From the NCBI GenBank assembly GCA_963805085.1, contig CAWDTA010000002.1:960001-1024000 (forward strand): a DNA stretch of 64,000 nucleotides, written 5' to 3'. The number at the start of each line of letters is the position of its first letter. Position 1 is the stretch's first letter. This stretch comes from an uncultured Veillonellaceae bacterium (lineage in GTDB: Bacteria; Bacillota; Negativicutes; JARBTT01). Shown in pieces: positions 1 through 64,000 of the stretch. A program made the position numbers and the translations under genes. The notes beneath the pieces are model-generated. The model was not told where the DNA came from. It was given only the letters and a program-made list of their open reading frames with translations, and made no database searches.

Positions 1-2
1 CA

Positions 3-578
3 ATTTATAACAAAGACGGAAATTTAACTGTAATAAAAGGGACAAAAGCTGCTATAGAAAGAGATAAATATGATGATAAACGTCAGCAAATAGAAGAAAA
101 TTATTTTGGAACAAGTGAAGAACCTGTTGAAATTACAGATAAAGGATATACGTTTCATAAAAAAGCAATGGAATACAATGATGATGGAAAATTAACAAAA
201 ACGACTTATTATGATAAGAACGATAAAGAGATCAATGGCACGGCACCTAGTTCCAATAATTTAGGAATGACAAGATTTTATGGACGATGGTATATGGATG
301 GTCCAAGTATGGCTGAGTCTGGGCATATTATTATCAATGATAGAGAAGTTATTCGTGTTCCTTTGCACGATGTAGCTCGAATTCCCCAAAATACATGGAG
401 CCGAAATAGTTATACGGTAAGTTCTGTAAATATTAATCCAACTACGGGACAAGGTTATGCTATTTTAAGATTTAATGATGGTTCGATGAATCAATTTACT
501 CTCAATTCAGCAAATTCAATGACTTGGGATAAAGCTAAATATACTTGGAATAAACAATCAAATAGCACAATTTATTAA
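3..578 (+). CDS. 5'-truncated protein with YD/RHS-like Tyr-Asp repeats and a unique C-terminal domain
   Basis: Frame is open from the window edge (IYNKDGNL..KYDDKRQQIEENYFG..EYNDDGKLTKTTYYDKNDKEI) into ORF 168..578; recurring Y-[ND]-x-x-G pattern. Confidence 0.65.
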   Translation: MYNKDGNLTVIKGTKAAIERDKYDDKRQQIEENYFGTSEEPVEITDKGYTFHKKAMEYNDDGKLTKTTYYDKNDKEINGTAPSSNNLGMTRFYGRWYMDGPSMAESGHIIINDREVIRVPLHDVARIPQNTWSRNSYTVSSVNINPTTGQGYAILRFNDGSMNQFTLNSANSMTWDKAKYTWNKQSNSTIY

Positions 579-648
579 AATAGTTGCAGTAATTTTATTA
601 CCAATTAGGTCAAGTGACAGAATGACCTTTAGCTGTCAGGATGAAAAC

Positions 649-1023
649 ATGAGAAAGTATTTATTAAGTATGATAGCAGTATTTTGTTTAGTATTGGTGA
701 TTGGAACGGTACAGGTGAGTGCGCAACATTTTGATTACAATGAAGCATATAGAATTATGAATGGAAATTGGATGGATACAGCAACAGGAAAAAATTATAA
801 TTTTGTATGGCGCTCTCAAAATGGAGAAGAATGTAACATTGTTAATGAATATGGATATACAGATTCAAGAGGAGAAAGCTTGATATATTTTGATTATAAA
901 GGTGCTGTAGTCAAAATGTACGTTACATATTATCCAGATCAAGGTAAGTATTATGGAAAGGCATATATGAAGCTTGGTTCAGGTTCTTATAGTTCATGGA
1001 TTGACTGTCTAGTAAAAGAATGA
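649..1023 (+). CDS. Secreted hypothetical protein
   Basis: Likely start ATG 649 (MRKYLLSMIAVFCLVLVIGTVQVSA signal peptide, V-S-A cleavage); mature part rich in Tyr/Gly. Confidence 0.7.
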   Translation: MRKYLLSMIAVFCLVLVIGTVQVSAQHFDYNEAYRIMNGNWMDTATGKNYNFVWRSQNGEECNIVNEYGYTDSRGESLIYFDYKGAVVKMYVTYYPDQGKYYGKAYMKLGSGSYSSWIDCLVKE

Positions 1024-1061
1024 TGTTTTTTTTAAGCAATAACAAAGAATAATTTATATAA

Positions 1062-1436
1062 TTGATGGGAGAAGACAAGATTAAAATGGATACGATAATA
1101 AACTATGCTTATATTATACTGGTACCTATAATAGCAATCATCGGGACGTGGTACTATATGTCGAGTCATACAATAATTTCTACAGGTCCTGAGGGGGAAG
1201 CAAAAGGCTGTTTTAGCGTCTTTTTATCATTTTTAATAGGCGGAGCTATTCTTGTTACTTTAGGGATATATGCAATTGCATGGTGCATTGATTTTGTAAT
1301 GTTGCACTGGTTGTGGTTTGCAATACCGATAGGAATTATTATTGTGCTTATAGTCATAGGCTGTTTTGCTGGGGACGATAAGAATGAAAATGTTAATCAT
1401 GAAGCATCAAACAGTATTGATAACCAACAGAATTGA
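1062..1436 (+). CDS. Membrane hypothetical protein (about 3 TM segments)
   Basis: Three hydrophobic stretches and a polar C-terminal tail. Confidence 0.7.
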   Translation: MMGEDKIKMDTIINYAYIILVPIIAIIGTWYYMSSHTIISTGPEGEAKGCFSVFLSFLIGGAILVTLGIYAIAWCIDFVMLHWLWFAIPIGIIIVLIVIGCFAGDDKNENVNHEASNSIDNQQN

Positions 1437-1471
1437 AATAAGTTTAATAAAAATTTTATAGTACATATAGA

Positions 1472-1496
1472 GGCACTAGCTAAATCGGCTAGTGCC
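1472..1496. terminator. 9-bp hairpin
   Basis: GGCACTAGC-taaatcg-GCTAGTGCC followed by an A/T tract. Confidence 0.55.
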
Positions 1497-1577
1497 AATT
1501 TTATTTTAAGAAGAAAGTGGTGGTCAAATCATCGATAAAAATACATATTGACGTTTCAAAGAATAAGATTTATTAGG

Positions 1578-1618
1578 CAGCGAGTAAGCAAATTATTATA
1601 TGCTTACTCGCTGTTTTT
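1578..1618 (+). terminator. 13-bp hairpin with T tract upstream of the DUF932 gene
   Basis: CAGCGAGTAAGCA-N10-TGCTTACTCGCTG-TTTTT. Confidence 0.65.
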
Positions 1619-1687
1619 ATCTTTATTTATCAACAGAGGTATTCAATTTATTCACATGAAAATTAAAATGTAGAGGAGAAATGTAAA

Positions 1688-2812
1688 ATGAAACAGGGAA
1701 AAACTTTATTAGAATTAGGACAGGAATTGGAACGTCAAAGACGTGTCAGAAAAGATTTTATAGCAGATACTCGCAGTCTGATGATGACCACCGATGAACA
1801 TGGAAATAGTAAATTAGATTTAGATTTGGGCGATAAAAATCAAGTGTTCAAAGTCAATGAGCTTGCACATCAACAAATTGCCAGTAGATTGCAAATACCA
1901 TTCAGGTACTATCAAAAAATGCGTACAGAATATCCAACCCTTTTAGATGACAATGTAAATAGCTGGCTTGTACAGAATGCTGAACGTCGTATGGTTAGAG
2001 TCTTAGATGGCAGAGTTAGAGCTTTTCTAAGTGACCGTTATCGTAGATTGGATAATCTCGAATTGGCTACTAAATCTGTATTACCAACATTGCAAGGCAT
2101 GGGAAAAAATATTGATATTGTATCTTGCGATGTGACAGAAACGCATATGTATATCAAAGTCATCAATAAGAAACTTAGGGCTGAGGTAGCTGTAGGTGAT
2201 GTAATGCAAGCTGGTATGGTGATTTCAAATAGTGAAGTTGGGCTAGGTTCACTTAAAGTCGAACCACTCGTGTATCGTTTAGTATGTAAAAATGGCTTAA
2301 TTGTCAAAGACTTTGCACAAAAACGTTATCATGTAGGCAAGCAAATTGAGGGGGAAGAAGATTCCGCTTATGAAATTTATTCAGATGCAACACTCCAAGC
2401 CGATGATGAAGCATTTTTTATGAAAGTGCAGGATACAGTAAAATGCGCTGTAGATGAAACAAGATTTATGATAACAGTAAATAAACTTAAAGAAGCTAAA
2501 ATTGAATTTACAGGACAAGATCCAGTACATACAGTAGAAGTGCTGGCAGATAAATATATCTTAAATCAGAACGAACGTGGAAGTGTTTTAAGGCATTTCA
2601 TCATGGGAGCAGATAACTCAAAATATGGTTTGATACAGGCAGTCACTAGAGCATCACAAGATATTCCAGATTACGGCAGAGCTACTGATTTTGAAAGATT
2701 AGGCGGGGAACTGCTTGCCGTACCGCCAGTTAAAAGAAATCTTATTACTGCACCACAAGATGAACCAATTATGCAGAATGTAACGCCAATAAGAAACCGC
2801 TTAATGGCATAA
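1688..2812 (+). CDS. DUF932/DUF945-family phage/plasmid/ICE protein
   Basis: MKQGKTLLELGQELERQ, RAFLSDRYRRLDN, ISNSEVGLGS, YRLVCKNG, YGLIQAVTRASQD motifs; RBS GAGGAG. Confidence 0.8.
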   Translation: MKQGKTLLELGQELERQRRVRKDFIADTRSLMMTTDEHGNSKLDLDLGDKNQVFKVNELAHQQIASRLQIPFRYYQKMRTEYPTLLDDNVNSWLVQNAERRMVRVLDGRVRAFLSDRYRRLDNLELATKSVLPTLQGMGKNIDIVSCDVTETHMYIKVINKKLRAEVAVGDVMQAGMVISNSEVGLGSLKVEPLVYRLVCKNGLIVKDFAQKRYHVGKQIEGEEDSAYEIYSDATLQADDEAFFMKVQDTVKCAVDETRFMITVNKLKEAKIEFTGQDPVHTVEVLADKYILNQNERGSVLRHFIMGADNSKYGLIQAVTRASQDIPDYGRATDFERLGGELLAVPPVKRNLITAPQDEPIMQNVTPIRNRLMA

Positions 2813-2827
2813 AAGGAGAATAAAGAA

Positions 2828-3139
2828 ATGTATATTTCAACATGTTTAGCCTTTGAAGATTTAGAGTTAAATTTAAGCAATATAAACGAATGTATAGGCG
2901 TAAATTTGAAAAATCAAAACAAGTTACAAATTAGCCTGACTTTGAAGCCAATGCAGTGCAAAATCTTGGGTGAAGCATTACTGAATTTTGTAGGACAAAT
3001 GAAAGTGAATAAAGAAGTCTCTAGTTTTACAGGCACGATGGATGTGTTGTTTGAATTAGAAGCAAAAATGAAGGAGAAAGAAAAATTATGTCAGCTACAA
3101 AATTTAGTAGAAAATAAGCAGGCATTAATAAGCGCCTAA
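2828..3139 (+). CDS. Hypothetical protein (ICE-associated)
   Basis: AAGGAG RBS; 16 nt after the DUF932 gene. Confidence 0.55.
   Translation: MYISTCLAFEDLELNLSNINECIGVNLKNQNKLQISLTLKPMQCKILGEALLNFVGQMKVNKEVSSFTGTMDVLFELEAKMKEKEKLCQLQNLVENKQALISA
3066..3106 (+). repeat. Direct repeat, copy 1 (left of the ATPase cassette)
   Basis: AAATGAAGGAGaaagAAAAATTATGTCAGCTACAAAATTTA; the 26-bp core 3081-3106 is identical to 4506-4531. Confidence 0.85.
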
Positions 3140-3202
3140 TTTATAAAAAAATAGCGGTTTGTATTATTTATAAGGTAATATAAGAAAAATATTGCGGTAA
3201 TG

Positions 3203-3230
3203 TTGTGTTTTTATGCTAAAAGGGTATAAT
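3203..3230 (+). promoter_or_regulatory. sigmaA-like promoter of the ATPase gene
   Basis: TTGTGT-N16-TATAAT, followed by AAGGAGG RBS. Confidence 0.55.
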
Positions 3231-3252
3231 AAAAGAAAAAGGAGGTTGCATT

Positions 3253-4428
3253 ATGTTATTAAATCCTTATACACCAGGAGCAGGAGTTCCGCCAAGATAT
3301 TTAGCAGGACGAGATGATACTATGAAAAGTGCTGAGGAAGCATTAGATTATATTTCTCATGGATATTTTGCACGTTCTGTTGTTTATTATGGATTACGTG
3401 GTGTTGGTAAGACTGTTTTATTGAACCATATTGAAAATATGGCAGAAGAGCGGAATATTCATTTTGAACAGATTGAAATAGCAGAACGCGATTCTTTTAA
3501 AGGCAACATTTCCTTGCATATCTTAAAGCTTATCCGTCAAATGAGTATAAAGTCTAAAATGAAGCAATATATAGATAAAGCACTATCCGTATTAAAAGCC
3601 TTCTCCATAAAATATTCACCAGAGGGTGACGTAAGTGTTGGGATTGATCCAGAAATTATAACTGCGATTGGTGTATCGGATACAGGAAATTTTCAAAACG
3701 ATTTAACCGAATTGTTAGTAGCACTAGGTACGATTGCACAGAAAGAGGAATGTGGGGTTGCATTATTTATTGATGAAATTCAGTATTTAAAAGATGATGA
3801 ATTTGAAGCTTTGATTGCAGCGATACATAGAGTCAATCAAAAAGCATTACCACTGATTGTATTTGCAGCGGGTTTACCTAAAATTGCAAAAATAGCTGGT
3901 GATGTAAAGTCCTATGCAGAACGATTATTTCAGTTTGTTTCAATTGGTTCCTTATCTTATGAAGCGGGGAAATTGGCATTAACTGAGCCGGCAAGAAAGT
4001 GGAATGTAGATTATACCGAAAAGGCGATTGCGCAAATACTAGAGCTTACGGAATGTTACCCATATTTTCTGCAAGAGTATGGTAAGCAAGTTTGGGGGCA
4101 ATTAGTAGAAGAACGCACTATCAATGAAAAAATGGTAGAAGATGCATATGCTGACTTTGAAAAAAGCCTAGACGAGAGCTTTTTCAAAGTTCGCCATGAT
4201 AGAGCGACACCAAGAGAACTTGAGTTTATGCTGGCAATGGTGAAAACAGGTAAATTACCATGTTCTACGAATGACATTGCAGCGCAGATGAATTGTGCAA
4301 TGTCAACGGTATCACCACTTAGAGCACAATTGATTCACAAAGGATTTATCTACTCATCAAATCGCGGTGAAGTGGATTTTACCGTACCACAGTTTGATAA
4401 GTTTTTAAAAAGAATACATGGAATTTGA
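3253..4428 (+). CDS. P-loop ATPase (AAA_16/archaeal-ATPase-like) with C-terminal winged helix
   Basis: NPYTPGAG..P.YLAGR start, Walker A GLRGVGKT, Walker B LFIDEIQ, YPYFLQ, C-terminal RAQLIHKGFIY..RGEVDFTVP. Confidence 0.85.
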   Translation: MLLNPYTPGAGVPPRYLAGRDDTMKSAEEALDYISHGYFARSVVYYGLRGVGKTVLLNHIENMAEERNIHFEQIEIAERDSFKGNISLHILKLIRQMSIKSKMKQYIDKALSVLKAFSIKYSPEGDVSVGIDPEIITAIGVSDTGNFQNDLTELLVALGTIAQKEECGVALFIDEIQYLKDDEFEALIAAIHRVNQKALPLIVFAAGLPKIAKIAGDVKSYAERLFQFVSIGSLSYEAGKLALTEPARKWNVDYTEKAIAQILELTECYPYFLQEYGKQVWGQLVEERTINEKMVEDAYADFEKSLDESFFKVRHDRATPRELEFMLAMVKTGKLPCSTNDIAAQMNCAMSTVSPLRAQLIHKGFIYSSNRGEVDFTVPQFDKFLKRIHGI

Positions 4429-4442
4429 ATTATAAAACGACG

Positions 4443-4483
4443 AAAACCTGTTATGAATGTGAAAACATTTATAACAGGTTTTT
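4443..4483 (+). terminator. Intrinsic terminator of the ATPase gene
   Basis: AAAACCTGTTATGAATGT-gaaa-ACATTTATAACAGGTTTT followed by T tract. Confidence 0.75.
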
Positions 4484-4491
4484 GTTTTATG

Positions 4492-4531
4492 AAATGAAGG
4501 AGGAAAAAAATTATGTCAGCTACAAAATTTA
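4492..4531 (+). repeat. Direct repeat, copy 2 (right of the ATPase cassette)
   Basis: AAATGAAGGAGgaaAAAAATTATGTCAGCTACAAAATTTA. Confidence 0.85.
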
Positions 4532-5007
4532 TTTGTTCCAGTGCAAATCCATGAAAAAATAATCGTTCACTTTGGATGAAGTGTCAAAAGTTTATCATGC
4601 GAAAACAGCATAAAATTTGTATAGGTATGGTATTCAAATTATCAATGAGTAAATTTAGAGACAGAAACAAGAGGTGGATTGAACAAAGTGAAAGCCAGCG
4701 CTTTTAGACGCTGGCTAGAAATAGAGGATTAAAGACACAGTGAAAGCTGCCCGTTAGACGTGGAGTTATGATTTTATATGCGAAATGAGGTATGAAAAAT
4801 AAATCCTATTGTGTAGAGATTCATACGCAGAAGTATTTATTTTTAACAAAACAGGACTTATTGAACTGTATTAAGGTCTGCTTGCAAAAGCAATAATTTG
4901 AAAAAAATCCTATTATAGTAATGAAAAATAATATATGGAAGGATTTTGAATATATTTGACGAATTTTATAAGTAAAAGCTACCAAAATCTTATGATTTTG
5001 ATTCTAT

Positions 5008-5769
5008 CTATATATTAACAATATAAATTCCGAACATTTTTTCATAAAGATATTCATTTGTTTTGTCATTTGCTATTTGTCTTGCATGGTAAGTCAAATT
5101 AGCTTTGGAAAATTTGCGTGGATATATTATTTGATAGTTCTGTGCACCCGCTTTAAGCAGATTTTCTTCCATCTCTAAATGTGTAAAGGACGCATTTAGA
5201 GACCTTAAAAAGCGTTTTTGTTCATGAAGGTTTTTAATGGCATTTTTGCGTTCTTTTACTAAATCAATAGGACAGTCTCTTGCTAAATCAATGATATATA
5301 AACTACCACCTTTTTTTACTAATCGCATAAGGCTTATTAAGGATTTTATTGGATCAGAGAAATGATGAAAAGAGTCCATACATACTACAATCTCATTTTG
5401 CTTTTGGAAAGAATGCTGATATATATTTTGAACTTCAAATTTAATCAGGTCTTGCTTGTATTCTTCTTTAGCGGCATGAATTAATTCTTTACTACCATCT
5501 GTTGCAACTATATTTTTATTACCCGAATGATGATATAAGAAATGTGTAAGGTGTCCAGCCCCACAACAAACCTCAAGGATTGAATCTTGTTTTGAAGGAT
5601 TAAAACGCTCTACTATGTCATAGGCTATCATGCTATAGCTAAGAGTCCTATCGTCTTGTCTATGTGCATATAAGTTTCCTTCTGTATTGCTTATTATTTC
5701 TTCATCTTCTAGTATTCTCATTGATAGATTTGCTGTAAAATTTTCCGCTGTAAGTTCACTTATATCCAT
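5008..5769 (-). CDS. Class I SAM-dependent methyltransferase
   Basis: ILEVCCGAG motif I, DSFHHFSDP, KGGSLYIIDLARD. Confidence 0.85.
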   Translation of the reverse strand: MDISELTAENFTANLSMRILEDEEIISNTEGNLYAHRQDDRTLSYSMIAYDIVERFNPSKQDSILEVCCGAGHLTHFLYHHSGNKNIVATDGSKELIHAAKEEYKQDLIKFEVQNIYQHSFQKQNEIVVCMDSFHHFSDPIKSLISLMRLVKKGGSLYIIDLARDCPIDLVKERKNAIKNLHEQKRFLRSLNASFTHLEMEENLLKAGAQNYQIIYPRKFSKANLTYHARQIANDKTNEYLYEKMFGIYIVNI

Positions 5770-5868
5770 ATTTCTTACTCCTTATGCATATTATTAAAAA
5801 AATACAAATTTCTTCAAATATATATATTATTTGCTATTAATATATATAATCCTTCTAAAAATTTATAA

Positions 5869-7548
5869 TTGAGGCGTATAAATATGATTTATCCAATTAA
5901 TTTTAATATGTCCGGAATATTTTTATTGATATTTGTTTATGCATATCTCTATATTTTGTACCGGGAACGTTATATGGGAATATGGCTAGTAAGTTGGATT
6001 ATTTACTTTTTTCGTTCCTTCTTTTTGGATTCAGGAATGTTTAATTGGATGCAGACTTCATTAGGAATTGCAGCCTATCAAATCCTATCAAGTATTGCTA
6101 CCTTAATTTTCGCGTATGGTACACTTCGCTTTGTAAATAAGAAGTTAAATATTTATTGGTTATATGGTGTCGTTGGAACATTACTAATGAGCATGACATT
6201 TACTTCTTTAGAATTTTCTTTTCTTTATGCTATGCTTCCAGCCACATGGTTTTGCGGTATTGTATATATATGGGTAGGGATAATCTTTATTCGTTATTTG
6301 GATTTATCCGGAGCAGGTAAATTGATAACTGGATATACATTTATTTTGTTAGGTATTCATACTTTGAATAAGCCTTTTTTGGTGAATATAGATTGGATAA
6401 CTTCGTGGGGGTATCTTATCGCTGATGCTCTTCGGCTAATTATTGCTGTCGGTACATTGCTGGTGTATTTTGAAAAAACTAGAATGGACTTATCCAATAA
6501 AGAAACTCAATATCGATTGCTCGCAGAAAATGCCGTTGACATCATTTATAGATATAAATTGTTGCCAACAGCTCATTTTGACTATATTAGTCCATCTGTA
6601 TTTACGGTTACAGGATATAGCGACCAAGAATTTTATTCTAACTCTAATTTGTTATATAACTTGATATATCCAAATGACACACCTTTATTTCAGGATTTTA
6701 TCAATGTACAGCAAAGCACAGAGGATATAGCCTTTGCTTTCCAAATCACTCATAGAAATGGAAGTATAGTGTGGTTGGAGCATAAATTTTCTCATGTTTA
6801 TGATAAAGAAGGACGGGTTTTAGCTAGAGAAGGAATTTTTAGAGATATCACCACTCGTAAAAATTTGGAACAAATGACTATGAAATTGGAAAAACTGAAT
6901 ATAGTAGGGCAAATGGCAGTCAGTATAGCTCATGAAATACGTAATCCATTGACTACAGTATATGGGTATTTACAATTTTTGAAAAATAAGAAAGAAGAAT
7001 GCGTTAAGTATAAAGAGCAGTTCACAATTATGACTGAAGAACTAAACAAGGCTAACGTAATTATTAGCGAATATCTACTATTAGCTCATAATAAACGTGT
7101 TGAGCTAAAGAAGAGTGATTTAAATAAACTTATTAATCAATCGTATCCTTTATTACAAGTTTCGACTGGAACAGCCAATATACAAGTTAAACTTGACCTT
7201 GCTGATATACCTAACCTACACATCGATGAAAACGAAATTCGTCAACTTTTAGTTAATTTGGTACGTAATGGAGTCGAAGCTATGCCATCGGGAGGCAACA
7301 TTACCATTCGTACATTTCTAGAAAACGACAAAGTAGTGCTGGCGATTAATGATCAAGGGGCTGGTATACCAACAAATGTTCTGGAAAATATGGGAACACC
7401 ATTTCTGACAACCAAAGCAGAAGGCACAGGTTTAGGGCTGCCTATTTGCTACCAAATTGTCAACAGGCACAATGCTGTTATGGATGTGTCTTCAAACGTC
7501 GATGGAACTACTTTTTTCGTGCGTTTTAAAATAAACAGTGCCGATTAA
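5869..7548 (+). CDS. Orphan membrane PAS sensor histidine kinase
   Basis: About 7 TM N-terminus, PAS (YRLLAENAVD..GIFRDITTRK), H-box AHEIRNPLT, N/G boxes NLVRNG, DQGAGI, GTGLGL. Confidence 0.9.
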   Translation: MRRINMIYPINFNMSGIFLLIFVYAYLYILYRERYMGIWLVSWIIYFFRSFFLDSGMFNWMQTSLGIAAYQILSSIATLIFAYGTLRFVNKKLNIYWLYGVVGTLLMSMTFTSLEFSFLYAMLPATWFCGIVYIWVGIIFIRYLDLSGAGKLITGYTFILLGIHTLNKPFLVNIDWITSWGYLIADALRLIIAVGTLLVYFEKTRMDLSNKETQYRLLAENAVDIIYRYKLLPTAHFDYISPSVFTVTGYSDQEFYSNSNLLYNLIYPNDTPLFQDFINVQQSTEDIAFAFQITHRNGSIVWLEHKFSHVYDKEGRVLAREGIFRDITTRKNLEQMTMKLEKLNIVGQMAVSIAHEIRNPLTTVYGYLQFLKNKKEECVKYKEQFTIMTEELNKANVIISEYLLLAHNKRVELKKSDLNKLINQSYPLLQVSTGTANIQVKLDLADIPNLHIDENEIRQLLVNLVRNGVEAMPSGGNITIRTFLENDKVVLAINDQGAGIPTNVLENMGTPFLTTKAEGTGLGLPICYQIVNRHNAVMDVSSNVDGTTFFVRFKINSAD

Positions 7549-7593
7549 TTTATATTTTCATCCTACTGTGATTTTAAGTGTTACTTTTCTACG

Positions 7594-7671
7594 TTGATGA
7601 AAAAGAAAATATTGAAAGCTGTTGGATTTGGCAGGAAGACAAAATATGTACGATTTATGCAAGATGAATAA
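7594..7671 (+). pseudogene. Remnant of a C-terminal winged-helix domain
   Basis: Reads LMKKKILKAVGFGRKTKYVRF..*, resembling wHTH wing G.GR.TKY endings; no intact upstream frame. Confidence 0.3.
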
Positions 7672-7917
7672 AGGATTACAATTTTCTTTGCGGAGACATT
7701 GTAATTTTCGTTTGTTTTTGATGATTGTAAATAAGGTGTCAACACCTTAAAAAAACCTTAGCGTGATAAAAACAATGAAAAATAGGGTAAAATCACATAA
7801 GATATTGCCATAAATACCTATGTGGAGAAAAATGCATAAAAGGGCATGAAGCTATATAAATAAAGGCTCTATAGGAATATATTCTATAGAGGATTTTAGC
7901 TGAAAAAATTAGAAGCT

Positions 7918-7965
7918 TTGCTTCCCAAGCAAGACGCGAGGGTTCGATTCCCTTCGCCCGCTCCA
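7918..7965 (+). tRNA. 3' half of tRNA-Gly(CCC), att-site duplication, not a complete tRNA
   Basis: TTGC-TTCCCAA-GCAA anticodon arm, GAGGG-TTCGATT-CCCTT T arm, CGCCCGC-T-CCA end; no 5' acceptor strand or D arm upstream. Confidence 0.9.
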
Positions 7966-7976
7966 TAGAAACAACA

Positions 7977-8010
7977 AGGTCTCACAGAGTTTTCTGTGAG
8001 GCTTATTTTT
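7977..8010 (+). terminator. Terminator after the tRNA fragment
   Basis: CTCACAGA-gttt-TCTGTGAG followed by T tract. Confidence 0.7.
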
Positions 8011-8359
8011 ATGTGTGCCATTTTCTATATGAAATGCACGATTCGCATTTAACTAGATAAAAAATATGTAAAATAGCTATACATGCCAATAGTAAATTTA
8101 AGTTAAATCTCATACATTAAAGATTTGTAGAGTAGTTCCATCAGCTCATGGCTTCCTTTTGCAATGTTTTTGCGTCAGTGCTGGAACATTATGTAGCAGG
8201 ATATCTATGAGTTAATATTTTTTTGATTTTCAGCATTTTATGAACAGAAAATAAGATATTTAAACTTTTTTTTACAAATAATTATCTAAATAGAGGAATA
8301 TATACATATTATGTATAATTTTACTTCGTAGTATAATGCTTGGGATAGGAGGTTTTTCT

Positions 8360-10234
8360 ATGTCATTACGGAATGCTATCAAACAGCTAAATGCAGCCGA
8401 TGAACAATTAGAAAAGATGTTAATTAGTAGATTGAAATTTCAGCCGCAAAGTAAAATGAAGTTTGATTTTACGGCTATAATTAGCCAAGATCTCAAGTTT
8501 CTTTATATAAGTTCGATGGGACTTAGGGTTTTAGGTTTAAAGCCTATTAATGTTTTAGGTAAAAACTGGAATCAAATTAATTTGCCACTTGCTGAGTTTG
8601 AGGAAGTAGAGAAAAAAATAAAAGAGCTATTTGATACAGGAGCCATTGCAAATAACAATGATATAGGGTCATTTAATATAGGGCAAAATTATTATTTTGA
8701 GTATCTACTTAGTCCCGTTTATACATCTAATGGAGATTTTGAAGCTGTAATGTGCACTTTTACAGATATTACTGAGAGAAAAATAGCAAAACTAACTTTT
8801 GATGATCCTATTACACAAATTAATCAGTTAATTGATTTGTGTCCAATACCAGCTTTTTTAGTTGATAAAGAAGGGAAAATAACTATTGTAAATGAAGAAT
8901 TTATAAAAGACTTTTCATTAAGTCAAAGTGATCTTATTGGTAAGCATTATGGATTTATTACTAAATATTTAGGACTTAAACCTAAGCAATCGGTAGTTAC
9001 CAAAGCGTTAAAGGGAATTAAAACATTCAAGAGATTATCTATATCTGAAAATAGTTTTTTGCTAAGCGCAACACCATTAAGGGAGCAAGCAACAGGAGCG
9101 GTTTTAGGAGCTATCATAATAAGTAGTAATATTACGGATTATGAAAAAATTAGAGAAAAAGATGATGAACGGCGACAGAATATCTTAAAACAATATTTAA
9201 CTGAAAATAAAAAGCTAAACCAATTAATTGAATTATGCCTGTTAGGAATTGTTTTGTATGATAATCAAGGGAATGTTATTGAATTAAATAGTGCACATAG
9301 TGAATGTATAGAAAATTTCAAAAGGGAAAAATTCTTAGGTAGAACGGGTTCCTATCTTCTTGAGGCATTAGGATTAAATTGGGAAAACTCACCTTGCAGT
9401 CTAGCTTTGAAAGGGATAGAAACATTAGATCATTATTGTAAAAGCAAATATGGAAAGCGTTATCTAGTAAATGCGATTCCACTTCGAGATTACCAGAATA
9501 CAATTATAGGTGCCATGACAATAATTCACGATATTACTGAATATGAAAAACTTAAGGAACAAATGACAAATCTTGATCGTTTAAATCTTGTGAGCGAAAT
9601 GGCAGCAGGCGTAGCGCATGAGATAAGAAATCCAATGACAGTGATAAAAGGCTATCTACAATTCCTTGGAAAAAGCGTTCCAGATAGTATCAGGGAACAG
9701 TTTTGTATTGTTTTGAGTGAAGTAGGGCGAATTGAGTCGATTATTACTGATTTTCTTTCTCTAGCTGGTAATAAAATAGTAGAGAATAAAGAGCAAAACT
9801 TAAATGCTATTATAGAAGGAATTATTCCATTAATAATGACGGACGCAACGGAGCGAGGTATTGAGTTGAAAATCAATCTAGCTGAAGAATTACCCTGTCT
9901 TATGTTAAATGCAAAGGAAATTAAACAATTGCTTTTAAACTTGACAAGAAATGGAATTGAAGCTATGGGGCAGCAGGGAACACTACTTATTGAGAGTTTC
10001 GCGGCAGGTGATGAAATCTCCTTATGTGTTGAGGATTCTGGTTGTGGGATTCGCAAAGAAGATCAGGAAAAAATATTTGATCCTTTTTTCACAACGAAAG
10101 ATGATGGTACGGGGTTAGGACTATCCGTTTGTGCAGGAATTGTGCGGCGCAATAATGGCAGGATAAAGGTGCAATCGAAGCAAGGTAAGGGGACTCGATT
10201 CACAATTAATTTTAATGCAGTATGTGTAAAATAA
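8360..10234 (+). CDS. Orphan cytoplasmic multi-PAS histidine kinase (KinA/E-like H-box)
   Basis: AGGAGG RBS before ATG 8360; three PAS modules ending DIT/NIT; AHEIRNPMT; DSGCGI; FDPFFTTK; GTGLGL. Confidence 0.9.
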   Translation: MSLRNAIKQLNAADEQLEKMLISRLKFQPQSKMKFDFTAIISQDLKFLYISSMGLRVLGLKPINVLGKNWNQINLPLAEFEEVEKKIKELFDTGAIANNNDIGSFNIGQNYYFEYLLSPVYTSNGDFEAVMCTFTDITERKIAKLTFDDPITQINQLIDLCPIPAFLVDKEGKITIVNEEFIKDFSLSQSDLIGKHYGFITKYLGLKPKQSVVTKALKGIKTFKRLSISENSFLLSATPLREQATGAVLGAIIISSNITDYEKIREKDDERRQNILKQYLTENKKLNQLIELCLLGIVLYDNQGNVIELNSAHSECIENFKREKFLGRTGSYLLEALGLNWENSPCSLALKGIETLDHYCKSKYGKRYLVNAIPLRDYQNTIIGAMTIIHDITEYEKLKEQMTNLDRLNLVSEMAAGVAHEIRNPMTVIKGYLQFLGKSVPDSIREQFCIVLSEVGRIESIITDFLSLAGNKIVENKEQNLNAIIEGIIPLIMTDATERGIELKINLAEELPCLMLNAKEIKQLLLNLTRNGIEAMGQQGTLLIESFAAGDEISLCVEDSGCGIRKEDQEKIFDPFFTTKDDGTGLGLSVCAGIVRRNNGRIKVQSKQGKGTRFTINFNAVCVK

Positions 10235-10554
10235 TTCAGAATCGTGTCCAAAGCAATGATTCTAACGATACATTCAATTCATAGATAGTGAAATTGTTGT
10301 CGGGGCATCTTACTAAATTAAGAAGACACAATGAAAAAGGAAATGCTCAATAGTAGTTTAGTGGAGAAAAATAAAAAGGGCAAAAGATACTAACTTTTAA
10401 AAGATTAAAGAAAACTATATGCAATAATAGAAAAAAAGTGTAGAATTTAAATATAGATTTTTTAGTGAAAAATATGGAAGTAAGATAAAAAGTTGTGATT
10501 ACTTTGGTGTGGGTAAATATGGATGATGAAACAATCTGAACTTTTATAGTAGGA

Positions 10555-11046
10555 GTGAAGAAGATGAAAGCCTTCAAAAGAATCTTGGCATTATTGGTAT
10601 TTTGCTTGTTGTTGTCGCCGACGCAAGTTGGATTGTGCTCTAGCATAGTAACCCAGCTAGAGAGTTTTAGTGAACTAGAGGCGTTATTGACGAAACTAGA
10701 TAGTCTTAGTAATAGCGTGGATGCAGAGATTACTGAGAAAACAGATTTAACAAAAGCAGCAAAAACTTCAGTGGCAGCTGTGGAGGGATCTAGTGAAGAC
10801 GATAGCGATTTGAGTCAGTTAAGTCAATTAAAACAATTAGCGCAACTGAAAACACAGTTATCAACGCTAAAATCACAATTGGCCAGTGTAAAATCAAAGT
10901 TAGGAACAACCAAGAGTTCTTTGAGCACGGCGGATAAGTCATTAAGTGGACTAACTGATGACCTCAAAACAAAGATTCTCAAAGCTACATTACAAAGTGA
11001 TTCGCTGGGAATTGCTGCATTAAGTGCGTTACTTAAAATAGTTTAG
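10555..11046 (+). CDS. Exported coiled-coil low-complexity protein
   Basis: AGGAG RBS, signal peptide, SQL/KQL/TQL repeats, hydrophobic C-terminus. Confidence 0.7.
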   Translation: MKKMKAFKRILALLVFCLLLSPTQVGLCSSIVTQLESFSELEALLTKLDSLSNSVDAEITEKTDLTKAAKTSVAAVEGSSEDDSDLSQLSQLKQLAQLKTQLSTLKSQLASVKSKLGTTKSSLSTADKSLSGLTDDLKTKILKATLQSDSLGIAALSALLKIV

Positions 11047-11180
11047 AGCAAAATTTTAGCCTTTTGATATGTTTTTCAGAAGTCTTTGTTCTTTTGTTAA
11101 ACTATGCTAAGAATAAATTATATGTCTATATACAGGAATTTATATCAATGATAAAATAAGGTATAAGTTTAAAGTGAGGT

Positions 11181-11525
11181 ATGCGGGCAGTGACGAATGA
11201 AGAATTTCAGAAGCTGGTATTAGAAAAATTAAGCGGAATAGAATCGAAATTTGATAATTTAGAATCAGAAGTTAGTAGTTTAAAATCAAATATTGGTGGT
11301 TTAGAAACAAGATTTGATGGTTTAGAAGAACAAATAAAAGAAAATACTGACATTATTAAGGCAATTCGTCATAATCAAGAATTTGGTATAGCCAAGTTAG
11401 AAGCATTAGTATTAAATACAGCTAGTAAAGATTCTATTGTAAAACTTGATGCAAAGTTTGATGTGCTTAATGATAGATTATTCCAACAAGAAGCGGATTT
11501 GAAAATTTTAAAAGCAGTTAAATAA
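11181..11525 (+). CDS. Coiled-coil hypothetical protein
   Basis: Heptad repeats (KFDNLES, RFDGLEE, KFDVLND); start may be GTG at 11190. Confidence 0.75.
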   Translation: MRAVTNEEFQKLVLEKLSGIESKFDNLESEVSSLKSNIGGLETRFDGLEEQIKENTDIIKAIRHNQEFGIAKLEALVLNTASKDSIVKLDAKFDVLNDRLFQQEADLKILKAVK

Positions 11526-11731
11526 TATAGAGATCTATGAGGTATTGGCTGAGGCTGATAACGTTATTTTTTTATTTGATAATATAGAAATAATCACAAG
11601 TGTTAATATTTTTGAATTAGCCTGGAGCTTTTGCATATGGAATGATAAGGAGCATTATTGTTTGACAGCTAAATTAGGGACCTTATCATATTAAAATAAA
11701 AAACAAACAGTAAAAATCATTTTTATGATTT

Positions 11732-12100
11732 TTACTGTTTGTTTTTTTTCTTTGTATCCCAAAAAAGAATATCGAGGAAAGCTTTAATTTTAGCTTTATC
11801 ATTTTCACTTAGTGGCGTACCGTTAAAAAAAACTTCTGGCTGTTCTAGAAGTTTGAATATATCATTATGAGTTTTATGGTGTTGATTGGGTAGGTTTATT
11901 TGGACGGTATTGTTATTTAATAAATAATCAACTGTAACTTTAAAGAAATTAGCTAGGAGTAAAAGAGTTGCATTATCTGGTTCGCGTTTTCCTATCTCAT
12001 AATGAGCATAGGTGCCCCGCGGAATGCCTAAAATATCTGCTAATTTCTGTTGTGTTAAGCTTTTGTCTTTTCTTAATTTTTTTAGCATTTGACCTAACAA
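11732..12100 (-). CDS. XRE-family HTH repressor (ImmR/phage-repressor-like)
   Basis: LKKLRKDKSLTQQKLADILGIPRGTYAHYEIGKREP..VTVDYLL; C-terminal FNGTPLSENDK. Confidence 0.9.
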   Translation of the reverse strand: MLGQMLKKLRKDKSLTQQKLADILGIPRGTYAHYEIGKREPDNATLLLLANFFKVTVDYLLNNNTVQINLPNQHHKTHNDIFKLLEQPEVFFNGTPLSENDKAKIKAFLDILFWDTKKKNKQ

Positions 12101-12127
12101 AGCTCATCACAACCTTTCCTGTAATTT

Positions 12128-12224
12128 ATTATATAGGTAGCGGTTTGCTACTAAAATGCTTTGTAGCAATAAGATACAATTTGACCTGTAAAACATTGAC
12201 ATAGTAGCGTAACGCTACTATAAT
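12128..12224. promoter_or_regulatory. Divergent promoters with three GTAGC-N5-GCTAC operators
   Basis: Operators at 12137-12151, 12163-12177 (1 mismatch) and 12204-12218; + strand TTGACA(12196)-N17-TATAAT(12219); - strand TATAAT at 12133-12128. Confidence 0.85.
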
Positions 12225-12359
12225 TAATTGTGATTATTTAGTAGAAAGTAATAGATATAGTAAAACCCTGTCGATAATTTTCCTTTGAGTATTTTAAAAT
12301 AAAATTAGTTAAAAGTGCTAACAACTGATAGTTAAATAAGTAAAGGAAGTGATAAAATC

Positions 12360-13448
12360 GTGGGAAAAATAAATATTGATTTACATAATGTTATTCCTGG
12401 AATGATTACAGCAGAACCGGTTTTATCTAATGACAAGCAAATTATCTTGCAAAGCGATACAGAGATAACGAGTCATCTAATTAACTTGCTTTGTAAGTGG
12501 GGCATTAATTATCTCTGTATAAGACAAGTTAATAAAAAATATAAACGAAATGATGATCGTAATACTTATTTGTTTTACAATGAACAGAATGAAGAGGGAG
12601 CAAAGTTTTTAACGAAATATCGTAAGATATCAAGCAAAAGTAATAGTCTTTTTGAATATTTACGCAATAATGATTATTTACCTTATGATGTTTTTTATGA
12701 TTTAGCTTATGATGATTTGTATCAGCTTATCAGCGAAAAAAATATTTTATCATATTTATATAAGGTAAAGCCACCGCTAGATTATACCTACCTTCATGCG
12801 ATTAACGTTGGTATTATAGCAGGTTTAGTTGGTCGATGGAGTGGCTGCGAAGAAGAAACTGTAAAAATGTTGATTTTAGCAGGATTAATGCATGATATTG
12901 GCAAAGTGAAAATTCCGCAGACGATTTTGGAAAGTATAAACCCATTAAGTGGCCATGAACGAAGCTTGATAGAACTTCATCCCGTATATGGTTATCATAT
13001 GGTCAAAAATATTAATAATATCGCACCCGAGATACAATGTGCTATCTTACAGCATCATGAACGTGACAATGGCTGTGGCTATCCGAGAGGTCTTTATAGT
13101 AATGGGATTCACTATTTTGCTAAAATTGTTGCGGTTGCGGATGTGTATGATGCGATGACATCGAATCGCATTTATAAGGATAGTGTCACTCCGTTTGATG
13201 CACTAGAGGTACTTGTCAATGATATGTTTACGCAATTCAGTGGTGAGTATTGTAAAGTTTTTATTCGCCATGCAATCAGTGTTTTGACCAATTCGACTGT
13301 TTTATTAAGTGATAAGACACAAGCTGAAGTACTGCATTTTGATTGTTTTATGTCGACTAAACCGGTGGTGAAAAAAATAGATGGAACTTTACTTGATTTA
13401 AACCGAACAGATACTGTTTCTATTGTTGAAGTTGTAAAATTTGCATAG
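12360..13448 (+). CDS. HD-GYP cyclic dinucleotide phosphodiesterase
   Basis: YLHAINV, MHDIGK, HHERDNGCGYP, VADVYDAMTS. Confidence 0.9.
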   Translation: MGKINIDLHNVIPGMITAEPVLSNDKQIILQSDTEITSHLINLLCKWGINYLCIRQVNKKYKRNDDRNTYLFYNEQNEEGAKFLTKYRKISSKSNSLFEYLRNNDYLPYDVFYDLAYDDLYQLISEKNILSYLYKVKPPLDYTYLHAINVGIIAGLVGRWSGCEEETVKMLILAGLMHDIGKVKIPQTILESINPLSGHERSLIELHPVYGYHMVKNINNIAPEIQCAILQHHERDNGCGYPRGLYSNGIHYFAKIVAVADVYDAMTSNRIYKDSVTPFDALEVLVNDMFTQFSGEYCKVFIRHAISVLTNSTVLLSDKTQAEVLHFDCFMSTKPVVKKIDGTLLDLNRTDTVSIVEVVKFA

Positions 13449-13493
13449 ATATCAACCAGTTTATTAACTTGATAAAAATATTAGCGTTTTTTC

Positions 13494-13526
13494 CCCTCCA
13501 AGTATTTGCATGGAGGGTTTTTTTTT
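13494..13526 (+). terminator. Intrinsic terminator
   Basis: CCCTCCA-N10-TGGAGGG followed by T9. Confidence 0.75.
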
Positions 13527-13546
13527 GTGTAAAAATTTTCCATTAA

Positions 13547-13575
13547 GCACCCTTTGTTATCGCCTACATATTATG
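13547..13575 (+). promoter_or_regulatory. SigK-type sporulation promoter
   Basis: GCAC(13547-13550)-N16-CATATTAT(13567) matches AC-N16-CATAnnnT. Confidence 0.55.
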
Positions 13576-13627
13576 TAATATGGGTTGGGAAATAGACCAT
13601 AACCTAAAAACTTTAGGGGGGAAAATA

Positions 13628-13903
13628 ATGGCATCTCTTATTTATACTGCATCTGAAGGAATCACTAGTGCTAATGAAGGTTCGATTGTTACCATAACAA
13701 TTACTAATAACAATGCTACTGCAGCAGTTACAAACTTTATTGTTACTGCTATCTATGAAGGGACTACTACGGAATATATTTGGTCAGAAACTGTTGCTAC
13801 ACTAGCTGCAGCGGCTTCAACATCATTTGATTTATCTATCGATAATGAGACTTATAGTGCAAGCAATTTGCATGTAGGTATAGGTTTTACAAATACGATT
13901 TAA
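13628..13903 (+). CDS. Small Thr/Ala-rich beta protein, possibly spore-surface
   Basis: GGGGGG RBS before ATG 13628; from this start the protein is acidic with no Lys/Arg; SigK-like promoter upstream. Confidence 0.65.
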   Translation: MASLIYTASEGITSANEGSIVTITITNNNATAAVTNFIVTAIYEGTTTEYIWSETVATLAAAASTSFDLSIDNETYSASNLHVGIGFTNTI

Positions 13904-14090
13904 TAAATTTGGGGGATTGGAATAGCAATTTCGAACCCTCTTACATAGAATGATTTATCAGATATATATCATTTCTGATAATCACGTTAAAGTCAGATAA
14001 GTGGTAGATCATAGAATGCAAAAGTTATGGTTAAAAATTTTACGTAGAAGCAAGTGATTTTGATATATGTTAAATAAGGAGTGTCACTTG

Positions 14091-14687
14091 ATGGCAGTTA
14101 TCAACATTCCGGCAAAGAAAAGTTTAACTTTATCAAATAAAGTTCCAACTGGAAATATACAAGAGAAAAAAATAATTGTTGGTAGCGAAAATAAATATAC
14201 GTATTATAGCTACCTCTTTTTTGATACGAGTATGATTCCTGGCGATATAGTGTTATTATCAGCGATGTTGGTATTATTTAAGGTTGCCGATTTTTTTAAT
14301 TCCCCAACTCCAAAATTTTCTGTGTATCCTCTACTAAAGCAATTTAGCTCTTTTACGACTTACGAAAATAGCTGTCCAATAGACTTAGATCCAATACTAA
14401 AACAAGAGTTTCTACCCTTTACAAATGATGTAGCCATTGAGGTGAATATAACTGCATTATTTCATAAGTGGATTAACAATACTTTCGTAAATAGAGGTAT
14501 TGCCATCAAAGATGGCACCTATACCAAACCCTGTATCTTAAGTCATACTTGCTTTGGCTCGGCTTATTGTAAGGATAATATGTTGATTCCCTTTATACGA
14601 GTCCATTTTAGGCAAAATCCTTATGGCTGTTTTTTACCGCAACCGATAAGTTATACTGCGTCAGTGATGCCTCCTGTTCGTGAATGA
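14091..14687 (+). CDS. DNRLRE/CBM96-like domain protein
   Basis: SYLFFDTSMIP..LLSAMLVLFK, VNITALFHKW..NRGIAIK, PFIRVHF pattern; AAGGAG RBS. Confidence 0.7.
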   Translation: MAVINIPAKKSLTLSNKVPTGNIQEKKIIVGSENKYTYYSYLFFDTSMIPGDIVLLSAMLVLFKVADFFNSPTPKFSVYPLLKQFSSFTTYENSCPIDLDPILKQEFLPFTNDVAIEVNITALFHKWINNTFVNRGIAIKDGTYTKPCILSHTCFGSAYCKDNMLIPFIRVHFRQNPYGCFLPQPISYTASVMPPVRE

Positions 14688-14759
14688 TTTTTATAATTAC
14701 TATTTTTACCTAATGAAAATTTGTAATGCAATAAATGTAGACTTACATCAATAGGTTTG

Positions 14760-14964
14760 ACAAAAAAATGCTTTTGATATTATGGCAAAAGGGATCTCAA
14801 AAGGCGAAGCACTGCGGTTTTTATCACAAAATATGGGCTTTGATTTGAATAAAACCGCAGTTTTTGGTGATAATTATAACGATATTAGTATGATGAAGTT
14901 GGTTGGTTATCCAATTGCGGTAGCAAATGCCGATATTTTTATTTTTTATACCAAAGCATTATAG
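14760..14964 (+). pseudogene. C-terminal fragment of a Cof-type HAD phosphatase
   Basis: FDIMAKGISKGEAL and VFGDNYNDISMM..AVANA (motifs III/IV); N-terminal DxD part absent. Confidence 0.8.
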
Positions 14965-15203
14965 TAAGGGATGCTTTAATTTTAGAAGTTGTTGCTTTTA
15001 GCTAATGAATCTTTGTAAAATTGCCATCGTTTGCAGAAATAATTGTCTTATCAAATTATTTTTTATAGCTAAGAAGCTCTAAAAGTGCTGGTTAAAACTC
15101 AATAGAGGTTTTCCGTTGGTTCTGACGAAGTCCTTTAGTATCAAACATTGATCGTCGAAGAGAAGTTAGTTGGTTATTTTTATGAAATGGGGAATTTAAA
15201 AAT

Positions 15204-16214
15204 ATGAAAGTTGCAATCATTTCACCAATTGCGTGGAGGACACCACCGCGGCATTATGGCCCTTGGGAAAGAGTGGTTTCATTATTGGCAGAAGGTCTGG
15301 TTAGAGAGAATATTGATGTGACACTTTATGCTACTGGCGATTCAATAACGAACGCTAAGCTCAGAAGTGTATGTAAAGCACCTTATGAAGAAGACAGAGA
15401 GCTGGATGCCAAGGTTTGGGAGTCGCTACATATATCCGAGATAATGGAGCAGGCAAATGAATTTGATATAATCCATAATAATTATGATTTTTTACCGTTA
15501 ACTTATAGTGGGCTAATAAAAACTCCTGTTTTAACAACGATACATGGGTTTTCTTCAGCTAAGATTTTACCTGTCTATAAAAAATATAATAAAAAAACAC
15601 AGTATGTTTCAATCAGTAATGCTGATAGAAATAGTGAACTTGACTATATAAGGACTGTGTACCATGGTATAGATATAGAAAAATTTACATTAAATAAACA
15701 ACGTGGCAATTATTTGGTTTATTTCGGAAGAATACATAGGGATAAGGGAACTTTTGAGGCGATACAAGTTGCTAAAAAAGCAAAAATGAAACTTGTGATT
15801 GCGGGTATTGTGCAGGATCAGGTTTATTATAAAGAGTGCGTAGAGCCATATCTGAATGAAGATATTTGTTATATTGGATCAGTGGGACCTGAGGAAAGAA
15901 ACAAGGTATTAGGTAATGCATATGCCTTATTACATCCGATTAATTTCAATGAACCGTTTGGTCTTAGTATCGTTGAAGCAATGGCTTGCGGAACGCCTGT
16001 CATTGCCTTTAATAAGGGGTCTATGCCTGAAATTATTCAAGAGGGCATTAACGGGTTTATGGTATCAAATGTAGAAGAAATGACTGAAAAAATTAGAGAC
16101 ATCATGAATATTTCCCGGAAAGATTGCCGTAAAACGGTGGAATGTAGATTTACACAGGAAAAAATGGTAAAAGAATATATTGAAGTCTATAAAGAAATAT
16201 TACAAAAATCATAG
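15204..16214 (+). CDS. Glycosyltransferase family 4 (AviGT4-like)
   Basis: TPPRHYGPWERVV, FGRIHRDKG, EPFGLSIVEAMACGTPV. Confidence 0.92.
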   Translation: MKVAIISPIAWRTPPRHYGPWERVVSLLAEGLVRENIDVTLYATGDSITNAKLRSVCKAPYEEDRELDAKVWESLHISEIMEQANEFDIIHNNYDFLPLTYSGLIKTPVLTTIHGFSSAKILPVYKKYNKKTQYVSISNADRNSELDYIRTVYHGIDIEKFTLNKQRGNYLVYFGRIHRDKGTFEAIQVAKKAKMKLVIAGIVQDQVYYKECVEPYLNEDICYIGSVGPEERNKVLGNAYALLHPINFNEPFGLSIVEAMACGTPVIAFNKGSMPEIIQEGINGFMVSNVEEMTEKIRDIMNISRKDCRKTVECRFTQEKMVKEYIEVYKEILQKS

Positions 16215-16222
16215 TCCTAAAA

Positions 16223-16266
16223 AATATTACCCTATATTCATAAAAGTATAGGGTAATATTTTTTTT
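16223..16266 (+). terminator. Intrinsic terminator
   Basis: AATATTACCCTATA...TATAGGGTAATATT followed by T tract. Confidence 0.75.
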
Positions 16267-16310
16267 GTCCAATTAGAATATACAATTGTTTGTTCAAGGA
16301 AAACGATTAT

Positions 16311-16339
16311 TTGACGCAAAGCCTTATTTGTAGTATAAT
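16311..16339 (+). promoter_or_regulatory. sigmaA promoter of the GH130 gene
   Basis: TTGACG-N17-TATAAT. Confidence 0.75.
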
Positions 16340-16355
16340 AAATTATAAATTGTTA

Positions 16356-16470
16356 GACCTACTGATGATTAGCGACAATACTATATTGTGTTTTAACCAC
16401 CACGGGATAAGTTACTGGGTGTGATACTATCACATTCGCCGGCTCGTGCCGAATATCCAGGCGTAGGGGG
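16356..16470 (+). ncRNA. Candidate structured cis-regulatory leader, family not recognised
   Basis: Nested stems CCTAC/GTAGG, ACAATA/TATTGT, CTGGGT/ATCCAG, TGTGAT/ATCACA, CGGC/GCCG; the outer stem overlaps the SD. Confidence 0.45.
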
Positions 16471-16479
16471 TTTTTTTTT

Positions 16480-17487
16480 GTGGGAAAAAATAGATTTGAA
16501 ACAAACTTAAAAGGACATAATAACGAATATAAAGAACTTTTTCTAAGAAATCCTAAGAATCCTATTTTATCAGCAAAGGATTGGCCTTATCCAGCGAATG
16601 CAGTATTCAATCCGGCGGCGACAATGTTTCATGGTAAAGTTTTATTGCTTGCTCGCGTAGAGGATCGGCGGGGTTTTTCTCACTTTACGAAAGCAATTAG
16701 TGACGATGGAATTGGTAATTGGCAGATTGATAGAGTGCCGACGTTGGAGCCAGATCCGAAGAATTACCCCGAAGAACAATGGGGAATTGAAGATCCTAGG
16801 ATTACGTGGCTTGATGAGTTAGACAAGTGGGCGATAACTTATACTGCCTATTCTCGTGGTGGCCCACTTGTGGCTATGGCACTGACGAATGACTTTGTAA
16901 ATTTTGAGAGATTCGGACCAATTATGCCGCCGGAAGATAAGGATGCTGCACTTTTTCCACGCAAGATAAATGGGAAATGGGCGCTTATTCATAGACCAAT
17001 TACCGCAAACTATGTACCTGGCGCACATATATGGTTGTCAGCTTCCGATGACTTCGCCCATTGGGGCGATCGCCAGGTGTTAATGCACGCTCGGCGAGGT
17101 GGATGGTGGGATGGTGGGAAAATTGGTCTCGCAGCACCACCGATTGAAACAGCGGAAGGCTGGATACTTTTTTATCACGGAGTGAGGCAGACTGCCTCTG
17201 GTTCAATCTATCGATTGGGGCTGGCACTGTTGGATTTGGAAAATCCTACAAAAGTATTGCATCGAAGTGACGAATGGGTTTTTGGTCCAACTGAGTGGTA
17301 TGAAAGGGAAGGGGACGTTGATGACGTAGTCTTTCCGAGTGGCTGGGTTTTAGATGCTAAGACGGGAACACTAAAAATGTATTATGGTGGGGCAGATTCG
17401 TGTATTGCTTTGGCTACGACCAATGTAGGCGATTTGCTGGAATATATTAAGAAGTGCCCGGAACCGTTGGACCAAGCGCTTTATTAA
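16480..17487 (+). CDS. GH130 beta-mannoside phosphorylase/glycosidase
   Basis: NAVFNPAA, EQWGIEDPRITW, EDKDAALFP, HRP, KIGLAAPP, YHGV, EREGDVDDVVFP, YYGGAD. Confidence 0.9.
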   Translation: MGKNRFETNLKGHNNEYKELFLRNPKNPILSAKDWPYPANAVFNPAATMFHGKVLLLARVEDRRGFSHFTKAISDDGIGNWQIDRVPTLEPDPKNYPEEQWGIEDPRITWLDELDKWAITYTAYSRGGPLVAMALTNDFVNFERFGPIMPPEDKDAALFPRKINGKWALIHRPITANYVPGAHIWLSASDDFAHWGDRQVLMHARRGGWWDGGKIGLAAPPIETAEGWILFYHGVRQTASGSIYRLGLALLDLENPTKVLHRSDEWVFGPTEWYEREGDVDDVVFPSGWVLDAKTGTLKMYYGGADSCIALATTNVGDLLEYIKKCPEPLDQALY

Positions 17488-17603
17488 TCGAAATGGATGA
17501 ATTGAATAAGATATAAAAATCGTAATAAATTATAAGGAAATTTGAAGAAAGTAAGAGGATGAAATGCAGTTGATAAAACAATTGCAATCTTCACGAGGGA
17601 AAT

Positions 17604-17951
17604 ATGAGACTATATCATTTTACTACAGAGGAAAAATTGGAACAAATAATAGAAAAGGGCTGTATAGACCTTTCAAGTGAAGGCGTGGTATGGCTAACTA
17701 AGAATAAAGAACTTGAAGCGCAGCAATGGACAGAAGAAGAAAATGCAAAATTTAGGATAAGCGTTTCGCTTCTCAATATATCACATTTCGGCAAAACTGC
17801 ACCACGTCAGGAGTTGCTGCAAGGGGCAGCAGATTGGTATACAACAAAGCAGCCAATATTAGAAAAATTATGGGTTGATATTGAATGGTTCAAGAACAAT
17901 CATTGGGGTATTTATAAGGGTCTGAGTTATAAGAATAAAAAACGTAAATAA
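17604..17951 (+). CDS. Small hypothetical protein with ADP-ribosyltransferase-fold-like motifs
   Basis: GAGGGA RBS; LYHFT..I..KG.I...VWLT pattern. Confidence 0.55.
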   Translation: MRLYHFTTEEKLEQIIEKGCIDLSSEGVVWLTKNKELEAQQWTEEENAKFRISVSLLNISHFGKTAPRQELLQGAADWYTTKQPILEKLWVDIEWFKNNHWGIYKGLSYKNKKRK

Positions 17952-18144
17952 TGTAAATAACAGGTGCCCGCAATAGGCAGTAAGATATTAGAAAGCATTC
18001 GAAGACATTAAAATTTGCTAGATTATGACATTCTGATGAATATAAGTGGTGCCAAGACTTGATTTCTACTGAGGTTTAAAGCAAGGCGATAGGATGTAGC
18101 TAGAAACTCGTAAAGGCTACTGAAAAAAGAAGGAGACAAATAAA

Positions 18145-19359
18145 ATGGTTGGGGAAAATAGAATAAGGAATATCGGATTTTTAAGTACGTTTCCGCCGCG
18201 TGAGTGTGGACTGGCTACATTTACGGAAGATTTGGTGCATGAAATTAGTAAAATAGCACTAATTCAGCCAAGTGTTATTGCAGTGGTGGATAAGGAAGAT
18301 TATAAAAATTCCCAGGTGAAATGTAAGCTTAACCAGCATGATCGTACGAGTTATTTAATGACGGCATTTTGGGCGAATGATAATGTCGATCTCTTGATTA
18401 TTGAGCATGAATATGGGATATTTGGTGGCGAATGTGGCGAATACATCATTGATTTAGCAAGAGCGCTGAAGATTCCCTTTATCGTCACGACCCATACTGT
18501 ATTATTAGAACCATCCGCAAAGCAGCGGACTGTTCTGCGAGATCTAGGAAGGCTAAGCACAAAAGTAGTAACCATGGCGGAAAGTTCTATTCCTATTTTG
18601 GCTGGAACGTATGGTATTGAGTCCGAAAAACTTGTATTTATACCTCATGGTGTTCCTAACCTACATGTAGAATCACGAGAAAAATTAAAAGCTGATCACG
18701 GTTTACAAGACAAGAAAGTCATTAGTAGCTTTGGTCTTATTAGTCCGGCTAAAGGCTTGGAGTATGGTATTGAAGCGGTAGCTAAAGTGGTACCAGATTA
18801 TGAAAATCTGGTTTATCTGATCCTCGGCAAGACGCATCCGTGTGTCAAAGCAAGTATGGGCGAAAAATACAGGCAGAGTTTGATGGATTTAGCAGAAAGA
18901 CTTGGGGTACAAGATAATATTCGGTTTATTGATAAGTACCTGACCAAGGAAGAAGTGATTACCTATCTTCATTTGTCCGATATATACATGACGCCGTATT
19001 TGTCTAAGGAACAGGCAGTCAGTGGTACGTTGGCATACGCTATGGGGTGTGGGCGGGTTATTGTATCAACTCCATATCGCTATGCAGAGGAGATGCTGGG
19101 CGGCGGTCGTGGAATGCTTGCTAAATTTAGAGATGCTGATTCAATGGCATCGTGTATTCGAACCGTGCTCGGAAATCCAGAACGAAAAAAAGAAATGGAA
19201 ATGAAGACATTGACCGTTGGGCGGACAATGACATGGACTACGGTTGCCGATCAATATGCTGAACTTTGTATGGATATTATCCCACCTGCTTGTCCGGTGC
19301 TTCAAAAATCTCATTCCAATCTTACGATAATGAAACGAAATGGAATGAGGGCAATATAA
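18145..19359 (+). CDS. Glycosyltransferase family 4 (mannosyltransferase-like)
   Basis: STFPPRECGLATF, HEYGIFGG, IPHGVP, GLISPAKGLE, QAVSGTLAYA, STPYRYA. Confidence 0.9.
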   Translation: MVGENRIRNIGFLSTFPPRECGLATFTEDLVHEISKIALIQPSVIAVVDKEDYKNSQVKCKLNQHDRTSYLMTAFWANDNVDLLIIEHEYGIFGGECGEYIIDLARALKIPFIVTTHTVLLEPSAKQRTVLRDLGRLSTKVVTMAESSIPILAGTYGIESEKLVFIPHGVPNLHVESREKLKADHGLQDKKVISSFGLISPAKGLEYGIEAVAKVVPDYENLVYLILGKTHPCVKASMGEKYRQSLMDLAERLGVQDNIRFIDKYLTKEEVITYLHLSDIYMTPYLSKEQAVSGTLAYAMGCGRVIVSTPYRYAEEMLGGGRGMLAKFRDADSMASCIRTVLGNPERKKEMEMKTLTVGRTMTWTTVADQYAELCMDIIPPACPVLQKSHSNLTIMKRNGMRAI

Positions 19360-20396
19360 TGACCCAATTATGTACTGAATTTAATGACGCACATATCTTT
19401 CGGATGACTGATGATACGGGGATGTTTCAACATACAAGGTACAATGTTCCTGATTTGGATAAAGGATATACAACGGATGACAATGCTAGGGCTTTAATTA
19501 TGGCGGTTATGTTCTATGAAAAAAATCGTCAGGCTAAATATCTTGCATTAGTCTATCGCTATTTGGCGTTTATCTTATATGCGCAAAATGAAGCTGGTCA
19601 TTTTCGGAATTTTATGACCTATGAGCGTAAATTTACGGAAACACAAGGGTCAGAAGAATGCCTCGGTCGTTGTCTTTGGGCTTTAGGGTATACGCTGGCT
19701 TCATCCGTGATGCCTAGTGGGGTAAAAGCTGCTTGTAATAGTGCTGTTAGTCGCGCATTGCCACAGGTTTCTTCGTTAAAGTGCCTACGGGGGCAGGCAT
19801 ATGCCTTAATAGGTCTTGGCTTTATTGATGAAACTGAGAGTGATAGCCTTATAAATAAACTTGCTGAGTTCATCGCGGTTAACTTTGAACTTTGTTCAAG
19901 GGAAAAGAACTGGCGCTGGTTTGAAAATAGTCTGACGTATGATAATGCGCTACTGCCTTGGGCGATGTTTGTGGCCTTTCGTAAAACAAGGCAAGAGCGG
20001 TTTCTCTATATAGCGCGCGAAAGTATGATGTTTCTTGATCGAGATGCCTTTCGAGATGGTTTTTTCCGACCAGTGGGCTGTGACGGGTGGTGGATACGGG
20101 GAAATGATCCCGCAGTATATGATCAGCAACCTGTAGAGGCATCCATGTCTACACTGGCTCATTTGGTCGCTTATCAGGTCACTAGTGATGAAGAGATGCT
20201 AAATTTAGCTAGGCAGAGTTTTGCTTGGTATTTGGGTAAAAACTCTTGCCATAAAAGTCTAATAGACCATGAAACGGGTGGTTGTTATGATGGGATTATG
20301 ATTGATGGATTGAATCAAAATCAAGGTGCGGAAAGCATTGTTGGTTATTGCATGGCTAGGCTGGCTTTGGATAATAAAGGTTTAGGTATTATATAA
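19359..20396 (+). CDS. Six-hairpin (alpha/alpha) glycosidase-like protein, partner of the preceding GT4
   Basis: TAATG coupling to the upstream stop; MTDDTGMFQH, GYTTDDNARAL, LTYDNA, DQQPVEA, CYDG..NQGAES. Confidence 0.8.
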   Translation: MTQLCTEFNDAHIFRMTDDTGMFQHTRYNVPDLDKGYTTDDNARALIMAVMFYEKNRQAKYLALVYRYLAFILYAQNEAGHFRNFMTYERKFTETQGSEECLGRCLWALGYTLASSVMPSGVKAACNSAVSRALPQVSSLKCLRGQAYALIGLGFIDETESDSLINKLAEFIAVNFELCSREKNWRWFENSLTYDNALLPWAMFVAFRKTRQERFLYIARESMMFLDRDAFRDGFFRPVGCDGWWIRGNDPAVYDQQPVEASMSTLAHLVAYQVTSDEEMLNLARQSFAWYLGKNSCHKSLIDHETGGCYDGIMIDGLNQNQGAESIVGYCMARLALDNKGLGII

Positions 20397-20429
20397 TTTA
20401 ATCAATATAAAAAGGAACGTGATTATCCT

Positions 20430-21800
20430 ATGAAAGTCATTATTCTCGCTGGTGGCGGAGGTAGTCGCTTATTTCCTCTCTCCCGTACATTGTTCCCCAA
20501 GCAATTTTTAAAACTCAATGGCGAAGAATCGCTGCTCGCACAGACGATTGCTCGGTTTTTGCCCATGGTTAAGCCATCTGATATGGTAGTGGTGACCAAT
20601 CAGGAATATATTCATCATGTGCAGACAGAACTAATTGCTGCCAAGGCGCAGGACGCCCATATCCTACTAGAACCAGTAGCGCGAAATACAGCACCGGCGG
20701 TTGCTTTCGCGGCAAGATATTGTCTAGAAAAATTGGGCTCGACGCCAGATGAAATCATATATGTAACGCCGTCTGACCACATTATCCGCCCTGTAGATAC
20801 ATTTATTGTAAATGTCGGGCAGGCCATAAAGCTAGCAAAGCAGGGGAAAATTGTGACTCTTGGTATACAGCCGGATCATCCGGAAACTGGTTATGGGTAT
20901 ATTCAAGCTGGCAATCCTTTTGGTGGTGGTTTTGCAGTCCAGTCCTTCCGTGAAAAGCCAGATCAAGAGACCGCAGAAGCATATTTAGCTGCTGGTAACT
21001 ACTACTGGAATTCGGGGATGTTTGCATTTACGATTCGTTGCTTTATGGGTGAATTGCAAGCGTATCAGCCAGATGTTTATGAAGTAGCTGAACGAGATTT
21101 GCTTGAGATGACGGCAAATTTTGCCCAAATGCCTAATATTTCGATTGACTACGCGATCGCTGAAAAATCGAAAGAGTTAGTGATGCTGCCGATTACGGCG
21201 GAATGGAATGACATCGGCTCATGGGATGCAATCTATGATGTGTTTGATAAGGACTCGGATGGCAATGCATTAAAAGGTGATTGTACTACGATTGAATGTT
21301 CAAATACATTAATATGGGGACATAGTCGTCTTATTGCAGGTATCGGGCTTGAAGATATTTTAGTGGTAGAGACAGATGATGTTATTGTTGTTGCTAAAAA
21401 AGGTGAGTCGCAAAAGGTCAAAGAATTAGTGGGAAAGCTAAAGGAAAAAGGTAGGATAGAGGCGGATGAGCATACGACAGTTTATCGCTCATGGGGTTTT
21501 TACAAAGTGCTAGGTTCTGGCCCTGGCTATAAGATGAAGAAGATTGTTGTTAATCCAGGAGAAGTTCTTAGCTTACAGATGCATTATCATCGTAGTGAGC
21601 ATTGGATTGTTATTGGTGGGACAGCAAAGATCATGATTGGCGATGTTGAACAAATGCTACATGAGAATGAGAGCATTTTTGTGCCGCAAACGACGAAGTA
21701 TCAACTCGGAAATCCTGGGAAATTGCCACTTCAGATTATCGAAGTCCAGAATGGTAGTTATCTGGGAGAAGATGATATTGTTCTTTTTAACAATTCATAA
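20430..21800 (+). CDS. manC: Mannose-1-phosphate guanylyltransferase with C-terminal PMI-type cupin
   Basis: ILAGGGGSRLFPLSR..PKQF, EPVARNTAPA, FREKP, WNSGMF, WNDIGSW, LSLQMHYHRSEHW. Confidence 0.93.
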   Translation: MKVIILAGGGGSRLFPLSRTLFPKQFLKLNGEESLLAQTIARFLPMVKPSDMVVVTNQEYIHHVQTELIAAKAQDAHILLEPVARNTAPAVAFAARYCLEKLGSTPDEIIYVTPSDHIIRPVDTFIVNVGQAIKLAKQGKIVTLGIQPDHPETGYGYIQAGNPFGGGFAVQSFREKPDQETAEAYLAAGNYYWNSGMFAFTIRCFMGELQAYQPDVYEVAERDLLEMTANFAQMPNISIDYAIAEKSKELVMLPITAEWNDIGSWDAIYDVFDKDSDGNALKGDCTTIECSNTLIWGHSRLIAGIGLEDILVVETDDVIVVAKKGESQKVKELVGKLKEKGRIEADEHTTVYRSWGFYKVLGSGPGYKMKKIVVNPGEVLSLQMHYHRSEHWIVIGGTAKIMIGDVEQMLHENESIFVPQTTKYQLGNPGKLPLQIIEVQNGSYLGEDDIVLFNNS

Positions 21801-21915
21801 TGTTGTTATATGATGGCAGTGAGAAAAAAATATTGCTTAAACCAATGATTAACTTCGGATAGCAATTCTAGTACGCCATGTTTTTAACTAAAGTTTACAT
21901 TATATTATGCATTTT

Positions 21916-21958
21916 ATAACAATGGCTAATGTATTGTGTATACATTAGCCATTGTTAT
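21916..21958. repeat. Perfect 19-bp inverted repeat (terminator or operator)
   Basis: ATAACAATGGCTAATGTAT-tgtgt-ATACATTAGCCATTGTTAT. Confidence 0.8.
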
Positions 21959-22056
21959 TGCAAAAGATTCTTTACCTTGATATGATAGATAATATCAACA
22001 TAAAGACAGGAAATTGGATGATCTTATGTATGAATAACAATCATATAACGTTTATT

Positions 22057-22117
22057 CAGCAAAGAAGCTGGCAGACCTCAAGGTAATTGAGCGTTTGTGG
22101 CTTCTTTTTGTTTTTTT
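22057..22117 (+). promoter_or_regulatory. Leader terminator overlapped by an ANTAR-like hexaloop hairpin
   Basis: CAGC-AAAGAA-GCTG overlaps the 5' arm of AAAGAAGC...GCTTCTTT-T tract, about 30 nt before the start codon. Confidence 0.6.
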
Positions 22118-22146
22118 GGATAGCGGGAAAGGTAGGCGAGTGCAAT

Positions 22147-22875
22147 TTGATAAAATTAGATAATATTAATAAGTATTTTGGAAATCTGCATGTACTTAAT
22201 GGCGTAAATCTTAAGGTTGCAGAAGGCGAAAAAGTTGTTATAATTGGGCCGAGTGGCTCGGGGAAAAGTACACTGATCCGTTGCATTAACCTTTTAGAAA
22301 GACCAGAGGGAGGCAGTGTTGTTGTAGATGATGTAGATTTGTTAACTACGCCAGAGGCCGTTGCTAAAGTAAGGCAGTCAATGGGCATGGTATTTCAACA
22401 ATTTAATCTATATCCGCACATGTCTGTTTTGGAGAACTTAATTTTGGCACCGATGAAATTAAAAGGGTTAAGCCATAAGGAAGCTAGTAATTTGGCAATG
22501 CTTTATCTGGAACGGGTTGGATTAAAGGATAAAGCAGAGGCTTATCCAGCGCAGCTTTCTGGAGGACAGCAACAAAGGGTAGCAATTGCCAGAGCTTTAA
22601 CGATGAAACCGAAAATTATGCTTTTTGATGAACCTACTTCGGCATTAGATCCAGAAATGATTCAGGAAGTGCTAGATGTTATGATTGACTTGGCAGATGA
22701 AGGGATTACGATGGTCGTGGTAACGCACGAGATGGGCTTTGCCCGTAAGGTGGCCGATCGGGTTATTTTTATGGCCGATGGCAATATTCTGGAAGAAAAT
22801 ACTCCAGATAAATTCTTTACGAATCCTGAGCATGTCAGAGCACGGCAGTTTTTAAGCAGAATTGCACATGCATAA
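22147..22875 (+). CDS. glnQ: Polar amino acid ABC transporter ATPase (GlnQ-like)
   Basis: Likely TTG start 22147; [45 protein letters not shown]. Confidence 0.9.
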
Positions 22876-22900
22876 TAAAATTTTGAAAGGGTGATCTATA

Positions 22901-23725
22901 ATGAAAAAGGGATTAACTTTAGTAATAGCAATGATTATGGGGCTTAGTTTATTATTTGCTGCTGGTTGTGGTGACTCGACTGCAACGACGAAATCTTCTT
23001 CTGATGCCAGTGCTGAAAGTGCTGATATAAAGGCAGTAAAAGACCGTGGTGTTTTAAAAGTTGGGGTTAAAGTTGATGTACCTAAGTTTGGGTTTAAAGA
23101 TCCAGCTACTGGAAAAGTTGATGGTATGGAAATTGACATTGCCAAAGCTCTTGCTAAAAAGATTTTAGGCGATGAAAACAAAATAGAAGTACAACCGGTT
23201 ACAGCAAAAACGCGTGGCCCGCTTTTAGATAATGGTGAAGTTGATTATGTTATCGCGACTTTTACAATTACGGATGAACGTAAACAAAGTTACAATTTCT
23301 CTGAGCCATATTTTAAAGATGGTGTCGCTTTACTAGTGAAAAAAGATGCTGGTATTACTGATTTAACAGGTTTAAACGGCAAGAAAATCGGTGTAGCGCA
23401 AAGTGCAACTAGTAAAAAAGCACTATTGGATGAAATTAAACAACAAAATCTAAAAATTGATATCCTTGAATTTGGTACATATCCAGAAATTAAAACTGCC
23501 TTAGATTCAGGGCGTATTGATTGCTTCTCAGTGGATGCTGCGATTCTTGCTGGTTATCTTGATGACTCTACGGTTATTTTACCAGCTCGTTATAGCCCAC
23601 AATTATATGGTGTTGCATCAAAGAAAAGCAATGAAGGTTTAGCTAAAGTTGCCAATGACAGCGTTACAGAAATGCAATCTTCAGGTGAATTAGATAAAAT
23701 CATTACTAAATGGGGGTTGAAGTAA
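22901..23725 (+). CDS. Peb1A-like Asp/Glu/Gln-binding lipoprotein
   Basis: Lipobox AAGC; VGVKVDVPKFG, VTAKTRGPLLDNGEVD, ATFTITDERK. Confidence 0.88.
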   Translation: MKKGLTLVIAMIMGLSLLFAAGCGDSTATTKSSSDASAESADIKAVKDRGVLKVGVKVDVPKFGFKDPATGKVDGMEIDIAKALAKKILGDENKIEVQPVTAKTRGPLLDNGEVDYVIATFTITDERKQSYNFSEPYFKDGVALLVKKDAGITDLTGLNGKKIGVAQSATSKKALLDEIKQQNLKIDILEFGTYPEIKTALDSGRIDCFSVDAAILAGYLDDSTVILPARYSPQLYGVASKKSNEGLAKVANDSVTEMQSSGELDKIITKWGLK

Positions 23726-24397
23726 TTGCCAGGACCATTTGCCCTTTTTAAGTGGCAGGCAGTTTTGCAAGATTGGCAGGTTTTTGCTGAAGGCTTTGGC
23801 ATGACCATTCTTGTATCTGTTTTGGCATTGGCGTTGGCTTTGGTACTAGGAATATTATTTGGTATGATGGGGACAGCGCAGCTAAAGCCACTTAGATATC
23901 TTAATCGGATTTATGTCGAATTTATTCAAAATACGCCACTCGTTATTCAGATCTTCTTCCTTTACAATGGATTGCCTTATTTAGGCGTAATGATGCCGGT
24001 TTTTTGGGTGGGGATGCTTGGTATCGGTGTTTACCACGGCGCTTATGTTGCTGAGGTAGTGCGCGCTGGTATTTTATCTATCCCAAAAGGGCAATTTGAA
24101 GCCGCGAATGCACAAGGGTTTTCGTATTGGGGTTCGATGCGTTATGTTATTTTGCCACAGGCCAAAAGAATGGCGTATCCGCCACTTACGAATCTAGCTG
24201 TTAATCTAATTAAAAATACGTCGGTCATGGCAATGGTAGCTGGTGGCGAATTGATGTATCATGCAGATTCTTGGGCAAGTTCTAATTTATATTACGGCCC
24301 AGCTTATATCGTAACAGGCTTACTTTATATTGCAATTTGCTTTCCATTGGCTATGTATGCTAAGTACCTTGAACGTCGGTTGGAGGTAACAGTATGA
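23726..24397 (+). CDS. Amino acid ABC permease
   Basis: [30 protein letters not shown]. Confidence 0.9.
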
Positions 24398-25038
24398 GTG
24401 AACTCTTTCAACCATCGATTTTACTATTTCTTAGTCAAGGGCTATTGACTACAATCTATATATCAGTTGCTTCGATTATTTTAAGTTTGATCTTTGGGAT
24501 TTTTCTCGGTGTGCTGAGATTTAATGGTAGCTGGGAAGGTTCCTTGGCGGCAGTTTACATCGAGATTATTCGTAATACACCGTTACTATTATTCATTTTA
24601 GCGTTCCGGTTTATGACGCCATTGCCGCCAGTCCAAGCGGGCATTGCGGCGATGACGGTGTTTACTACAGCAATTATTGCTGAAATTGTCCGTGGTGGTT
24701 TGAAATCCATTCATAAAGGACAGTGGGAAGCTGCAAAAGCACAAGGGTTTAGTACCTTTGCCACGCTGAGATATATCGTTTTGCCTCAGGCATTACGCAA
24801 TGTTATCCCGCCGCTAGTATCCCAATGCACGACCGTAATCAAGGACACTTCCTTTGTTTGGGCAGTTGGGATTGAAGATCTTACGGGTAAGGGCATGATT
24901 ATCATGGGGAGATATGGCACAACAGAACAGGTATTTACCTTGTTTGGCATGATTGCCTTAACCTATTTTGTGATTAACTATGCAATTTCATGTTACTCGC
25001 GTAGAGTGCAAAATAGGTTGACTTGTAAAAGTTATTAA
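24394..25038 (+). CDS. Amino acid ABC permease
   Basis: [28 protein letters not shown]. Confidence 0.9.
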
Positions 25039-25097
25039 GAGTAAACGAAAAAACGTGGTTGGAATTCTGCTAGAGAATTTCAACCACGTTTTTGTTT
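24946..25097 (+). repeat. About 150-bp direct repeat, copy 1 (permease 3' end plus terminator)
   Basis: Highly similar to 33503-33655; shared blocks GGCATGATTGCCTTAAC, AACTATGCAATTTCATGTTACTCGCG, GTTGACTTGTAAAAGTTATTAAGA. Confidence 0.92.
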
Positions 25098-25402
25098 ATT
25101 TTTATTAATTGGATTTTTGTTCTTAACTTCGATATAATAAAATAATGAGAAGAATGAAACACGTTCAAAGAAAGGAATCATCAAAGAATTTTTTTATGGA
25201 AAATTCTGCACTAAGTTATACAAATACTGATAAAAATCGAAAGAATTAACAGAAAGTTATGAAAATACTTACAGGCAAATGAATAAAATAGTCGTAATAG
25301 CAGTATCAGCTTATTGCAAAAAATAAGTATCATGATTAGCCGGGGTTAACTTTAACGTATACGGCGTTAATCTAAAGCCTTGATAAGAACGGGGATTGAA
25401 AT

Positions 25403-28249
25403 ATGACAAGAATGCAAAACATATATCAAACTTTAAAAGCGTTATGTAGTAAAGTTAGTCTTGAGGATCTAGAACAAGGGTTTTCTGGATTTGATACGAA
25501 TCAGATCAGTCAAATAAATGGAATTATCAGAAATAACGTTAGCAAGGAATTAAACAAGCTTGTAAGAGAAAAAAAAGTTATAAAAATAAAAGGACATCCA
25601 GTTTATTTTTTTGATAAAGCAAGACTTGAGTATTTACTAGGAACAAGTATAGTTATGGGAGACACAGAAGTTTCTTCTATAGGGGAACTTATACATAGCA
25701 ATTCAAATTTCATGCCAACCGAAAAAGAAAATCAAGATATTCTTGAGCAAATTATTGGTTCTAAAATGAGTCTAGATGTTCCGATTAAACAGGCAAAGGC
25801 TGCCATCTTTTATCCACCAAGAGGACTACATACTTTACTAATTGGCCCAACTGGAAGTGGCAAGACTACATTTGCAGAGATTATGTATCAATATGCGCTT
25901 GAATCTGGAACGTTAAAGCAAGGTGCCAATTTCATCATATTTAACTGTGCAGAGTATGCAGATAATCCGCAATTAATCTTATCGCAGTTATTTGGGCACA
26001 TGAAAGGCGCTTTTACTGGAGCTAATAAAGATAATCCTGGGCTAATTGAAGAGGCAAATGGTGGGATATTATTACTAGATGAAGTACATAGGCTGTCTCC
26101 AGAGGGGCAGGAAATGCTATTTATGTTAATCGATAAAAATAAATATCGCAGAGTGGGTGAAACAAGCAATACACGAAATGCGGAGGTGCTTTTAATAGCA
26201 GCTACTACAGAAGATGTAGAGTCTGTCTTATTAAAAACATTTTTACGAAGAATTCCAATGGTGATTAAGTTGCCTTCGTTATCCGAAAGGTCTTTAAATG
26301 AACGCTATGAATTAATTAGTAGCTTTTTCTCTATCCAATCAGATATTATTAATGCACCTATCCGTGTATATAAAGATGTGTTGAAGGCATTATTATTATA
26401 TGATTGCAAGGGAAATATCGGACAGTTAAAAAGTGATATACAGCTAATTTGTGCTCGTGGATTTCTAGAATATAAAACGCAACGGAAAGTATTTATAGAA
26501 ATTGATATACCTTTAGTCCCTGAGCATGTATATAACGGACTTTTATATAGTCAGGAAAAACGTGACGAAATCTTTGAACTTCTAGAGGACAGCAGAGTGT
26601 ATTACGAATTTCCTCAAAATAAATTTAATAAAAATCTTTTTAGTGATAACTATAATGATTCAGATAAAGTATATTCTGAATTAACAGTAAAATATAATTT
26701 ATACACCAAAAGAGGGGATTCACAAGAGAGCATAAACCAAAAAATGAATCAAGTTATTGAAAAGTATTTAAAACAACTTTTAAAAAAGGTAGATATTCAT
26801 GAGAAAATATCTGAAAATGAAAAACTTTTTAAGGTGGTCAGTCCTAGAGTATATGCTGCCATTGAACGTACACTTTCTATCGCTTCTGATATGTTAAAGA
26901 AAAAAATAAGTAAAAAAGTAGTAATTGCATTGGCTATGCATATCAATGCGCTGCCTAAACGAAAAACAGAAAAAATTAGCTATACGAAAGAAAGTTTAAA
27001 CAAAATTGCAATTAATAACCCAGAAGAATATAAAGCTGCTAAAGTCATTCGAAAAGAAATTGAAAAATCTTTAGATATGGAGATCCCAGAGGAGGAAGAA
27101 GGCTTTATCGCTATGTTCCTATATGCTGTCGATTCTAAAGAAATGAATCAAAAAGTCGGTGTTATAGTCATGGCCCATGGAAGCAGTACTGCTTCAAGTA
27201 TTGCCGAAGTCTGCAATGTATTACTGAGCACAAATCACTGTAAAGCAATTGATATGGCTCTAGATGATAAAATTCAAGATGTATTAGATAAAACTGTGGA
27301 ATTAGTTAAAAAGGTAGATCAAGGGAAAGGTGTTTTACTACTAGTGGATATGGGGTCTCTCTCAGCTTTTGGAAAGATTGTTGAAGAAAGAACGGGTATT
27401 AATATTATTACAATTCAAATGGTATCTACGCCAATTGCTCTAGATGCAGTTCGAAAGAGCTTGATGCCGGGTATGACTTTAACTCAAATTACGGAAGACT
27501 TGCAAGATGTAGCCACTCCTAACATAGGAATAAGTCTTACAGGGGAGCTAGAAATGGCGAAGCAAAGTGTCAATTCAAAAATGATTGTCACTACTTGTAT
27601 GACATCAGAAGGAACAGCTGTGCAACTTGCCAACCTGATTAAAGATTCTATTCCAAGCATAATTGAGAATAATATTACTGTTCAACCGATGACAATTCAT
27701 AAAATTAAAAGTCTGACCCGTGATAAATTAGATAACATCTTTGTATTTGTAGGCAGTTTAAATCCAGAAATCATCAGTATACCCTATATTTCAACAGATG
27801 AAATTGTTATACATAATGGACTAGAACGAATCAGTAATATGATTGAAGGCAGACGCCTTGATAGATATAAAAAAAGATTGATTCCAAATTTAACTATGAA
27901 AATTATTGAGGATTCCTTAAGCTTTTTAAACCCTCAAAAAGCTTATGATGTATTGGATGAGGCGCTAAATGATATTGTAAATATACTGTACATCGAAAAA
28001 ACAGATCATCTAAAAGCAAGTTTTCTTATGCATTGCACATGTATGATAGAAAGAGTAATAAAGAAGGAAGTGTTGCCATATAACGATATTGCAATGTGCA
28101 TTGAGGAGAATATGGATATCTATCATACGTTAAAAAAATCGCTGCAGATTGTGGAAGATACCTTTAGTATGATAATTCCTGATACAGAGTTGGGATATAT
28201 CATTGATATGATTGATACAGATGAACGCACACGGAAATTAATTAAATAA
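25403..28249 (+). CDS. LevR/DgaR-type sigma54 activator (HTH, AAA+, PRD, EIIA, EIIB, PRD)
   Basis: RNNVSKELNKL HTH, GPTGSGKT, GAFTGA, LLDEVHRL, VMAHGSSTASS, CMTSEGTA, LMHCTCMIER. Confidence 0.92.
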   Translation: MTRMQNIYQTLKALCSKVSLEDLEQGFSGFDTNQISQINGIIRNNVSKELNKLVREKKVIKIKGHPVYFFDKARLEYLLGTSIVMGDTEVSSIGELIHSNSNFMPTEKENQDILEQIIGSKMSLDVPIKQAKAAIFYPPRGLHTLLIGPTGSGKTTFAEIMYQYALESGTLKQGANFIIFNCAEYADNPQLILSQLFGHMKGAFTGANKDNPGLIEEANGGILLLDEVHRLSPEGQEMLFMLIDKNKYRRVGETSNTRNAEVLLIAATTEDVESVLLKTFLRRIPMVIKLPSLSERSLNERYELISSFFSIQSDIINAPIRVYKDVLKALLLYDCKGNIGQLKSDIQLICARGFLEYKTQRKVFIEIDIPLVPEHVYNGLLYSQEKRDEIFELLEDSRVYYEFPQNKFNKNLFSDNYNDSDKVYSELTVKYNLYTKRGDSQESINQKMNQVIEKYLKQLLKKVDIHEKISENEKLFKVVSPRVYAAIERTLSIASDMLKKKISKKVVIALAMHINALPKRKTEKISYTKESLNKIAINNPEEYKAAKVIRKEIEKSLDMEIPEEEEGFIAMFLYAVDSKEMNQKVGVIVMAHGSSTASSIAEVCNVLLSTNHCKAIDMALDDKIQDVLDKTVELVKKVDQGKGVLLLVDMGSLSAFGKIVEERTGINIITIQMVSTPIALDAVRKSLMPGMTLTQITEDLQDVATPNIGISLTGELEMAKQSVNSKMIVTTCMTSEGTAVQLANLIKDSIPSIIENNITVQPMTIHKIKSLTRDKLDNIFVFVGSLNPEIISIPYISTDEIVIHNGLERISNMIEGRRLDRYKKRLIPNLTMKIIEDSLSFLNPQKAYDVLDEALNDIVNILYIEKTDHLKASFLMHCTCMIERVIKKEVLPYNDIAMCIEENMDIYHTLKKSLQIVEDTFSMIIPDTELGYIIDMIDTDERTRKLIK

Positions 28250-28352
28250 ATTATACAATAAATAAAACAATTGATAAAAAATTTGCTTTGAAAAGCTGCA
28301 TTTATCAGTTGTTTTATTATTTTTTATTAAAAATTCGCGAAGCAATATTAAG

Positions 28353-28369
28353 TTGGCATAATTATTGCA
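28353..28369 (+). promoter_or_regulatory. sigma54 (-24/-12) promoter
   Basis: TTGGCATAATTATTGCA with GG-N10-GC spacing, between the activator and the PTS genes. Confidence 0.88.
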
Positions 28370-28461
28370 TTAATATAAAGCAACGAAAAGTTTTACAAAT
28401 CTAAAGAAATAAAAAGGATAGATACTTGTGAAATTATTTGATAAAAAGGAGGTAAAGAAGG

Positions 28462-28860
28462 ATGGATGAAAAACCATGGATTTTAATATTAACACATGGA
28501 AATGCGGGAGAAGCGTTGGTTAAGAGTGCTGAAATGATTATAAGTACTTTGCAAAATGTGATGGCCTTCTCATTGTTACCGGGGATGTCTCCAGAAGAGT
28601 TTATTGAAATGGTTAAAGAAAAGTTAGATGCTTTGCCAAAAGGAGTACTGATATTAACAGATTTATTTGGTGGCACACCTTTTAATGTAGCAATGGCATT
28701 ATCAAGAAATTATGATATCAGTCTAGTTAGTGGCGTAAATATTTCAATGATCATTGAGGGCGATTTGCTGCGCAATAATTTATCAGGAAGAGAATTGGCA
28801 AAAGCTGTTCAGAAAGTTGGAAGTGAAGCTTGCTGTCTTGCAGATATGCCACAAAAATAA
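28462..28860 (+). CDS. Mannose-family PTS EIIA
   Basis: ILTHG, LTDLFGGTPFN, SGVNISM. Confidence 0.92.
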   Translation: MDEKPWILILTHGNAGEALVKSAEMIISTLQNVMAFSLLPGMSPEEFIEMVKEKLDALPKGVLILTDLFGGTPFNVAMALSRNYDISLVSGVNISMIIEGDLLRNNLSGRELAKAVQKVGSEACCLADMPQK

Positions 28861-28886
28861 ATAAGAAAAGATGGAGGAATTTTTTC

Positions 28887-29372
28887 ATGGCTGAGATTAA
28901 GTTAGTAAGAGTAGATTTTAGATTAATTCATGGTCAAGTAATCACGCGTTGGTTAAAACAGACCAATGCAAATAGAATTATAGTAATCGATAACAAGTTA
29001 TCGAAAGATCCATTTATGAGTCAAGTATATGTGCTAGCTGCTCCTCCCGGTGTAAATGTTGAAATGATATCGGTCGATGAGGCCGCGACTTCATGGGCGA
29101 AAAATGAATTAGGTAACGGCAGTGTGTTAATTCTTTTCAAAACAGTTTCCACTGCCTTGGAAGCATTGGAAAAAGGTATTCCGTTAAAACGATTACAAAT
29201 TGGAGGCCTCGGAGCAGGTCCAGGAAGAAAAGTTGTTTATAACCAAATCACATTAAACGATGGTGATGCAGAAAAACTTCAAGAAATAAGTGCCGCTGGC
29301 TCAGAAATATTTTTCCAGACAGTTCCTGAAGAAACATCAGTAAGTTTAAAAGATATTCTCAAAAAAATGTAA
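28887..29372 (+). CDS. Mannose-family PTS EIIB
   Basis: GGAGG RBS before ATG 28887; RVDFRLIHGQV. Confidence 0.92.
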   Translation: MAEIKLVRVDFRLIHGQVITRWLKQTNANRIIVIDNKLSKDPFMSQVYVLAAPPGVNVEMISVDEAATSWAKNELGNGSVLILFKTVSTALEALEKGIPLKRLQIGGLGAGPGRKVVYNQITLNDGDAEKLQEISAAGSEIFFQTVPEETSVSLKDILKKM

Positions 29373-29393
29373 GTAGGAAAGGAAGATGAAAAA

Positions 29394-30140
29394 ATGATTA
29401 TTCAAGCAGCATTGATCGGTTTATTGTATTATATGGCAACAAACCGAATTTGGTATGGGTTCTCAATGTTAATACGGCAGCCATTATCATTATCAGTATT
29501 TATTGGACTAATCTTTGGGGATATGGAAACAGCATTAATTATGGGTGGTACACTACAGATGATGTATCTTGGTGCAATTGCTCCTGGTGGAAATATTCCA
29601 ACAGATGAAGCACTAGCAGCTTGTGTGGCGATTCCTCTTGCAATTCAGGCACATGTTGGTCCGGAAATAGCAGTTGCTATTGCCGTTCCCATTGGACTAC
29701 TTGGAGTTCTGCTAGACGAGCTTAGAAGAACATTATTTACAGGCCTCGTTCATATAGCAGACAAACGTGCAGAAGAAGGAGATGCAGCAGGCATAAGGCG
29801 GCTAGCATTCATTTATCCGCTGATCTGTGCATTTCCTATCCGTTTTATCCCAGCGTTTTTAGCAAACTTATATGGTGTTGATGCAGTGCAGACTTTCATG
29901 AGTTCAGTTCCACAGTGGGTATTACAAGGACTTGGTATAGCGGGAAATATATTACCAGCATTAGGGTTTGCTCTAACGATGGTCATTATTGGGAAGAGAA
30001 ACTATATTCCCTTTTTCATTATTGGGTTCTTCTTTGTAGCATACACAGGAATCAGTATTGTGGGAGTCGCAATATTTGGATTTTGCATGGCAGCTATTTA
30101 CACTCATTTTCAACCAATTAAAGAGCAGAGGGAGGGGTAA
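29394..30140 (+). CDS. Mannose-family PTS EIIC
   Basis: GLIFGD, GGTLQMMYLG..PGG, AIAVPIGLLG, LPALGFA. Confidence 0.9.
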   Translation: MIIQAALIGLLYYMATNRIWYGFSMLIRQPLSLSVFIGLIFGDMETALIMGGTLQMMYLGAIAPGGNIPTDEALAACVAIPLAIQAHVGPEIAVAIAVPIGLLGVLLDELRRTLFTGLVHIADKRAEEGDAAGIRRLAFIYPLICAFPIRFIPAFLANLYGVDAVQTFMSSVPQWVLQGLGIAGNILPALGFALTMVIIGKRNYIPFFIIGFFFVAYTGISIVGVAIFGFCMAAIYTHFQPIKEQREG

Positions 30141-30142
30141 TA

Positions 30143-31003
30143 ATGAATCAGGAAATTGTAAAGTTAGAGCCCGAAAAAATTACCAAAACAGATATTACAA
30201 AATCGTGGATCAGATGGTTTGCTTACTCAGAAGTGTCTAACAGCTATGAACGTTTACAGGCCTTGGCCTTCTGCGGAGCTATGACAGGAATATTAGAAAA
30301 GCTATATAAAAATAAAGCGGATCTAGCTGCAGCATTGCAAAGACATTTAACGATGTACAACACGCAATGTAATTGGGGATCTGTTATAAGTGGTATTACC
30401 ATTGCGTTAGAGGAAAAAGCTGCATCAAAATCGGAAGAAGTGACTGAAGAAGATGAGGATGAAGTTAGTGAAGAAGTAATTACAGGAATTAAAACTGGTT
30501 TGATGGGACCCATTGCTGGTATTGGGGACACGATTGACTATGGTACTTTACGTCCCATATTGATGGGGATCTTCATTCCCTTTGCTCTGGCAGGTTCAGC
30601 AGTTGCCGCCTTACTTCCATTGATCATTCAGACAACATTTACAGCGATTATGGGTTACACACTCTATCATAAAGGCTACTCCGTTGGTAAAAAATCAATT
30701 ATTGATATTCTGCAGTCTGGTAAGATTCAGCAGGTTATTAGCGGTGCTGGTGTAGTAGGTATGTTTATGATGGGAGCATTGTCAGCTAATTATGTAAAAC
30801 TTACAACTCCAATGACCATTACTACATCTGTAAAAGTACTTCAAATTCAAACTTTCATTGATCAGATTGCGCCCAAATTATTACCTCTGGTTGCTGTATT
30901 AGGAGTATACCTCTACTTGATAAAAATTGGGCCAAACTATGTTAAAATTGTTGGATTTCTTATTGGAATCAGCTTACTTGGTTCAGCAATAGGTATTTTC
31001 TAA
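30143..31003 (+). CDS. Mannose-family PTS EIID
   Basis: SYERLQA, RHLTMYNT, KTGLMGPIAGIGDT, IDQIAPKLLPL. Confidence 0.92.
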   Translation: MNQEIVKLEPEKITKTDITKSWIRWFAYSEVSNSYERLQALAFCGAMTGILEKLYKNKADLAAALQRHLTMYNTQCNWGSVISGITIALEEKAASKSEEVTEEDEDEVSEEVITGIKTGLMGPIAGIGDTIDYGTLRPILMGIFIPFALAGSAVAALLPLIIQTTFTAIMGYTLYHKGYSVGKKSIIDILQSGKIQQVISGAGVVGMFMMGALSANYVKLTTPMTITTSVKVLQIQTFIDQIAPKLLPLVAVLGVYLYLIKIGPNYVKIVGFLIGISLLGSAIGIF

Positions 31004-31020
31004 AAGGAAGGAAATAAAAA

Positions 31021-31632
31021 ATGCTAAGTGAAAGCCATGACGAAGAATTAGAATACTTTTTAAATATTTCTCTTACTGAATTTGAAAAAATTCAAAAAAA
31101 AATAAACAGTAGTTTTTATGAAGATGCAGTCAACTTAATTGTTGAAGCGGAAAAAAATAAATGTCGAATTCATGTTACGGGCATAGGAAAACCCGGGCAT
31201 GTAGCAGGATACATTGCATCCCTCTTGTCTTCTACGGGTACACCAACATATACATTGCATGGGACAGAAGCAGTGCATGGCTCTGCTGGTCAGGTTTTTC
31301 CTGGTGATGTTGTTATTGCAATCTCCAATAGTGGGGAAACAGGAGAATTGAAAGCGACAATACAGGCTTTAAAGAATAATGGTGCAAAAGTCATTGCGGT
31401 AACTGGAAAGCCAGATTCTTGGCTTGCGAAAAATGGTGATGCATTCCTATATGCCGGAGTAGAAGCAGAAGGCGATGCACTAAATATGGCACCTAGAGCA
31501 TCTATCATTGCCGAAATCTTAGTTCTACAAGGATTAAGCCTAGTATTGCAAAGTGTTAAAAAGTTATCACATCAGCAATACATCAAATGGCATCCAGGCG
31601 GGTCTTTAGGACAGAGAAAGGATGAAGCATAG
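31021..31632 (+). CDS. SIS-only KdsD/GutQ-like sugar-phosphate isomerase
   Basis: TGIGKPGHVA, EAVHG, ISNSGETGE, HPGGSLG; no CBS domains. Confidence 0.85.
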   Translation: MLSESHDEELEYFLNISLTEFEKIQKKINSSFYEDAVNLIVEAEKNKCRIHVTGIGKPGHVAGYIASLLSSTGTPTYTLHGTEAVHGSAGQVFPGDVVIAISNSGETGELKATIQALKNNGAKVIAVTGKPDSWLAKNGDAFLYAGVEAEGDALNMAPRASIIAEILVLQGLSLVLQSVKKLSHQQYIKWHPGGSLGQRKDEA

Positions 31633-32565
31633 ATGGGAAAGATTTTAATTACCCCCCGATCCTTTTCGCGGTATGGAGAGCAGGCAATCGAGCTAATGGA
31701 ATCAAAAGGCTATGAAGTGACGGTAAATACTACTGGAAAACCCTATAGCTATGAAAAATTCTGCGAATTATCTTCTGACGTAGATGGAATCATTTTAGGG
31801 GTAGATACGGTTGATGAACAGATGCTTAAGGGGGCAAAGAATTTAAAAGGAATCTCACGATTTGGCGTGGGGATTGACAATATTGATGCCGAAATTGCCA
31901 ATCAATTGGGAATTGAAATAGCTCGAGCCGTTGGATCAAATTCTACTTCTGTGGCAGAACTGGCAGTTGGTTTCTTCTTCACATTGGCTCGTAATGTTGT
32001 CCAAAATGTAAATGAAGTAAAGGCTGGTAAGTGGAATAAAGCTTCTGGTGTGGAACTACGAAACAAGACTGTCGGAGTGATTGGTCTGGGAGCAATAGGT
32101 AAAGAAGTTTCAAGAATGTCCCAAGGAATTGGTATGAAGGTTATTGGTTATGATCCTTTCGTCAACAAAGAGGAAATGAAAGAAAAATACAATATCGATA
32201 TAAAGTCTTTTGAAGAAGTGTTACAGGAAAGTGACTTTGTCACACTACACATGCCTTTGACAGAAGAAAATAAGTATTTAATAAATAAAGCTACGTTGCG
32301 ATTAATGAAATCTACAGCCTATTTAATTAATACCGCAAGAGGTGATTTAGTCAATGAAGATGATTTATATGAGGCATTGATAGAAAATATTATCGCAGGA
32401 GCTGCTGCGGATGTATTCTCTAACGAGTCGCCGTCAAAAGATGAAAAGTTATTGAAGCTTGATAACTTCATATTATCTTCTCACATTGCTTCATTAACTG
32501 TAAATGCAGAACTGAATACCATTAACTTAGCTACTCATAATTTATTGGAAATATTAGAAAAATAG
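31633..32565 (+). CDS. D-isomer-specific 2-hydroxyacid dehydrogenase (PGDH-like, no ACT domain)
   Basis: RFGVGIDNID, GLGAIG, LHMPLT, INTARG, DVFSNE, SHIAS. Confidence 0.88.
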   Translation: MGKILITPRSFSRYGEQAIELMESKGYEVTVNTTGKPYSYEKFCELSSDVDGIILGVDTVDEQMLKGAKNLKGISRFGVGIDNIDAEIANQLGIEIARAVGSNSTSVAELAVGFFFTLARNVVQNVNEVKAGKWNKASGVELRNKTVGVIGLGAIGKEVSRMSQGIGMKVIGYDPFVNKEEMKEKYNIDIKSFEEVLQESDFVTLHMPLTEENKYLINKATLRLMKSTAYLINTARGDLVNEDDLYEALIENIIAGAAADVFSNESPSKDEKLLKLDNFILSSHIASLTVNAELNTINLATHNLLEILEK

Positions 32566-32586
32566 CATGAATTTTGGAGGATTGTT

Positions 32587-33465
32587 ATGGAAGTAAAGGG
32601 TATTATTACGGCAATGCTTACTCCTCTTGATGAAAATCAAGAAATTAATAGCAGGTCGACAAAACAGTTGGTTAACAAATTAATTAATTCAGGTGTAAGT
32701 GGTATTTTTATTCTTGGCACAAATGGAGAATTTCATTTACTAACTAATGATGAAAAATTGGCCTTCGCAAAGATTGTGATTGATGAAGTAAACAAGCGAG
32801 TACCAGTATATGTTGGCACTGGTGGAAATAGTACTAGGGAAGTAATTGAACTGTCAAAGAAGATGGAGGCACTTGGTGCTGATGCCTTATCGGTGATTAC
32901 TCCATATTTCTTAGTTCCTTCACAGAGTGAAGTAATTCAGCACTATAAAACAATTGCAGAATCTGTAAAAACCCCAATTGTTTTATATAATATTCCAAAG
33001 AACACTGGGATAAACTTAGATCCTGAGACTGTAAAAGAATTAGCAAAAATAAAAAATATTATAGCGATTAAAGACAGCAGTGGTAATCTTGAAAATATTG
33101 CAGAGTATATTCAAATCACGAAAGATGAAGATTTCTCTGTATTATCAGGATCAGACTCCCTGATTTTGCGTGCTTTAAAAATTGGAGCTACTGGAGCTAT
33201 TGCTGCTACTTCCAACTTAATCACAGAATTGGATGTTTCTATCTATAAAAAATTTTTAAAAGGAGATATAGCAGGGGCTGAAAAAGCTCAACAGGAAATT
33301 GAAATATTACGTACAGTTCTAAAATTGGGAACTGTTCCATCTATTTTGAAGAAGGCCGTTCAGATGTCGGGAATTCCAGTCGGACCCGCTCGATTACCAG
33401 TTGCTCAACCCAAGCAAGAAGTAGTAAAAAAAATCCAAGAAATGCTGGATTGCTATAATTTATAA
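32587..33465 (+). CDS. DHDPS/NAL-family class I aldolase, probably not DapA
   Basis: GTNGE, YNIPKNTG, Schiff-base IKDSSG; lacks the DapA Arg of YNVPxR. Confidence 0.8.
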   Translation: MEVKGIITAMLTPLDENQEINSRSTKQLVNKLINSGVSGIFILGTNGEFHLLTNDEKLAFAKIVIDEVNKRVPVYVGTGGNSTREVIELSKKMEALGADALSVITPYFLVPSQSEVIQHYKTIAESVKTPIVLYNIPKNTGINLDPETVKELAKIKNIIAIKDSSGNLENIAEYIQITKDEDFSVLSGSDSLILRALKIGATGAIAATSNLITELDVSIYKKFLKGDIAGAEKAQQEIEILRTVLKLGTVPSILKKAVQMSGIPVGPARLPVAQPKQEVVKKIQEMLDCYNL

Positions 33466-33655
33466 AGGGCAGTAAAGCACTTGGTTTGGTCAGGCGGATA
33501 AGGGCATGATTGCCTTAACTTATTTTGTTATCAACTATGCAATTTCATGTTACTCGCGCAGAGTACAGCATAAGTTGACTTGTAAAAGTTATTAAGACTA
33601 AACTAAAAACGTCGTTGGAATTCTTTTCGAGAGAATTTCGTCGGCGTTTTTGTTT
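33465..33655 (+). pseudogene. Eroded duplicate of the permease 3' end plus terminator (repeat copy 2)
   Basis: 33503-33655 matches 24946-25097; upstream patches match 24847-24900 with deletions. Confidence 0.88.
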
Positions 33656-33777
33656 TTTGACGGAGCTTTTTGCAGGAAGTTTATTTTTAATAGGGAAAGG
33701 TAATAAAAATATAAGTAAATATTTAAGAAAATTGAGAAAAATAGTGCATGATCTGTTGAATAAAGGGGGTATTTATT

Positions 33778-34428
33778 GTGAAGTATTTGGGAATTATATT
33801 TGATCTTGATGGGACACTGCTAGATACGATTGAGGATTTAGCAAACTCAATGAATTGTGTCTTGCAAAAGCGAGGTTTTCCTCAACATACGATTGAAGAA
33901 TATAAAACTTTTGTTGGCAATGGGATGGAAAAGTTGGTGGAAAGAGCATTGCCATCCGAGAGTAGGGATAAAAAAATAGTAGAGCTGTGTTTAGCCCAGT
34001 TGCATAAAGAATATGGATGTAGGTGGGATGAGCGAACAAAACCCTATCAAGGAGTAAATGAATTGCTCGATAAACTCGCGGTTCTCGGTGTGAAGATGTC
34101 GATCCTTTCGAATAAGCCCGATCTATTTACCAAGCAAATGGTTGATAAATTTTTTGGCTTAAAACGTTTTCAGCTTGTTTTTGGTGCGAGAGAAGATGTA
34201 GCAAAAAAACCAGACCCCGTTGCCGCCTTGGAAATAGTGAAGCTGTCAAAAATTGCGGCAGAAAAATATCTTTATCTTGGTGATTCAGGGGTGGATATGA
34301 AGACCGCTAATGCAGCAGGAATATATGCGGTTGGTGCTACATGGGGGTTTAGAAAGGCTGATGAGCTCATGGAAAATGGCGGAAAAATCCTTATCGATAA
34401 CCCATTGGAGATCATTAAGCTAATTTAA
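33778..34428 (+). CDS. HAD phosphatase (phosphoglycolate phosphatase-like)
   Basis: FDLDGTLLDT, LSNKP, KKPDP, LGDSGVD, TWGFR. Confidence 0.9.
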   Translation: MKYLGIIFDLDGTLLDTIEDLANSMNCVLQKRGFPQHTIEEYKTFVGNGMEKLVERALPSESRDKKIVELCLAQLHKEYGCRWDERTKPYQGVNELLDKLAVLGVKMSILSNKPDLFTKQMVDKFFGLKRFQLVFGAREDVAKKPDPVAALEIVKLSKIAAEKYLYLGDSGVDMKTANAAGIYAVGATWGFRKADELMENGGKILIDNPLEIIKLI

Positions 34429-34595
34429 TGGCAATCAATGATTTAATAGTACGTATGTGCAATTAAAATAGTGGCAACAACTAATATGACAAAATGCAAT
34501 TTTCATTTAGTTGATAAGCTTTATAAGATGAATTATAGTTATAGCTGTAAAGATTAATTAAATTTTGTCAACAAGAATAAAATAAAGGGAGGTAA

Positions 34596-36008
34596 ATGAA
34601 AGTGCAGAAATCTTCAATTACTCAAACGGAAACGGCAGGAGCACGCGTTGCTGTTCAAAAGTTTGGCAGATTCTTAAGTGGGATGGTAATGCCAAACATT
34701 GCTGCTTTTATTGCATGGGGTTTTATTACGGCATTATTCATTCCAACAGGTTGGTTACCAAATGAGGAGTTAGCTAAATTAGTCGGTCCGATGATTCAGT
34801 TTCTTTTACCATTACTAATCGCTTATACTGGCGGTAAAATGGTTTATGATGTTAGAGGTGGGGTTGTTGCAGCTGTTGCAACCATGGGAATTATTGTTGG
34901 TGCACCACAGCCAATGTTTTTAGGAGCAATGGTAATGGGGCCGTTGGCTGGCTGGGCAATGAAGAAAGTGGATAAGTTATTTGAAGGAAATATTCCGGCT
35001 GGTTTTGAAATGCTGGTTAACAATTTTTCAGCTGGTATTCTTGGAGCAATTCTAGCAATTTTGGCATTTATGGGTATCAGCCCAATCATGCTAGGAATAA
35101 CAAAGGCATTGGTCGCTGCTGTAGATGTAGTTGTTGCTGCCGGAGTATTACCACTCGCAAATCTATTTATTGAACCTGCGAAGATTTTATTCTTAAACAA
35201 TGCGATCAATCATGGTATTTTAAGTCCAATAGGTATGGATCAAGCAGCGAAAGCAGGAAGCTCAATTATTTTCTTACTTGAACCAAATCCAGGTCCTGGT
35301 TTAGGTGTGTTATTGGCATACTATTTAGTTGGTAAAGGTAATGCTCGCCAATCTGCACCAGGCGCTATGATTATTCATTTCCTTGGTGGTATTCATGAAA
35401 TTTATTTCCCTTATGTTCTTATGAATCCTCGCTTGCTATTAGCGGTTATGGGCGGTGGTGTTGCAGGAACATTAACATTCCAAGTGTTAGGAGCAAGTTT
35501 AGTTGCTGTACCAGCACCAGGTAGTATTTTTGCTCTAATTGCAATGGCACCAAAAGGCGGGCTCGTAGCAGTCTTGGCTGGGGTTGCAGTTGCGACTATT
35601 GTATCTTTCCTTATCGCGTCTGCACTATTAAAAATGGGTGGACAAACGGACGATGAAGGTTTAGAAGCAGCAAGTGCTAAAATGCAGGAATTAAAAGGAA
35701 CAAAAGCAGCTGTTGCAACTAAAACGGCAACTAAACATGTAAGTAAAGTTGTATTTGCTTGCGATGCGGGAATGGGATCTAGTGCTATGGGAGCTTCTGT
35801 TTTACGCAAAAAATTTAAAGATGCCGGACTAGATATTACAGTTATCAATACGGCAATCAATGAAATACCTACTGATGCAGATATTGTGGTTACGCAGAAA
35901 ACGTTAACTGAACGTGCTAAGGATAGAGTTCCCGAAGCTGAGCATATTTCAATTGAGAATTTTTTAAATAGTCCAGAATATGAAGCGTTAGTTAAACGAT
36001 TATCATAA
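34596..36008 (+). CDS. mtlA: PTS mannitol EIICB
   Basis: QKFGRFLSGMVMPNI, FLNNAINHG, GGIHEIYFPY, FACDAGMGSSAMGA. Confidence 0.96.
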   Translation: MKVQKSSITQTETAGARVAVQKFGRFLSGMVMPNIAAFIAWGFITALFIPTGWLPNEELAKLVGPMIQFLLPLLIAYTGGKMVYDVRGGVVAAVATMGIIVGAPQPMFLGAMVMGPLAGWAMKKVDKLFEGNIPAGFEMLVNNFSAGILGAILAILAFMGISPIMLGITKALVAAVDVVVAAGVLPLANLFIEPAKILFLNNAINHGILSPIGMDQAAKAGSSIIFLLEPNPGPGLGVLLAYYLVGKGNARQSAPGAMIIHFLGGIHEIYFPYVLMNPRLLLAVMGGGVAGTLTFQVLGASLVAVPAPGSIFALIAMAPKGGLVAVLAGVAVATIVSFLIASALLKMGGQTDDEGLEAASAKMQELKGTKAAVATKTATKHVSKVVFACDAGMGSSAMGASVLRKKFKDAGLDITVINTAINEIPTDADIVVTQKTLTERAKDRVPEAEHISIENFLNSPEYEALVKRLS

Positions 36009-36015
36009 TAAAAAA

Positions 36016-36053
36016 TCACGCTAGTTAGCTTAACTAGCGTGAACTCTTTTTAT
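36016..36053 (+). terminator. Hairpin between mtlA and mtlR
   Basis: TCACGCTAGTTA-gct-TAACTAGCGTGA followed by T-rich tail. Confidence 0.7.
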
Positions 36054-36065
36054 TTGTAAGGGGTT

Positions 36066-38177
36066 ATGGTTATGAGTGTGAGTTCGAGACAACGCGCGAT
36101 TTTGAATATTTTATTGACCGAAACACAGGCAATAACCATAAAAGATGTTGCTGATCGTGTTGAGGTAAGCACCCGGACTGTGCATCGTGAACTGAATGAT
36201 ATTGAACCTTTGCTGGAAGAATATCAGTTAGAGCTTATTAAGAAATCCGGCATCGGTGTTGTAATCGATGGCGATGAAGAACTAAAAGAAGAGCTACGGT
36301 TATCTTTATTTAATCAGACGAGTGTTGAATATTTGCCAGAAGAAAGAAAGTTATTGATTCTCTGCCAGCTACTAGAAGCTACCGAGCCGATAAAATTAAT
36401 CGCTTTGGCTTATAATCTAAAAGTGACAACAGCAACTATTAGTTACGATTTGGATGAAATCGAAAATTGGTTAAATAGATACGGGTTAACATTAGTTCGC
36501 AGGCGTGGCTATGGCGTTGAATTATGTGGATCAGAGTCATCCAAACGCAAGGTGATGAGCGCTCTTATTGCTGAACATTTAGATGAATTCGAGCTTTTAG
36601 GCGTTCTTAAAGAAAATATCCATAGTAAATCAACAAAAAATATCAATACTGTTTCAGAGCGATTATTAAATCTAATCGAAAAAGAAAAGTTGATTATGAT
36701 TGAAGATTCTTTGCGAAATTTAGAGCAAGAGCTTCCCTATCCTTTAGCTGATAGTTCGTTTATCGGGCTAGTGATTCATTTGGCACTCGCGATTGAGCGC
36801 ATTGAAAAAGGCGAAGAGATTCTTTTTGATGAAGATCATCTGAAGGAAATAAGAGGAACGCCAGAATTTCAAGTAGCCGAAGTTATTATTCAAAGATTAC
36901 GCAGTATTTTTCAAATGGATATCCCTGATTCGGAAATTGGTTATATTACTATGCATTTACGAGGGGCAAAACTAAGAAATTCTTATGATGATTGGTTTGA
37001 ATTTAAAAATTTAGAGTTAACGACTAAAGTACACAAAATGATTTGTTATTGTGAAGACAAGTTAGGTGTTTCTTTCCATGAGGATGCTACCTTGATACAA
37101 GGACTCCTCACCCATATTGAACCAGCATTGTTTCGTATTAAAAAAAATATGAATATCCGTAATCCACTGTTAGAGGAGATAAAAGCTCGGTATAGCAACT
37201 TATTTCAGGTACTAAAAGAAGCTGTAGAAGAGATCTTTTCGGATTTAACGGTTCCAGATGCAGAGGTCGGTTATTTGGTAATGCATATCGGGGCATCATT
37301 AGAACGCATGGGACAATCAAATCAGCAGCAATATCGGGCACTGGTTGTTTGTTCTAGTGGAATCGGATCATCGAAAATACTATCAAGTCGAATTGAAAAA
37401 GAACTACCATATATTGCTTTGGCTAAGAATATTTCGTTGTTTGACATTGATAAGGTACCGAAACACGACTATGATTTTATTATCTCGACGGTACCTTTGT
37501 CATTAGCAAAAAAAGAGTATGTTTTAGTAACGCCGTTGTTAACGAAAGAGGATATTCACAATATTAATATTTTTCTTAGGGATATTACGTATCCTCAGCA
37601 AACAAAAGCTTCGGAACCATTAAACAGCGATTATTTGCTAAGTGAGTTAAAGGATTGGCAAACTTATATTGCCCATAGCCTTTCTATTATTGAAAATTTT
37701 CGTTTTGATACAATGCAGAATCTAAACATGAATATAGAAGACATGATTGACCGAATCTGTGGGCAATTGGAGCAGGACCAAATCATAGATGATAAAAAGA
37801 AAGTGGTTGAAAAATTAATGGAACGACAACGATTAGGCGGGCTTGGGATACCCAATGCGCAAGTGGCGTTGTTTCATAGTAAAACCGAGGCAATCATAAT
37901 GCCTTTTGTCCGACTATATTATTTAGATACGCCTATCTCAATAAAAGCAATGGATGAAAAATATATCGATGTAGATAAAATTTTGGTATTGTTGGCGCCT
38001 ACTACCATAAAAAAAGAGGGGCTAGAGGTACTAAGTGAGATTAGTTCACTGTTAATTGAAGAAGAGTTTGTTGAAATCCTGGCATTGAGAGATCATCAGC
38101 GAATTACTTCGTTCTTTGTCACACACCTATATAAATATATTTTAGCAAAGATAAAAAAAGGAGATCATTATGAGTAA
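36066..38177 (+). CDS. mtlR: PRD-containing mannitol operon activator
   Basis: Two HTH domains, PRDs (IHLALAIER, ITMHLRGA, LLTHIEPA, LVMHIGA), EIIB CSSGIGSS, EIIA; position in mtlARFD. Confidence 0.92.
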   Translation: MVMSVSSRQRAILNILLTETQAITIKDVADRVEVSTRTVHRELNDIEPLLEEYQLELIKKSGIGVVIDGDEELKEELRLSLFNQTSVEYLPEERKLLILCQLLEATEPIKLIALAYNLKVTTATISYDLDEIENWLNRYGLTLVRRRGYGVELCGSESSKRKVMSALIAEHLDEFELLGVLKENIHSKSTKNINTVSERLLNLIEKEKLIMIEDSLRNLEQELPYPLADSSFIGLVIHLALAIERIEKGEEILFDEDHLKEIRGTPEFQVAEVIIQRLRSIFQMDIPDSEIGYITMHLRGAKLRNSYDDWFEFKNLELTTKVHKMICYCEDKLGVSFHEDATLIQGLLTHIEPALFRIKKNMNIRNPLLEEIKARYSNLFQVLKEAVEEIFSDLTVPDAEVGYLVMHIGASLERMGQSNQQQYRALVVCSSGIGSSKILSSRIEKELPYIALAKNISLFDIDKVPKHDYDFIISTVPLSLAKKEYVLVTPLLTKEDIHNINIFLRDITYPQQTKASEPLNSDYLLSELKDWQTYIAHSLSIIENFRFDTMQNLNMNIEDMIDRICGQLEQDQIIDDKKKVVEKLMERQRLGGLGIPNAQVALFHSKTEAIIMPFVRLYYLDTPISIKAMDEKYIDVDKILVLLAPTTIKKEGLEVLSEISSLLIEEEFVEILALRDHQRITSFFVTHLYKYILAKIKKGDHYE

Positions 38178-38607
38178 TGTTGTAATAGCGAAAGAGCAAA
38201 TTAAGTTAAATGCTAATATTGGTGATAAACGGGAGGCGATAGCGTTAGCTGGAACCCTTCTTGTCGATGGACAGCATGTAACAAAAGATTATATTGATAA
38301 AATGTATGAACGCGAAGAATTGTCGACAACGTACATTGGCAATGGAGTAGCGATCCCGCATGGAACAAATGAATCTAAACCGTTTATTAAGTCTTCAGGA
38401 ATTTCTATTGTACAAGTGCCTAGCGGAGTAGATTTTGGCAGTGGTAATATAGCATACCTTATTATTGGTATTGCTGGAATCGGTGATGAGCATCTAGAGA
38501 TTTTGTCAAATATTGCAATCGTATGTGCTGAAGAAGAAAATGTTAAAAATCTCGTTCGGGCAACTACAAAAGAAGAAATTATCGAAATTCTTGAAGGGGG
38601 TCTATAA
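38170..38607 (+). CDS. mtlF: PTS mannitol EIIA
   Basis: STTYIGNGVAIPHGT, GIAGIGDEHLEIL. Confidence 0.93.
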   Translation: MSNVVIAKEQIKLNANIGDKREAIALAGTLLVDGQHVTKDYIDKMYEREELSTTYIGNGVAIPHGTNESKPFIKSSGISIVQVPSGVDFGSGNIAYLIIGIAGIGDEHLEILSNIAIVCAEEENVKNLVRATTKEEIIEILEGGL

Positions 38608-38608
38608 T

Positions 38609-39757
38609 ATGTTAGCAGTTCATTTTGGCGCTGGTAATATTGGCCGTGGTTTTATTGGGCAATTATTATATCAAGCAGGCTATGAAGTTTGTTTTGTAGA
38701 TGTGAGTAAAGAACTGGTTGAAGAAATTAATAATCGAAAAGAATATATGGTGATGCTTGCTGCTGAAGAGAAGACGGCTTTTACCGTAAAAAATGTAAGC
38801 GCCATTGATGGGAAAGATGTAGCAGCAGTTATTCAAGCGATAGCGCAGGCTGACCTTGTTACGACGGCGATTGGTCCAAATATTCTTAAGTTTGTTGCCC
38901 CTGTCATTGCCAAAGGAATTTCTCTCAGATTGAAGCAAACTGGCAAAGAGCTGAATGTGATTGCTTGTGAAAACATGATCGGTGGTAGCTCGGCACTTAA
39001 ATCATTTGTGTATGCTTCGTTTGGTGAACAGGATAAAAAGCAAGCCACAGAAAAGATTGGCTTCCCCGATGCTGCTGTTGATCGTATTGTTCCTTTACAG
39101 AAAAATGAGGATAAACTGCTGGTAACAGTAGAGCCATTTTATGAATGGGTTGTAAATAAGTCACAAATTATTGGCAAAGTTCCAGCTATTGAGGGCGTTA
39201 CGTATGTTGATAATCTAGAGCCATTCATTGAGCGTAAGTTGTTTACTGTCAATACTGGGCATGCAACAGTCGCATATCTTGGTTATCTCAATGGATTTGA
39301 AAGTATTGAGAAAGCGATTCAAGATGACCATATTTTAACGGTAACGGAAAAAACATTGCATGAGACTGGTGCTCTTATGGTAGCAAAATATGATTTCGAT
39401 AAAGACCAGCATGAAGCCTATATTCAAAAGATTATAAAAAGGTTCAAAAATCCTTATATTTCGGATGAAGTTACTCGCGTAGGTCGTTCGCCAATCCGTA
39501 AATTATCAGCGAATGATCGTTTAGTGAGTCCAGCTATGCAAGCTATGAATCACAATATTGAGTTGACTGGTTTGCCAACCGTTATTGCTGCAGCATTATT
39601 GTTTGACTGTAAGCAAGATCCAGATGCTGTAGAGATTCAAAAATCTATAAGTGAAAGTGGTTTAGAAAAAACGATAGAACAATATACAGGCATTGCTACG
39701 GGGAATCCACTATTTAAATTGATTGTTGAGAACTATCAGCATTTGAGCAAAAAGTAA
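38609..39757 (+). CDS. mtlD: Mannitol-1-phosphate 5-dehydrogenase
   Basis: ATG 38609 MLAVHFGAGNIGRGFIG, ACENM, VDRIVP, ERKLFTVNTGH, RVGRSPIRKL. Confidence 0.96.
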   Translation: MLAVHFGAGNIGRGFIGQLLYQAGYEVCFVDVSKELVEEINNRKEYMVMLAAEEKTAFTVKNVSAIDGKDVAAVIQAIAQADLVTTAIGPNILKFVAPVIAKGISLRLKQTGKELNVIACENMIGGSSALKSFVYASFGEQDKKQATEKIGFPDAAVDRIVPLQKNEDKLLVTVEPFYEWVVNKSQIIGKVPAIEGVTYVDNLEPFIERKLFTVNTGHATVAYLGYLNGFESIEKAIQDDHILTVTEKTLHETGALMVAKYDFDKDQHEAYIQKIIKRFKNPYISDEVTRVGRSPIRKLSANDRLVSPAMQAMNHNIELTGLPTVIAAALLFDCKQDPDAVEIQKSISESGLEKTIEQYTGIATGNPLFKLIVENYQHLSKK

Positions 39758-39793
39758 AATAATTGTCCGTTAGGGGAAAATAATATAATTGAA

Positions 39794-39842
39794 ATTAGGA
39801 AAAGTTTTCACAAAAAATGTGAAAGCTTTTCCTAATTTTTTT
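39794..39842 (+). terminator. mtl operon terminator
   Basis: AATTAGGAAAAG..TTTCACA / TGTGAAA..CTTTTCCTAATT followed by T tract. Confidence 0.75.
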
Positions 39843-40102
39843 AGTTAAATAAAATAGGGGCAAATTGGACGATTTGACTAAGATAATAAAGCATTGTTTT
39901 CATATATGTTTTATTGACTTAAGCCTTTATCCATGTTATAGTTTTGAATGTAAAAAGAAGGAATTGATTTGATATTATCGTGAATTGTTTTTAGTATCAA
40001 CTAAGTTTATTTAAAAAATTTTGTTGTGATAAATAGAACGATTCGTAAAATGTAGAATCAATCATTTAGTTTAAAATATTTTAAGGAGGCGTTATTTTTT
40101 TT

Positions 40103-41443
40103 ATGGTAGCTACAGTTATTATTAATATTTTTCTTCTTTTAGTGTTGTTTTATGGATTATATGCTATGCAAAAAAAACAGGTTGATTTTGGTAAGCGTGT
40201 TATCACCGGCTTAGCTGCAGGCGTAGTGTTTGGAGTCGGGCTACATTGGATTTTTGGCGAGGCATCGTCGATCGTGAAAGAGACCAATAGTTGGTTTGAT
40301 ATTGTCGGTTCGGGGTATGTAAGACTTTTGAAACTGATCGTTGTTCCGCTTGTTTTCGTATCGATTACTTCATCGATTATTCAGATTAAAGATTTAAAAA
40401 CTTTTAGAAAAACTGGTGTATTGGTTATTGGTATTTTATTGTTTACGACGGCAATTGCGGCTTCTATTGGGGCAGCTTCTGCGATTGGGTTCCATTTATC
40501 CGCTGAGGGAATAGTAGCAGGTGATGCAGAATTGGGTGCAGCAAAGAAAATGGAAACAAAACTTGATAGTTTTCAAGCGAAACCAATTCAGCAACAGTTG
40601 ATCGAAATCATTCCGACCAATATTTTTCAATCTATGACAGGGCAAGGCAGTGCAGATACTTTATCGGTAGTATTTATTGCGGCATTACTGGGTATAAGCA
40701 TTTTAAAAATTAGACAGTATAAACCGGAAACGGCGGAGTTTCTGACCAAAGGAATTCAAGCATTACAAGATATCGTGATGCAAGTGGTTGATTTTGTGCT
40801 TATGCTTACGCCGTATGGAGTGCTTGTGCTGATTACGAAATTTATTTCTACAAGCAATATTGATGAAATATTGAAATTGGTACAATTTGTGTTAGCTTCT
40901 TATGTAGCACTCATTCTTATGTTCGGTGTACATTTACTTCTACTAGTGCTGATACGCTTTAATCCTGTTCAATATGTGAAAAATTCGTTTGCTGTTTTGG
41001 CGTTTGCATTTACTTCACGGACAAGTGCGGGAACATTACCACTTACTGTAGATGCACTTGTCAATAAATTGAGCGTTTCACAGGGCGTTGCGAATTTATC
41101 AGCTTCGTTTGGGGTAAGTATCGGGCAGAATGGTTGTGCAGGGATTTATCCAGCGATGCTGGCGGTTATGATTGCGCCGACGGCAGGAATTGATCCGTTA
41201 ACACCAATGTTTTTAATCAAATTAGTTGTTGTCGTAGCTTTAGGCTCTTTTGGAATTGCTGGAGTAGGTGGCGGAGCAACCTTTGCAGCGTTGGTTGTAC
41301 TTTCTACCATGGGCTTACCAGTAGGCCTTGTTGGACTATTGATTGCAATTGAGCCACTCATTGATATGGGGAGAACTGCATTAAATGTCAGTGGGGCAAT
41401 GACGACTGCGATCGTTGCCGAAAAAATATCTGGTGCTAAATAA
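40103..41443 (+). CDS. tcyP: DAACS-family L-cystine symporter (TcyP-like)
   Basis: GSGYVRLLK, FAFTSRTSAG, IGQNGCAGIYPAMLA, SFGIAGVGGGATFA, EPLIDMGRTALNV. Confidence 0.85.
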   Translation: MVATVIINIFLLLVLFYGLYAMQKKQVDFGKRVITGLAAGVVFGVGLHWIFGEASSIVKETNSWFDIVGSGYVRLLKLIVVPLVFVSITSSIIQIKDLKTFRKTGVLVIGILLFTTAIAASIGAASAIGFHLSAEGIVAGDAELGAAKKMETKLDSFQAKPIQQQLIEIIPTNIFQSMTGQGSADTLSVVFIAALLGISILKIRQYKPETAEFLTKGIQALQDIVMQVVDFVLMLTPYGVLVLITKFISTSNIDEILKLVQFVLASYVALILMFGVHLLLLVLIRFNPVQYVKNSFAVLAFAFTSRTSAGTLPLTVDALVNKLSVSQGVANLSASFGVSIGQNGCAGIYPAMLAVMIAPTAGIDPLTPMFLIKLVVVVALGSFGIAGVGGGATFAALVVLSTMGLPVGLVGLLIAIEPLIDMGRTALNVSGAMTTAIVAEKISGAK

Positions 41444-41470
41444 AGTAAGATAAAGTATTGTTTAAAACAA

Positions 41471-41510
41471 AAAGGCAAAGTGTGTATTCAGTTTACACGC
41501 TTTGCCTTTT
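41471..41510. terminator. Bidirectional terminator
   Basis: AAAAGGCAAAGTGTG...CACGCTTTGCCTTTT between convergent genes. Confidence 0.75.
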
Positions 41511-41638
41511 ATTTTTATTTTAACGAAATGTAAATGTGTATTTCGGCATTGTTCATATCTAAGCCACTCTGATATAACATTGGTATTTTACAACTGCTTT
41601 GTCATATTAGAAATACAAAAAGTCTCAGTTATATTTAA

Positions 41639-42244
41639 TTAAGATTTACCTCTCTTATTATGCTTCATCCACAGTATCCCTATGAATACTAAACCAACTA
41701 CGATTACCAATGCTGCATTGTGCCCTACAGTTTCAAGCTTGTGCCAGTTTTCACCAAGCAGCATGCCTGCATAGATTATAGCAACTGTCCAAGGAATTGA
41801 CCCCAAAATAGTGTAGAGGATGAACTTCTTAAAATCTACTTGAGCAAATCCTGCTGGTAATGAAATAAAAGTACGCACAACTGGCAGAAAACGGCTATAG
41901 AAAGTAGCCTTTAACCCGTAACGGTCAAACCAATTTTGGGCAATATCAACATGATTTTGCGACAGTAATACATACTTACCATATTTATGGATAAAAGGCC
42001 TGCCTCCATAATATCCTATTGCATAAGCAATGATCGATCCCAACAAACCGCCGATCACACCAGCAGCAACTGCAAAATTCATATCCATTCGTCCGACGAA
42101 AACCAAATATCCAGCGAATCCAAATATTAATTCACTCGGAATAGGCAGACAGGCATTCTCCATTGCCATCAAGACAACAATAGCGATATATCCCCAGGTA
42201 TCAATAAAGTTAAGAAAACCTTGATAAAACTGCTCTATTTTCAA
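41639..42244 (-). CDS. DedA family membrane protein
   Basis: MENACLPIPSE, YYGGRP, FDRYG, RFLPVVRTFISLPAG; AAGGAGG SD puts the start at TTG 42244 or ATA 42238. Confidence 0.9.
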   Translation of the reverse strand: MKIEQFYQGFLNFIDTWGYIAIVVLMAMENACLPIPSELIFGFAGYLVFVGRMDMNFAVAAGVIGGLLGSIIAYAIGYYGGRPFIHKYGKYVLLSQNHVDIAQNWFDRYGLKATFYSRFLPVVRTFISLPAGFAQVDFKKFILYTILGSIPWTVAIIYAGMLLGENWHKLETVGHNAALVIVVGLVFIGILWMKHNKRGKS

Positions 42245-42590
42245 AACCTCCTTTATTTTTTGTGTTGATAGATCATAACTAGCAAACATTACAGTAACAT
42301 TAAGCAAGGATTAAAATCAAATTAAAAATTAGATATCTGAATGAAATATTAGCTTGATCATATTTTATAGTTTGTCCATTTAGTATAACATAAATATGGC
42401 TAACGACTTAAAAAGGATGCTAGCCATCGAAGGATATTTCAAACAGATCGGCGAATTAATTGATTAGGTACTACTTTTAACTATATGCTATTGAAATAGT
42501 AAACCAAACCAGGGCATATTTAATGGTACGAAGCCAATCTTTTTAGGTTTGGTAATAAAATTATTGATATCATTTTTAGAAGGTGAAATA

Positions 42591-43397
42591 TTGAAATTAA
42601 AAGTTTTAGTTGATAATAATACTTATATTAACCAGTACTATTGTGGTGAACCAGCGGTTTCCTATTATATCGAAGATGAAGGAACCCGCTTGCTACTGGA
42701 TGTGGGGTATTCTGATATATTTATTAAAAATTCAAAAGCTTTGGGCATTGATCTTAGAAGTATAGATACAATTGTTATCCCCCATGGTCATGATGATCAT
42801 ACGAGGGGGTTGCAATTTTACTTTGAATGAGGCCGTGAAAATAAACCAACAATAGTTGCACATCCGGAAGCTTTTGAAGAAAAATTGATCGATGAATTAA
42901 TAGTAGGGTCACCTATCTTAGCCAATGAATTAAAAACAAAATGTAAATTAAAACTTTCTAAAACGCCAATTCAAGTGAGTGAAAATATTACTTTTTTAGG
43001 CGAAATACCACAGACGAATAATTTTGAAAGCAGGAAGTGCATCGGTAAGAAGATCATTGCAGGGAAGCCAAGTGATGATTATGTAACAGATGATACGGCG
43101 ATTGTCTACAAAAATGATAAAGAAATTTATATTATGACAGGTTGTTCCCATAGTGGAATCTGTAATATTGTAGAATATGCGAAAAAAGCCTGTAATGAAA
43201 GTAATGTGCTAGGGATTATAGGTGGCTTACATATATTTGATAAATCTGAACAGCTAGATCAAACAATCGCTTATTTAAAACAATATCATATTAAAGAGTT
43301 TTACCCTTGCCATTGTACTTCTTTTTTAGCGCGAGCAGAGATTCATAAAACGATACCTATCAAGGAAGTTGGTGTAGGATTAGAAATCAATTGGTAA
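42591..43397 (+). pseudogene. MBL-fold metallohydrolase interrupted by an in-frame TGA (42828-42830)
   Basis: The two ORFs share a frame: ..HGHDDH..FYFE*GRENKPTIVAHP..GCSHSG..CHCT. Confidence 0.85.
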
Positions 43398-43497
43398 GAA
43401 ATATCGATGTTTAAAAATTTATAAAAAAACAAAGAAATAGATATAGGTTAATAATCATATGTTATAACTTATTCTGCACATTATAGGAGCGGATGGT

Positions 43498-44880
43498 ATG
43501 AAACAAATCGATATGTTTATGGCAGAAAAAGCTGAAACTATAACCAACGTGTCAGCTTTACCGAAGCAATTGGAAGATCTGCCGAACATTTTCAATCTTC
43601 GTAAGAAACCTATAACCTATACCCTGCAGCAAGAAACAGCTCTTCATGAAATCGCGGCTTTTATCCAGATGAAGGATAAAGTATCCTATATCCTTGCAGG
43701 ATATGCTGGCACAGGGAAAACGACAATTGCGGAGAATGTCATGAACTATATTGAAGCCGTACATAAAGAGTGCATTATAGCTGCTCCCACAAATCAAGCT
43801 GTCAAAGTGCTAAAGGATAAGCTGGGTGGGGAGAATAACAACATAGTTTTCAAAACCTTGCATGCAACTTTATATGGTAATCCTGATGAAAGTGGGAACT
43901 GGATACCAAGTGTGACATTTACTGCAGATCATGTTCTTATAGTGGATGAAGCATCAATGATTAGCCGAGCTGTCTATACGGATTTAATAAAAGAAATTCA
44001 ACAGGCGAGAGCTAAAGTTATCTTTTTTGGCGATGATTTTCAGCTTGAACCGGTGGGCGATGATCCTAAAATTTTAAACAATAAGCACTTTGAACTTACT
44101 GAAGTTAAACGGCAAGGCGTAGGCAGTGAAATTTTGCTATATGCTACATGCCTTAGAAATCTCAAAAAAATCATCATTCCAAGTGAATCCAGAGGGGAAG
44201 TCATCCTGCTGAGTAAACAAGTCGCAGTTAGAGAATTTCTGCGATCTGTCCTTCAAAATGAAAATAGCATATTTATTGTTGGTACCAACAGGGCTAGACT
44301 TGTGCTAAACCAAAAAGCGCGGGAAGTGAAATTTGGCAAAGAAGTAGGGCAGGCTCCCCAGCATGGCGATCATATCATCTTTATTGGCAACGGTAATTTT
44401 TTTACTAACGGCGATAGGCTCACACTAGATCATCCAGACCTTATTGCGATTAAAAGCCTGCTCGTTAAAGAAACTGAAAAAGATATGCCTCGATTCATTG
44501 AAGTCTATTTACTTAGGAACAGAAATTATAAAATCATTCTTCTGCCAGCAATCGAAAAATCATCAGTTTATCACAGTCAGTTCATATCACCTGATAAATA
44601 CCTTCCCATAGATTGGTATGAAAAAAATAAATTTTCACGCAAATATGAGCTCTCTAAAGATGTTTCCATCGCAACCTACGCTTATGCCGTTACAACTCAT
44701 AAAGCGCAAGGAAGTCAATGGGAAAAAGTATTTGTCCACCAAGATGCATTCAAAAATAATCCCCGTTGGCTCTACACTTCGGTCACTCGTGCCGAAAAAA
44801 TGCTTACGGTAACAATTGAAACTAATTCGAACAAGCGAACATGGGAAGAGATTACAAAGATGGCGTATCCTGGTAATTAA
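43498..44880 (+). CDS. SF1B DNA helicase, Dda/RecD-like
   Basis: GYAGTGKTT, APTNQA, VDEASM, GDDFQLEPV, LTEVKRQ, YAVTTHKAQGSQW, YTSVTRA. Confidence 0.9.
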   Translation: MKQIDMFMAEKAETITNVSALPKQLEDLPNIFNLRKKPITYTLQQETALHEIAAFIQMKDKVSYILAGYAGTGKTTIAENVMNYIEAVHKECIIAAPTNQAVKVLKDKLGGENNNIVFKTLHATLYGNPDESGNWIPSVTFTADHVLIVDEASMISRAVYTDLIKEIQQARAKVIFFGDDFQLEPVGDDPKILNNKHFELTEVKRQGVGSEILLYATCLRNLKKIIIPSESRGEVILLSKQVAVREFLRSVLQNENSIFIVGTNRARLVLNQKAREVKFGKEVGQAPQHGDHIIFIGNGNFFTNGDRLTLDHPDLIAIKSLLVKETEKDMPRFIEVYLLRNRNYKIILLPAIEKSSVYHSQFISPDKYLPIDWYEKNKFSRKYELSKDVSIATYAYAVTTHKAQGSQWEKVFVHQDAFKNNPRWLYTSVTRAEKMLTVTIETNSNKRTWEEITKMAYPGN

Positions 44881-44952
44881 TAATATTTCAGCATATAAAA
44901 TACATGCTTCAGAGTAAGTTGTTTACTGTAAATGCGGAATACGCATGGCCCT

Positions 44953-45010
44953 AAAAAAAGCAAACAGAAAAAGCCTTCCGACGTTAGTCAGAAGGCTTTT
45001 TCTGTTTGTT
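44953..45010. terminator. Strong bidirectional terminator
   Basis: CAAACAGAAAAAGCCTTC..GAAGGCTTTTTCTGTTTG with an A7 run to the left. Confidence 0.8.
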
Positions 45011-45096
45011 CTTATAAATCTTTTTCTTAAAGGAAAGGAGTTGGGTACTTATCTATTATAATATCCTTTTCCTCCCAAAAAGACAATAGCATATTT

Positions 45097-45181
45097 TGTC
45101 GAATACAAAAAAAACACATAAATATTTTTCGACATTTGTCAGTTTACTAAAAATGATGTCGAAAAATATTTATGTTCGACA
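45097..45181. promoter_or_regulatory. Four Spo0A boxes (TGTCGAA) overlapping a 20-bp inverted repeat
   Basis: TGTCGAA at 45097 and 45157, TTCGACA at 45128 and 45175; IR 45116-45175 may double as the ycdX terminator. Confidence 0.6.
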
Positions 45182-45223
45182 TTATTGGAGATTATGGCTA
45201 ACTTTTAAATCTAGTAAAAGTGG

Positions 45224-45955
45224 TTATGGCTTTCTTAAAAAAGATTTTAATTTTTGCACAGAAGTATTTACGACGAGGTCTTCAGGAAAGTGAAGTTTTG
45301 TGATTAATCCTTGGGAATATTGGTGATCACCAACAGCGGTGTCTACATGGGCATCGCTATTCATCACGATGCAAGCGCCGTATTTCTTGCAGAAGGTAAG
45401 CATTTTTGTATCATTGTCCCAAGCGTTTAAACGGTGTGAATCAGGACGCAAGGAACTATTGTTAAGCTCTAATAACACATGATGTTCTTTCGCGGCGAGT
45501 ACAATCGCTTCATAATCAAGTGTGTAATAGCCATCGTCAGGGTGACCAATGATGTTGACATAGGGATTTTTGATTGCGCCGATGATCGCAGCGGTGTTTT
45601 CAGTAATTGTGCCTGGATCGATGCATACATCATGCATACTGGCAATCGCATAATCAAGTTTTCCTAGCTTTTCTTCAGGGAGATCTATTGTGCCGTTGTA
45701 GTCCATAATATTTAGTTCTGAACCCAATAGTAATTCAACACCATAAGCGTTTCTGTCTACTGCGCGGAGATTACCAAAGTAAAATTCATGACAAGTTCCT
45801 GGCATGGAAGGCGCATGCTCAGTAATACCTAATAATTCAAGTCCTTTATCAGCAGCAGACAATGCCATTTCTTTTAATGTGTTATACGCATGGCCACTCA
45901 CGATGGTGTGAGTGTGCACGTCTAAAATATCTTTCAATATAAAACCTGCTTTCAT
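45224..45955 (-). CDS. ycdX: PHP-family phosphatase (YcdX-like)
   Basis: DVHTHTIVSGHAYNT, ITEHAP, IIGHPDD, ELNNSS, NSDAH. Confidence 0.88.
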   Translation of the reverse strand: MKAGFILKDILDVHTHTIVSGHAYNTLKEMALSAADKGLELLGITEHAPSMPGTCHEFYFGNLRAVDRNAYGVELLLGSELNIMDYNGTIDLPEEKLGKLDYAIASMHDVCIDPGTITENTAAIIGAIKNPYVNIIGHPDDGYYTLDYEAIVLAAKEHHVLLELNNSSLRPDSHRLNAWDNDTKMLTFCKKYGACIVMNSDAHVDTAVGDHQYSQGLITKLHFPEDLVVNTSVQKLKSFLRKP

Positions 45956-46379
45956 GTTTCAATATGCTTTAATTGTATACCAATTTGGGAGGAAAGTGAA
46001 GTTCAGGAGGTATGATTTCCTATTTTGAGTATATTCTGAAATTTTGTCACGGGATTTTTTGTGCTTTGTTGTTTCTTTTGAAACAACGTTCCTAAAGAGA
46101 GCAAGTCTATTGAAGATTATTAGAATGTTTGGTTTCAGATCTTGCACATATTTTATTTTGATTGTGATATAAATTTCTTAGAGGGGATAAAGAAAATGAG
46201 TGCCTTTTTGTTTGCTGTATTGTGATTTTAAAAGCCTTTCGGTATAATATTCATGTAGATGCCTTATTTGAGGAAGACAGTGTAGTAGGAAGATTATGGA
46301 AAAAAATTAATGATTGTAATTTTTGATAAAATACCGATAAAAACACCGAAAATGATACAAGAAAAGGAGACGGCAATGC

Positions 46380-46808
46380 GTGGAAGAAACGAAGTATTTG
46401 AGTCTTGATATTGGCAGGGCAGCACTGAAAATCGCTGTGACAGCGAGTCGTGATGAAGAAAATGATGTCAAAAGTAGGCTTGCAGAGCAAGACATCACAG
46501 CTACAGCGGTTGATTTTGGCGGTGAATTTATTCACTCAATCGTGAAGATCGTTGAACGTGCAGTGGTCGCGGCGCAACGGCAAGGCTTAGTGCCGGATAA
46601 TCATATTGGTGCTGGGGCAGTAGCTGGAGCGACCAGCGCGGCCTTAGAACAGGTGAAAAATAAGGCGATGGGCTTTAATGTCGGTGGGAAAATCGGGATT
46701 GCCCGCTATGGTGAACATTTATGCGTCGCGATTTACATGGGCGTTGGTGTACTGAATTTAAATGAAATGTGTGTCGGATTGGCGCATCGTTCGATTTATA
46801 AAGCATAA
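46380..46808 (+). CDS. hutP: HutP-family RNA-binding protein (clostridial type)
   Basis: IGRAALKIA, ERAVVAA, NVGGKIGIAR.GEH, GLAHR; AAGGAG RBS. Confidence 0.8.
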   Translation: MEETKYLSLDIGRAALKIAVTASRDEENDVKSRLAEQDITATAVDFGGEFIHSIVKIVERAVVAAQRQGLVPDNHIGAGAVAGATSAALEQVKNKAMGFNVGGKIGIARYGEHLCVAIYMGVGVLNLNEMCVGLAHRSIYKA

Positions 46809-46814
46809 GTAGAT

Positions 46815-46855
46815 AGGGATATTGCAAAGAAAACTTTGTGATATTCCTTATTTTT
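46815..46855 (+). terminator. Terminator after the hutP-like gene
   Basis: AGGGATATTGCAAAG-aaaa-CTTTGTGATATTCCT followed by T tract. Confidence 0.7.
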
Positions 46856-46993
46856 ATAGTTTCGAGTAGTACTCTGGTAAAGACTTCGATTGACGATGAT
46901 TAGGAAAATAATCTATAATAATTATTATGAAGTAGGTTATCGGAAAGATTATCTTTTATATTAAAGATTTTGGGGAGAAAGGAGTGGAGTAGT

Positions 46994-47917
46994 TTGAATT
47001 TAAGAATAGCAGCGGCTGGCAGTAACCAGTTGAATGCTGAGGAAGTCTTAGGGGCGGCAAAAATGATTATCGGTGATACCGCGAGCTTTACCACTGTGAT
47101 TACGGATGAAATTGTCAATGCTACGAGTGCGGATTTATTCATTTGCGCGGCGACACAGTCAGAAGCATTGGCTAAAGTTGTACCAAGAAATAAGATTATC
47201 GTTCTTGATTTGATGCCAACGTCGCAGTTTTTTGTTCAGGTGGCACGTATTCCTGCTCACGAAGATGTGTATATCTTTAATTCCAATTTACGCTATCCAG
47301 CGCGATTAGCAAAAGCGTGTAGAAAATTGGGGATAGAAGCGAAATTTAGCTTTATCGGCTATGAGGATATGCAAAAAGAGGAAGTCATTGCAGCCTTGAA
47401 ATCGGCAAAATATATTATCGGTATTGCAAAATTGGTGGGGAAAACGGTATTGTTATCGGAGGAATATGCGCCATATCTACGTAAGGATGTTGTGATTATC
47501 GGCAGCACGCGTGTCGCATCGATGCAGTCAGCATGTATGTTGATTCAATGGGTAGCATCGTATTTTCATCAATCGATTTCCGAGCAGGTTTCAACCTTGA
47601 CGAATAAATTGAAATCGTCGGTAGTTAGTTCCAAGGAAAGTGATTACGCTCATAATTTAGCAAGCGTTGCGCATGACCTAGAAGAGCTGATGGCAGAAAA
47701 TAACCATTCCATGCTGACGATGCATGATGTGGTAATGCAATCCTTTGCAAATCAGATTTCACCGGATATTATGATGTTTGATCATGGGCATCAACCTAAA
47801 TTGCCAGCGCAGGACAAGCCGGAGCAAGGTCATTCTTCGAGTAATGAAATCGTAAAAACGTTAGAGAATATCAATTGTTTAAGTGAAAAGTTAACGAATC
47901 TTTCTTGTCAAATATAA
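46994..47917 (+). CDS. Hypothetical protein (alpha/beta N-terminus, helical C-terminus)
   Basis: GGAG SD before TTG 46994; TTGACG-N18-TATAAT at 46890-46919. Confidence 0.7.
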   Translation: MNLRIAAAGSNQLNAEEVLGAAKMIIGDTASFTTVITDEIVNATSADLFICAATQSEALAKVVPRNKIIVLDLMPTSQFFVQVARIPAHEDVYIFNSNLRYPARLAKACRKLGIEAKFSFIGYEDMQKEEVIAALKSAKYIIGIAKLVGKTVLLSEEYAPYLRKDVVIIGSTRVASMQSACMLIQWVASYFHQSISEQVSTLTNKLKSSVVSSKESDYAHNLASVAHDLEELMAENNHSMLTMHDVVMQSFANQISPDIMMFDHGHQPKLPAQDKPEQGHSSSNEIVKTLENINCLSEKLTNLSCQI

Positions 47918-47965
47918 AAGGTCGCAGGTACTAGCAAAAGCTATTACTTGCGACCTTTGTTGTTC

Positions 47966-48841
47966 TTAAATTGCATATGATGTCTTGATAAAATCACATA
48001 ATGTTTGAGCGGCATGGGAGAGATGTTTATTTTTTTTGTGGGCTAGGCAAATAGAAACAGTGAGTGGCGGTCTCAGTGGGATACCAACAAAATTATTGTC
48101 ATTTTCGATGGCCTCTGTCGGTAAAATGGCAATGCCAGCGCCGCAAACGATGAATCGCTTTATTGTTTGAATTGCATTTGACTCAAAACTGATATATGGT
48201 TTGATTTCAGCCTTTTCGAATTCAGCTAAGATAATATTATGTATCGGACAGTCCTCTTTGAAGAGGATAAAACATTCATGTTGCAGAGAAATAAGTGGCA
48301 AGTTTTCTTTCCCTTTTAGCATGTGATAAGAGGGGAGACAAGCCACAAGTTCTTGCTTCCCTAATTCGATTGTCTCTAGCATATCAAGATTTCCATTTGC
48401 AATAATTAACCCCAGATCTATTTTATCTTCTTCAAGCTGCTTTTGAATATTAGTAGAGCCTTCTTCGATAAAGACTAAGTTTAGGGAAGGATAAAGATTG
48501 CGGAATTTTGCCAGTAAAAAGGATAATACAGAGACACCGGTCACTGGTGATATACCGATCGTAATCGTACCACTATTGAGATTTTTGAGCTCCGTTACCT
48601 TCGTAATTGCCTTGGACACATCATTCATAATAATTTCAATATGATTAAAAAAAACGCGCCCTTCTGCTGTCAAAATTGCATTTTTCTTATTGCGGATAAA
48701 TAGTTGAATGCCAAGTTCTTCTTCTAGTCTCTTAATGGCTGTGGTCACACCTGGTTGTGAAATGTAGAGTTGTTCTGCAGCAAGCGTAAAACTTTTTAGC
48801 TTGCTTACCATGAGAAAGCATTCTAACTGTTTTAATTCCAT
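47966..48841 (-). CDS. LysR-family regulator
   Basis: MELKQLECF..SFTLAAEQLYISQPGVT..LEEELGIQLF; divergent from dcuC. Confidence 0.93.
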   Translation of the reverse strand: MELKQLECFLMVSKLKSFTLAAEQLYISQPGVTTAIKRLEEELGIQLFIRNKKNAILTAEGRVFFNHIEIIMNDVSKAITKVTELKNLNSGTITIGISPVTGVSVLSFLLAKFRNLYPSLNLVFIEEGSTNIQKQLEEDKIDLGLIIANGNLDMLETIELGKQELVACLPSYHMLKGKENLPLISLQHECFILFKEDCPIHNIILAEFEKAEIKPYISFESNAIQTIKRFIVCGAGIAILPTEAIENDNNFVGIPLRPPLTVSICLAHKKNKHLSHAAQTLCDFIKTSYAI

Positions 48842-49173
48842 AATTATTACTCCGTTAATCAAAAAGTGAAACTTAGTACCCAAAAGTAATACAAATCAAA
48901 ATATATATAACTTATTATAGCATAAGTTGATGAAAAATTTTAAAAAAATTAGGATGTATACTGTTCAAATTACAGCTGGTTATTCTAGCATAAGAATATC
49001 ATATATGAAATAGAGCGTAACATGATAAAATGTAGGAGAAATATTAACATTTTAAAATTATAAATTTACAGCGTGGTAACATAGTAAAAAGCTTTTCAGT
49101 AGAGAAAATTTTCAGCTATGATGGTTTTGCATGTGGAATGTTTCGCAAATTATTTGAAGGGGAGGTCATTTTT

Positions 49174-50427
49174 ATGATGACATGGTTTGGGGTAGCTATG
49201 GTAGTGGCTACCATCTATTTCTTGCTAAAACGTTATGATTCTCGTTTGGTATTATTAGCTTCTGGTATTATTATGGCTTGCGTCGCTGGTACGCCAATGG
49301 TCGCGTTTGATGCTTTTTCTAAAAATATGACAAATGGCGGTCTCATCGAAGCAGTTTGTTCGGTAATGGGTTTTGCACTCGTTATGAAGTTTACGGAATG
49401 TGACAAGCATTTAATCAACCTAGTTGCAGGTTTGCTAAGCAAAGTGCGTCCGATCTTAATTCCTGGTGCTGTTATTGGTACCTTTGCGATCAACATTGCA
49501 CTTCCTAGTGCAGCAGGCACTGCTGCGGCTGTTGGTGCCATTTTCATTCCGGTAATGATGTCTGCTGGTGTCCATCCAGCAATGGCGGCTGCCGCGGTAA
49601 AATCAGGTACATATGGTAGTATGCTGAGCCCCGGCTTATCACATAATCCTTTTGTTGCTAAAATTGCTGGCATAGGCGTAATGGATGTTATCTCAGTTCA
49701 CTATAAAGCTGATATTGCATCTGTTGTTATTGCTGCGATTGCATTGTTTTTTTTAGGTTATGTACTGAAGGAAAATAAAGGCCATAAAGCAGAAGGCCTT
49801 GAAGCGGACAACAATTTCGAAGTCAATTTCTTATATGCTATCGTACCAGTATTGCCAATTGTTATGCTCTTATTGGGTTCAACAGGCGTGGCACCAGCAT
49901 TCAAAATGGGTGTACCACCAGCAATGGTGATCGGAGCAATCATTGCATTGTTAGTAACAAGAAAAAATCCAGTAGGCTTAACGAAGTCTTTCTTTGATGG
50001 TATGGGACAAGCGTATGCATCCATCATGGGGATTATTATTGCGGCTGGGGTATTTGTATCTGGAATGGAAGCAATGGGCTTGGTAAAAGCCTTCATCGCT
50101 ACAATGCTAAATTCACCAGGTATCGTAAAACTTTGTGCAGCAGTTGGTCCATTTGTACTTGGAATCATCTGTGGCTCGGGTGATGCTGCTGCTTTTGCGT
50201 TCAATGAAGCAGTAACACCACATGCCGCAGACTTTGGTTTAACCCCAGCACAAATGGGTAGTATGGCAACTCTAGGTGGTGCGCTTGGTAGAACGATGTC
50301 ACCAATCACGGGCGCAACCATCATCTGTGCAGGTATTGCCGGAGTAAATCCAATGGAAGTTGCCAAACGTAACTCCCTTGGCATGGTTTGTGCCATGATC
50401 GTTGCAATGTTACTTCTTTTATATTAA
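49174..50427 (+). CDS. dcuC: DcuC-family C4-dicarboxylate transporter
   Basis: GGAGG RBS; SVMGFA, ALPSAAG, GSGDAA, LGRTMSPITGA. Confidence 0.85.
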   Translation: MMTWFGVAMVVATIYFLLKRYDSRLVLLASGIIMACVAGTPMVAFDAFSKNMTNGGLIEAVCSVMGFALVMKFTECDKHLINLVAGLLSKVRPILIPGAVIGTFAINIALPSAAGTAAAVGAIFIPVMMSAGVHPAMAAAAVKSGTYGSMLSPGLSHNPFVAKIAGIGVMDVISVHYKADIASVVIAAIALFFLGYVLKENKGHKAEGLEADNNFEVNFLYAIVPVLPIVMLLLGSTGVAPAFKMGVPPAMVIGAIIALLVTRKNPVGLTKSFFDGMGQAYASIMGIIIAAGVFVSGMEAMGLVKAFIATMLNSPGIVKLCAAVGPFVLGIICGSGDAAAFAFNEAVTPHAADFGLTPAQMGSMATLGGALGRTMSPITGATIICAGIAGVNPMEVAKRNSLGMVCAMIVAMLLLLY

Positions 50428-50545
50428 TCTGAACGGTAAAATTCATAGTTAAGATAAAAGAGAAGAGGCTGTTGCAGGGATACTGTAACAGCCTCTTCGT
50501 ATAAAACTTAAAAATAATGGTTTGTTTTTGAAGGAGAGTTTAGCT

Positions 50546-51859
50546 ATGTTCGATCAAAAAATTATAAATTTAGCAGAAAACTTAAAAGGAATTACGATTG
50601 AGCGTCGTCGTGATTTACATCAATATCCAGAGGCTGCTTGGACGGAATTTCGCACAGCTGCTTTTGTAGCGGATATGCTTACAGAATTAGGTTACGAAGT
50701 TAGCGTTGGCGCAGATACGATTGCTGAAGCTGGTATGATGGGGGTTCCAACAAATACGGTATTAGCAGAGCATATGGAACGTGCAATAGCGCAAGGGGCA
50801 AATCCTAATTGGGTGGAAAAGATGGCGGGTGGTAAAACTGGAGTTGTCGGCGTTTTAAAATTTGCCAAGCCCGGCCCAGTCGTAGGTCTTCGTTTTGATA
50901 TGGATGCCAATGATGCAATTGAAGCAACAGAGAAAAAGCATCGTCCAGCAAAAGACGGTTTCTGTTCTATAAATCAAGGCGCAATGCATGCTTGCGGGCA
51001 TGATGGGCACACTTCCGTGGGCTTAGCAGTTGCGGAAATACTAATGAAGTTAAAAGATGAGCTTGCTGGCAGCGTAAAATTGATCTTTCAGCCAGCTGAA
51101 GAAGGTGTTCGCGGGGCCAAGGCAATGGTAGAAAAAGGCATTGTTGATGATGTAGAGTATATGTTAGGGGCGCATTTTGGGTTTCAAATGAAAAAGACGG
51201 GGCAACTTGCTTGTAATGTAACTGGTTTCTTAGCGACAAGTAAATACGACGCTGAGTTTACTGGTTTACCGGCACATGCTGGAGCAGCGCCAGAAACAGG
51301 TAAAAATGCCTTGCTTGCAGCCGCAGTTGCCGCTGTCAATTTGCATGCGATTTCTCGGCATAGTGATGGCGTCTCTCGTATCAATGTTGGGATATTAAAT
51401 GCAGGTAGCGGGCGGAATGTCATCCCAGCAAATGCGGTGATTAAACTAGAAACCCGTGGCGCAACCAGTAAAATCAATCATTATATGATTGCGGAAGCAA
51501 CTAAAGTGATTAAAGCTGCGGCAATGATGTATGATGTTGAAGTGGAAATCACGGAAATGGGTGGTGCCGCTGGCGGAAATAATTCAGTGAAACTGGCGGA
51601 TACCATAACAAAAACAGCGGAGCGTCTTGGGATCTTTGAAGAAATCGTACCAATTTGTAACTTTGGCGCAAGTGAAGATTTTTCTTATTTCATGGAGAGG
51701 GTTCAAGAAAAAGGCGGGCAGGCCGCCTATATGATGATTGGGGCGGATTTAGCTGCAGGACATCATGATTCTTATTTTGACTTTGATGAAAGAGCCCTCA
51801 ATCTCGCAACGAAAATGATTGCGACAGCAGCGATAGATTTATTAACCAAAGAAAAATAA
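50546..51859 (+). CDS. M20D amidohydrolase (AbgA/IAA-Asp hydrolase-like)
   Basis: RRDLHQYPE, RFDMDA, HACGHDGH, FQPAEEG, ASEDF, AGHH. Confidence 0.88.
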   Translation: MFDQKIINLAENLKGITIERRRDLHQYPEAAWTEFRTAAFVADMLTELGYEVSVGADTIAEAGMMGVPTNTVLAEHMERAIAQGANPNWVEKMAGGKTGVVGVLKFAKPGPVVGLRFDMDANDAIEATEKKHRPAKDGFCSINQGAMHACGHDGHTSVGLAVAEILMKLKDELAGSVKLIFQPAEEGVRGAKAMVEKGIVDDVEYMLGAHFGFQMKKTGQLACNVTGFLATSKYDAEFTGLPAHAGAAPETGKNALLAAAVAAVNLHAISRHSDGVSRINVGILNAGSGRNVIPANAVIKLETRGATSKINHYMIAEATKVIKAAAMMYDVEVEITEMGGAAGGNNSVKLADTITKTAERLGIFEEIVPICNFGASEDFSYFMERVQEKGGQAAYMMIGADLAAGHHDSYFDFDERALNLATKMIATAAIDLLTKEK

Positions 51860-51990
51860 GTGATACTCAACTGCATATAAACACCATAAAATAAAGTATT
51901 ATATCACGCTGAAACACAGTTTTTGGGTATGCCATTGATTGTGTTTGGCGGATTATAAATTCTTATTTTATGGTGCTATTTTTTAATTGT

Positions 51991-52011
51991 ATAGTTGATT
52001 AGGTCAACTAT
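51991..52011. promoter_or_regulatory. MarR-type operator palindrome
   Basis: ATAGTTGA-ttagg-TCAACTAT overlapping TATAAT upstream of marR. Confidence 0.75.
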
Positions 52012-52050
52012 AATGCTGTATAATATAGATAAGAAAAACAATGATATGGA

Positions 52051-52533
52051 GTGAAACCTATGGATGAATTAGATATTGCAAGGCAATTTGGCCTGTTAAA
52101 TAGACGATCACAAGCATTTATCACCACTGCTTGCGGTGATATGGGAATTGCTTTTTCGGAATGTGTGTTGTTACTGAATTTATATCATCGCGCAGGGATT
52201 AACCAAGAGAATATGTCAGCTATTTTATTTGTTGATAAGGCGGCAACGACGCGAACGATTAAATCTCTTGAAAAAAAGGGCTTTATTAAAAGGAAGCAAA
52301 GCAAAGCTGATAAGCGTGTGAAGAAATTGTATTTAACAGAAAAAGGTGAAGCGACGAAGGAACCTATTTTTGCAATTCTAGAGAGATGGATGGATTTTCT
52401 TAGTGAAGGTATGGATAAAGCAACTTTTGATACCGTATTAAAAGGATTAAAGTTCATTGCCGAGAAAGCAGGCAGCAAAGAATTTTATGTGTTATGTGAA
52501 AAAGAGGGAGACGAGGGGGGGGAAACGTTATGA
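52051..52533 (+). CDS. MarR-family regulator
   Basis: VDKAATTRTIKSLEKKGFI..DKRVKKLYLTEKG. Confidence 0.92.
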   Translation: MKPMDELDIARQFGLLNRRSQAFITTACGDMGIAFSECVLLLNLYHRAGINQENMSAILFVDKAATTRTIKSLEKKGFIKRKQSKADKRVKKLYLTEKGEATKEPIFAILERWMDFLSEGMDKATFDTVLKGLKFIAEKAGSKEFYVLCEKEGDEGGETL

Positions 52534-53621
52534 AGAATAGAGTGGTACAAATAGCAATCATTGTTTGTTTGATTAGTTTACTTGTGCTAAGTGGTTGTGG
52601 TAAAAAAGCAGAGGTTGCAGAGGAAGTTCCAGTGGTTAAAACAGAAAAAATCATGATAGGCAATCTAGCTGGGGCGGCGAATTATTCTGGAGAAGTGCAT
52701 GGTCGTTATGAATCGCAACTTTCTTTTCAAGTGAGTGGGAAACTGATTGCCCGGCATGTTGAACTTGGCAGTACGGTCAATGCTGGCGATGTACTGATGG
52801 AAATAGATAGCAAAGATATTGTACAAAATGTAAATATCGGGGCGGCGCAAGTTGATTCGGCGCGGGCGCAACTTAGTTTGGCAGAAGCTAATTTAAATCG
52901 ATATCGTCAGCTTTACGAACAATCAGCAATCAGTGCCGCGCAATATGAGCAATATCAAACTTCCTATGATTCCGCCTTGGCAACCTTAAAACAAGCACAG
53001 GCTCAATATACCCAAGGAAGCAATAGTTTAGGCTACAGTAAATTAGTTGCTGATAGTGCCGGGGTTATTTCCGCGATTAATGCTGAAGTCGGACAAGTTG
53101 TTTCGGCAGGGCAAAGCATGGTAACTTTAGTGAAATCAGGTGAGATGGAAGTAGAAATTAGTATTCCAGAAAATCGATTAGAGGAAATCAAAGCAAGTAA
53201 ACAAATTGCGGTGTCTTTTTGGGCGCTAAACAATGTCACGGTAACTGGTCAAGTGCGCGAAATTGCGCCAATGGCGGATAAGACTTCGCGCACTTATAAA
53301 GTTAGGATCAGTCTGATTAATCCACCAGAGCAGATTAAACTGGGGATGACGGCGAATGTAGCGATTTCTACTGCTGATCCTACGATGATGACTGCTACTA
53401 CGATTCCATTATCAGCGATCTATCAAACTGGTGATGTGCCGCAGGTTTGGGTAGTGAAAGATGGGGAAGTTAATTTACAAACGGTTACGATAGAAGCGTT
53501 TGGCGACAATAAGGTAAAGGTAATGTCGGGCTTAAATAATGGCGATATTGTCGTGGTAGCAGGCGTGCACAAATTGAGAGCGGGTCAAGAGGTGCGATTG
53601 TTAGAAGGTGAGGGCAAGTGA
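52530..53621 (+). CDS. RND periplasmic adaptor (membrane fusion protein), lipoprotein
   Basis: Lipobox LSGC; LSFQVSGK, SRTYKVR, IPLSAI, GVHKL. Confidence 0.92.
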   Translation: MKNRVVQIAIIVCLISLLVLSGCGKKAEVAEEVPVVKTEKIMIGNLAGAANYSGEVHGRYESQLSFQVSGKLIARHVELGSTVNAGDVLMEIDSKDIVQNVNIGAAQVDSARAQLSLAEANLNRYRQLYEQSAISAAQYEQYQTSYDSALATLKQAQAQYTQGSNSLGYSKLVADSAGVISAINAEVGQVVSAGQSMVTLVKSGEMEVEISIPENRLEEIKASKQIAVSFWALNNVTVTGQVREIAPMADKTSRTYKVRISLINPPEQIKLGMTANVAISTADPTMMTATTIPLSAIYQTGDVPQVWVVKDGEVNLQTVTIEAFGDNKVKVMSGLNNGDIVVVAGVHKLRAGQEVRLLEGEGK

Positions 53622-56600
53622 AAAATTTCAATCTAACAGAGATTGCTTTAAAATATAAATCCTTGGTCTATTATTTTATCATCGTAGTTTTTTTGATGGG
53701 GTGTTTTTCCTATACGAAGCTAGGCCGGATGGAGGACCCTGATTTTGTTATAAGGCAAATGGTGGTAACAGTTGCTTGGCCAGGAGCGAGTGCAAAGCAA
53801 ATTGAGGAACAGGTAACTGATAAAATTGAGAAGAAGTTACAGGATTTACCGGGGCTTAATTACCTTAAAAGTTATTCTCGTCCTGGCTCTTCGGTTATTT
53901 ATGTAAATTTGCGTGAAGATCTTAAAGCAAATACGATTCGTTCGAGCTGGGTAGAGGCTAGAAATTTAGTAAATGATATGAAAAGTGATTTGCCACAAGG
54001 CGTGGTGGGTCCGGCGTTTAATGATCATTTTGATGATGTATATGGTTCTATTTATGCACTGACAGCAGATGGCTATAGTTATGAAGAAATGCGTGTCGAA
54101 GCGGAGAAGATCCGCCGGATGCTACTTGATGTCGGTAATGTAAAAAAGGTGGAACTGGTTGGTGAACAATCAGAAAAAATTTATATTGAAATCGAAAATA
54201 GTAAATTAGCACAATTGGGGATTAATCCGAATACTATTGCTAGCATTATTTCTAAACAAAATGCAATGAATCCCGCAGGGATGGTAGATACGACTACCGA
54301 TAATGTTTATCTTCGTATTACTGGACAATTCGATAATATCGAAGCAATTCGTAGTTTGCCGATTCGCGCGAATGAACGGACCTTTCGTTTAGGTGATATC
54401 GCAACGGTTGAACGTAAATATGTAGAACCGGCTGAAGCTAAAATGTATTTCAATGGTGAACCGGCGATCGGCATTGCAGTATCAATGGAAAATGGCGGAA
54501 ATGTATTAACGTTAGGTGACGAATTAAAAAAGACAATCAGCAGTATTAGAAAGGAATTGCCCTTGGGATTAGAAATCAATCAAGTTTCTAACCAACCAGA
54601 GGTTGTAAAAGAAGCGATTGATGACTTTATTAGTACATTACGGGAAGCGATTATCATCGTGTTGATTGTTAGCTTCTTGAGTTTAGGTGTACGCATAGGT
54701 CTTGTGGTGGCGCTATGTATTCCACTGGTTATTTCAGGGGTATTTTTAGCAATGGAAATAGTCGGCATTGATTTGCACAAAGTATCGCTCGGCGCACTTA
54801 TTATTGCCTTGGGGCTATTGGTCGATGATGCAATTATTTCCGTGGAAATGATGGCGGTAAAACTCGAAGAAGGCTATGATCGATTCAAGGCGGCGTGTTA
54901 CGCCTATACTGCAACGGCGATTCCAATGTTAACAGGGACGTTGATTACTTGTGCTGGCTTTATTCCCGTCGGTTTTTCTAAAGGAACGGCGGCAGAGTTT
55001 ACCAGTAGTTTATTTCCTGTGATTGCCATTGCGCTGATCATATCTTGGGTAGTATCCGTTATGGTTACACCGTTATTTGGCTATTATTTAATTAAAGTAA
55101 AAGTTCATGATAAAACCAAAGAAAACGATGTATATAATAGCAAGTTTTATCAAGTGTTTAGAAAAATGTTAACTTGGTGTTTAAGACACCGTAAACTAGT
55201 ACTTATTGGGACGGTTCTTTGTTTCTTTGTTTCGATATTTATGATGAAATTTATTAAACAGGAATTCTTCCCGCCATCGATTCGTCCCGAAATTATCGTA
55301 GAGATGAACTTACCAGAGGGATCATCAATGAAAGCCACCGAAGCGGCGGCAAAGGAGTTTGCAGAGCAGCTAAATGGTGATGAAAATATCCAGAATTATA
55401 GCTTCTACGTAGGTACGGGTGCTCCACGGTTCGTGCTGACGACAGAACCAGTATTGCCTGCTAATAATTACGCACAATTTATTATTGTCGCCAAAGATAT
55501 TGCTACGAGGCAAAAACTTACGGATAAAATTCATAAAATTATAGAAGAGCAAATGCCAAATGTTCGTAGTAATATAAAATTGATTCAAACAGGTCCGCCA
55601 GCAGCATATCCAGTGATGCTTCGGGTTACTGGCTATGACCATGAAAAAGTTCGGCAACTTGCTTATCAAGTTGCTGATAAAATGGCGGACAATAGCAATT
55701 TAAGACAAATTAACTTTGACTGGAATGAAAAGAGTAAAGTAATGCATCTTGATTTGAATCAAGACAAACTGCGTGTACTTGGTATTGATGGACAATCGCT
55801 GGCAACAACCTTGCAAACACAATTAACAGGAGCCGCAATTGCCGAGTATTATGAACAAGATAAAACAGTAGATATTGTGTTTAGAATGCACAATGAAGAT
55901 CGTGATGATTTGTCAAAAATTAAAGATATGCCGATTGCTATTGGTGATGGTAGTTATGTACCACTTGAACAGATTGCAAAAATCAGTTATGATGCCGAAG
56001 AGGGGCTTATTTGGCGTCGTGATCTGAAACCAACTATCACTGTTCGGGCAAATGTGATTGATGGCATAACGGCAAATGATGCAACGCAGCAAGTTTATGA
56101 TGCAACAAAAGATCTTCGCGATAATCTACCAATTGGCTATACCATCAAAGCAGACGGTGCCTTGGAAAATAGCAGTAAAGCAATGAACTTTATGATTGTG
56201 CCGATTCCTGTGATGATTATCATCATTATTACATTGCTCATGTTACAATTACAACGGATGTCGTTGATGTTCTTGACCTTAATGACTGCACCACTTGGTA
56301 TTATTGGCGTTAGTTTTGGGATGCTACTGACCAATCAATCCATGGGCTTTGTAGCTGAACTTGGTATATTGGCTCTTAGTGGTATGATTATCCGTAACTC
56401 CGTTATTTTGGTCGATCAGATTGAGAAACATATTGCTGATGGTCAACCGATGTGGCAGGCGATTATCGATTCAGCGGTTCTTCGTTTTAGACCGATCATG
56501 TTAACTGCTGCTGCAGCAATTTTGGGTATGGTTCCACTGATGCGCAACACTTTTTGGGGGCCAATGGCAGTTGCCATCGCCAGCGGTTTATTCTGTGCTA

Positions 56601-56671
56601 CTATACTAACCTTGCTCGTGTTACCAACAATGTACGCGGCCTGGTTTAAGGTAAAGGAAACAAAAGAGTAA
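53618..56671 (+). CDS. RND efflux permease (AcrB/HAE1 family)
   Basis: LGRMEDP, LGLLVDDAI, GMIIRNSVIL, RFRPIMLT; 1017 aa. Confidence 0.95.
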   Translation: MKNFNLTEIALKYKSLVYYFIIVVFLMGCFSYTKLGRMEDPDFVIRQMVVTVAWPGASAKQIEEQVTDKIEKKLQDLPGLNYLKSYSRPGSSVIYVNLREDLKANTIRSSWVEARNLVNDMKSDLPQGVVGPAFNDHFDDVYGSIYALTADGYSYEEMRVEAEKIRRMLLDVGNVKKVELVGEQSEKIYIEIENSKLAQLGINPNTIASIISKQNAMNPAGMVDTTTDNVYLRITGQFDNIEAIRSLPIRANERTFRLGDIATVERKYVEPAEAKMYFNGEPAIGIAVSMENGGNVLTLGDELKKTISSIRKELPLGLEINQVSNQPEVVKEAIDDFISTLREAIIIVLIVSFLSLGVRIGLVVALCIPLVISGVFLAMEIVGIDLHKVSLGALIIALGLLVDDAIISVEMMAVKLEEGYDRFKAACYAYTATAIPMLTGTLITCAGFIPVGFSKGTAAEFTSSLFPVIAIALIISWVVSVMVTPLFGYYLIKVKVHDKTKENDVYNSKFYQVFRKMLTWCLRHRKLVLIGTVLCFFVSIFMMKFIKQEFFPPSIRPEIIVEMNLPEGSSMKATEAAAKEFAEQLNGDENIQNYSFYVGTGAPRFVLTTEPVLPANNYAQFIIVAKDIATRQKLTDKIHKIIEEQMPNVRSNIKLIQTGPPAAYPVMLRVTGYDHEKVRQLAYQVADKMADNSNLRQINFDWNEKSKVMHLDLNQDKLRVLGIDGQSLATTLQTQLTGAAIAEYYEQDKTVDIVFRMHNEDRDDLSKIKDMPIAIGDGSYVPLEQIAKISYDAEEGLIWRRDLKPTITVRANVIDGITANDATQQVYDATKDLRDNLPIGYTIKADGALENSSKAMNFMIVPIPVMIIIIITLLMLQLQRMSLMFLTLMTAPLGIIGVSFGMLLTNQSMGFVAELGILALSGMIIRNSVILVDQIEKHIADGQPMWQAIIDSAVLRFRPIMLTAAAAILGMVPLMRNTFWGPMAVAIASGLFCATILTLLVLPTMYAAWFKVKETKE

Positions 56672-56803
56672 TAACTACAATAAAAAAGTGCTTTGGCATA
56701 ACGCTAAAGCACTTTTTACTGTGAGTGATTGGCATGGAAGTGATAAAGTATGATATATTAAGAGATAATATATTTTATATGTTTGATAGGATGTGCAACT
56801 TGG

Positions 56804-57052
56804 ATGAATGAAAAAATAAGTTATTTTATCATTGCGTTTTCAATTTATTTACTAGGAAAGTCAGCAATTTTTTTTAATCACATGCCGATTTATTCCGTCT
56901 TGTTTGATATATTTATGGCGATTTCGTTACTCTGTAGTAATATTCCCCGCGTATTACCAGTCAAATCGCAATATTTATATTATATGAAAAAAGTGGAATA
57001 TGTCACTTTGGGACTCGCATTACTGATGTTTGTACTACTGATTATTCGCTAA
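56804..57052 (+). CDS. Small membrane hypothetical protein
   Basis: AGGATG SD before ATG 56804; three hydrophobic segments. Confidence 0.55.
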   Translation: MNEKISYFIIAFSIYLLGKSAIFFNHMPIYSVLFDIFMAISLLCSNIPRVLPVKSQYLYYMKKVEYVTLGLALLMFVLLIIR

Positions 57053-57084
57053 AGGGTAGATTTTTCTTTAAAATTATCAAACGA

Positions 57085-57762
57085 TTATCGTTTCATGCTA
57101 CGAATCAGTACCTTTTTCTCTTTTGTAATGCGGATTGATTCGGTTATTTTTTGTAGCGCTTTATTATAGGTGAAATCATCTAATGTATTGTGTTTTAAAT
57201 AATGCATTGCTTTTTCTGGATATTTGATATAGCAAATGGAAATTGCCCAAGCGATGGCCATTTTGACGTAATACCCATTGTGCTTTATTTTGTCTAGTGC
57301 AAGGAGTACTTGGTCAATAGATTCTTCCGTGATATAAAAATCAAGGAGCATGACGATGGCGAAGCGTAGTTCGAATTCTTGTGTTGAGGCCAAATAAGGC
57401 TCTAAAAATTTTTGTACGCGTGCGAGATTCTTTTTGGTGACTTTTAAACTAGCGCAAAAACCATCGCAGATCGCCCAATTGTCTATTTTAGGAATAAAAT
57501 CGGCTGTGTAACGTAAAATTTCTTCGATATCTGCTTTGACTGTGCCGATGACAAGCCCTTGTAGTAAGACTTCCTCATAATAGTCGTTTTGCGCACTTGC
57601 TAAATAAGTTCGCCAGTCGCCTTTTGCTATTTCCTTTGCAAGATTCCTAAGTAAGGGGACTCTTACGCCGAGAATATTATCCGTATTTGGGCATAATCGG
57701 CTGTGAAATTGGCGATAGTTTTCGTCAGTTAATGCAAATAGTCGTTTTCTGATTGTATCCAT
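57085..57762 (-). CDS. DNA alkylation repair protein (AlkD-like)
   Basis: ILGVRVPLLR, IDNWAICD, YYVKMAIAWA, NKALQK; AGGAG SD before ATG 57762. Confidence 0.88.
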   Translation of the reverse strand: MDTIRKRLFALTDENYRQFHSRLCPNTDNILGVRVPLLRNLAKEIAKGDWRTYLASAQNDYYEEVLLQGLVIGTVKADIEEILRYTADFIPKIDNWAICDGFCASLKVTKKNLARVQKFLEPYLASTQEFELRFAIVMLLDFYITEESIDQVLLALDKIKHNGYYVKMAIAWAISICYIKYPEKAMHYLKHNTLDDFTYNKALQKITESIRITKEKKVLIRSMKR

Positions 57763-57911
57763 GATGCTGCTCCTTATATTCTTTAATAGCGTAAAGTATA
57801 GCACAGGATGCTAGTATTGTTAAGAGTAGTTAGTCTAGGATAAACATATTACTTTTTACTTTGTACATGCTATAATGATAGTGAATAAAGTGTGAAGGGA
57901 AGCGACTGCTG

Positions 57912-58493
57912 ATGAGTATTTTAAACGTTATAAAAAAACGTAAAAGTGTAAGAAAGTTTAAACAACAACAAATTACCAACGAAGAAATGCATTTAATTGT
58001 TGAAGCTGGACAGCTTGCCCCAAGTGGTCATAATAGTCAAACGTCACATTTCGTTGTGATCCAAAACCAAGAAGTGTTAAATGAACTAAGAGAATTGGTC
58101 AAAGTGGAATTTGCTAAAATGGAATTTGATGAAACGACTTATAGTAGTATCAAAACTTCTATTACCTTATCAAAAAAAGGCAAATATAATTTTATGTACA
58201 ACGCACCAGTTTTTATCATTGCAACGAACCTACGTGGTTATGGTAATGCAATGGCAGATTGTTCGTTGGCATTGGGGAATATGATGCTCATGGCAGCGGA
58301 GTTAAATATCGGTACTTGTTGGATTAATCAATTAAAATGGTTAGCCGATAATGAAAATGTAAGAAAATATCTTGAAAAAATCGGTATTTCTGCCAATGAA
58401 ATGGTTTGTGGGTGCTTGTCGGTGGGCTATTCTGATCAACCAAACTTAGCGCCTGTTATTAGAAAAGGTAACGTTGCTGATTTTATCCGATGA
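57912..58493 (+). CDS. Nitroreductase family protein
   Basis: RKSVRKF, APSGHNSQ, YNAP, NMMLMA..GTCWI. Confidence 0.92.
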   Translation: MSILNVIKKRKSVRKFKQQQITNEEMHLIVEAGQLAPSGHNSQTSHFVVIQNQEVLNELRELVKVEFAKMEFDETTYSSIKTSITLSKKGKYNFMYNAPVFIIATNLRGYGNAMADCSLALGNMMLMAAELNIGTCWINQLKWLADNENVRKYLEKIGISANEMVCGCLSVGYSDQPNLAPVIRKGNVADFIR

Positions 58494-58622
58494 TAATTGT
58501 AGACAAACTATGGACAGATAGGACGCGGGTCGGTGACCTATCTTCGTACTAGGCTACAAGTGGAACGGATTTTGTTATTTTATGTTCATCGATATAATTA
58601 TTTTTATTTTATCTATAGTCTG

Positions 58623-58656
58623 ACTCCCGCTTTGTTTTTAGGCGGGAGTTTTTTTT
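58623..58656 (+). terminator. Intrinsic terminator
   Basis: ACTCCCGCT...GGCGGGAG followed by T8. Confidence 0.8.
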
Positions 58657-58753
58657 AGAATGCAAAAAAAAGATTAATTTTTAATTTTTTATTTACACTC
58701 TTAGTGATTTATGTTAATTTTAACACATCAAATAAAGATAAGAGGTTAGGGCG

Positions 58754-59050
58754 ATGTTTTTTAATATCTCTATTAATAAAACAATTAAATATTTTGAGGA
58801 AGTAGATGACATTACAGCGATGAGCGTGCGCTTATCTATGAAATATTTTGGTTGGGATTCTGAGGATCGGATTGATGCAGATCAAACAAAAAATGATGAT
58901 CTTTATCATATCAAATTTACGCGCAATGACTGGCCGGGCATTTGCTTTGAAACGCAAACCAAGGATGTTGGTAAAATCAATCAAATCACGAAGGAATGTG
59001 CAATGCGAGCGTTAAAGACATATCTTGATAAAGAAAATATTTCAGAGTGA
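58754..59050 (+). CDS. Hypothetical protein
   Basis: GAGGT SD, 98 aa, no recognised motif. Confidence 0.6.
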   Translation: MFFNISINKTIKYFEEVDDITAMSVRLSMKYFGWDSEDRIDADQTKNDDLYHIKFTRNDWPGICFETQTKDVGKINQITKECAMRALKTYLDKENISE

Positions 59051-59109
59051 TAAAGCAGCTGGTAGTTGAAGTTATTATTATTGTGCTATAAGAGAAGGTA
59101 GGAGATCAA

Positions 59110-60048
59110 ATGATATTATTAAACGCCATTGAAGGCGTGCTTAGTTTACTTTTGATGGGGCTTGTCGGCTATGTATTAGCTGGTAAGGGGTGGTTCAATA
59201 AAGAAACATCTGCTTTGCTGCCCAAACTGGTCACCAAAGTTTCGTTGCCATTATTTTTATTATGTAACTTGATTACCACGTTTCATCGGGATGATTTAGT
59301 CCACATGATTTATGGTGTAATTGTGCCGATGCTATCCATGCTGATCTGTTTTGTGCTCAGTTTAGGGTTGGGCAAACTATGTAAAGTCAACAAACGACAT
59401 ATTGGGATTTTTTATAGTACGTTTGTCGCTTCTAATTCTATTTTTGTTGGTCTTCCGGTAGATATTGCACTATTTGGTGAGGAGTCCTTGCCCTATACCT
59501 TGCTGTATTTTTTTGCGAATACAACATTCTTTTGGACCTTTGGCAATTATTACATAAGCTCTGATGGCGATAGTCGTAAGGTGGCATTATTTAGTATGGA
59601 GACGGTAAAAAAGGTCTTTTCAGCGCCGATTATCGGTTTTTTATCGGCAATTGTCATCATTATGCTAGAAATTTCGGTGCCGGATTTTCTCGTCAAAACT
59701 GCGCGATATCTAGGCGGAATGACGACACCCTTGGCGATTATTTTTATCGGAATTGTTTTATACGGAATTGATTTGAAAAAGATTCGGTTGGATAAAGATA
59801 TTTTATTAGTGCTCTTAGGTCGTTTTGTCATTAGTCCACTTAGCATTGTCCTAGTTACTTACTTTATTCCGATCCCAGACCTTATGCGGAAGGTGTTTAT
59901 TATCCAAGCGTCGCTGCCAGCAATGGCCCAAACCGTAATTTTGGCGAGCTTTTATAAGGCTGATAGTGAATATGCGACGATTCTTGTATCGCTGAGTACG
60001 CTGCTTTCGATACTTACCATTCCTTTATATATGGTAATGATTTCTTGA
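59110..60048 (+). CDS. AEC (malate permease/auxin efflux) family transporter
   Basis: SNSIFVGLPV..LFG, YLGGMTTPL, GRFVISP, QASLPAM. Confidence 0.9.
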   Translation: MILLNAIEGVLSLLLMGLVGYVLAGKGWFNKETSALLPKLVTKVSLPLFLLCNLITTFHRDDLVHMIYGVIVPMLSMLICFVLSLGLGKLCKVNKRHIGIFYSTFVASNSIFVGLPVDIALFGEESLPYTLLYFFANTTFFWTFGNYYISSDGDSRKVALFSMETVKKVFSAPIIGFLSAIVIIMLEISVPDFLVKTARYLGGMTTPLAIIFIGIVLYGIDLKKIRLDKDILLVLLGRFVISPLSIVLVTYFIPIPDLMRKVFIIQASLPAMAQTVILASFYKADSEYATILVSLSTLLSILTIPLYMVMIS

Positions 60049-60095
60049 GGAATTAATTGTAAACAGAGATAAATTTAAATTTAGCAATTTATAAA

Positions 60096-60122
60096 GCAGG
60101 TTTTTCCATAATAGAGTCGAAT
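60096..60122 (+). promoter_or_regulatory. SigH-like promoter upstream of the MCP
   Basis: GCAGGTTTT..GTCGAAT; similar AGGA..GAAT sites near 4938, 39957 and 42431. Confidence 0.4.
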
Positions 60123-60254
60123 GTTACAAATAATTGTGAAATTCGACTTTTTTCGCGTGAAACGTTAAAAATAAAGAGTACATAGTCGCAAGTACTGTAG
60201 TAAGAGGCTAGAGGATTAGCTGTAAGTATTCATAAGAATAAAAGACATAAGGAT

Positions 60255-62288
60255 GTGCAGATTGTGAAGTTTCAAAATGTTAAGACAAAGTTTCTGATTT
60301 TTTTATTACCGTTATTTATTTTAAGTTTTCTAGTTTTATCGGCAATTAGTTATTATTTTGCTAATAAGACCTTAAATGAGTCTGTTGATGAAACCGTAAG
60401 AGCAATGGGGAAAGAATCTTCGATGCAAGTACATGAAGGGATTAATGAACGAATTATCAGATTGGAAGAATTGGCAACAGATGAAGTGCTTCGTGGTGCG
60501 AATGAACAAGCAAAAGTTGCTTATTTAGCTGATTCGCAAAAACGTTTAGGGTTTGATTCGTTATACTATGCTGATCTAAAAGGTGATTGTATTCGTGCTG
60601 ATGGTAAGAAATTTAATCGATCAGATCGTGATTACTTCAAAAAAGTATTGGAAACCAAAAAGCCATATGTACCAGAACCTGTAGTATCAGCCGATACTGG
60701 TAAACTAATTCTCGTATTGACTGTGCCAGCGTTTGAAAATGGACAGCTCGTTGGTATGATGATGGGAAGTATTACATTAGAAAAGTTATCAAAAGTGTTA
60801 GATGGCATAAAGTTTAGAGAATCTGGGTATGGTTATATCGTCGAAAGTAAAGGTAAGGTGATTGCCAATAATAAAGCACCAGAATTCATTAACAAGCTAG
60901 ATTTGACAGAGAAAACAATAAACCCAGAGCTTAAGACAAGTATGAGTGAGCTCGATGAGAAGTTGATGAAGAGCTTTAAAGAAGTTGTCCAAACAGGCGA
61001 GGCTGAGAGTTGTTACTATAAAAATGTATTTGGTAGAGACGATGTAGCCGTACTAACGCCAATAGAGCTTTTTGGGCAACGGTGGGTAATGGTAATTACT
61101 GCGCCAGAAGAAGAGGTAACTGCTCCCGTAAAAAGATTAGCAAATTATATGTTTGGGGTATCTATTTTCTTTATCTTAGTTGCGAGTGTATGTATCTATT
61201 TATTTGCGAAAAAAATTGCAAAACAAATAGAATTAATCCGTGATGACTGCATGCGACTAAATGAGGGTGATTTTAAAGATAGACCGATTAGTATTGATAG
61301 TGAGGATGAATTTGGTCAACTTGCAAGGGGATTTCATACGATGCGAACGACCTTAAGAACGTTAATTAAGAAAGTTCAAAATGAAGCAGAGCAAGTTGCC
61401 GCATCAAGTGAAATGCTCAATGAAAGTGCTGGACAATCTGCTGAAGCATCCAATCAAGTGGCTGTCTCGATTACAGACATAGCAGCAGGGGTAGAAAAAC
61501 AATCTCATTCAGCAAAAAATGTAAATGGGATAGCGCAGAAAGTGGCCAATATAGCTGGTGAAATCGCGGGGAAATCTAAAGATGTTGCCAAAGTTGCCCA
61601 TGAAGCAAGTGGCGATGTCGAACTTGGTCGTACGGCAATTGCTAGTGCGGTTAAACAAATGGAGCAAATCGGATCAGGGTCTGAAGAAATTCAAGAGGCA
61701 ATTGGCAAATTGGCGCAGGGATCACAAGAAATTAGCAATATTGTTGAGTTGATTTCTAATATTGCGGCACAAACTAACCTCTTGGCACTGAATGCGGCAA
61801 TTGAAGCGGCGCGTGCTGGTGAGCATGGTCGTGGTTTTGCCGTTGTAGCTGAAGAAGTGAGAAAACTTGCTGAGGAATCTCATCAGTCTTCACAAAAAAT
61901 TGGAGAACTTGTAAAACATAATCAAGTCGATATGGATAAGGCAGTTTCTGCAAGTAAGGCAGGGACCGCTGGAATTGGTCAAGGAATTGAAGCAGTCAAT
62001 ACAGCAGATGAAACCTTTAAAACAATTGTTAAGGCAATTGTTCATTTATCGGCTGAAATCACAGCGATTTCTGGGTCGATCAATATGATGGCAGATGGTA
62101 GTAAAGATATGCTAAACTCCATGCAAGAGATTGATGAAGTAAGTAAGAATAGCGCTGCAGAAGTACAATCTGTATCAGCAGCTACAGAAGAACAATCAGC
62201 GTCTATGCAGGAAATTGCATCAGCGAGTCAAAGTTTAGCGATGCTTGCCAATGAGTTACAAAGTGCAATCGCTAAATTTAAAGTTTAA
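60255..62288 (+). CDS. Methyl-accepting chemotaxis protein (dCache, HAMP, signalling domain)
   Basis: Two TM segments, [50 protein letters not shown]. Confidence 0.95.
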
Positions 62289-62385
62289 GACAATATATCT
62301 CATGCATGTTTTTATTGACAAACGAATTAAAACATGTAGATTAGATGGAATAGTAAATTTAATAGTTAACTGATCATAAAACTGA

Positions 62386-62423
62386 AGGCAAAGGGTACTT
62401 ATATGAGTATTCTTTGCCTCTTT
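62386..62423 (+). terminator. Hairpin/terminator
   Basis: AGGCAAAGGGTACTT-atat-GAGTATTCTTTGCCT. Confidence 0.65.
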
Positions 62424-62784
62424 GATTATAGAAATACAACAGGTTAATGCTTTGTAATTTATAATTTGAATACGTAGACATAATTTAAATTTGATATAAT
62501 TGCATCGGGATAAAACAATGTGTTTTAGGGAGGCACCTTTAATAGCATATTACTATTAGTTATGAAATCATAAGAAAATATGATTTCAATAATTGGATAT
62601 TTATGGTATTAATTTCGCAAAAAACTGATAAATTATGATAAAATAAATTATAGCTATAATAGCTTGGAGGTAAAAATAATGTGATTTAGGGGAGCGATAA
62701 CAAAATAATGATGTTTATAAGGTTGGCCAAGGTATTATTTATTATACTAGTTTAGAAATAATGTCTGTTTGGGAGTGTTTTAAT

Positions 62785-64000
62785 ATGAAATATGATGAAC
62801 ATTTGAATACAGTTAGAGCAAAATTTTTAATTGTTTTAATTCCTTTGTTTATATTGAGTTTTATGATTTTATCGGGAATTAGTTATTATGTGGCAAATGA
62901 TGCTTTGCTAAAGGGTTCTGATGAAATTGCTCGCGGTGTAGGGGATAAATTTGCCGCACAAATCGATAAAACCATGAATGAAAAAATGATTCGTTTGGAT
63001 GAATTGGCATCATTACCTGCAATTATAAATGGTGATGATACAATAAGAATTCAAGCCTTGGCAGAGGCGAAAAAACGTAGTCCGGGTTTTGATACAATAT
63101 GTTTTGCTGATCTAAAGGGGCATACCGTTAATGAAGTAGGGGCACATCTGGAACGTGGTGACCGCGAATACATAAAAAAAGTCAAAGAAACACAAAAACC
63201 TTATATGTCTAATCCATCAGTCTCAGGGACTACAGGAAAATTAATTACAGTGATGACACGACCGGTGATAAATAGTGGAAAATTAGTGGGCTATGTATTT
63301 GGTACCGTTAGTTTGGATAATATATCGAAATTGATGGATCAAGTAAAGTATGAAAAAACAGGATATGGTTATATTGCCGATAGTTCTGGAGTCGTATTAG
63401 GGCATGGGTCAAACCCAGAAATGGCTGGAAAGCTAAATTTGACGGAGAAAAAAGTGAATCCAGAATTAAAAGATGCTGGTACAGAACTTGATGATCGTTT
63501 AATCAATAGCTTTAAAGGTGTCGTTGAAACAGGAAAGCAAGCTTCTTCAGAATATGTAACCCCGACAGGCATTGAATCTGTAACGGTTATAACCCCGATA
63601 GAGCTAGATGGTCGTCGTTGGGTTATGATTGTTACGGCACCTAAAGCAGAAGTGCAAGCAGGAGCTAATTTGTTATTTAAAGTTATGACAGGTATTTCTA
63701 TTGGTTTCATTGTACTCGCAATTGTAGTAATTTATTTCTTTGCGAAACGTATTTCAAAACCGATAGAAGAAATTCGTGATGAATGTGTCGTTTTAAATAA
63801 TGGGGATCTGAGGCAAGATCATGTTAGTGTAGATTCTAAAGATGAAATAGGACAGCTAGCAAAAGGGTTCAATGATATGCGCAAAAATTTACGTGCTTTA
63901 ATCCAGAAAGTCCAAGACCAATCGCAGCAAGTTGCTGCTGCCAGTGAAGAACTTACGGCAGGAGCACATCAATCAGCCGAAGCTGCTAATCAAGTAGCAA
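62785..64000 (+). CDS. Second MCP, paralog of 60255, 3'-truncated by the window
   Basis: Not in the ORF track; GGGAG-N9-ATG; MKYDEHLNTVRAKFLIVLIPLFILSF, DREY, DEIGQLAKGF, QVAAASEEL. Confidence 0.92.
   Translation, partial: MKYDEHLNTVRAKFLIVLIPLFILSFMILSGISYYVANDALLKGSDEIARGVGDKFAAQIDKTMNEKMIRLDELASLPAIINGDDTIRIQALAEAKKRSPGFDTICFADLKGHTVNEVGAHLERGDREYIKKVKETQKPYMSNPSVSGTTGKLITVMTRPVINSGKLVGYVFGTVSLDNISKLMDQVKYEKTGYGYIADSSGVVLGHGSNPEMAGKLNLTEKKVNPELKDAGTELDDRLINSFKGVVETGKQASSEYVTPTGIESVTVITPIELDGRRWVMIVTAPKAEVQAGANLLFKVMTGISIGFIVLAIVVIYFFAKRISKPIEEIRDECVVLNNGDLRQDHVSVDSKDEIGQLAKGFNDMRKNLRALIQKVQDQSQQVAAASEELTAGAHQSAEAANQVA

Follow-up and report, generated by a model that had tools for sequence, protein, structure and literature searches.

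We describe an operon in a Pelosinus genome that may be a sigma54/LevR-controlled catabolic system for 3-deoxy-D-manno-oct-2-ulosonate (Kdo), an eight-carbon sugar acid that occurs in bacterial lipopolysaccharide and in plant pectin, or for a very close octulosonate. The substrate is read from gene context, and we give this assignment about an even chance of being right. The operon spans positions 25403-33465 of the plus strand of a 64,000-nucleotide stretch of DNA (the window). All genes named in the original prediction were located there with positions in agreement, and every part of the arrangement it had described was seen at the locus: LevR/sigma54 control, a mannose (Man)-family PTS, a SIS isomerase, a 2-hydroxyacid dehydrogenase and an aldolase without the DapA arginine.

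In the proposed route, the Man-family PTS would import the sugar acid and phosphorylate its primary hydroxyl, giving Kdo-8-P. The aldolase, a DHDPS-family enzyme with a Schiff-base lysine, would then cleave Kdo-8-P into pyruvate and D-arabinose 5-phosphate (A5P), as family chemistry and gene context suggest. The KpsF-like SIS protein would isomerize A5P to D-ribulose 5-phosphate (Ru5P) for entry into the pentose phosphate pathway, a step suggested by catalytic residues, solved relatives and context. The LevR-type activator, presumably governed by PTS-dependent phosphorylation at its PRD and EIIA domains, would turn on the sigma54 promoter when the substrate is present. To our knowledge, no genes are known for Kdo breakdown, and a literature search found no paper assigning genes to Kdo catabolism. 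The same genome encodes a full-length KdsD (347.4 bits, above the cut-off) adjoining KdsA at C2:153797-155572, and a canonical DapA elsewhere; the SIS protein and the aldolase of the operon are therefore read as extra, catabolic copies.

Upstream of the activator gene, a strong terminator at 25049-25093 closes the preceding operon. The activator (25403..28249, + strand) is a LevR/DgaR-type sigma54 enhancer-binding protein according to its Pfam and NCBIfam matches. It comprises a Sigma54_activat AAA+ domain, with Walker A motif GPTGSGK at 148 and GAFTGA at residues 202-207, two PRD stretches and an EIIA-Man domain. A perfect -24/-12 sigma54-type promoter (TGGCAT-N5-TTGCA, 28354..28369, + strand), found by direct reading and pattern search, lies 93 nt 5' of the EIIA gene, so that all hallmarks of LevR-type control are present: the GAFTGA AAA+ domain, both PRDs, the EIIA-Man domain and the promoter at the target operon. 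The pattern search of the window returned two matches against 0.51 expected by chance, and rpoN is encoded in the same genome. DagR is the top NCBIfam match of the activator, at 634.8 bits below a cut-off of 1400, and the protein is therefore not a DagR ortholog.

Four separate PTS genes follow on the + strand, all well over the Pfam cut-offs, and EIID among them is specific to the mannose family: EIIA (28462..28860; PF03610, 73.2 bits), mannose/sorbose-family EIIB (28887..29372; PF03830, 159 bits, from ORF residue 23), EIIC (29394..30140; PF03609, 253.6 bits) and EIID (30143..31003; PF03613, 275.5 bits). None attains the cut-off of an NCBIfam equivalog (Man, Aga, Gam). The EIIB ORF spans 28830-29372 and is open from TTG 28830, and the true start is likely ATG 28887, with GGAGG 8 nt ahead. 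The genes for the SIS protein (31021..31632), the dehydrogenase (31633..32565) and the aldolase (32587..33465) complete the + strand operon, and a terminator-like hairpin found by consensus scan only (33501..33516, + strand) weakly suggests where it ends.

The aldolase is a class I pyruvate aldolase of the DHDPS/NAL family (PF00701, 278 bits), 30% identical to E. coli NanA. Family and PDB matches, motif counts, paralogs and a tree led to its prediction as a Kdo-8-phosphate aldolase. The superfamily residues are kept and align with those of E. coli DapA and NanA: the Schiff-base lysine K162 (IKDSSG), the catalytic tyrosine Y134 (YNIP) and T45, the first Thr of the GxxGE motif (GTNGE). The window aldolase reads GTNGEF and YNIPKNTG in place of the GTTGES and YNVPSRTG of E. 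coli DapA, which bears out the claimed lack of the DapA arginine. Arg138 of DapA binds the carboxylate of aspartate semialdehyde. At this position Arg occurs in 0/56 PTS-linked aldolases; all 56 have Lys either at it or at the preceding residue. In a sister clade from loci without SIS, Arg is found in 17/27 and Lys in 9/27; the contrast between clades is not clean, as Lys occupies the same position in 19/48 Asc-type aldolases as well as in those 9/27.

We see next to no probability that the enzyme is a true DapA paralog for lysine or peptidoglycan synthesis. That reading draws on its score with NCBIfam dapA TIGR00674 (250.9 bits, cut-off 206.15), on its top PDB matches, which are DHDPS enzymes, and on its public names, '4-hydroxy-tetrahydrodipicolinate synthase' or 'dapA4'; annotation pipelines name it DapA because the TIGR00674 score exceeds the cut-off. 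Against it stand the loss of Arg138 from every PTS-linked aldolase, the change of Thr45 to Asn, and the position of the gene inside a sigma54 PTS operon, away from dap genes. Moreover, a canonical DapA is encoded elsewhere in the genome: the fourth DHDPS paralog (C2:779491-780348) carries the canonical GTTGES and YNIPYRTG motifs and scores highest in the genome against E. coli DapA (187 bits vs 167 bits), so the window aldolase does not qualify as the lysine-pathway copy.

The SIS protein is a single-domain, KpsF-like sugar-phosphate isomerase of 203 aa, which family matches, solved relatives, motifs and gene contexts lead us to predict as a catabolic A5P isomerase producing Ru5P. It scores 129.9 bits against kpsF TIGR00393, below the cut-off of 203.7, and covers profile positions 2-152 of 268. 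Profile searches detected no CBS domains in it, and 5uqi of E. coli CFT073 likewise lacks the CBS pair. Among solved structures the three closest to it are 5uqi, the best of them (115.1 bits, 37% identity), 3etn and 2xhz (E. coli KdsD). In alignments with 2xhz and 5uqi, SIS residues K57, H86, E109, E150 and H191 correspond to K59, H88, E111, E152 and H193 of KdsD, its active-site Lys, two His and two Glu, and these five equivalents are conserved in 53 family members. The motifs GKPGH, HGSAG and APRAS are present as well and conserved across the same 53 members; they set the subfamily apart from proven A5P isomerases (APIs) at conserved positions, with HGS vs HGD and PRAS vs P(T/S)xS. These substitutions, which the original prediction had raised as a possible sign of another substrate, are subfamily-wide and shared by loci of a kinase type (see below), and therefore do not point to an acidic substrate.

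The departure from proven APIs does lend weight to a possible but unlikely alternative, in which the same design handles a different 2-keto-3-deoxy sugar acid, such as KDN, KDG or a heptulosonate, and yields pyruvate plus another aldose phosphate (mannose-6-P, a tetrose-4-P or another pentose-5-P) for the SIS protein to isomerize. A more distant PDB relative, 3fxa of Listeria, is presumably a glucose-6-P isomerase, so the SIS fold would not be restricted to A5P. On the other hand, the nearest solved relatives are all three KpsF/KdsD-type proteins, in keeping with A5P as substrate.

Gene content was compared across a genome sample of 80 loci holding the aldolase, which is present in all of them by construction. 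A PTS of the Asc or Man family is linked to it in 55/80 loci and SIS occurs in 54 of these 55, whereas it was sought in the 25 non-PTS sister loci and found in 0/25. The latter carry a DUF1537 tetronate kinase, PdxA2 and Fe-ADH, and no PTS. SIS accordingly accompanies a phosphorylated aldehyde product. This distribution, together with the PfkB and RbsD/FucU contexts of the same SIS subfamily, supports the core of the original prediction, that is, a PTS-phosphorylated 3-deoxy-2-ulosonate passing to a non-DapA aldolase and then to a KpsF-like SIS protein. In a quick tree the Man-type aldolases are nested among the Asc-type ones, and the transporter was exchanged several times while the SIS-aldolase core stayed constant. 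This genome and several others contain a cluster of the Man type as well as one of the Asc type; given this co-occurrence, the two may differ in substrate.

Some of the accompanying genes fit the Kdo reading less well. An Eda-like aldolase is added in 12/18 Asc-type metagenome loci with enough flank and an HpcH-like aldolase in 10/24 Asc-type loci. Both are superfluous to the Kdo model and count against it, and the Eda-like genes suggest KDPG-like intermediates too. Mutase genes of PGM/PMM type, present in 13 Clostridium loci, likewise favor another ulosonate. On the side of the Kdo reading, split transketolase genes lie 3' of the cluster in 11 Clostridium-type loci. Moreover, mannose-6-P, glucose-6-P, erythrose-4-P and GAP are all covered by housekeeping enzymes, which would make a dedicated isomerase, co-inherited in 54/55 loci, needless.

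Members of the same SIS subfamily (56-70% identity, HGS/PR[AST]S motifs) also occur in non-PTS loci. Among 80 metagenome SIS loci, 30 were of the PTS/aldolase type, 28 of a PfkB-kinase type and 22 unclear, and both designs were found together in 0/80. The kinase-type loci have a PfkB kinase and an RbsD/FucU mutarotase beside SIS, the latter 3' of SIS in 13/24 loci with enough flank. This is a ribose-type (pentofuranose) pattern rather than a hexose one, which speaks against the reading with another substrate. A divergent NAL-like aldolase lies 5' of PfkB in 7/19 kinase-type loci, accompanied by NanQ-like and sialidase-like genes, and a DUF2961 (GH172-like) gene is found in 5/23; one or the other is present in 11/19, never both. 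One kinase-type locus has a PMI-like cupin gene, which would be in keeping with an ulosonate that releases mannose, for example KDN, and so favors a different substrate. DUF2961 corresponds to GH172, whose members include exo-alpha-D-arabinofuranosidases (PMC10115798, PMC10509167) and also alpha-D-fructofuranosidases, the latter a point against the Kdo reading. Because a Kdo-cleaving ulosonate aldolase and a D-arabinofuranosidase both involve D-arabinose, this sugar is the common link between the two kinds of neighbor; A5P as the shared intermediate of PTS-type and kinase-type loci fits these contexts, and the GH172 link again points to D-arabinose.

The same association with D-arabinose-type loci (GH172-like, PfkB, RbsD/FucU) could be taken to mean that the PTS imports D-arabinose or a D-arabinoside and makes A5P directly, with SIS feeding the pentose phosphate pathway and the aldolase and dehydrogenase being unrelated or serving a side reaction. 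We consider this very improbable, as the aldolase is present in 22/23 PTS-type metagenome loci with enough flank, directly 3' of SIS, and a side role leaves its linkage across Asc-type and Man-type transporters unexplained.

The dehydrogenase, assigned from family and PDB matches, is a D-isomer 2-hydroxyacid dehydrogenase of the short PGDH/glyoxylate-reductase type (PF02826, 202.6 bits; PF00389, 77.4 bits), with the expected GLGAIG at 151, R236 and H284. It attained no NCBIfam equivalog cut-off (PGDH 253 bits vs 454). It occurs in 6/7 Man-type genome loci and adjoins the aldolase in no Asc-type locus; it thus tracks Man-type loci, not the aldolase. Under the Kdo reading it may act as a reductase on the keto acid produced, which would be pyruvate or, for a substrate bearing a 3-OH like Ko, hydroxypyruvate. 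The simple Kdo route leaves it without a role, which counts against that route.

A role for the dehydrogenase is offered by a serial pathway in which SIS isomerizes the PTS product (e.g. a phosphorylated 3-deoxy-osone or keto-acid), the dehydrogenase makes a 2-keto-3-deoxy acid from a 2-hydroxy acid, and the aldolase cleaves this, for example to pyruvate and GAP. The dehydrogenase start codon at 31633 directly abuts the SIS stop codon at 31632, and the two genes also adjoin in a PTS operon of E. coli CFT073 that is otherwise unlike this one; a carboxylate could be bound by the Arg of the subfamily motif PRAS, and Man-family PTSs do transport Maillard-type and acid sugars. Nevertheless, we judge this pathway improbable. 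The dehydrogenase is missing from most SIS-aldolase loci, namely the Asc-type ones, and those of the window and of CFT073 are only 31% identical. In addition, SIS genes of this subfamily that encode the same Arg lie 3' of PfkB in ABC-transporter loci with a mutarotase, where the protein accordingly acts on a neutral sugar phosphate.

Among known systems, the D-glucosaminate (dga) operon of Salmonella, with DgaR, the Man-family PTS DgaABCD, DgaE and DgaF, shares three features with the window operon: control by a sigma54 activator of the LevR type, uptake of a sugar acid with phosphorylation by a Man-family PTS, and a final step assigned to a class I pyruvate aldolase. It differs in that the window activator is not a DagR ortholog, that the window operon has no PLP deaminase and a DHDPS-family rather than Eda-family aldolase, and that a KpsF-like isomerase and a 2-hydroxyacid dehydrogenase are added. 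The metV-island operon of E. coli CFT073 comprises a PRD antiterminator, a Glc-family PTS EIIC, a MalY/PatB-like gene, a KpsF-like SIS gene (5uqi) and a PGDH-like gene. Here too, a CBS-less KpsF-like SIS adjoins a short PGDH-like dehydrogenase within a PTS operon. The SIS protein 5uqi is, we assume, c3406, which was reportedly shown to be an A5P isomerase by Mosberg et al. in 2011. The PTS family and regulator are different, a PLP enzyme takes the place of the aldolase, and the classical motifs HGD and APSCS stand in the CFT073 SIS where the window protein has HGS and PRAS.

In sialic acid catabolism (NanA, NanK, NanE and NanQ; E. coli nan locus), a DHDPS/NAL lyase likewise splits a 3-deoxy-2-ulosonic acid into pyruvate and an aldose that enters central metabolism as a phosphate, and the kinase-type relatives of the window system hold the NanQ-like and sialidase-like genes mentioned above. 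In the window system, however, the PTS phosphorylates first, so that the lyase would act on a phosphorylated acid, and an aldose-ketose isomerase comes next in place of an epimerase. The SIS-less cassette is also present in this genome, and its sister aldolase, 51% identical to the window aldolase, has the GTNGEF, IKDSSG and G(S/T)DS motifs in common with it. This cassette lacks PTS and SIS, most of its members have Arg at the DapA Arg138 position, and its aldehyde product is handled by Fe-ADH, kinase and PdxA2. Acid-sugar pathways with a DUF1537 kinase and PdxA2 (D-threonate) were reportedly described by Zhang et al. in 2016; a C7 diacid such as Dha fits the cassette better than a phosphorylated octulosonate.

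Kdo aldolase (EC 4.1.2.23) is an orphan activity. According to a 2023 paper, E. coli has no annotated Kdo aldolase gene (PMC10619137). Kdo biosynthesis by KdsD and KdsA involves the same intermediates as the route proposed here, Ru5P, A5P and Kdo-8-P, in reverse order, and an isomerase of the same KdsD family; in the window system, cleavage would be carried out by a Lys Schiff-base pyruvate aldolase instead of a reversed PEP-dependent KdsA, and isomerization by a SIS protein without the CBS pair.

The operon (window 25403-33465, + strand) consists of eight co-directional genes, bounded upstream by a strong terminator (25049-25093) and downstream by a weak, terminator-like site (33501-33516). 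It encodes a LevR-type activator (948 aa; Sigma54_activat, two PRD stretches and an EIIA-Man domain; GAFTGA spans residues 202-207), the EIIA, EIIB, EIIC and EIID components of a mannose-family PTS, a KpsF-type SIS protein without CBS domains (203 aa, 31021-31632), a D-2-hydroxyacid dehydrogenase whose start codon immediately follows the SIS stop codon (310 aa, 31633-32565) and a DHDPS-family protein, hereafter the aldolase (292 aa, 32587-33465). Family searches and motif reading bore out the gene content of the original prediction in every particular. A pattern search of the window located a TGGCAT-N5-TTGCA site 93 nt upstream of the EIIA gene, and RpoN is encoded in the same genome. A second match, to TGGCA-N6-TTGCW, lies at 55800-55815 within a long ORF (53618-56671) and is probably due to chance; two or more matches occurred in 8 of 100 shuffles.

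The flanks are unrelated to the operon, with an amino-acid ABC transporter upstream, and a HAD phosphatase followed by a mannitol PTS operon downstream. The HAD phosphatase (33778-34428) was rejected as an operon member because it is preceded by a 313-nt gap and the terminator-like site, and because it is not kept 3' of the aldolase in three related loci (L007, L011 and L017). Beyond the upstream ABC transporter, at 18145-21800, lie glycosyltransferase-like genes together with a GDP-mannose pyrophosphorylase/PMI gene, which probably serve envelope polysaccharide synthesis. The window sits on a 2.1-Mb contig of a 4.2-Mb genome (completeness 83%, contamination 6%), and a Pelosinus MAG is the closest public relative (aldolase identity 98%).

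A scan of one genome per species gave 295 pattern matches, of which 283 were aldolase relatives. Gene-order clustering and family searches sorted the best 80 loci into three contexts; the counts below refer to these 80. Type I (seven loci, plus the window) comprises LevR, a mannose-family (Man) PTS, SIS, the dehydrogenase and the aldolase; in the Megamonas locus L017, an HpcH-like gene takes the place of SIS. Type II (48 loci) combines a PRD/EIIA regulator, an ascorbate-family (Asc) PTS, SIS, the aldolase and usually an Eda-like aldolase, and occurs in Clostridium, C. difficile-like genomes, Paenibacillus, Enterococcus, Vagococcus, Erysipelotrichaceae and Negativicutes. Some type II loci carry an additional HpcH-like aldolase, and 11 Clostridium-type ones also have a split transketolase together with a PGM-like mutase. 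Type III (25 loci, in Bacillaceae, Paenibacillus and two Clostridium) encodes a PrpR-type sigma54 activator, the aldolase, an Fe-ADH, a DUF1537 kinase with D-threonate kinase as its best-scoring model, and PdxA2, extended either by a 2-hydroxyacid dehydrogenase plus an MFS carrier or by a BNR_2 protein plus a carrier of the TRAP or another type. Both PTS and SIS are absent from the 25 type III loci, so that SIS is found in 54 of 55 PTS-linked loci versus none of the type III loci. In a quick maximum-likelihood tree, 25 of 27 type III aldolase sequences form one clade (support 82), and Man-type aldolases are interspersed with Asc-type ones. This scattering indicates that the PTS family was replaced on several occasions, the SIS-aldolase core remaining constant.

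The Pelosinus genome that holds the window carries all three context types. A second SIS-aldolase cluster (L099, contig C4, 278983-285818) has an ascorbate-family PTS, a PRD/EIIA regulator and an Eda-like aldolase; its aldolase and SIS are 71% and 62% identical to the window copies, respectively. The SIS-less sister cassette (L100, contig C2, 458000-467500) encodes a PrpR-type sigma54 activator, a DUF1537 kinase that best matches the D-threonate kinase model, PdxA2, a 2-hydroxyacid dehydrogenase, an Fe-ADH, an MFS carrier and an aldolase paralog that is 51% identical to the window aldolase and retains Arg138. A further locus (L101, contig C2, 440869-449200) combines a LevR-like activator, one of 11 in the genome, with Man-family IIC and IID, an Eda-like aldolase and a 2-hydroxyacid dehydrogenase, and contains neither SIS nor a DHDPS-family gene. 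A full-length KdsD (347 bits, above cut-off) adjoins KdsA elsewhere in the genome. There are four DHDPS-family genes, and the paralog at C2:779491-780348, with canonical GTTGES and YNIPYRTG motifs, is the best genome match to E. coli DapA. The window aldolase scores above the NCBIfam DapA model cut-off, and its relatives are named DapA or 'dapA4' in public records, which looks like a misannotation across the family. A role in lysine biosynthesis was rejected on the basis of residues, gene context and the canonical DapA elsewhere in the genome.

GTNGEF, IKDSSG and G(S/T)DS are common to the aldolases of all three types. In DapA, Arg138 grips the carboxylate of the four-carbon aldehyde-acid substrate. 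Comparison with E. coli DapA showed that this arginine is missing from the window aldolase, as had been predicted. None of 56 PTS-linked aldolases has Arg at the position, and all 56 have Lys there or one residue earlier; type III enzymes have Arg (17/27), Lys (9/27) or Leu (1/27), so the contrast is not clean, with Lys at the position in both groups. These residues suggest that PTS-linked aldolases bind a distal group other than that bound by type III enzymes, for which phosphate would be the obvious candidate. With Arg kept, an aldehyde reductase, a D-threonate-type kinase and PdxA2, type III fits cleavage of a C7 diacid, e.g. Dha, whose C4 fragment would be reduced to D-threonate. The same diacid reading, with Dha as an example, suits the L100 cassette. 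Whether the sialidase-like gene of the SIS-less cassette is a known Dha or Kdo hydrolase was also considered, but its sialidase matches were too weak to be informative (best E 6.3e-5).

The decisive comparison came from SIS genes outside PTS loci. Close relatives of the window SIS are rare: sampling 401 genomes of the phylum yielded two with a match at E ≤ 1e-40, and sampling 400 Clostridia yielded seven at E ≤ 1e-50. SIS occurs without any PTS context in five Clostridia genomes (G555, G583, G662, G720 and G760), and eight SIS loci from these and G401 were compared. The eighth (L130, from G401) is a PTS-linked Man-type cluster with Eda, dehydrogenase, SIS and aldolase. SIS is abutted by a PfkB kinase in five of the eight and by an RbsD/FucU mutarotase in four; ABC sugar-transporter genes lie close by, and one locus has a DUF2961 gene. 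Another combines RbsD/FucU, SIS, PfkB, a divergent NAL-like aldolase, a YhcH/NanQ-like gene, BNR_2 and an ABC transporter. HGS, PR[AST]S, SNSGET and HPGG are kept in all eight. A serial scheme, in which SIS, dehydrogenase and aldolase act one after another and the Arg of PRAS grips the carboxylate of a sugar acid, was also considered; this reading was set aside because the same subfamily, with the same Arg, follows PfkB kinases in ABC-transporter loci.

A metagenome scan for SIS gave 595 matches, 588 of them relatives; the best 80, to which the following counts refer, were classified by tblastn. Thirty loci were of the PTS/aldolase type, 28 of the PfkB-kinase type and 22 unclear; the latter are mostly short contigs, with RbsD/FucU adjoining SIS in seven and a PfkB match below thresholds in three. 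No locus among the 80 combined the PTS and kinase designs. In the PTS type, the aldolase lies 3' of SIS in 22 of 23 loci with enough flank, and the transporter is Asc in 18/23 and Man in 5/23. In the kinase type, 24 loci have at least 600 nt downstream, and RbsD/FucU lies 3' of SIS in 13 of them; 19 have at least 2.2 kb upstream, and in 7 of these a NAL-like aldolase lies 5' of PfkB. DUF2961 is present in 5 of 23; either the NAL-like aldolase or DUF2961 is found in 11/19, never both together.

Genome and metagenome loci jointly include a recurrent module of divergent NAL-like aldolase, PfkB kinase, SIS and RbsD/FucU mutarotase (L126, L131, L151, L167, L189, L195, L203, L206, L210 and L211), often joined by an ABC transporter and by YhcH/NanQ-like and BNR_2 sialidase-like genes. 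The module resembles a pathway for a free ulosonic acid, possibly Kdo, that relies on a kinase. Seven other loci (L125, L136, L137, L149, L175, L180 and L204) place DUF2961 (GH172-like) near PfkB and SIS, with ABC transporter genes, and look like D-arabinofuranoside use via D-arabinose 5-phosphate (A5P). DUF2961 corresponds to GH172, which, according to two papers, includes exo-alpha-D-arabinofuranosidases and also alpha-D-fructofuranosidases (PMC10115798, PMC10509167).

The SIS is fed in three ways: by a PTS and an aldolase; by an aldolase, a mutarotase and a ribokinase-like kinase; or by a D-arabinofuranosidase-like enzyme and that kinase. Its substrate would be A5P, since this is the sole sugar phosphate that fits all three feeds and needs a dedicated isomerase. 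The ulosonic acid would be Kdo, as the natural one that an aldolase splits into pyruvate and arabinose. With gene content, motifs, promoter and co-occurrence observed, we infer every chemical step of the route. Kdo would be imported by the Man-family PTS as Kdo-8-P, which the aldolase would split into pyruvate and A5P, and SIS would isomerise A5P to D-ribulose 5-phosphate (Ru5P). LevR and sigma54 would hold the operon off in the absence of substrate, which matters because LPS synthesis of the diderm host itself passes via Kdo-8-P. In the kinase design, sialidase-like and NanQ-like proteins would act first, a NAL-like Kdo aldolase would free D-arabinose, RbsD/FucU and PfkB would turn it into A5P, and SIS would again yield Ru5P. 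That the SIS-aldolase pair represents the first gene-assigned Kdo catabolic route, in two interchangeable designs (PTS and kinase), is a tentative proposal that we consider somewhat more likely to fail than to hold.

Some features do not fit. The model assigns no step to the dehydrogenase, which is present in six of seven Man-type genome loci (among the best 80 of 283) and in all five metagenome loci where it was detected, and is never adjacent in Asc-type loci. The Eda-like and HpcH-like aldolases of Asc-type loci are superfluous to it. Man-type and Asc-type clusters coexist in several genomes, so the two may take different, related substrates. It is speculation that the dehydrogenase-bearing Man type is tuned to Ko, the 3-hydroxylated relative, with hydroxypyruvate as the product for the dehydrogenase. 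A KDN-type or other ulosonate is also a possible substrate.

For Kdo, the preferred reading, no gene-assigned catabolic pathway was found in the literature searched, nor was one for heptulosaric acid. Kdo is a component of almost every lipopolysaccharide and of plant rhamnogalacturonan II, and is therefore freed wherever Gram-negative cells or pectin decay. Papers of 2023 and 2025 cite only a Kdo aldolase activity, EC 4.1.2.23 (PMC10619137, PMC12199768), for which the former states that no gene is annotated (PMC10619137). A term search of a Clostridiales sigma54 regulon paper (PMC6615313) gave no mention of the enzymes of the window operon. If confirmed, the operon would close a long-standing gap in Kdo breakdown and the orphan activity would gain genes. 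The Kdo assignment would also correct a widespread misannotation, as the aldolase is publicly named 'DapA/dapA4', and would account for 'arabinose-5-phosphate isomerase' in LPS-free Gram-positives, e.g. some Clostridioides difficile strains. A 2018 study of infant guts reported such an isomerase gene in only a subset of C. difficile strains and could assign it no role (PMC5758725). A search of one C. difficile genome (E ≤ 1e-20) gave a single KpsF-like match, the SIS gene of a SIS-aldolase cluster. Carriers of the cluster that can be cultured include Pelosinus fermentans, P. propionicus, Paenibacillus turicensis and Enterococcus termitis. A defined operon would offer a testable route, a sigma54-promoter reporter and enzymes to make or degrade Kdo-8-P.

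Among solved structures, the best relative of the window SIS is 5uqi (115 bits), whose sequence is identical to that of a KpsF/GutQ-family protein encoded in the metV island of E. coli CFT073; this protein was reportedly shown in 2011 to be an arabinose-5-P isomerase. Further relatives are 3etn (98 bits), the SIS domain of E. coli KdsD (2xhz, 93 bits) and Listeria 3fxa (77 bits), reportedly a glucose-6-P isomerase. The window SIS and its family conserve the counterparts of KdsD K59, H88, E111, E152 and H193. The motifs GKPGH, HGSAG and APRAS, singled out in the original prediction, are present, and GKPGH, HGS and PRAS constitute the subfamily signature. In CFT073 (L005, NC_004431.1 3249590-3254819), a malX/malY-like PTS and PLP enzyme lie beside a CBS-less SIS and a PGDH-like gene; to our knowledge, the substrate of this uropathogenic-island operon is still not established. 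The CFT073 and window operons share the SIS-dehydrogenase pair, but the two dehydrogenases are only 31% identical. The window operon is a variant of PTS sugar-acid operons, with parts that all come from known families.
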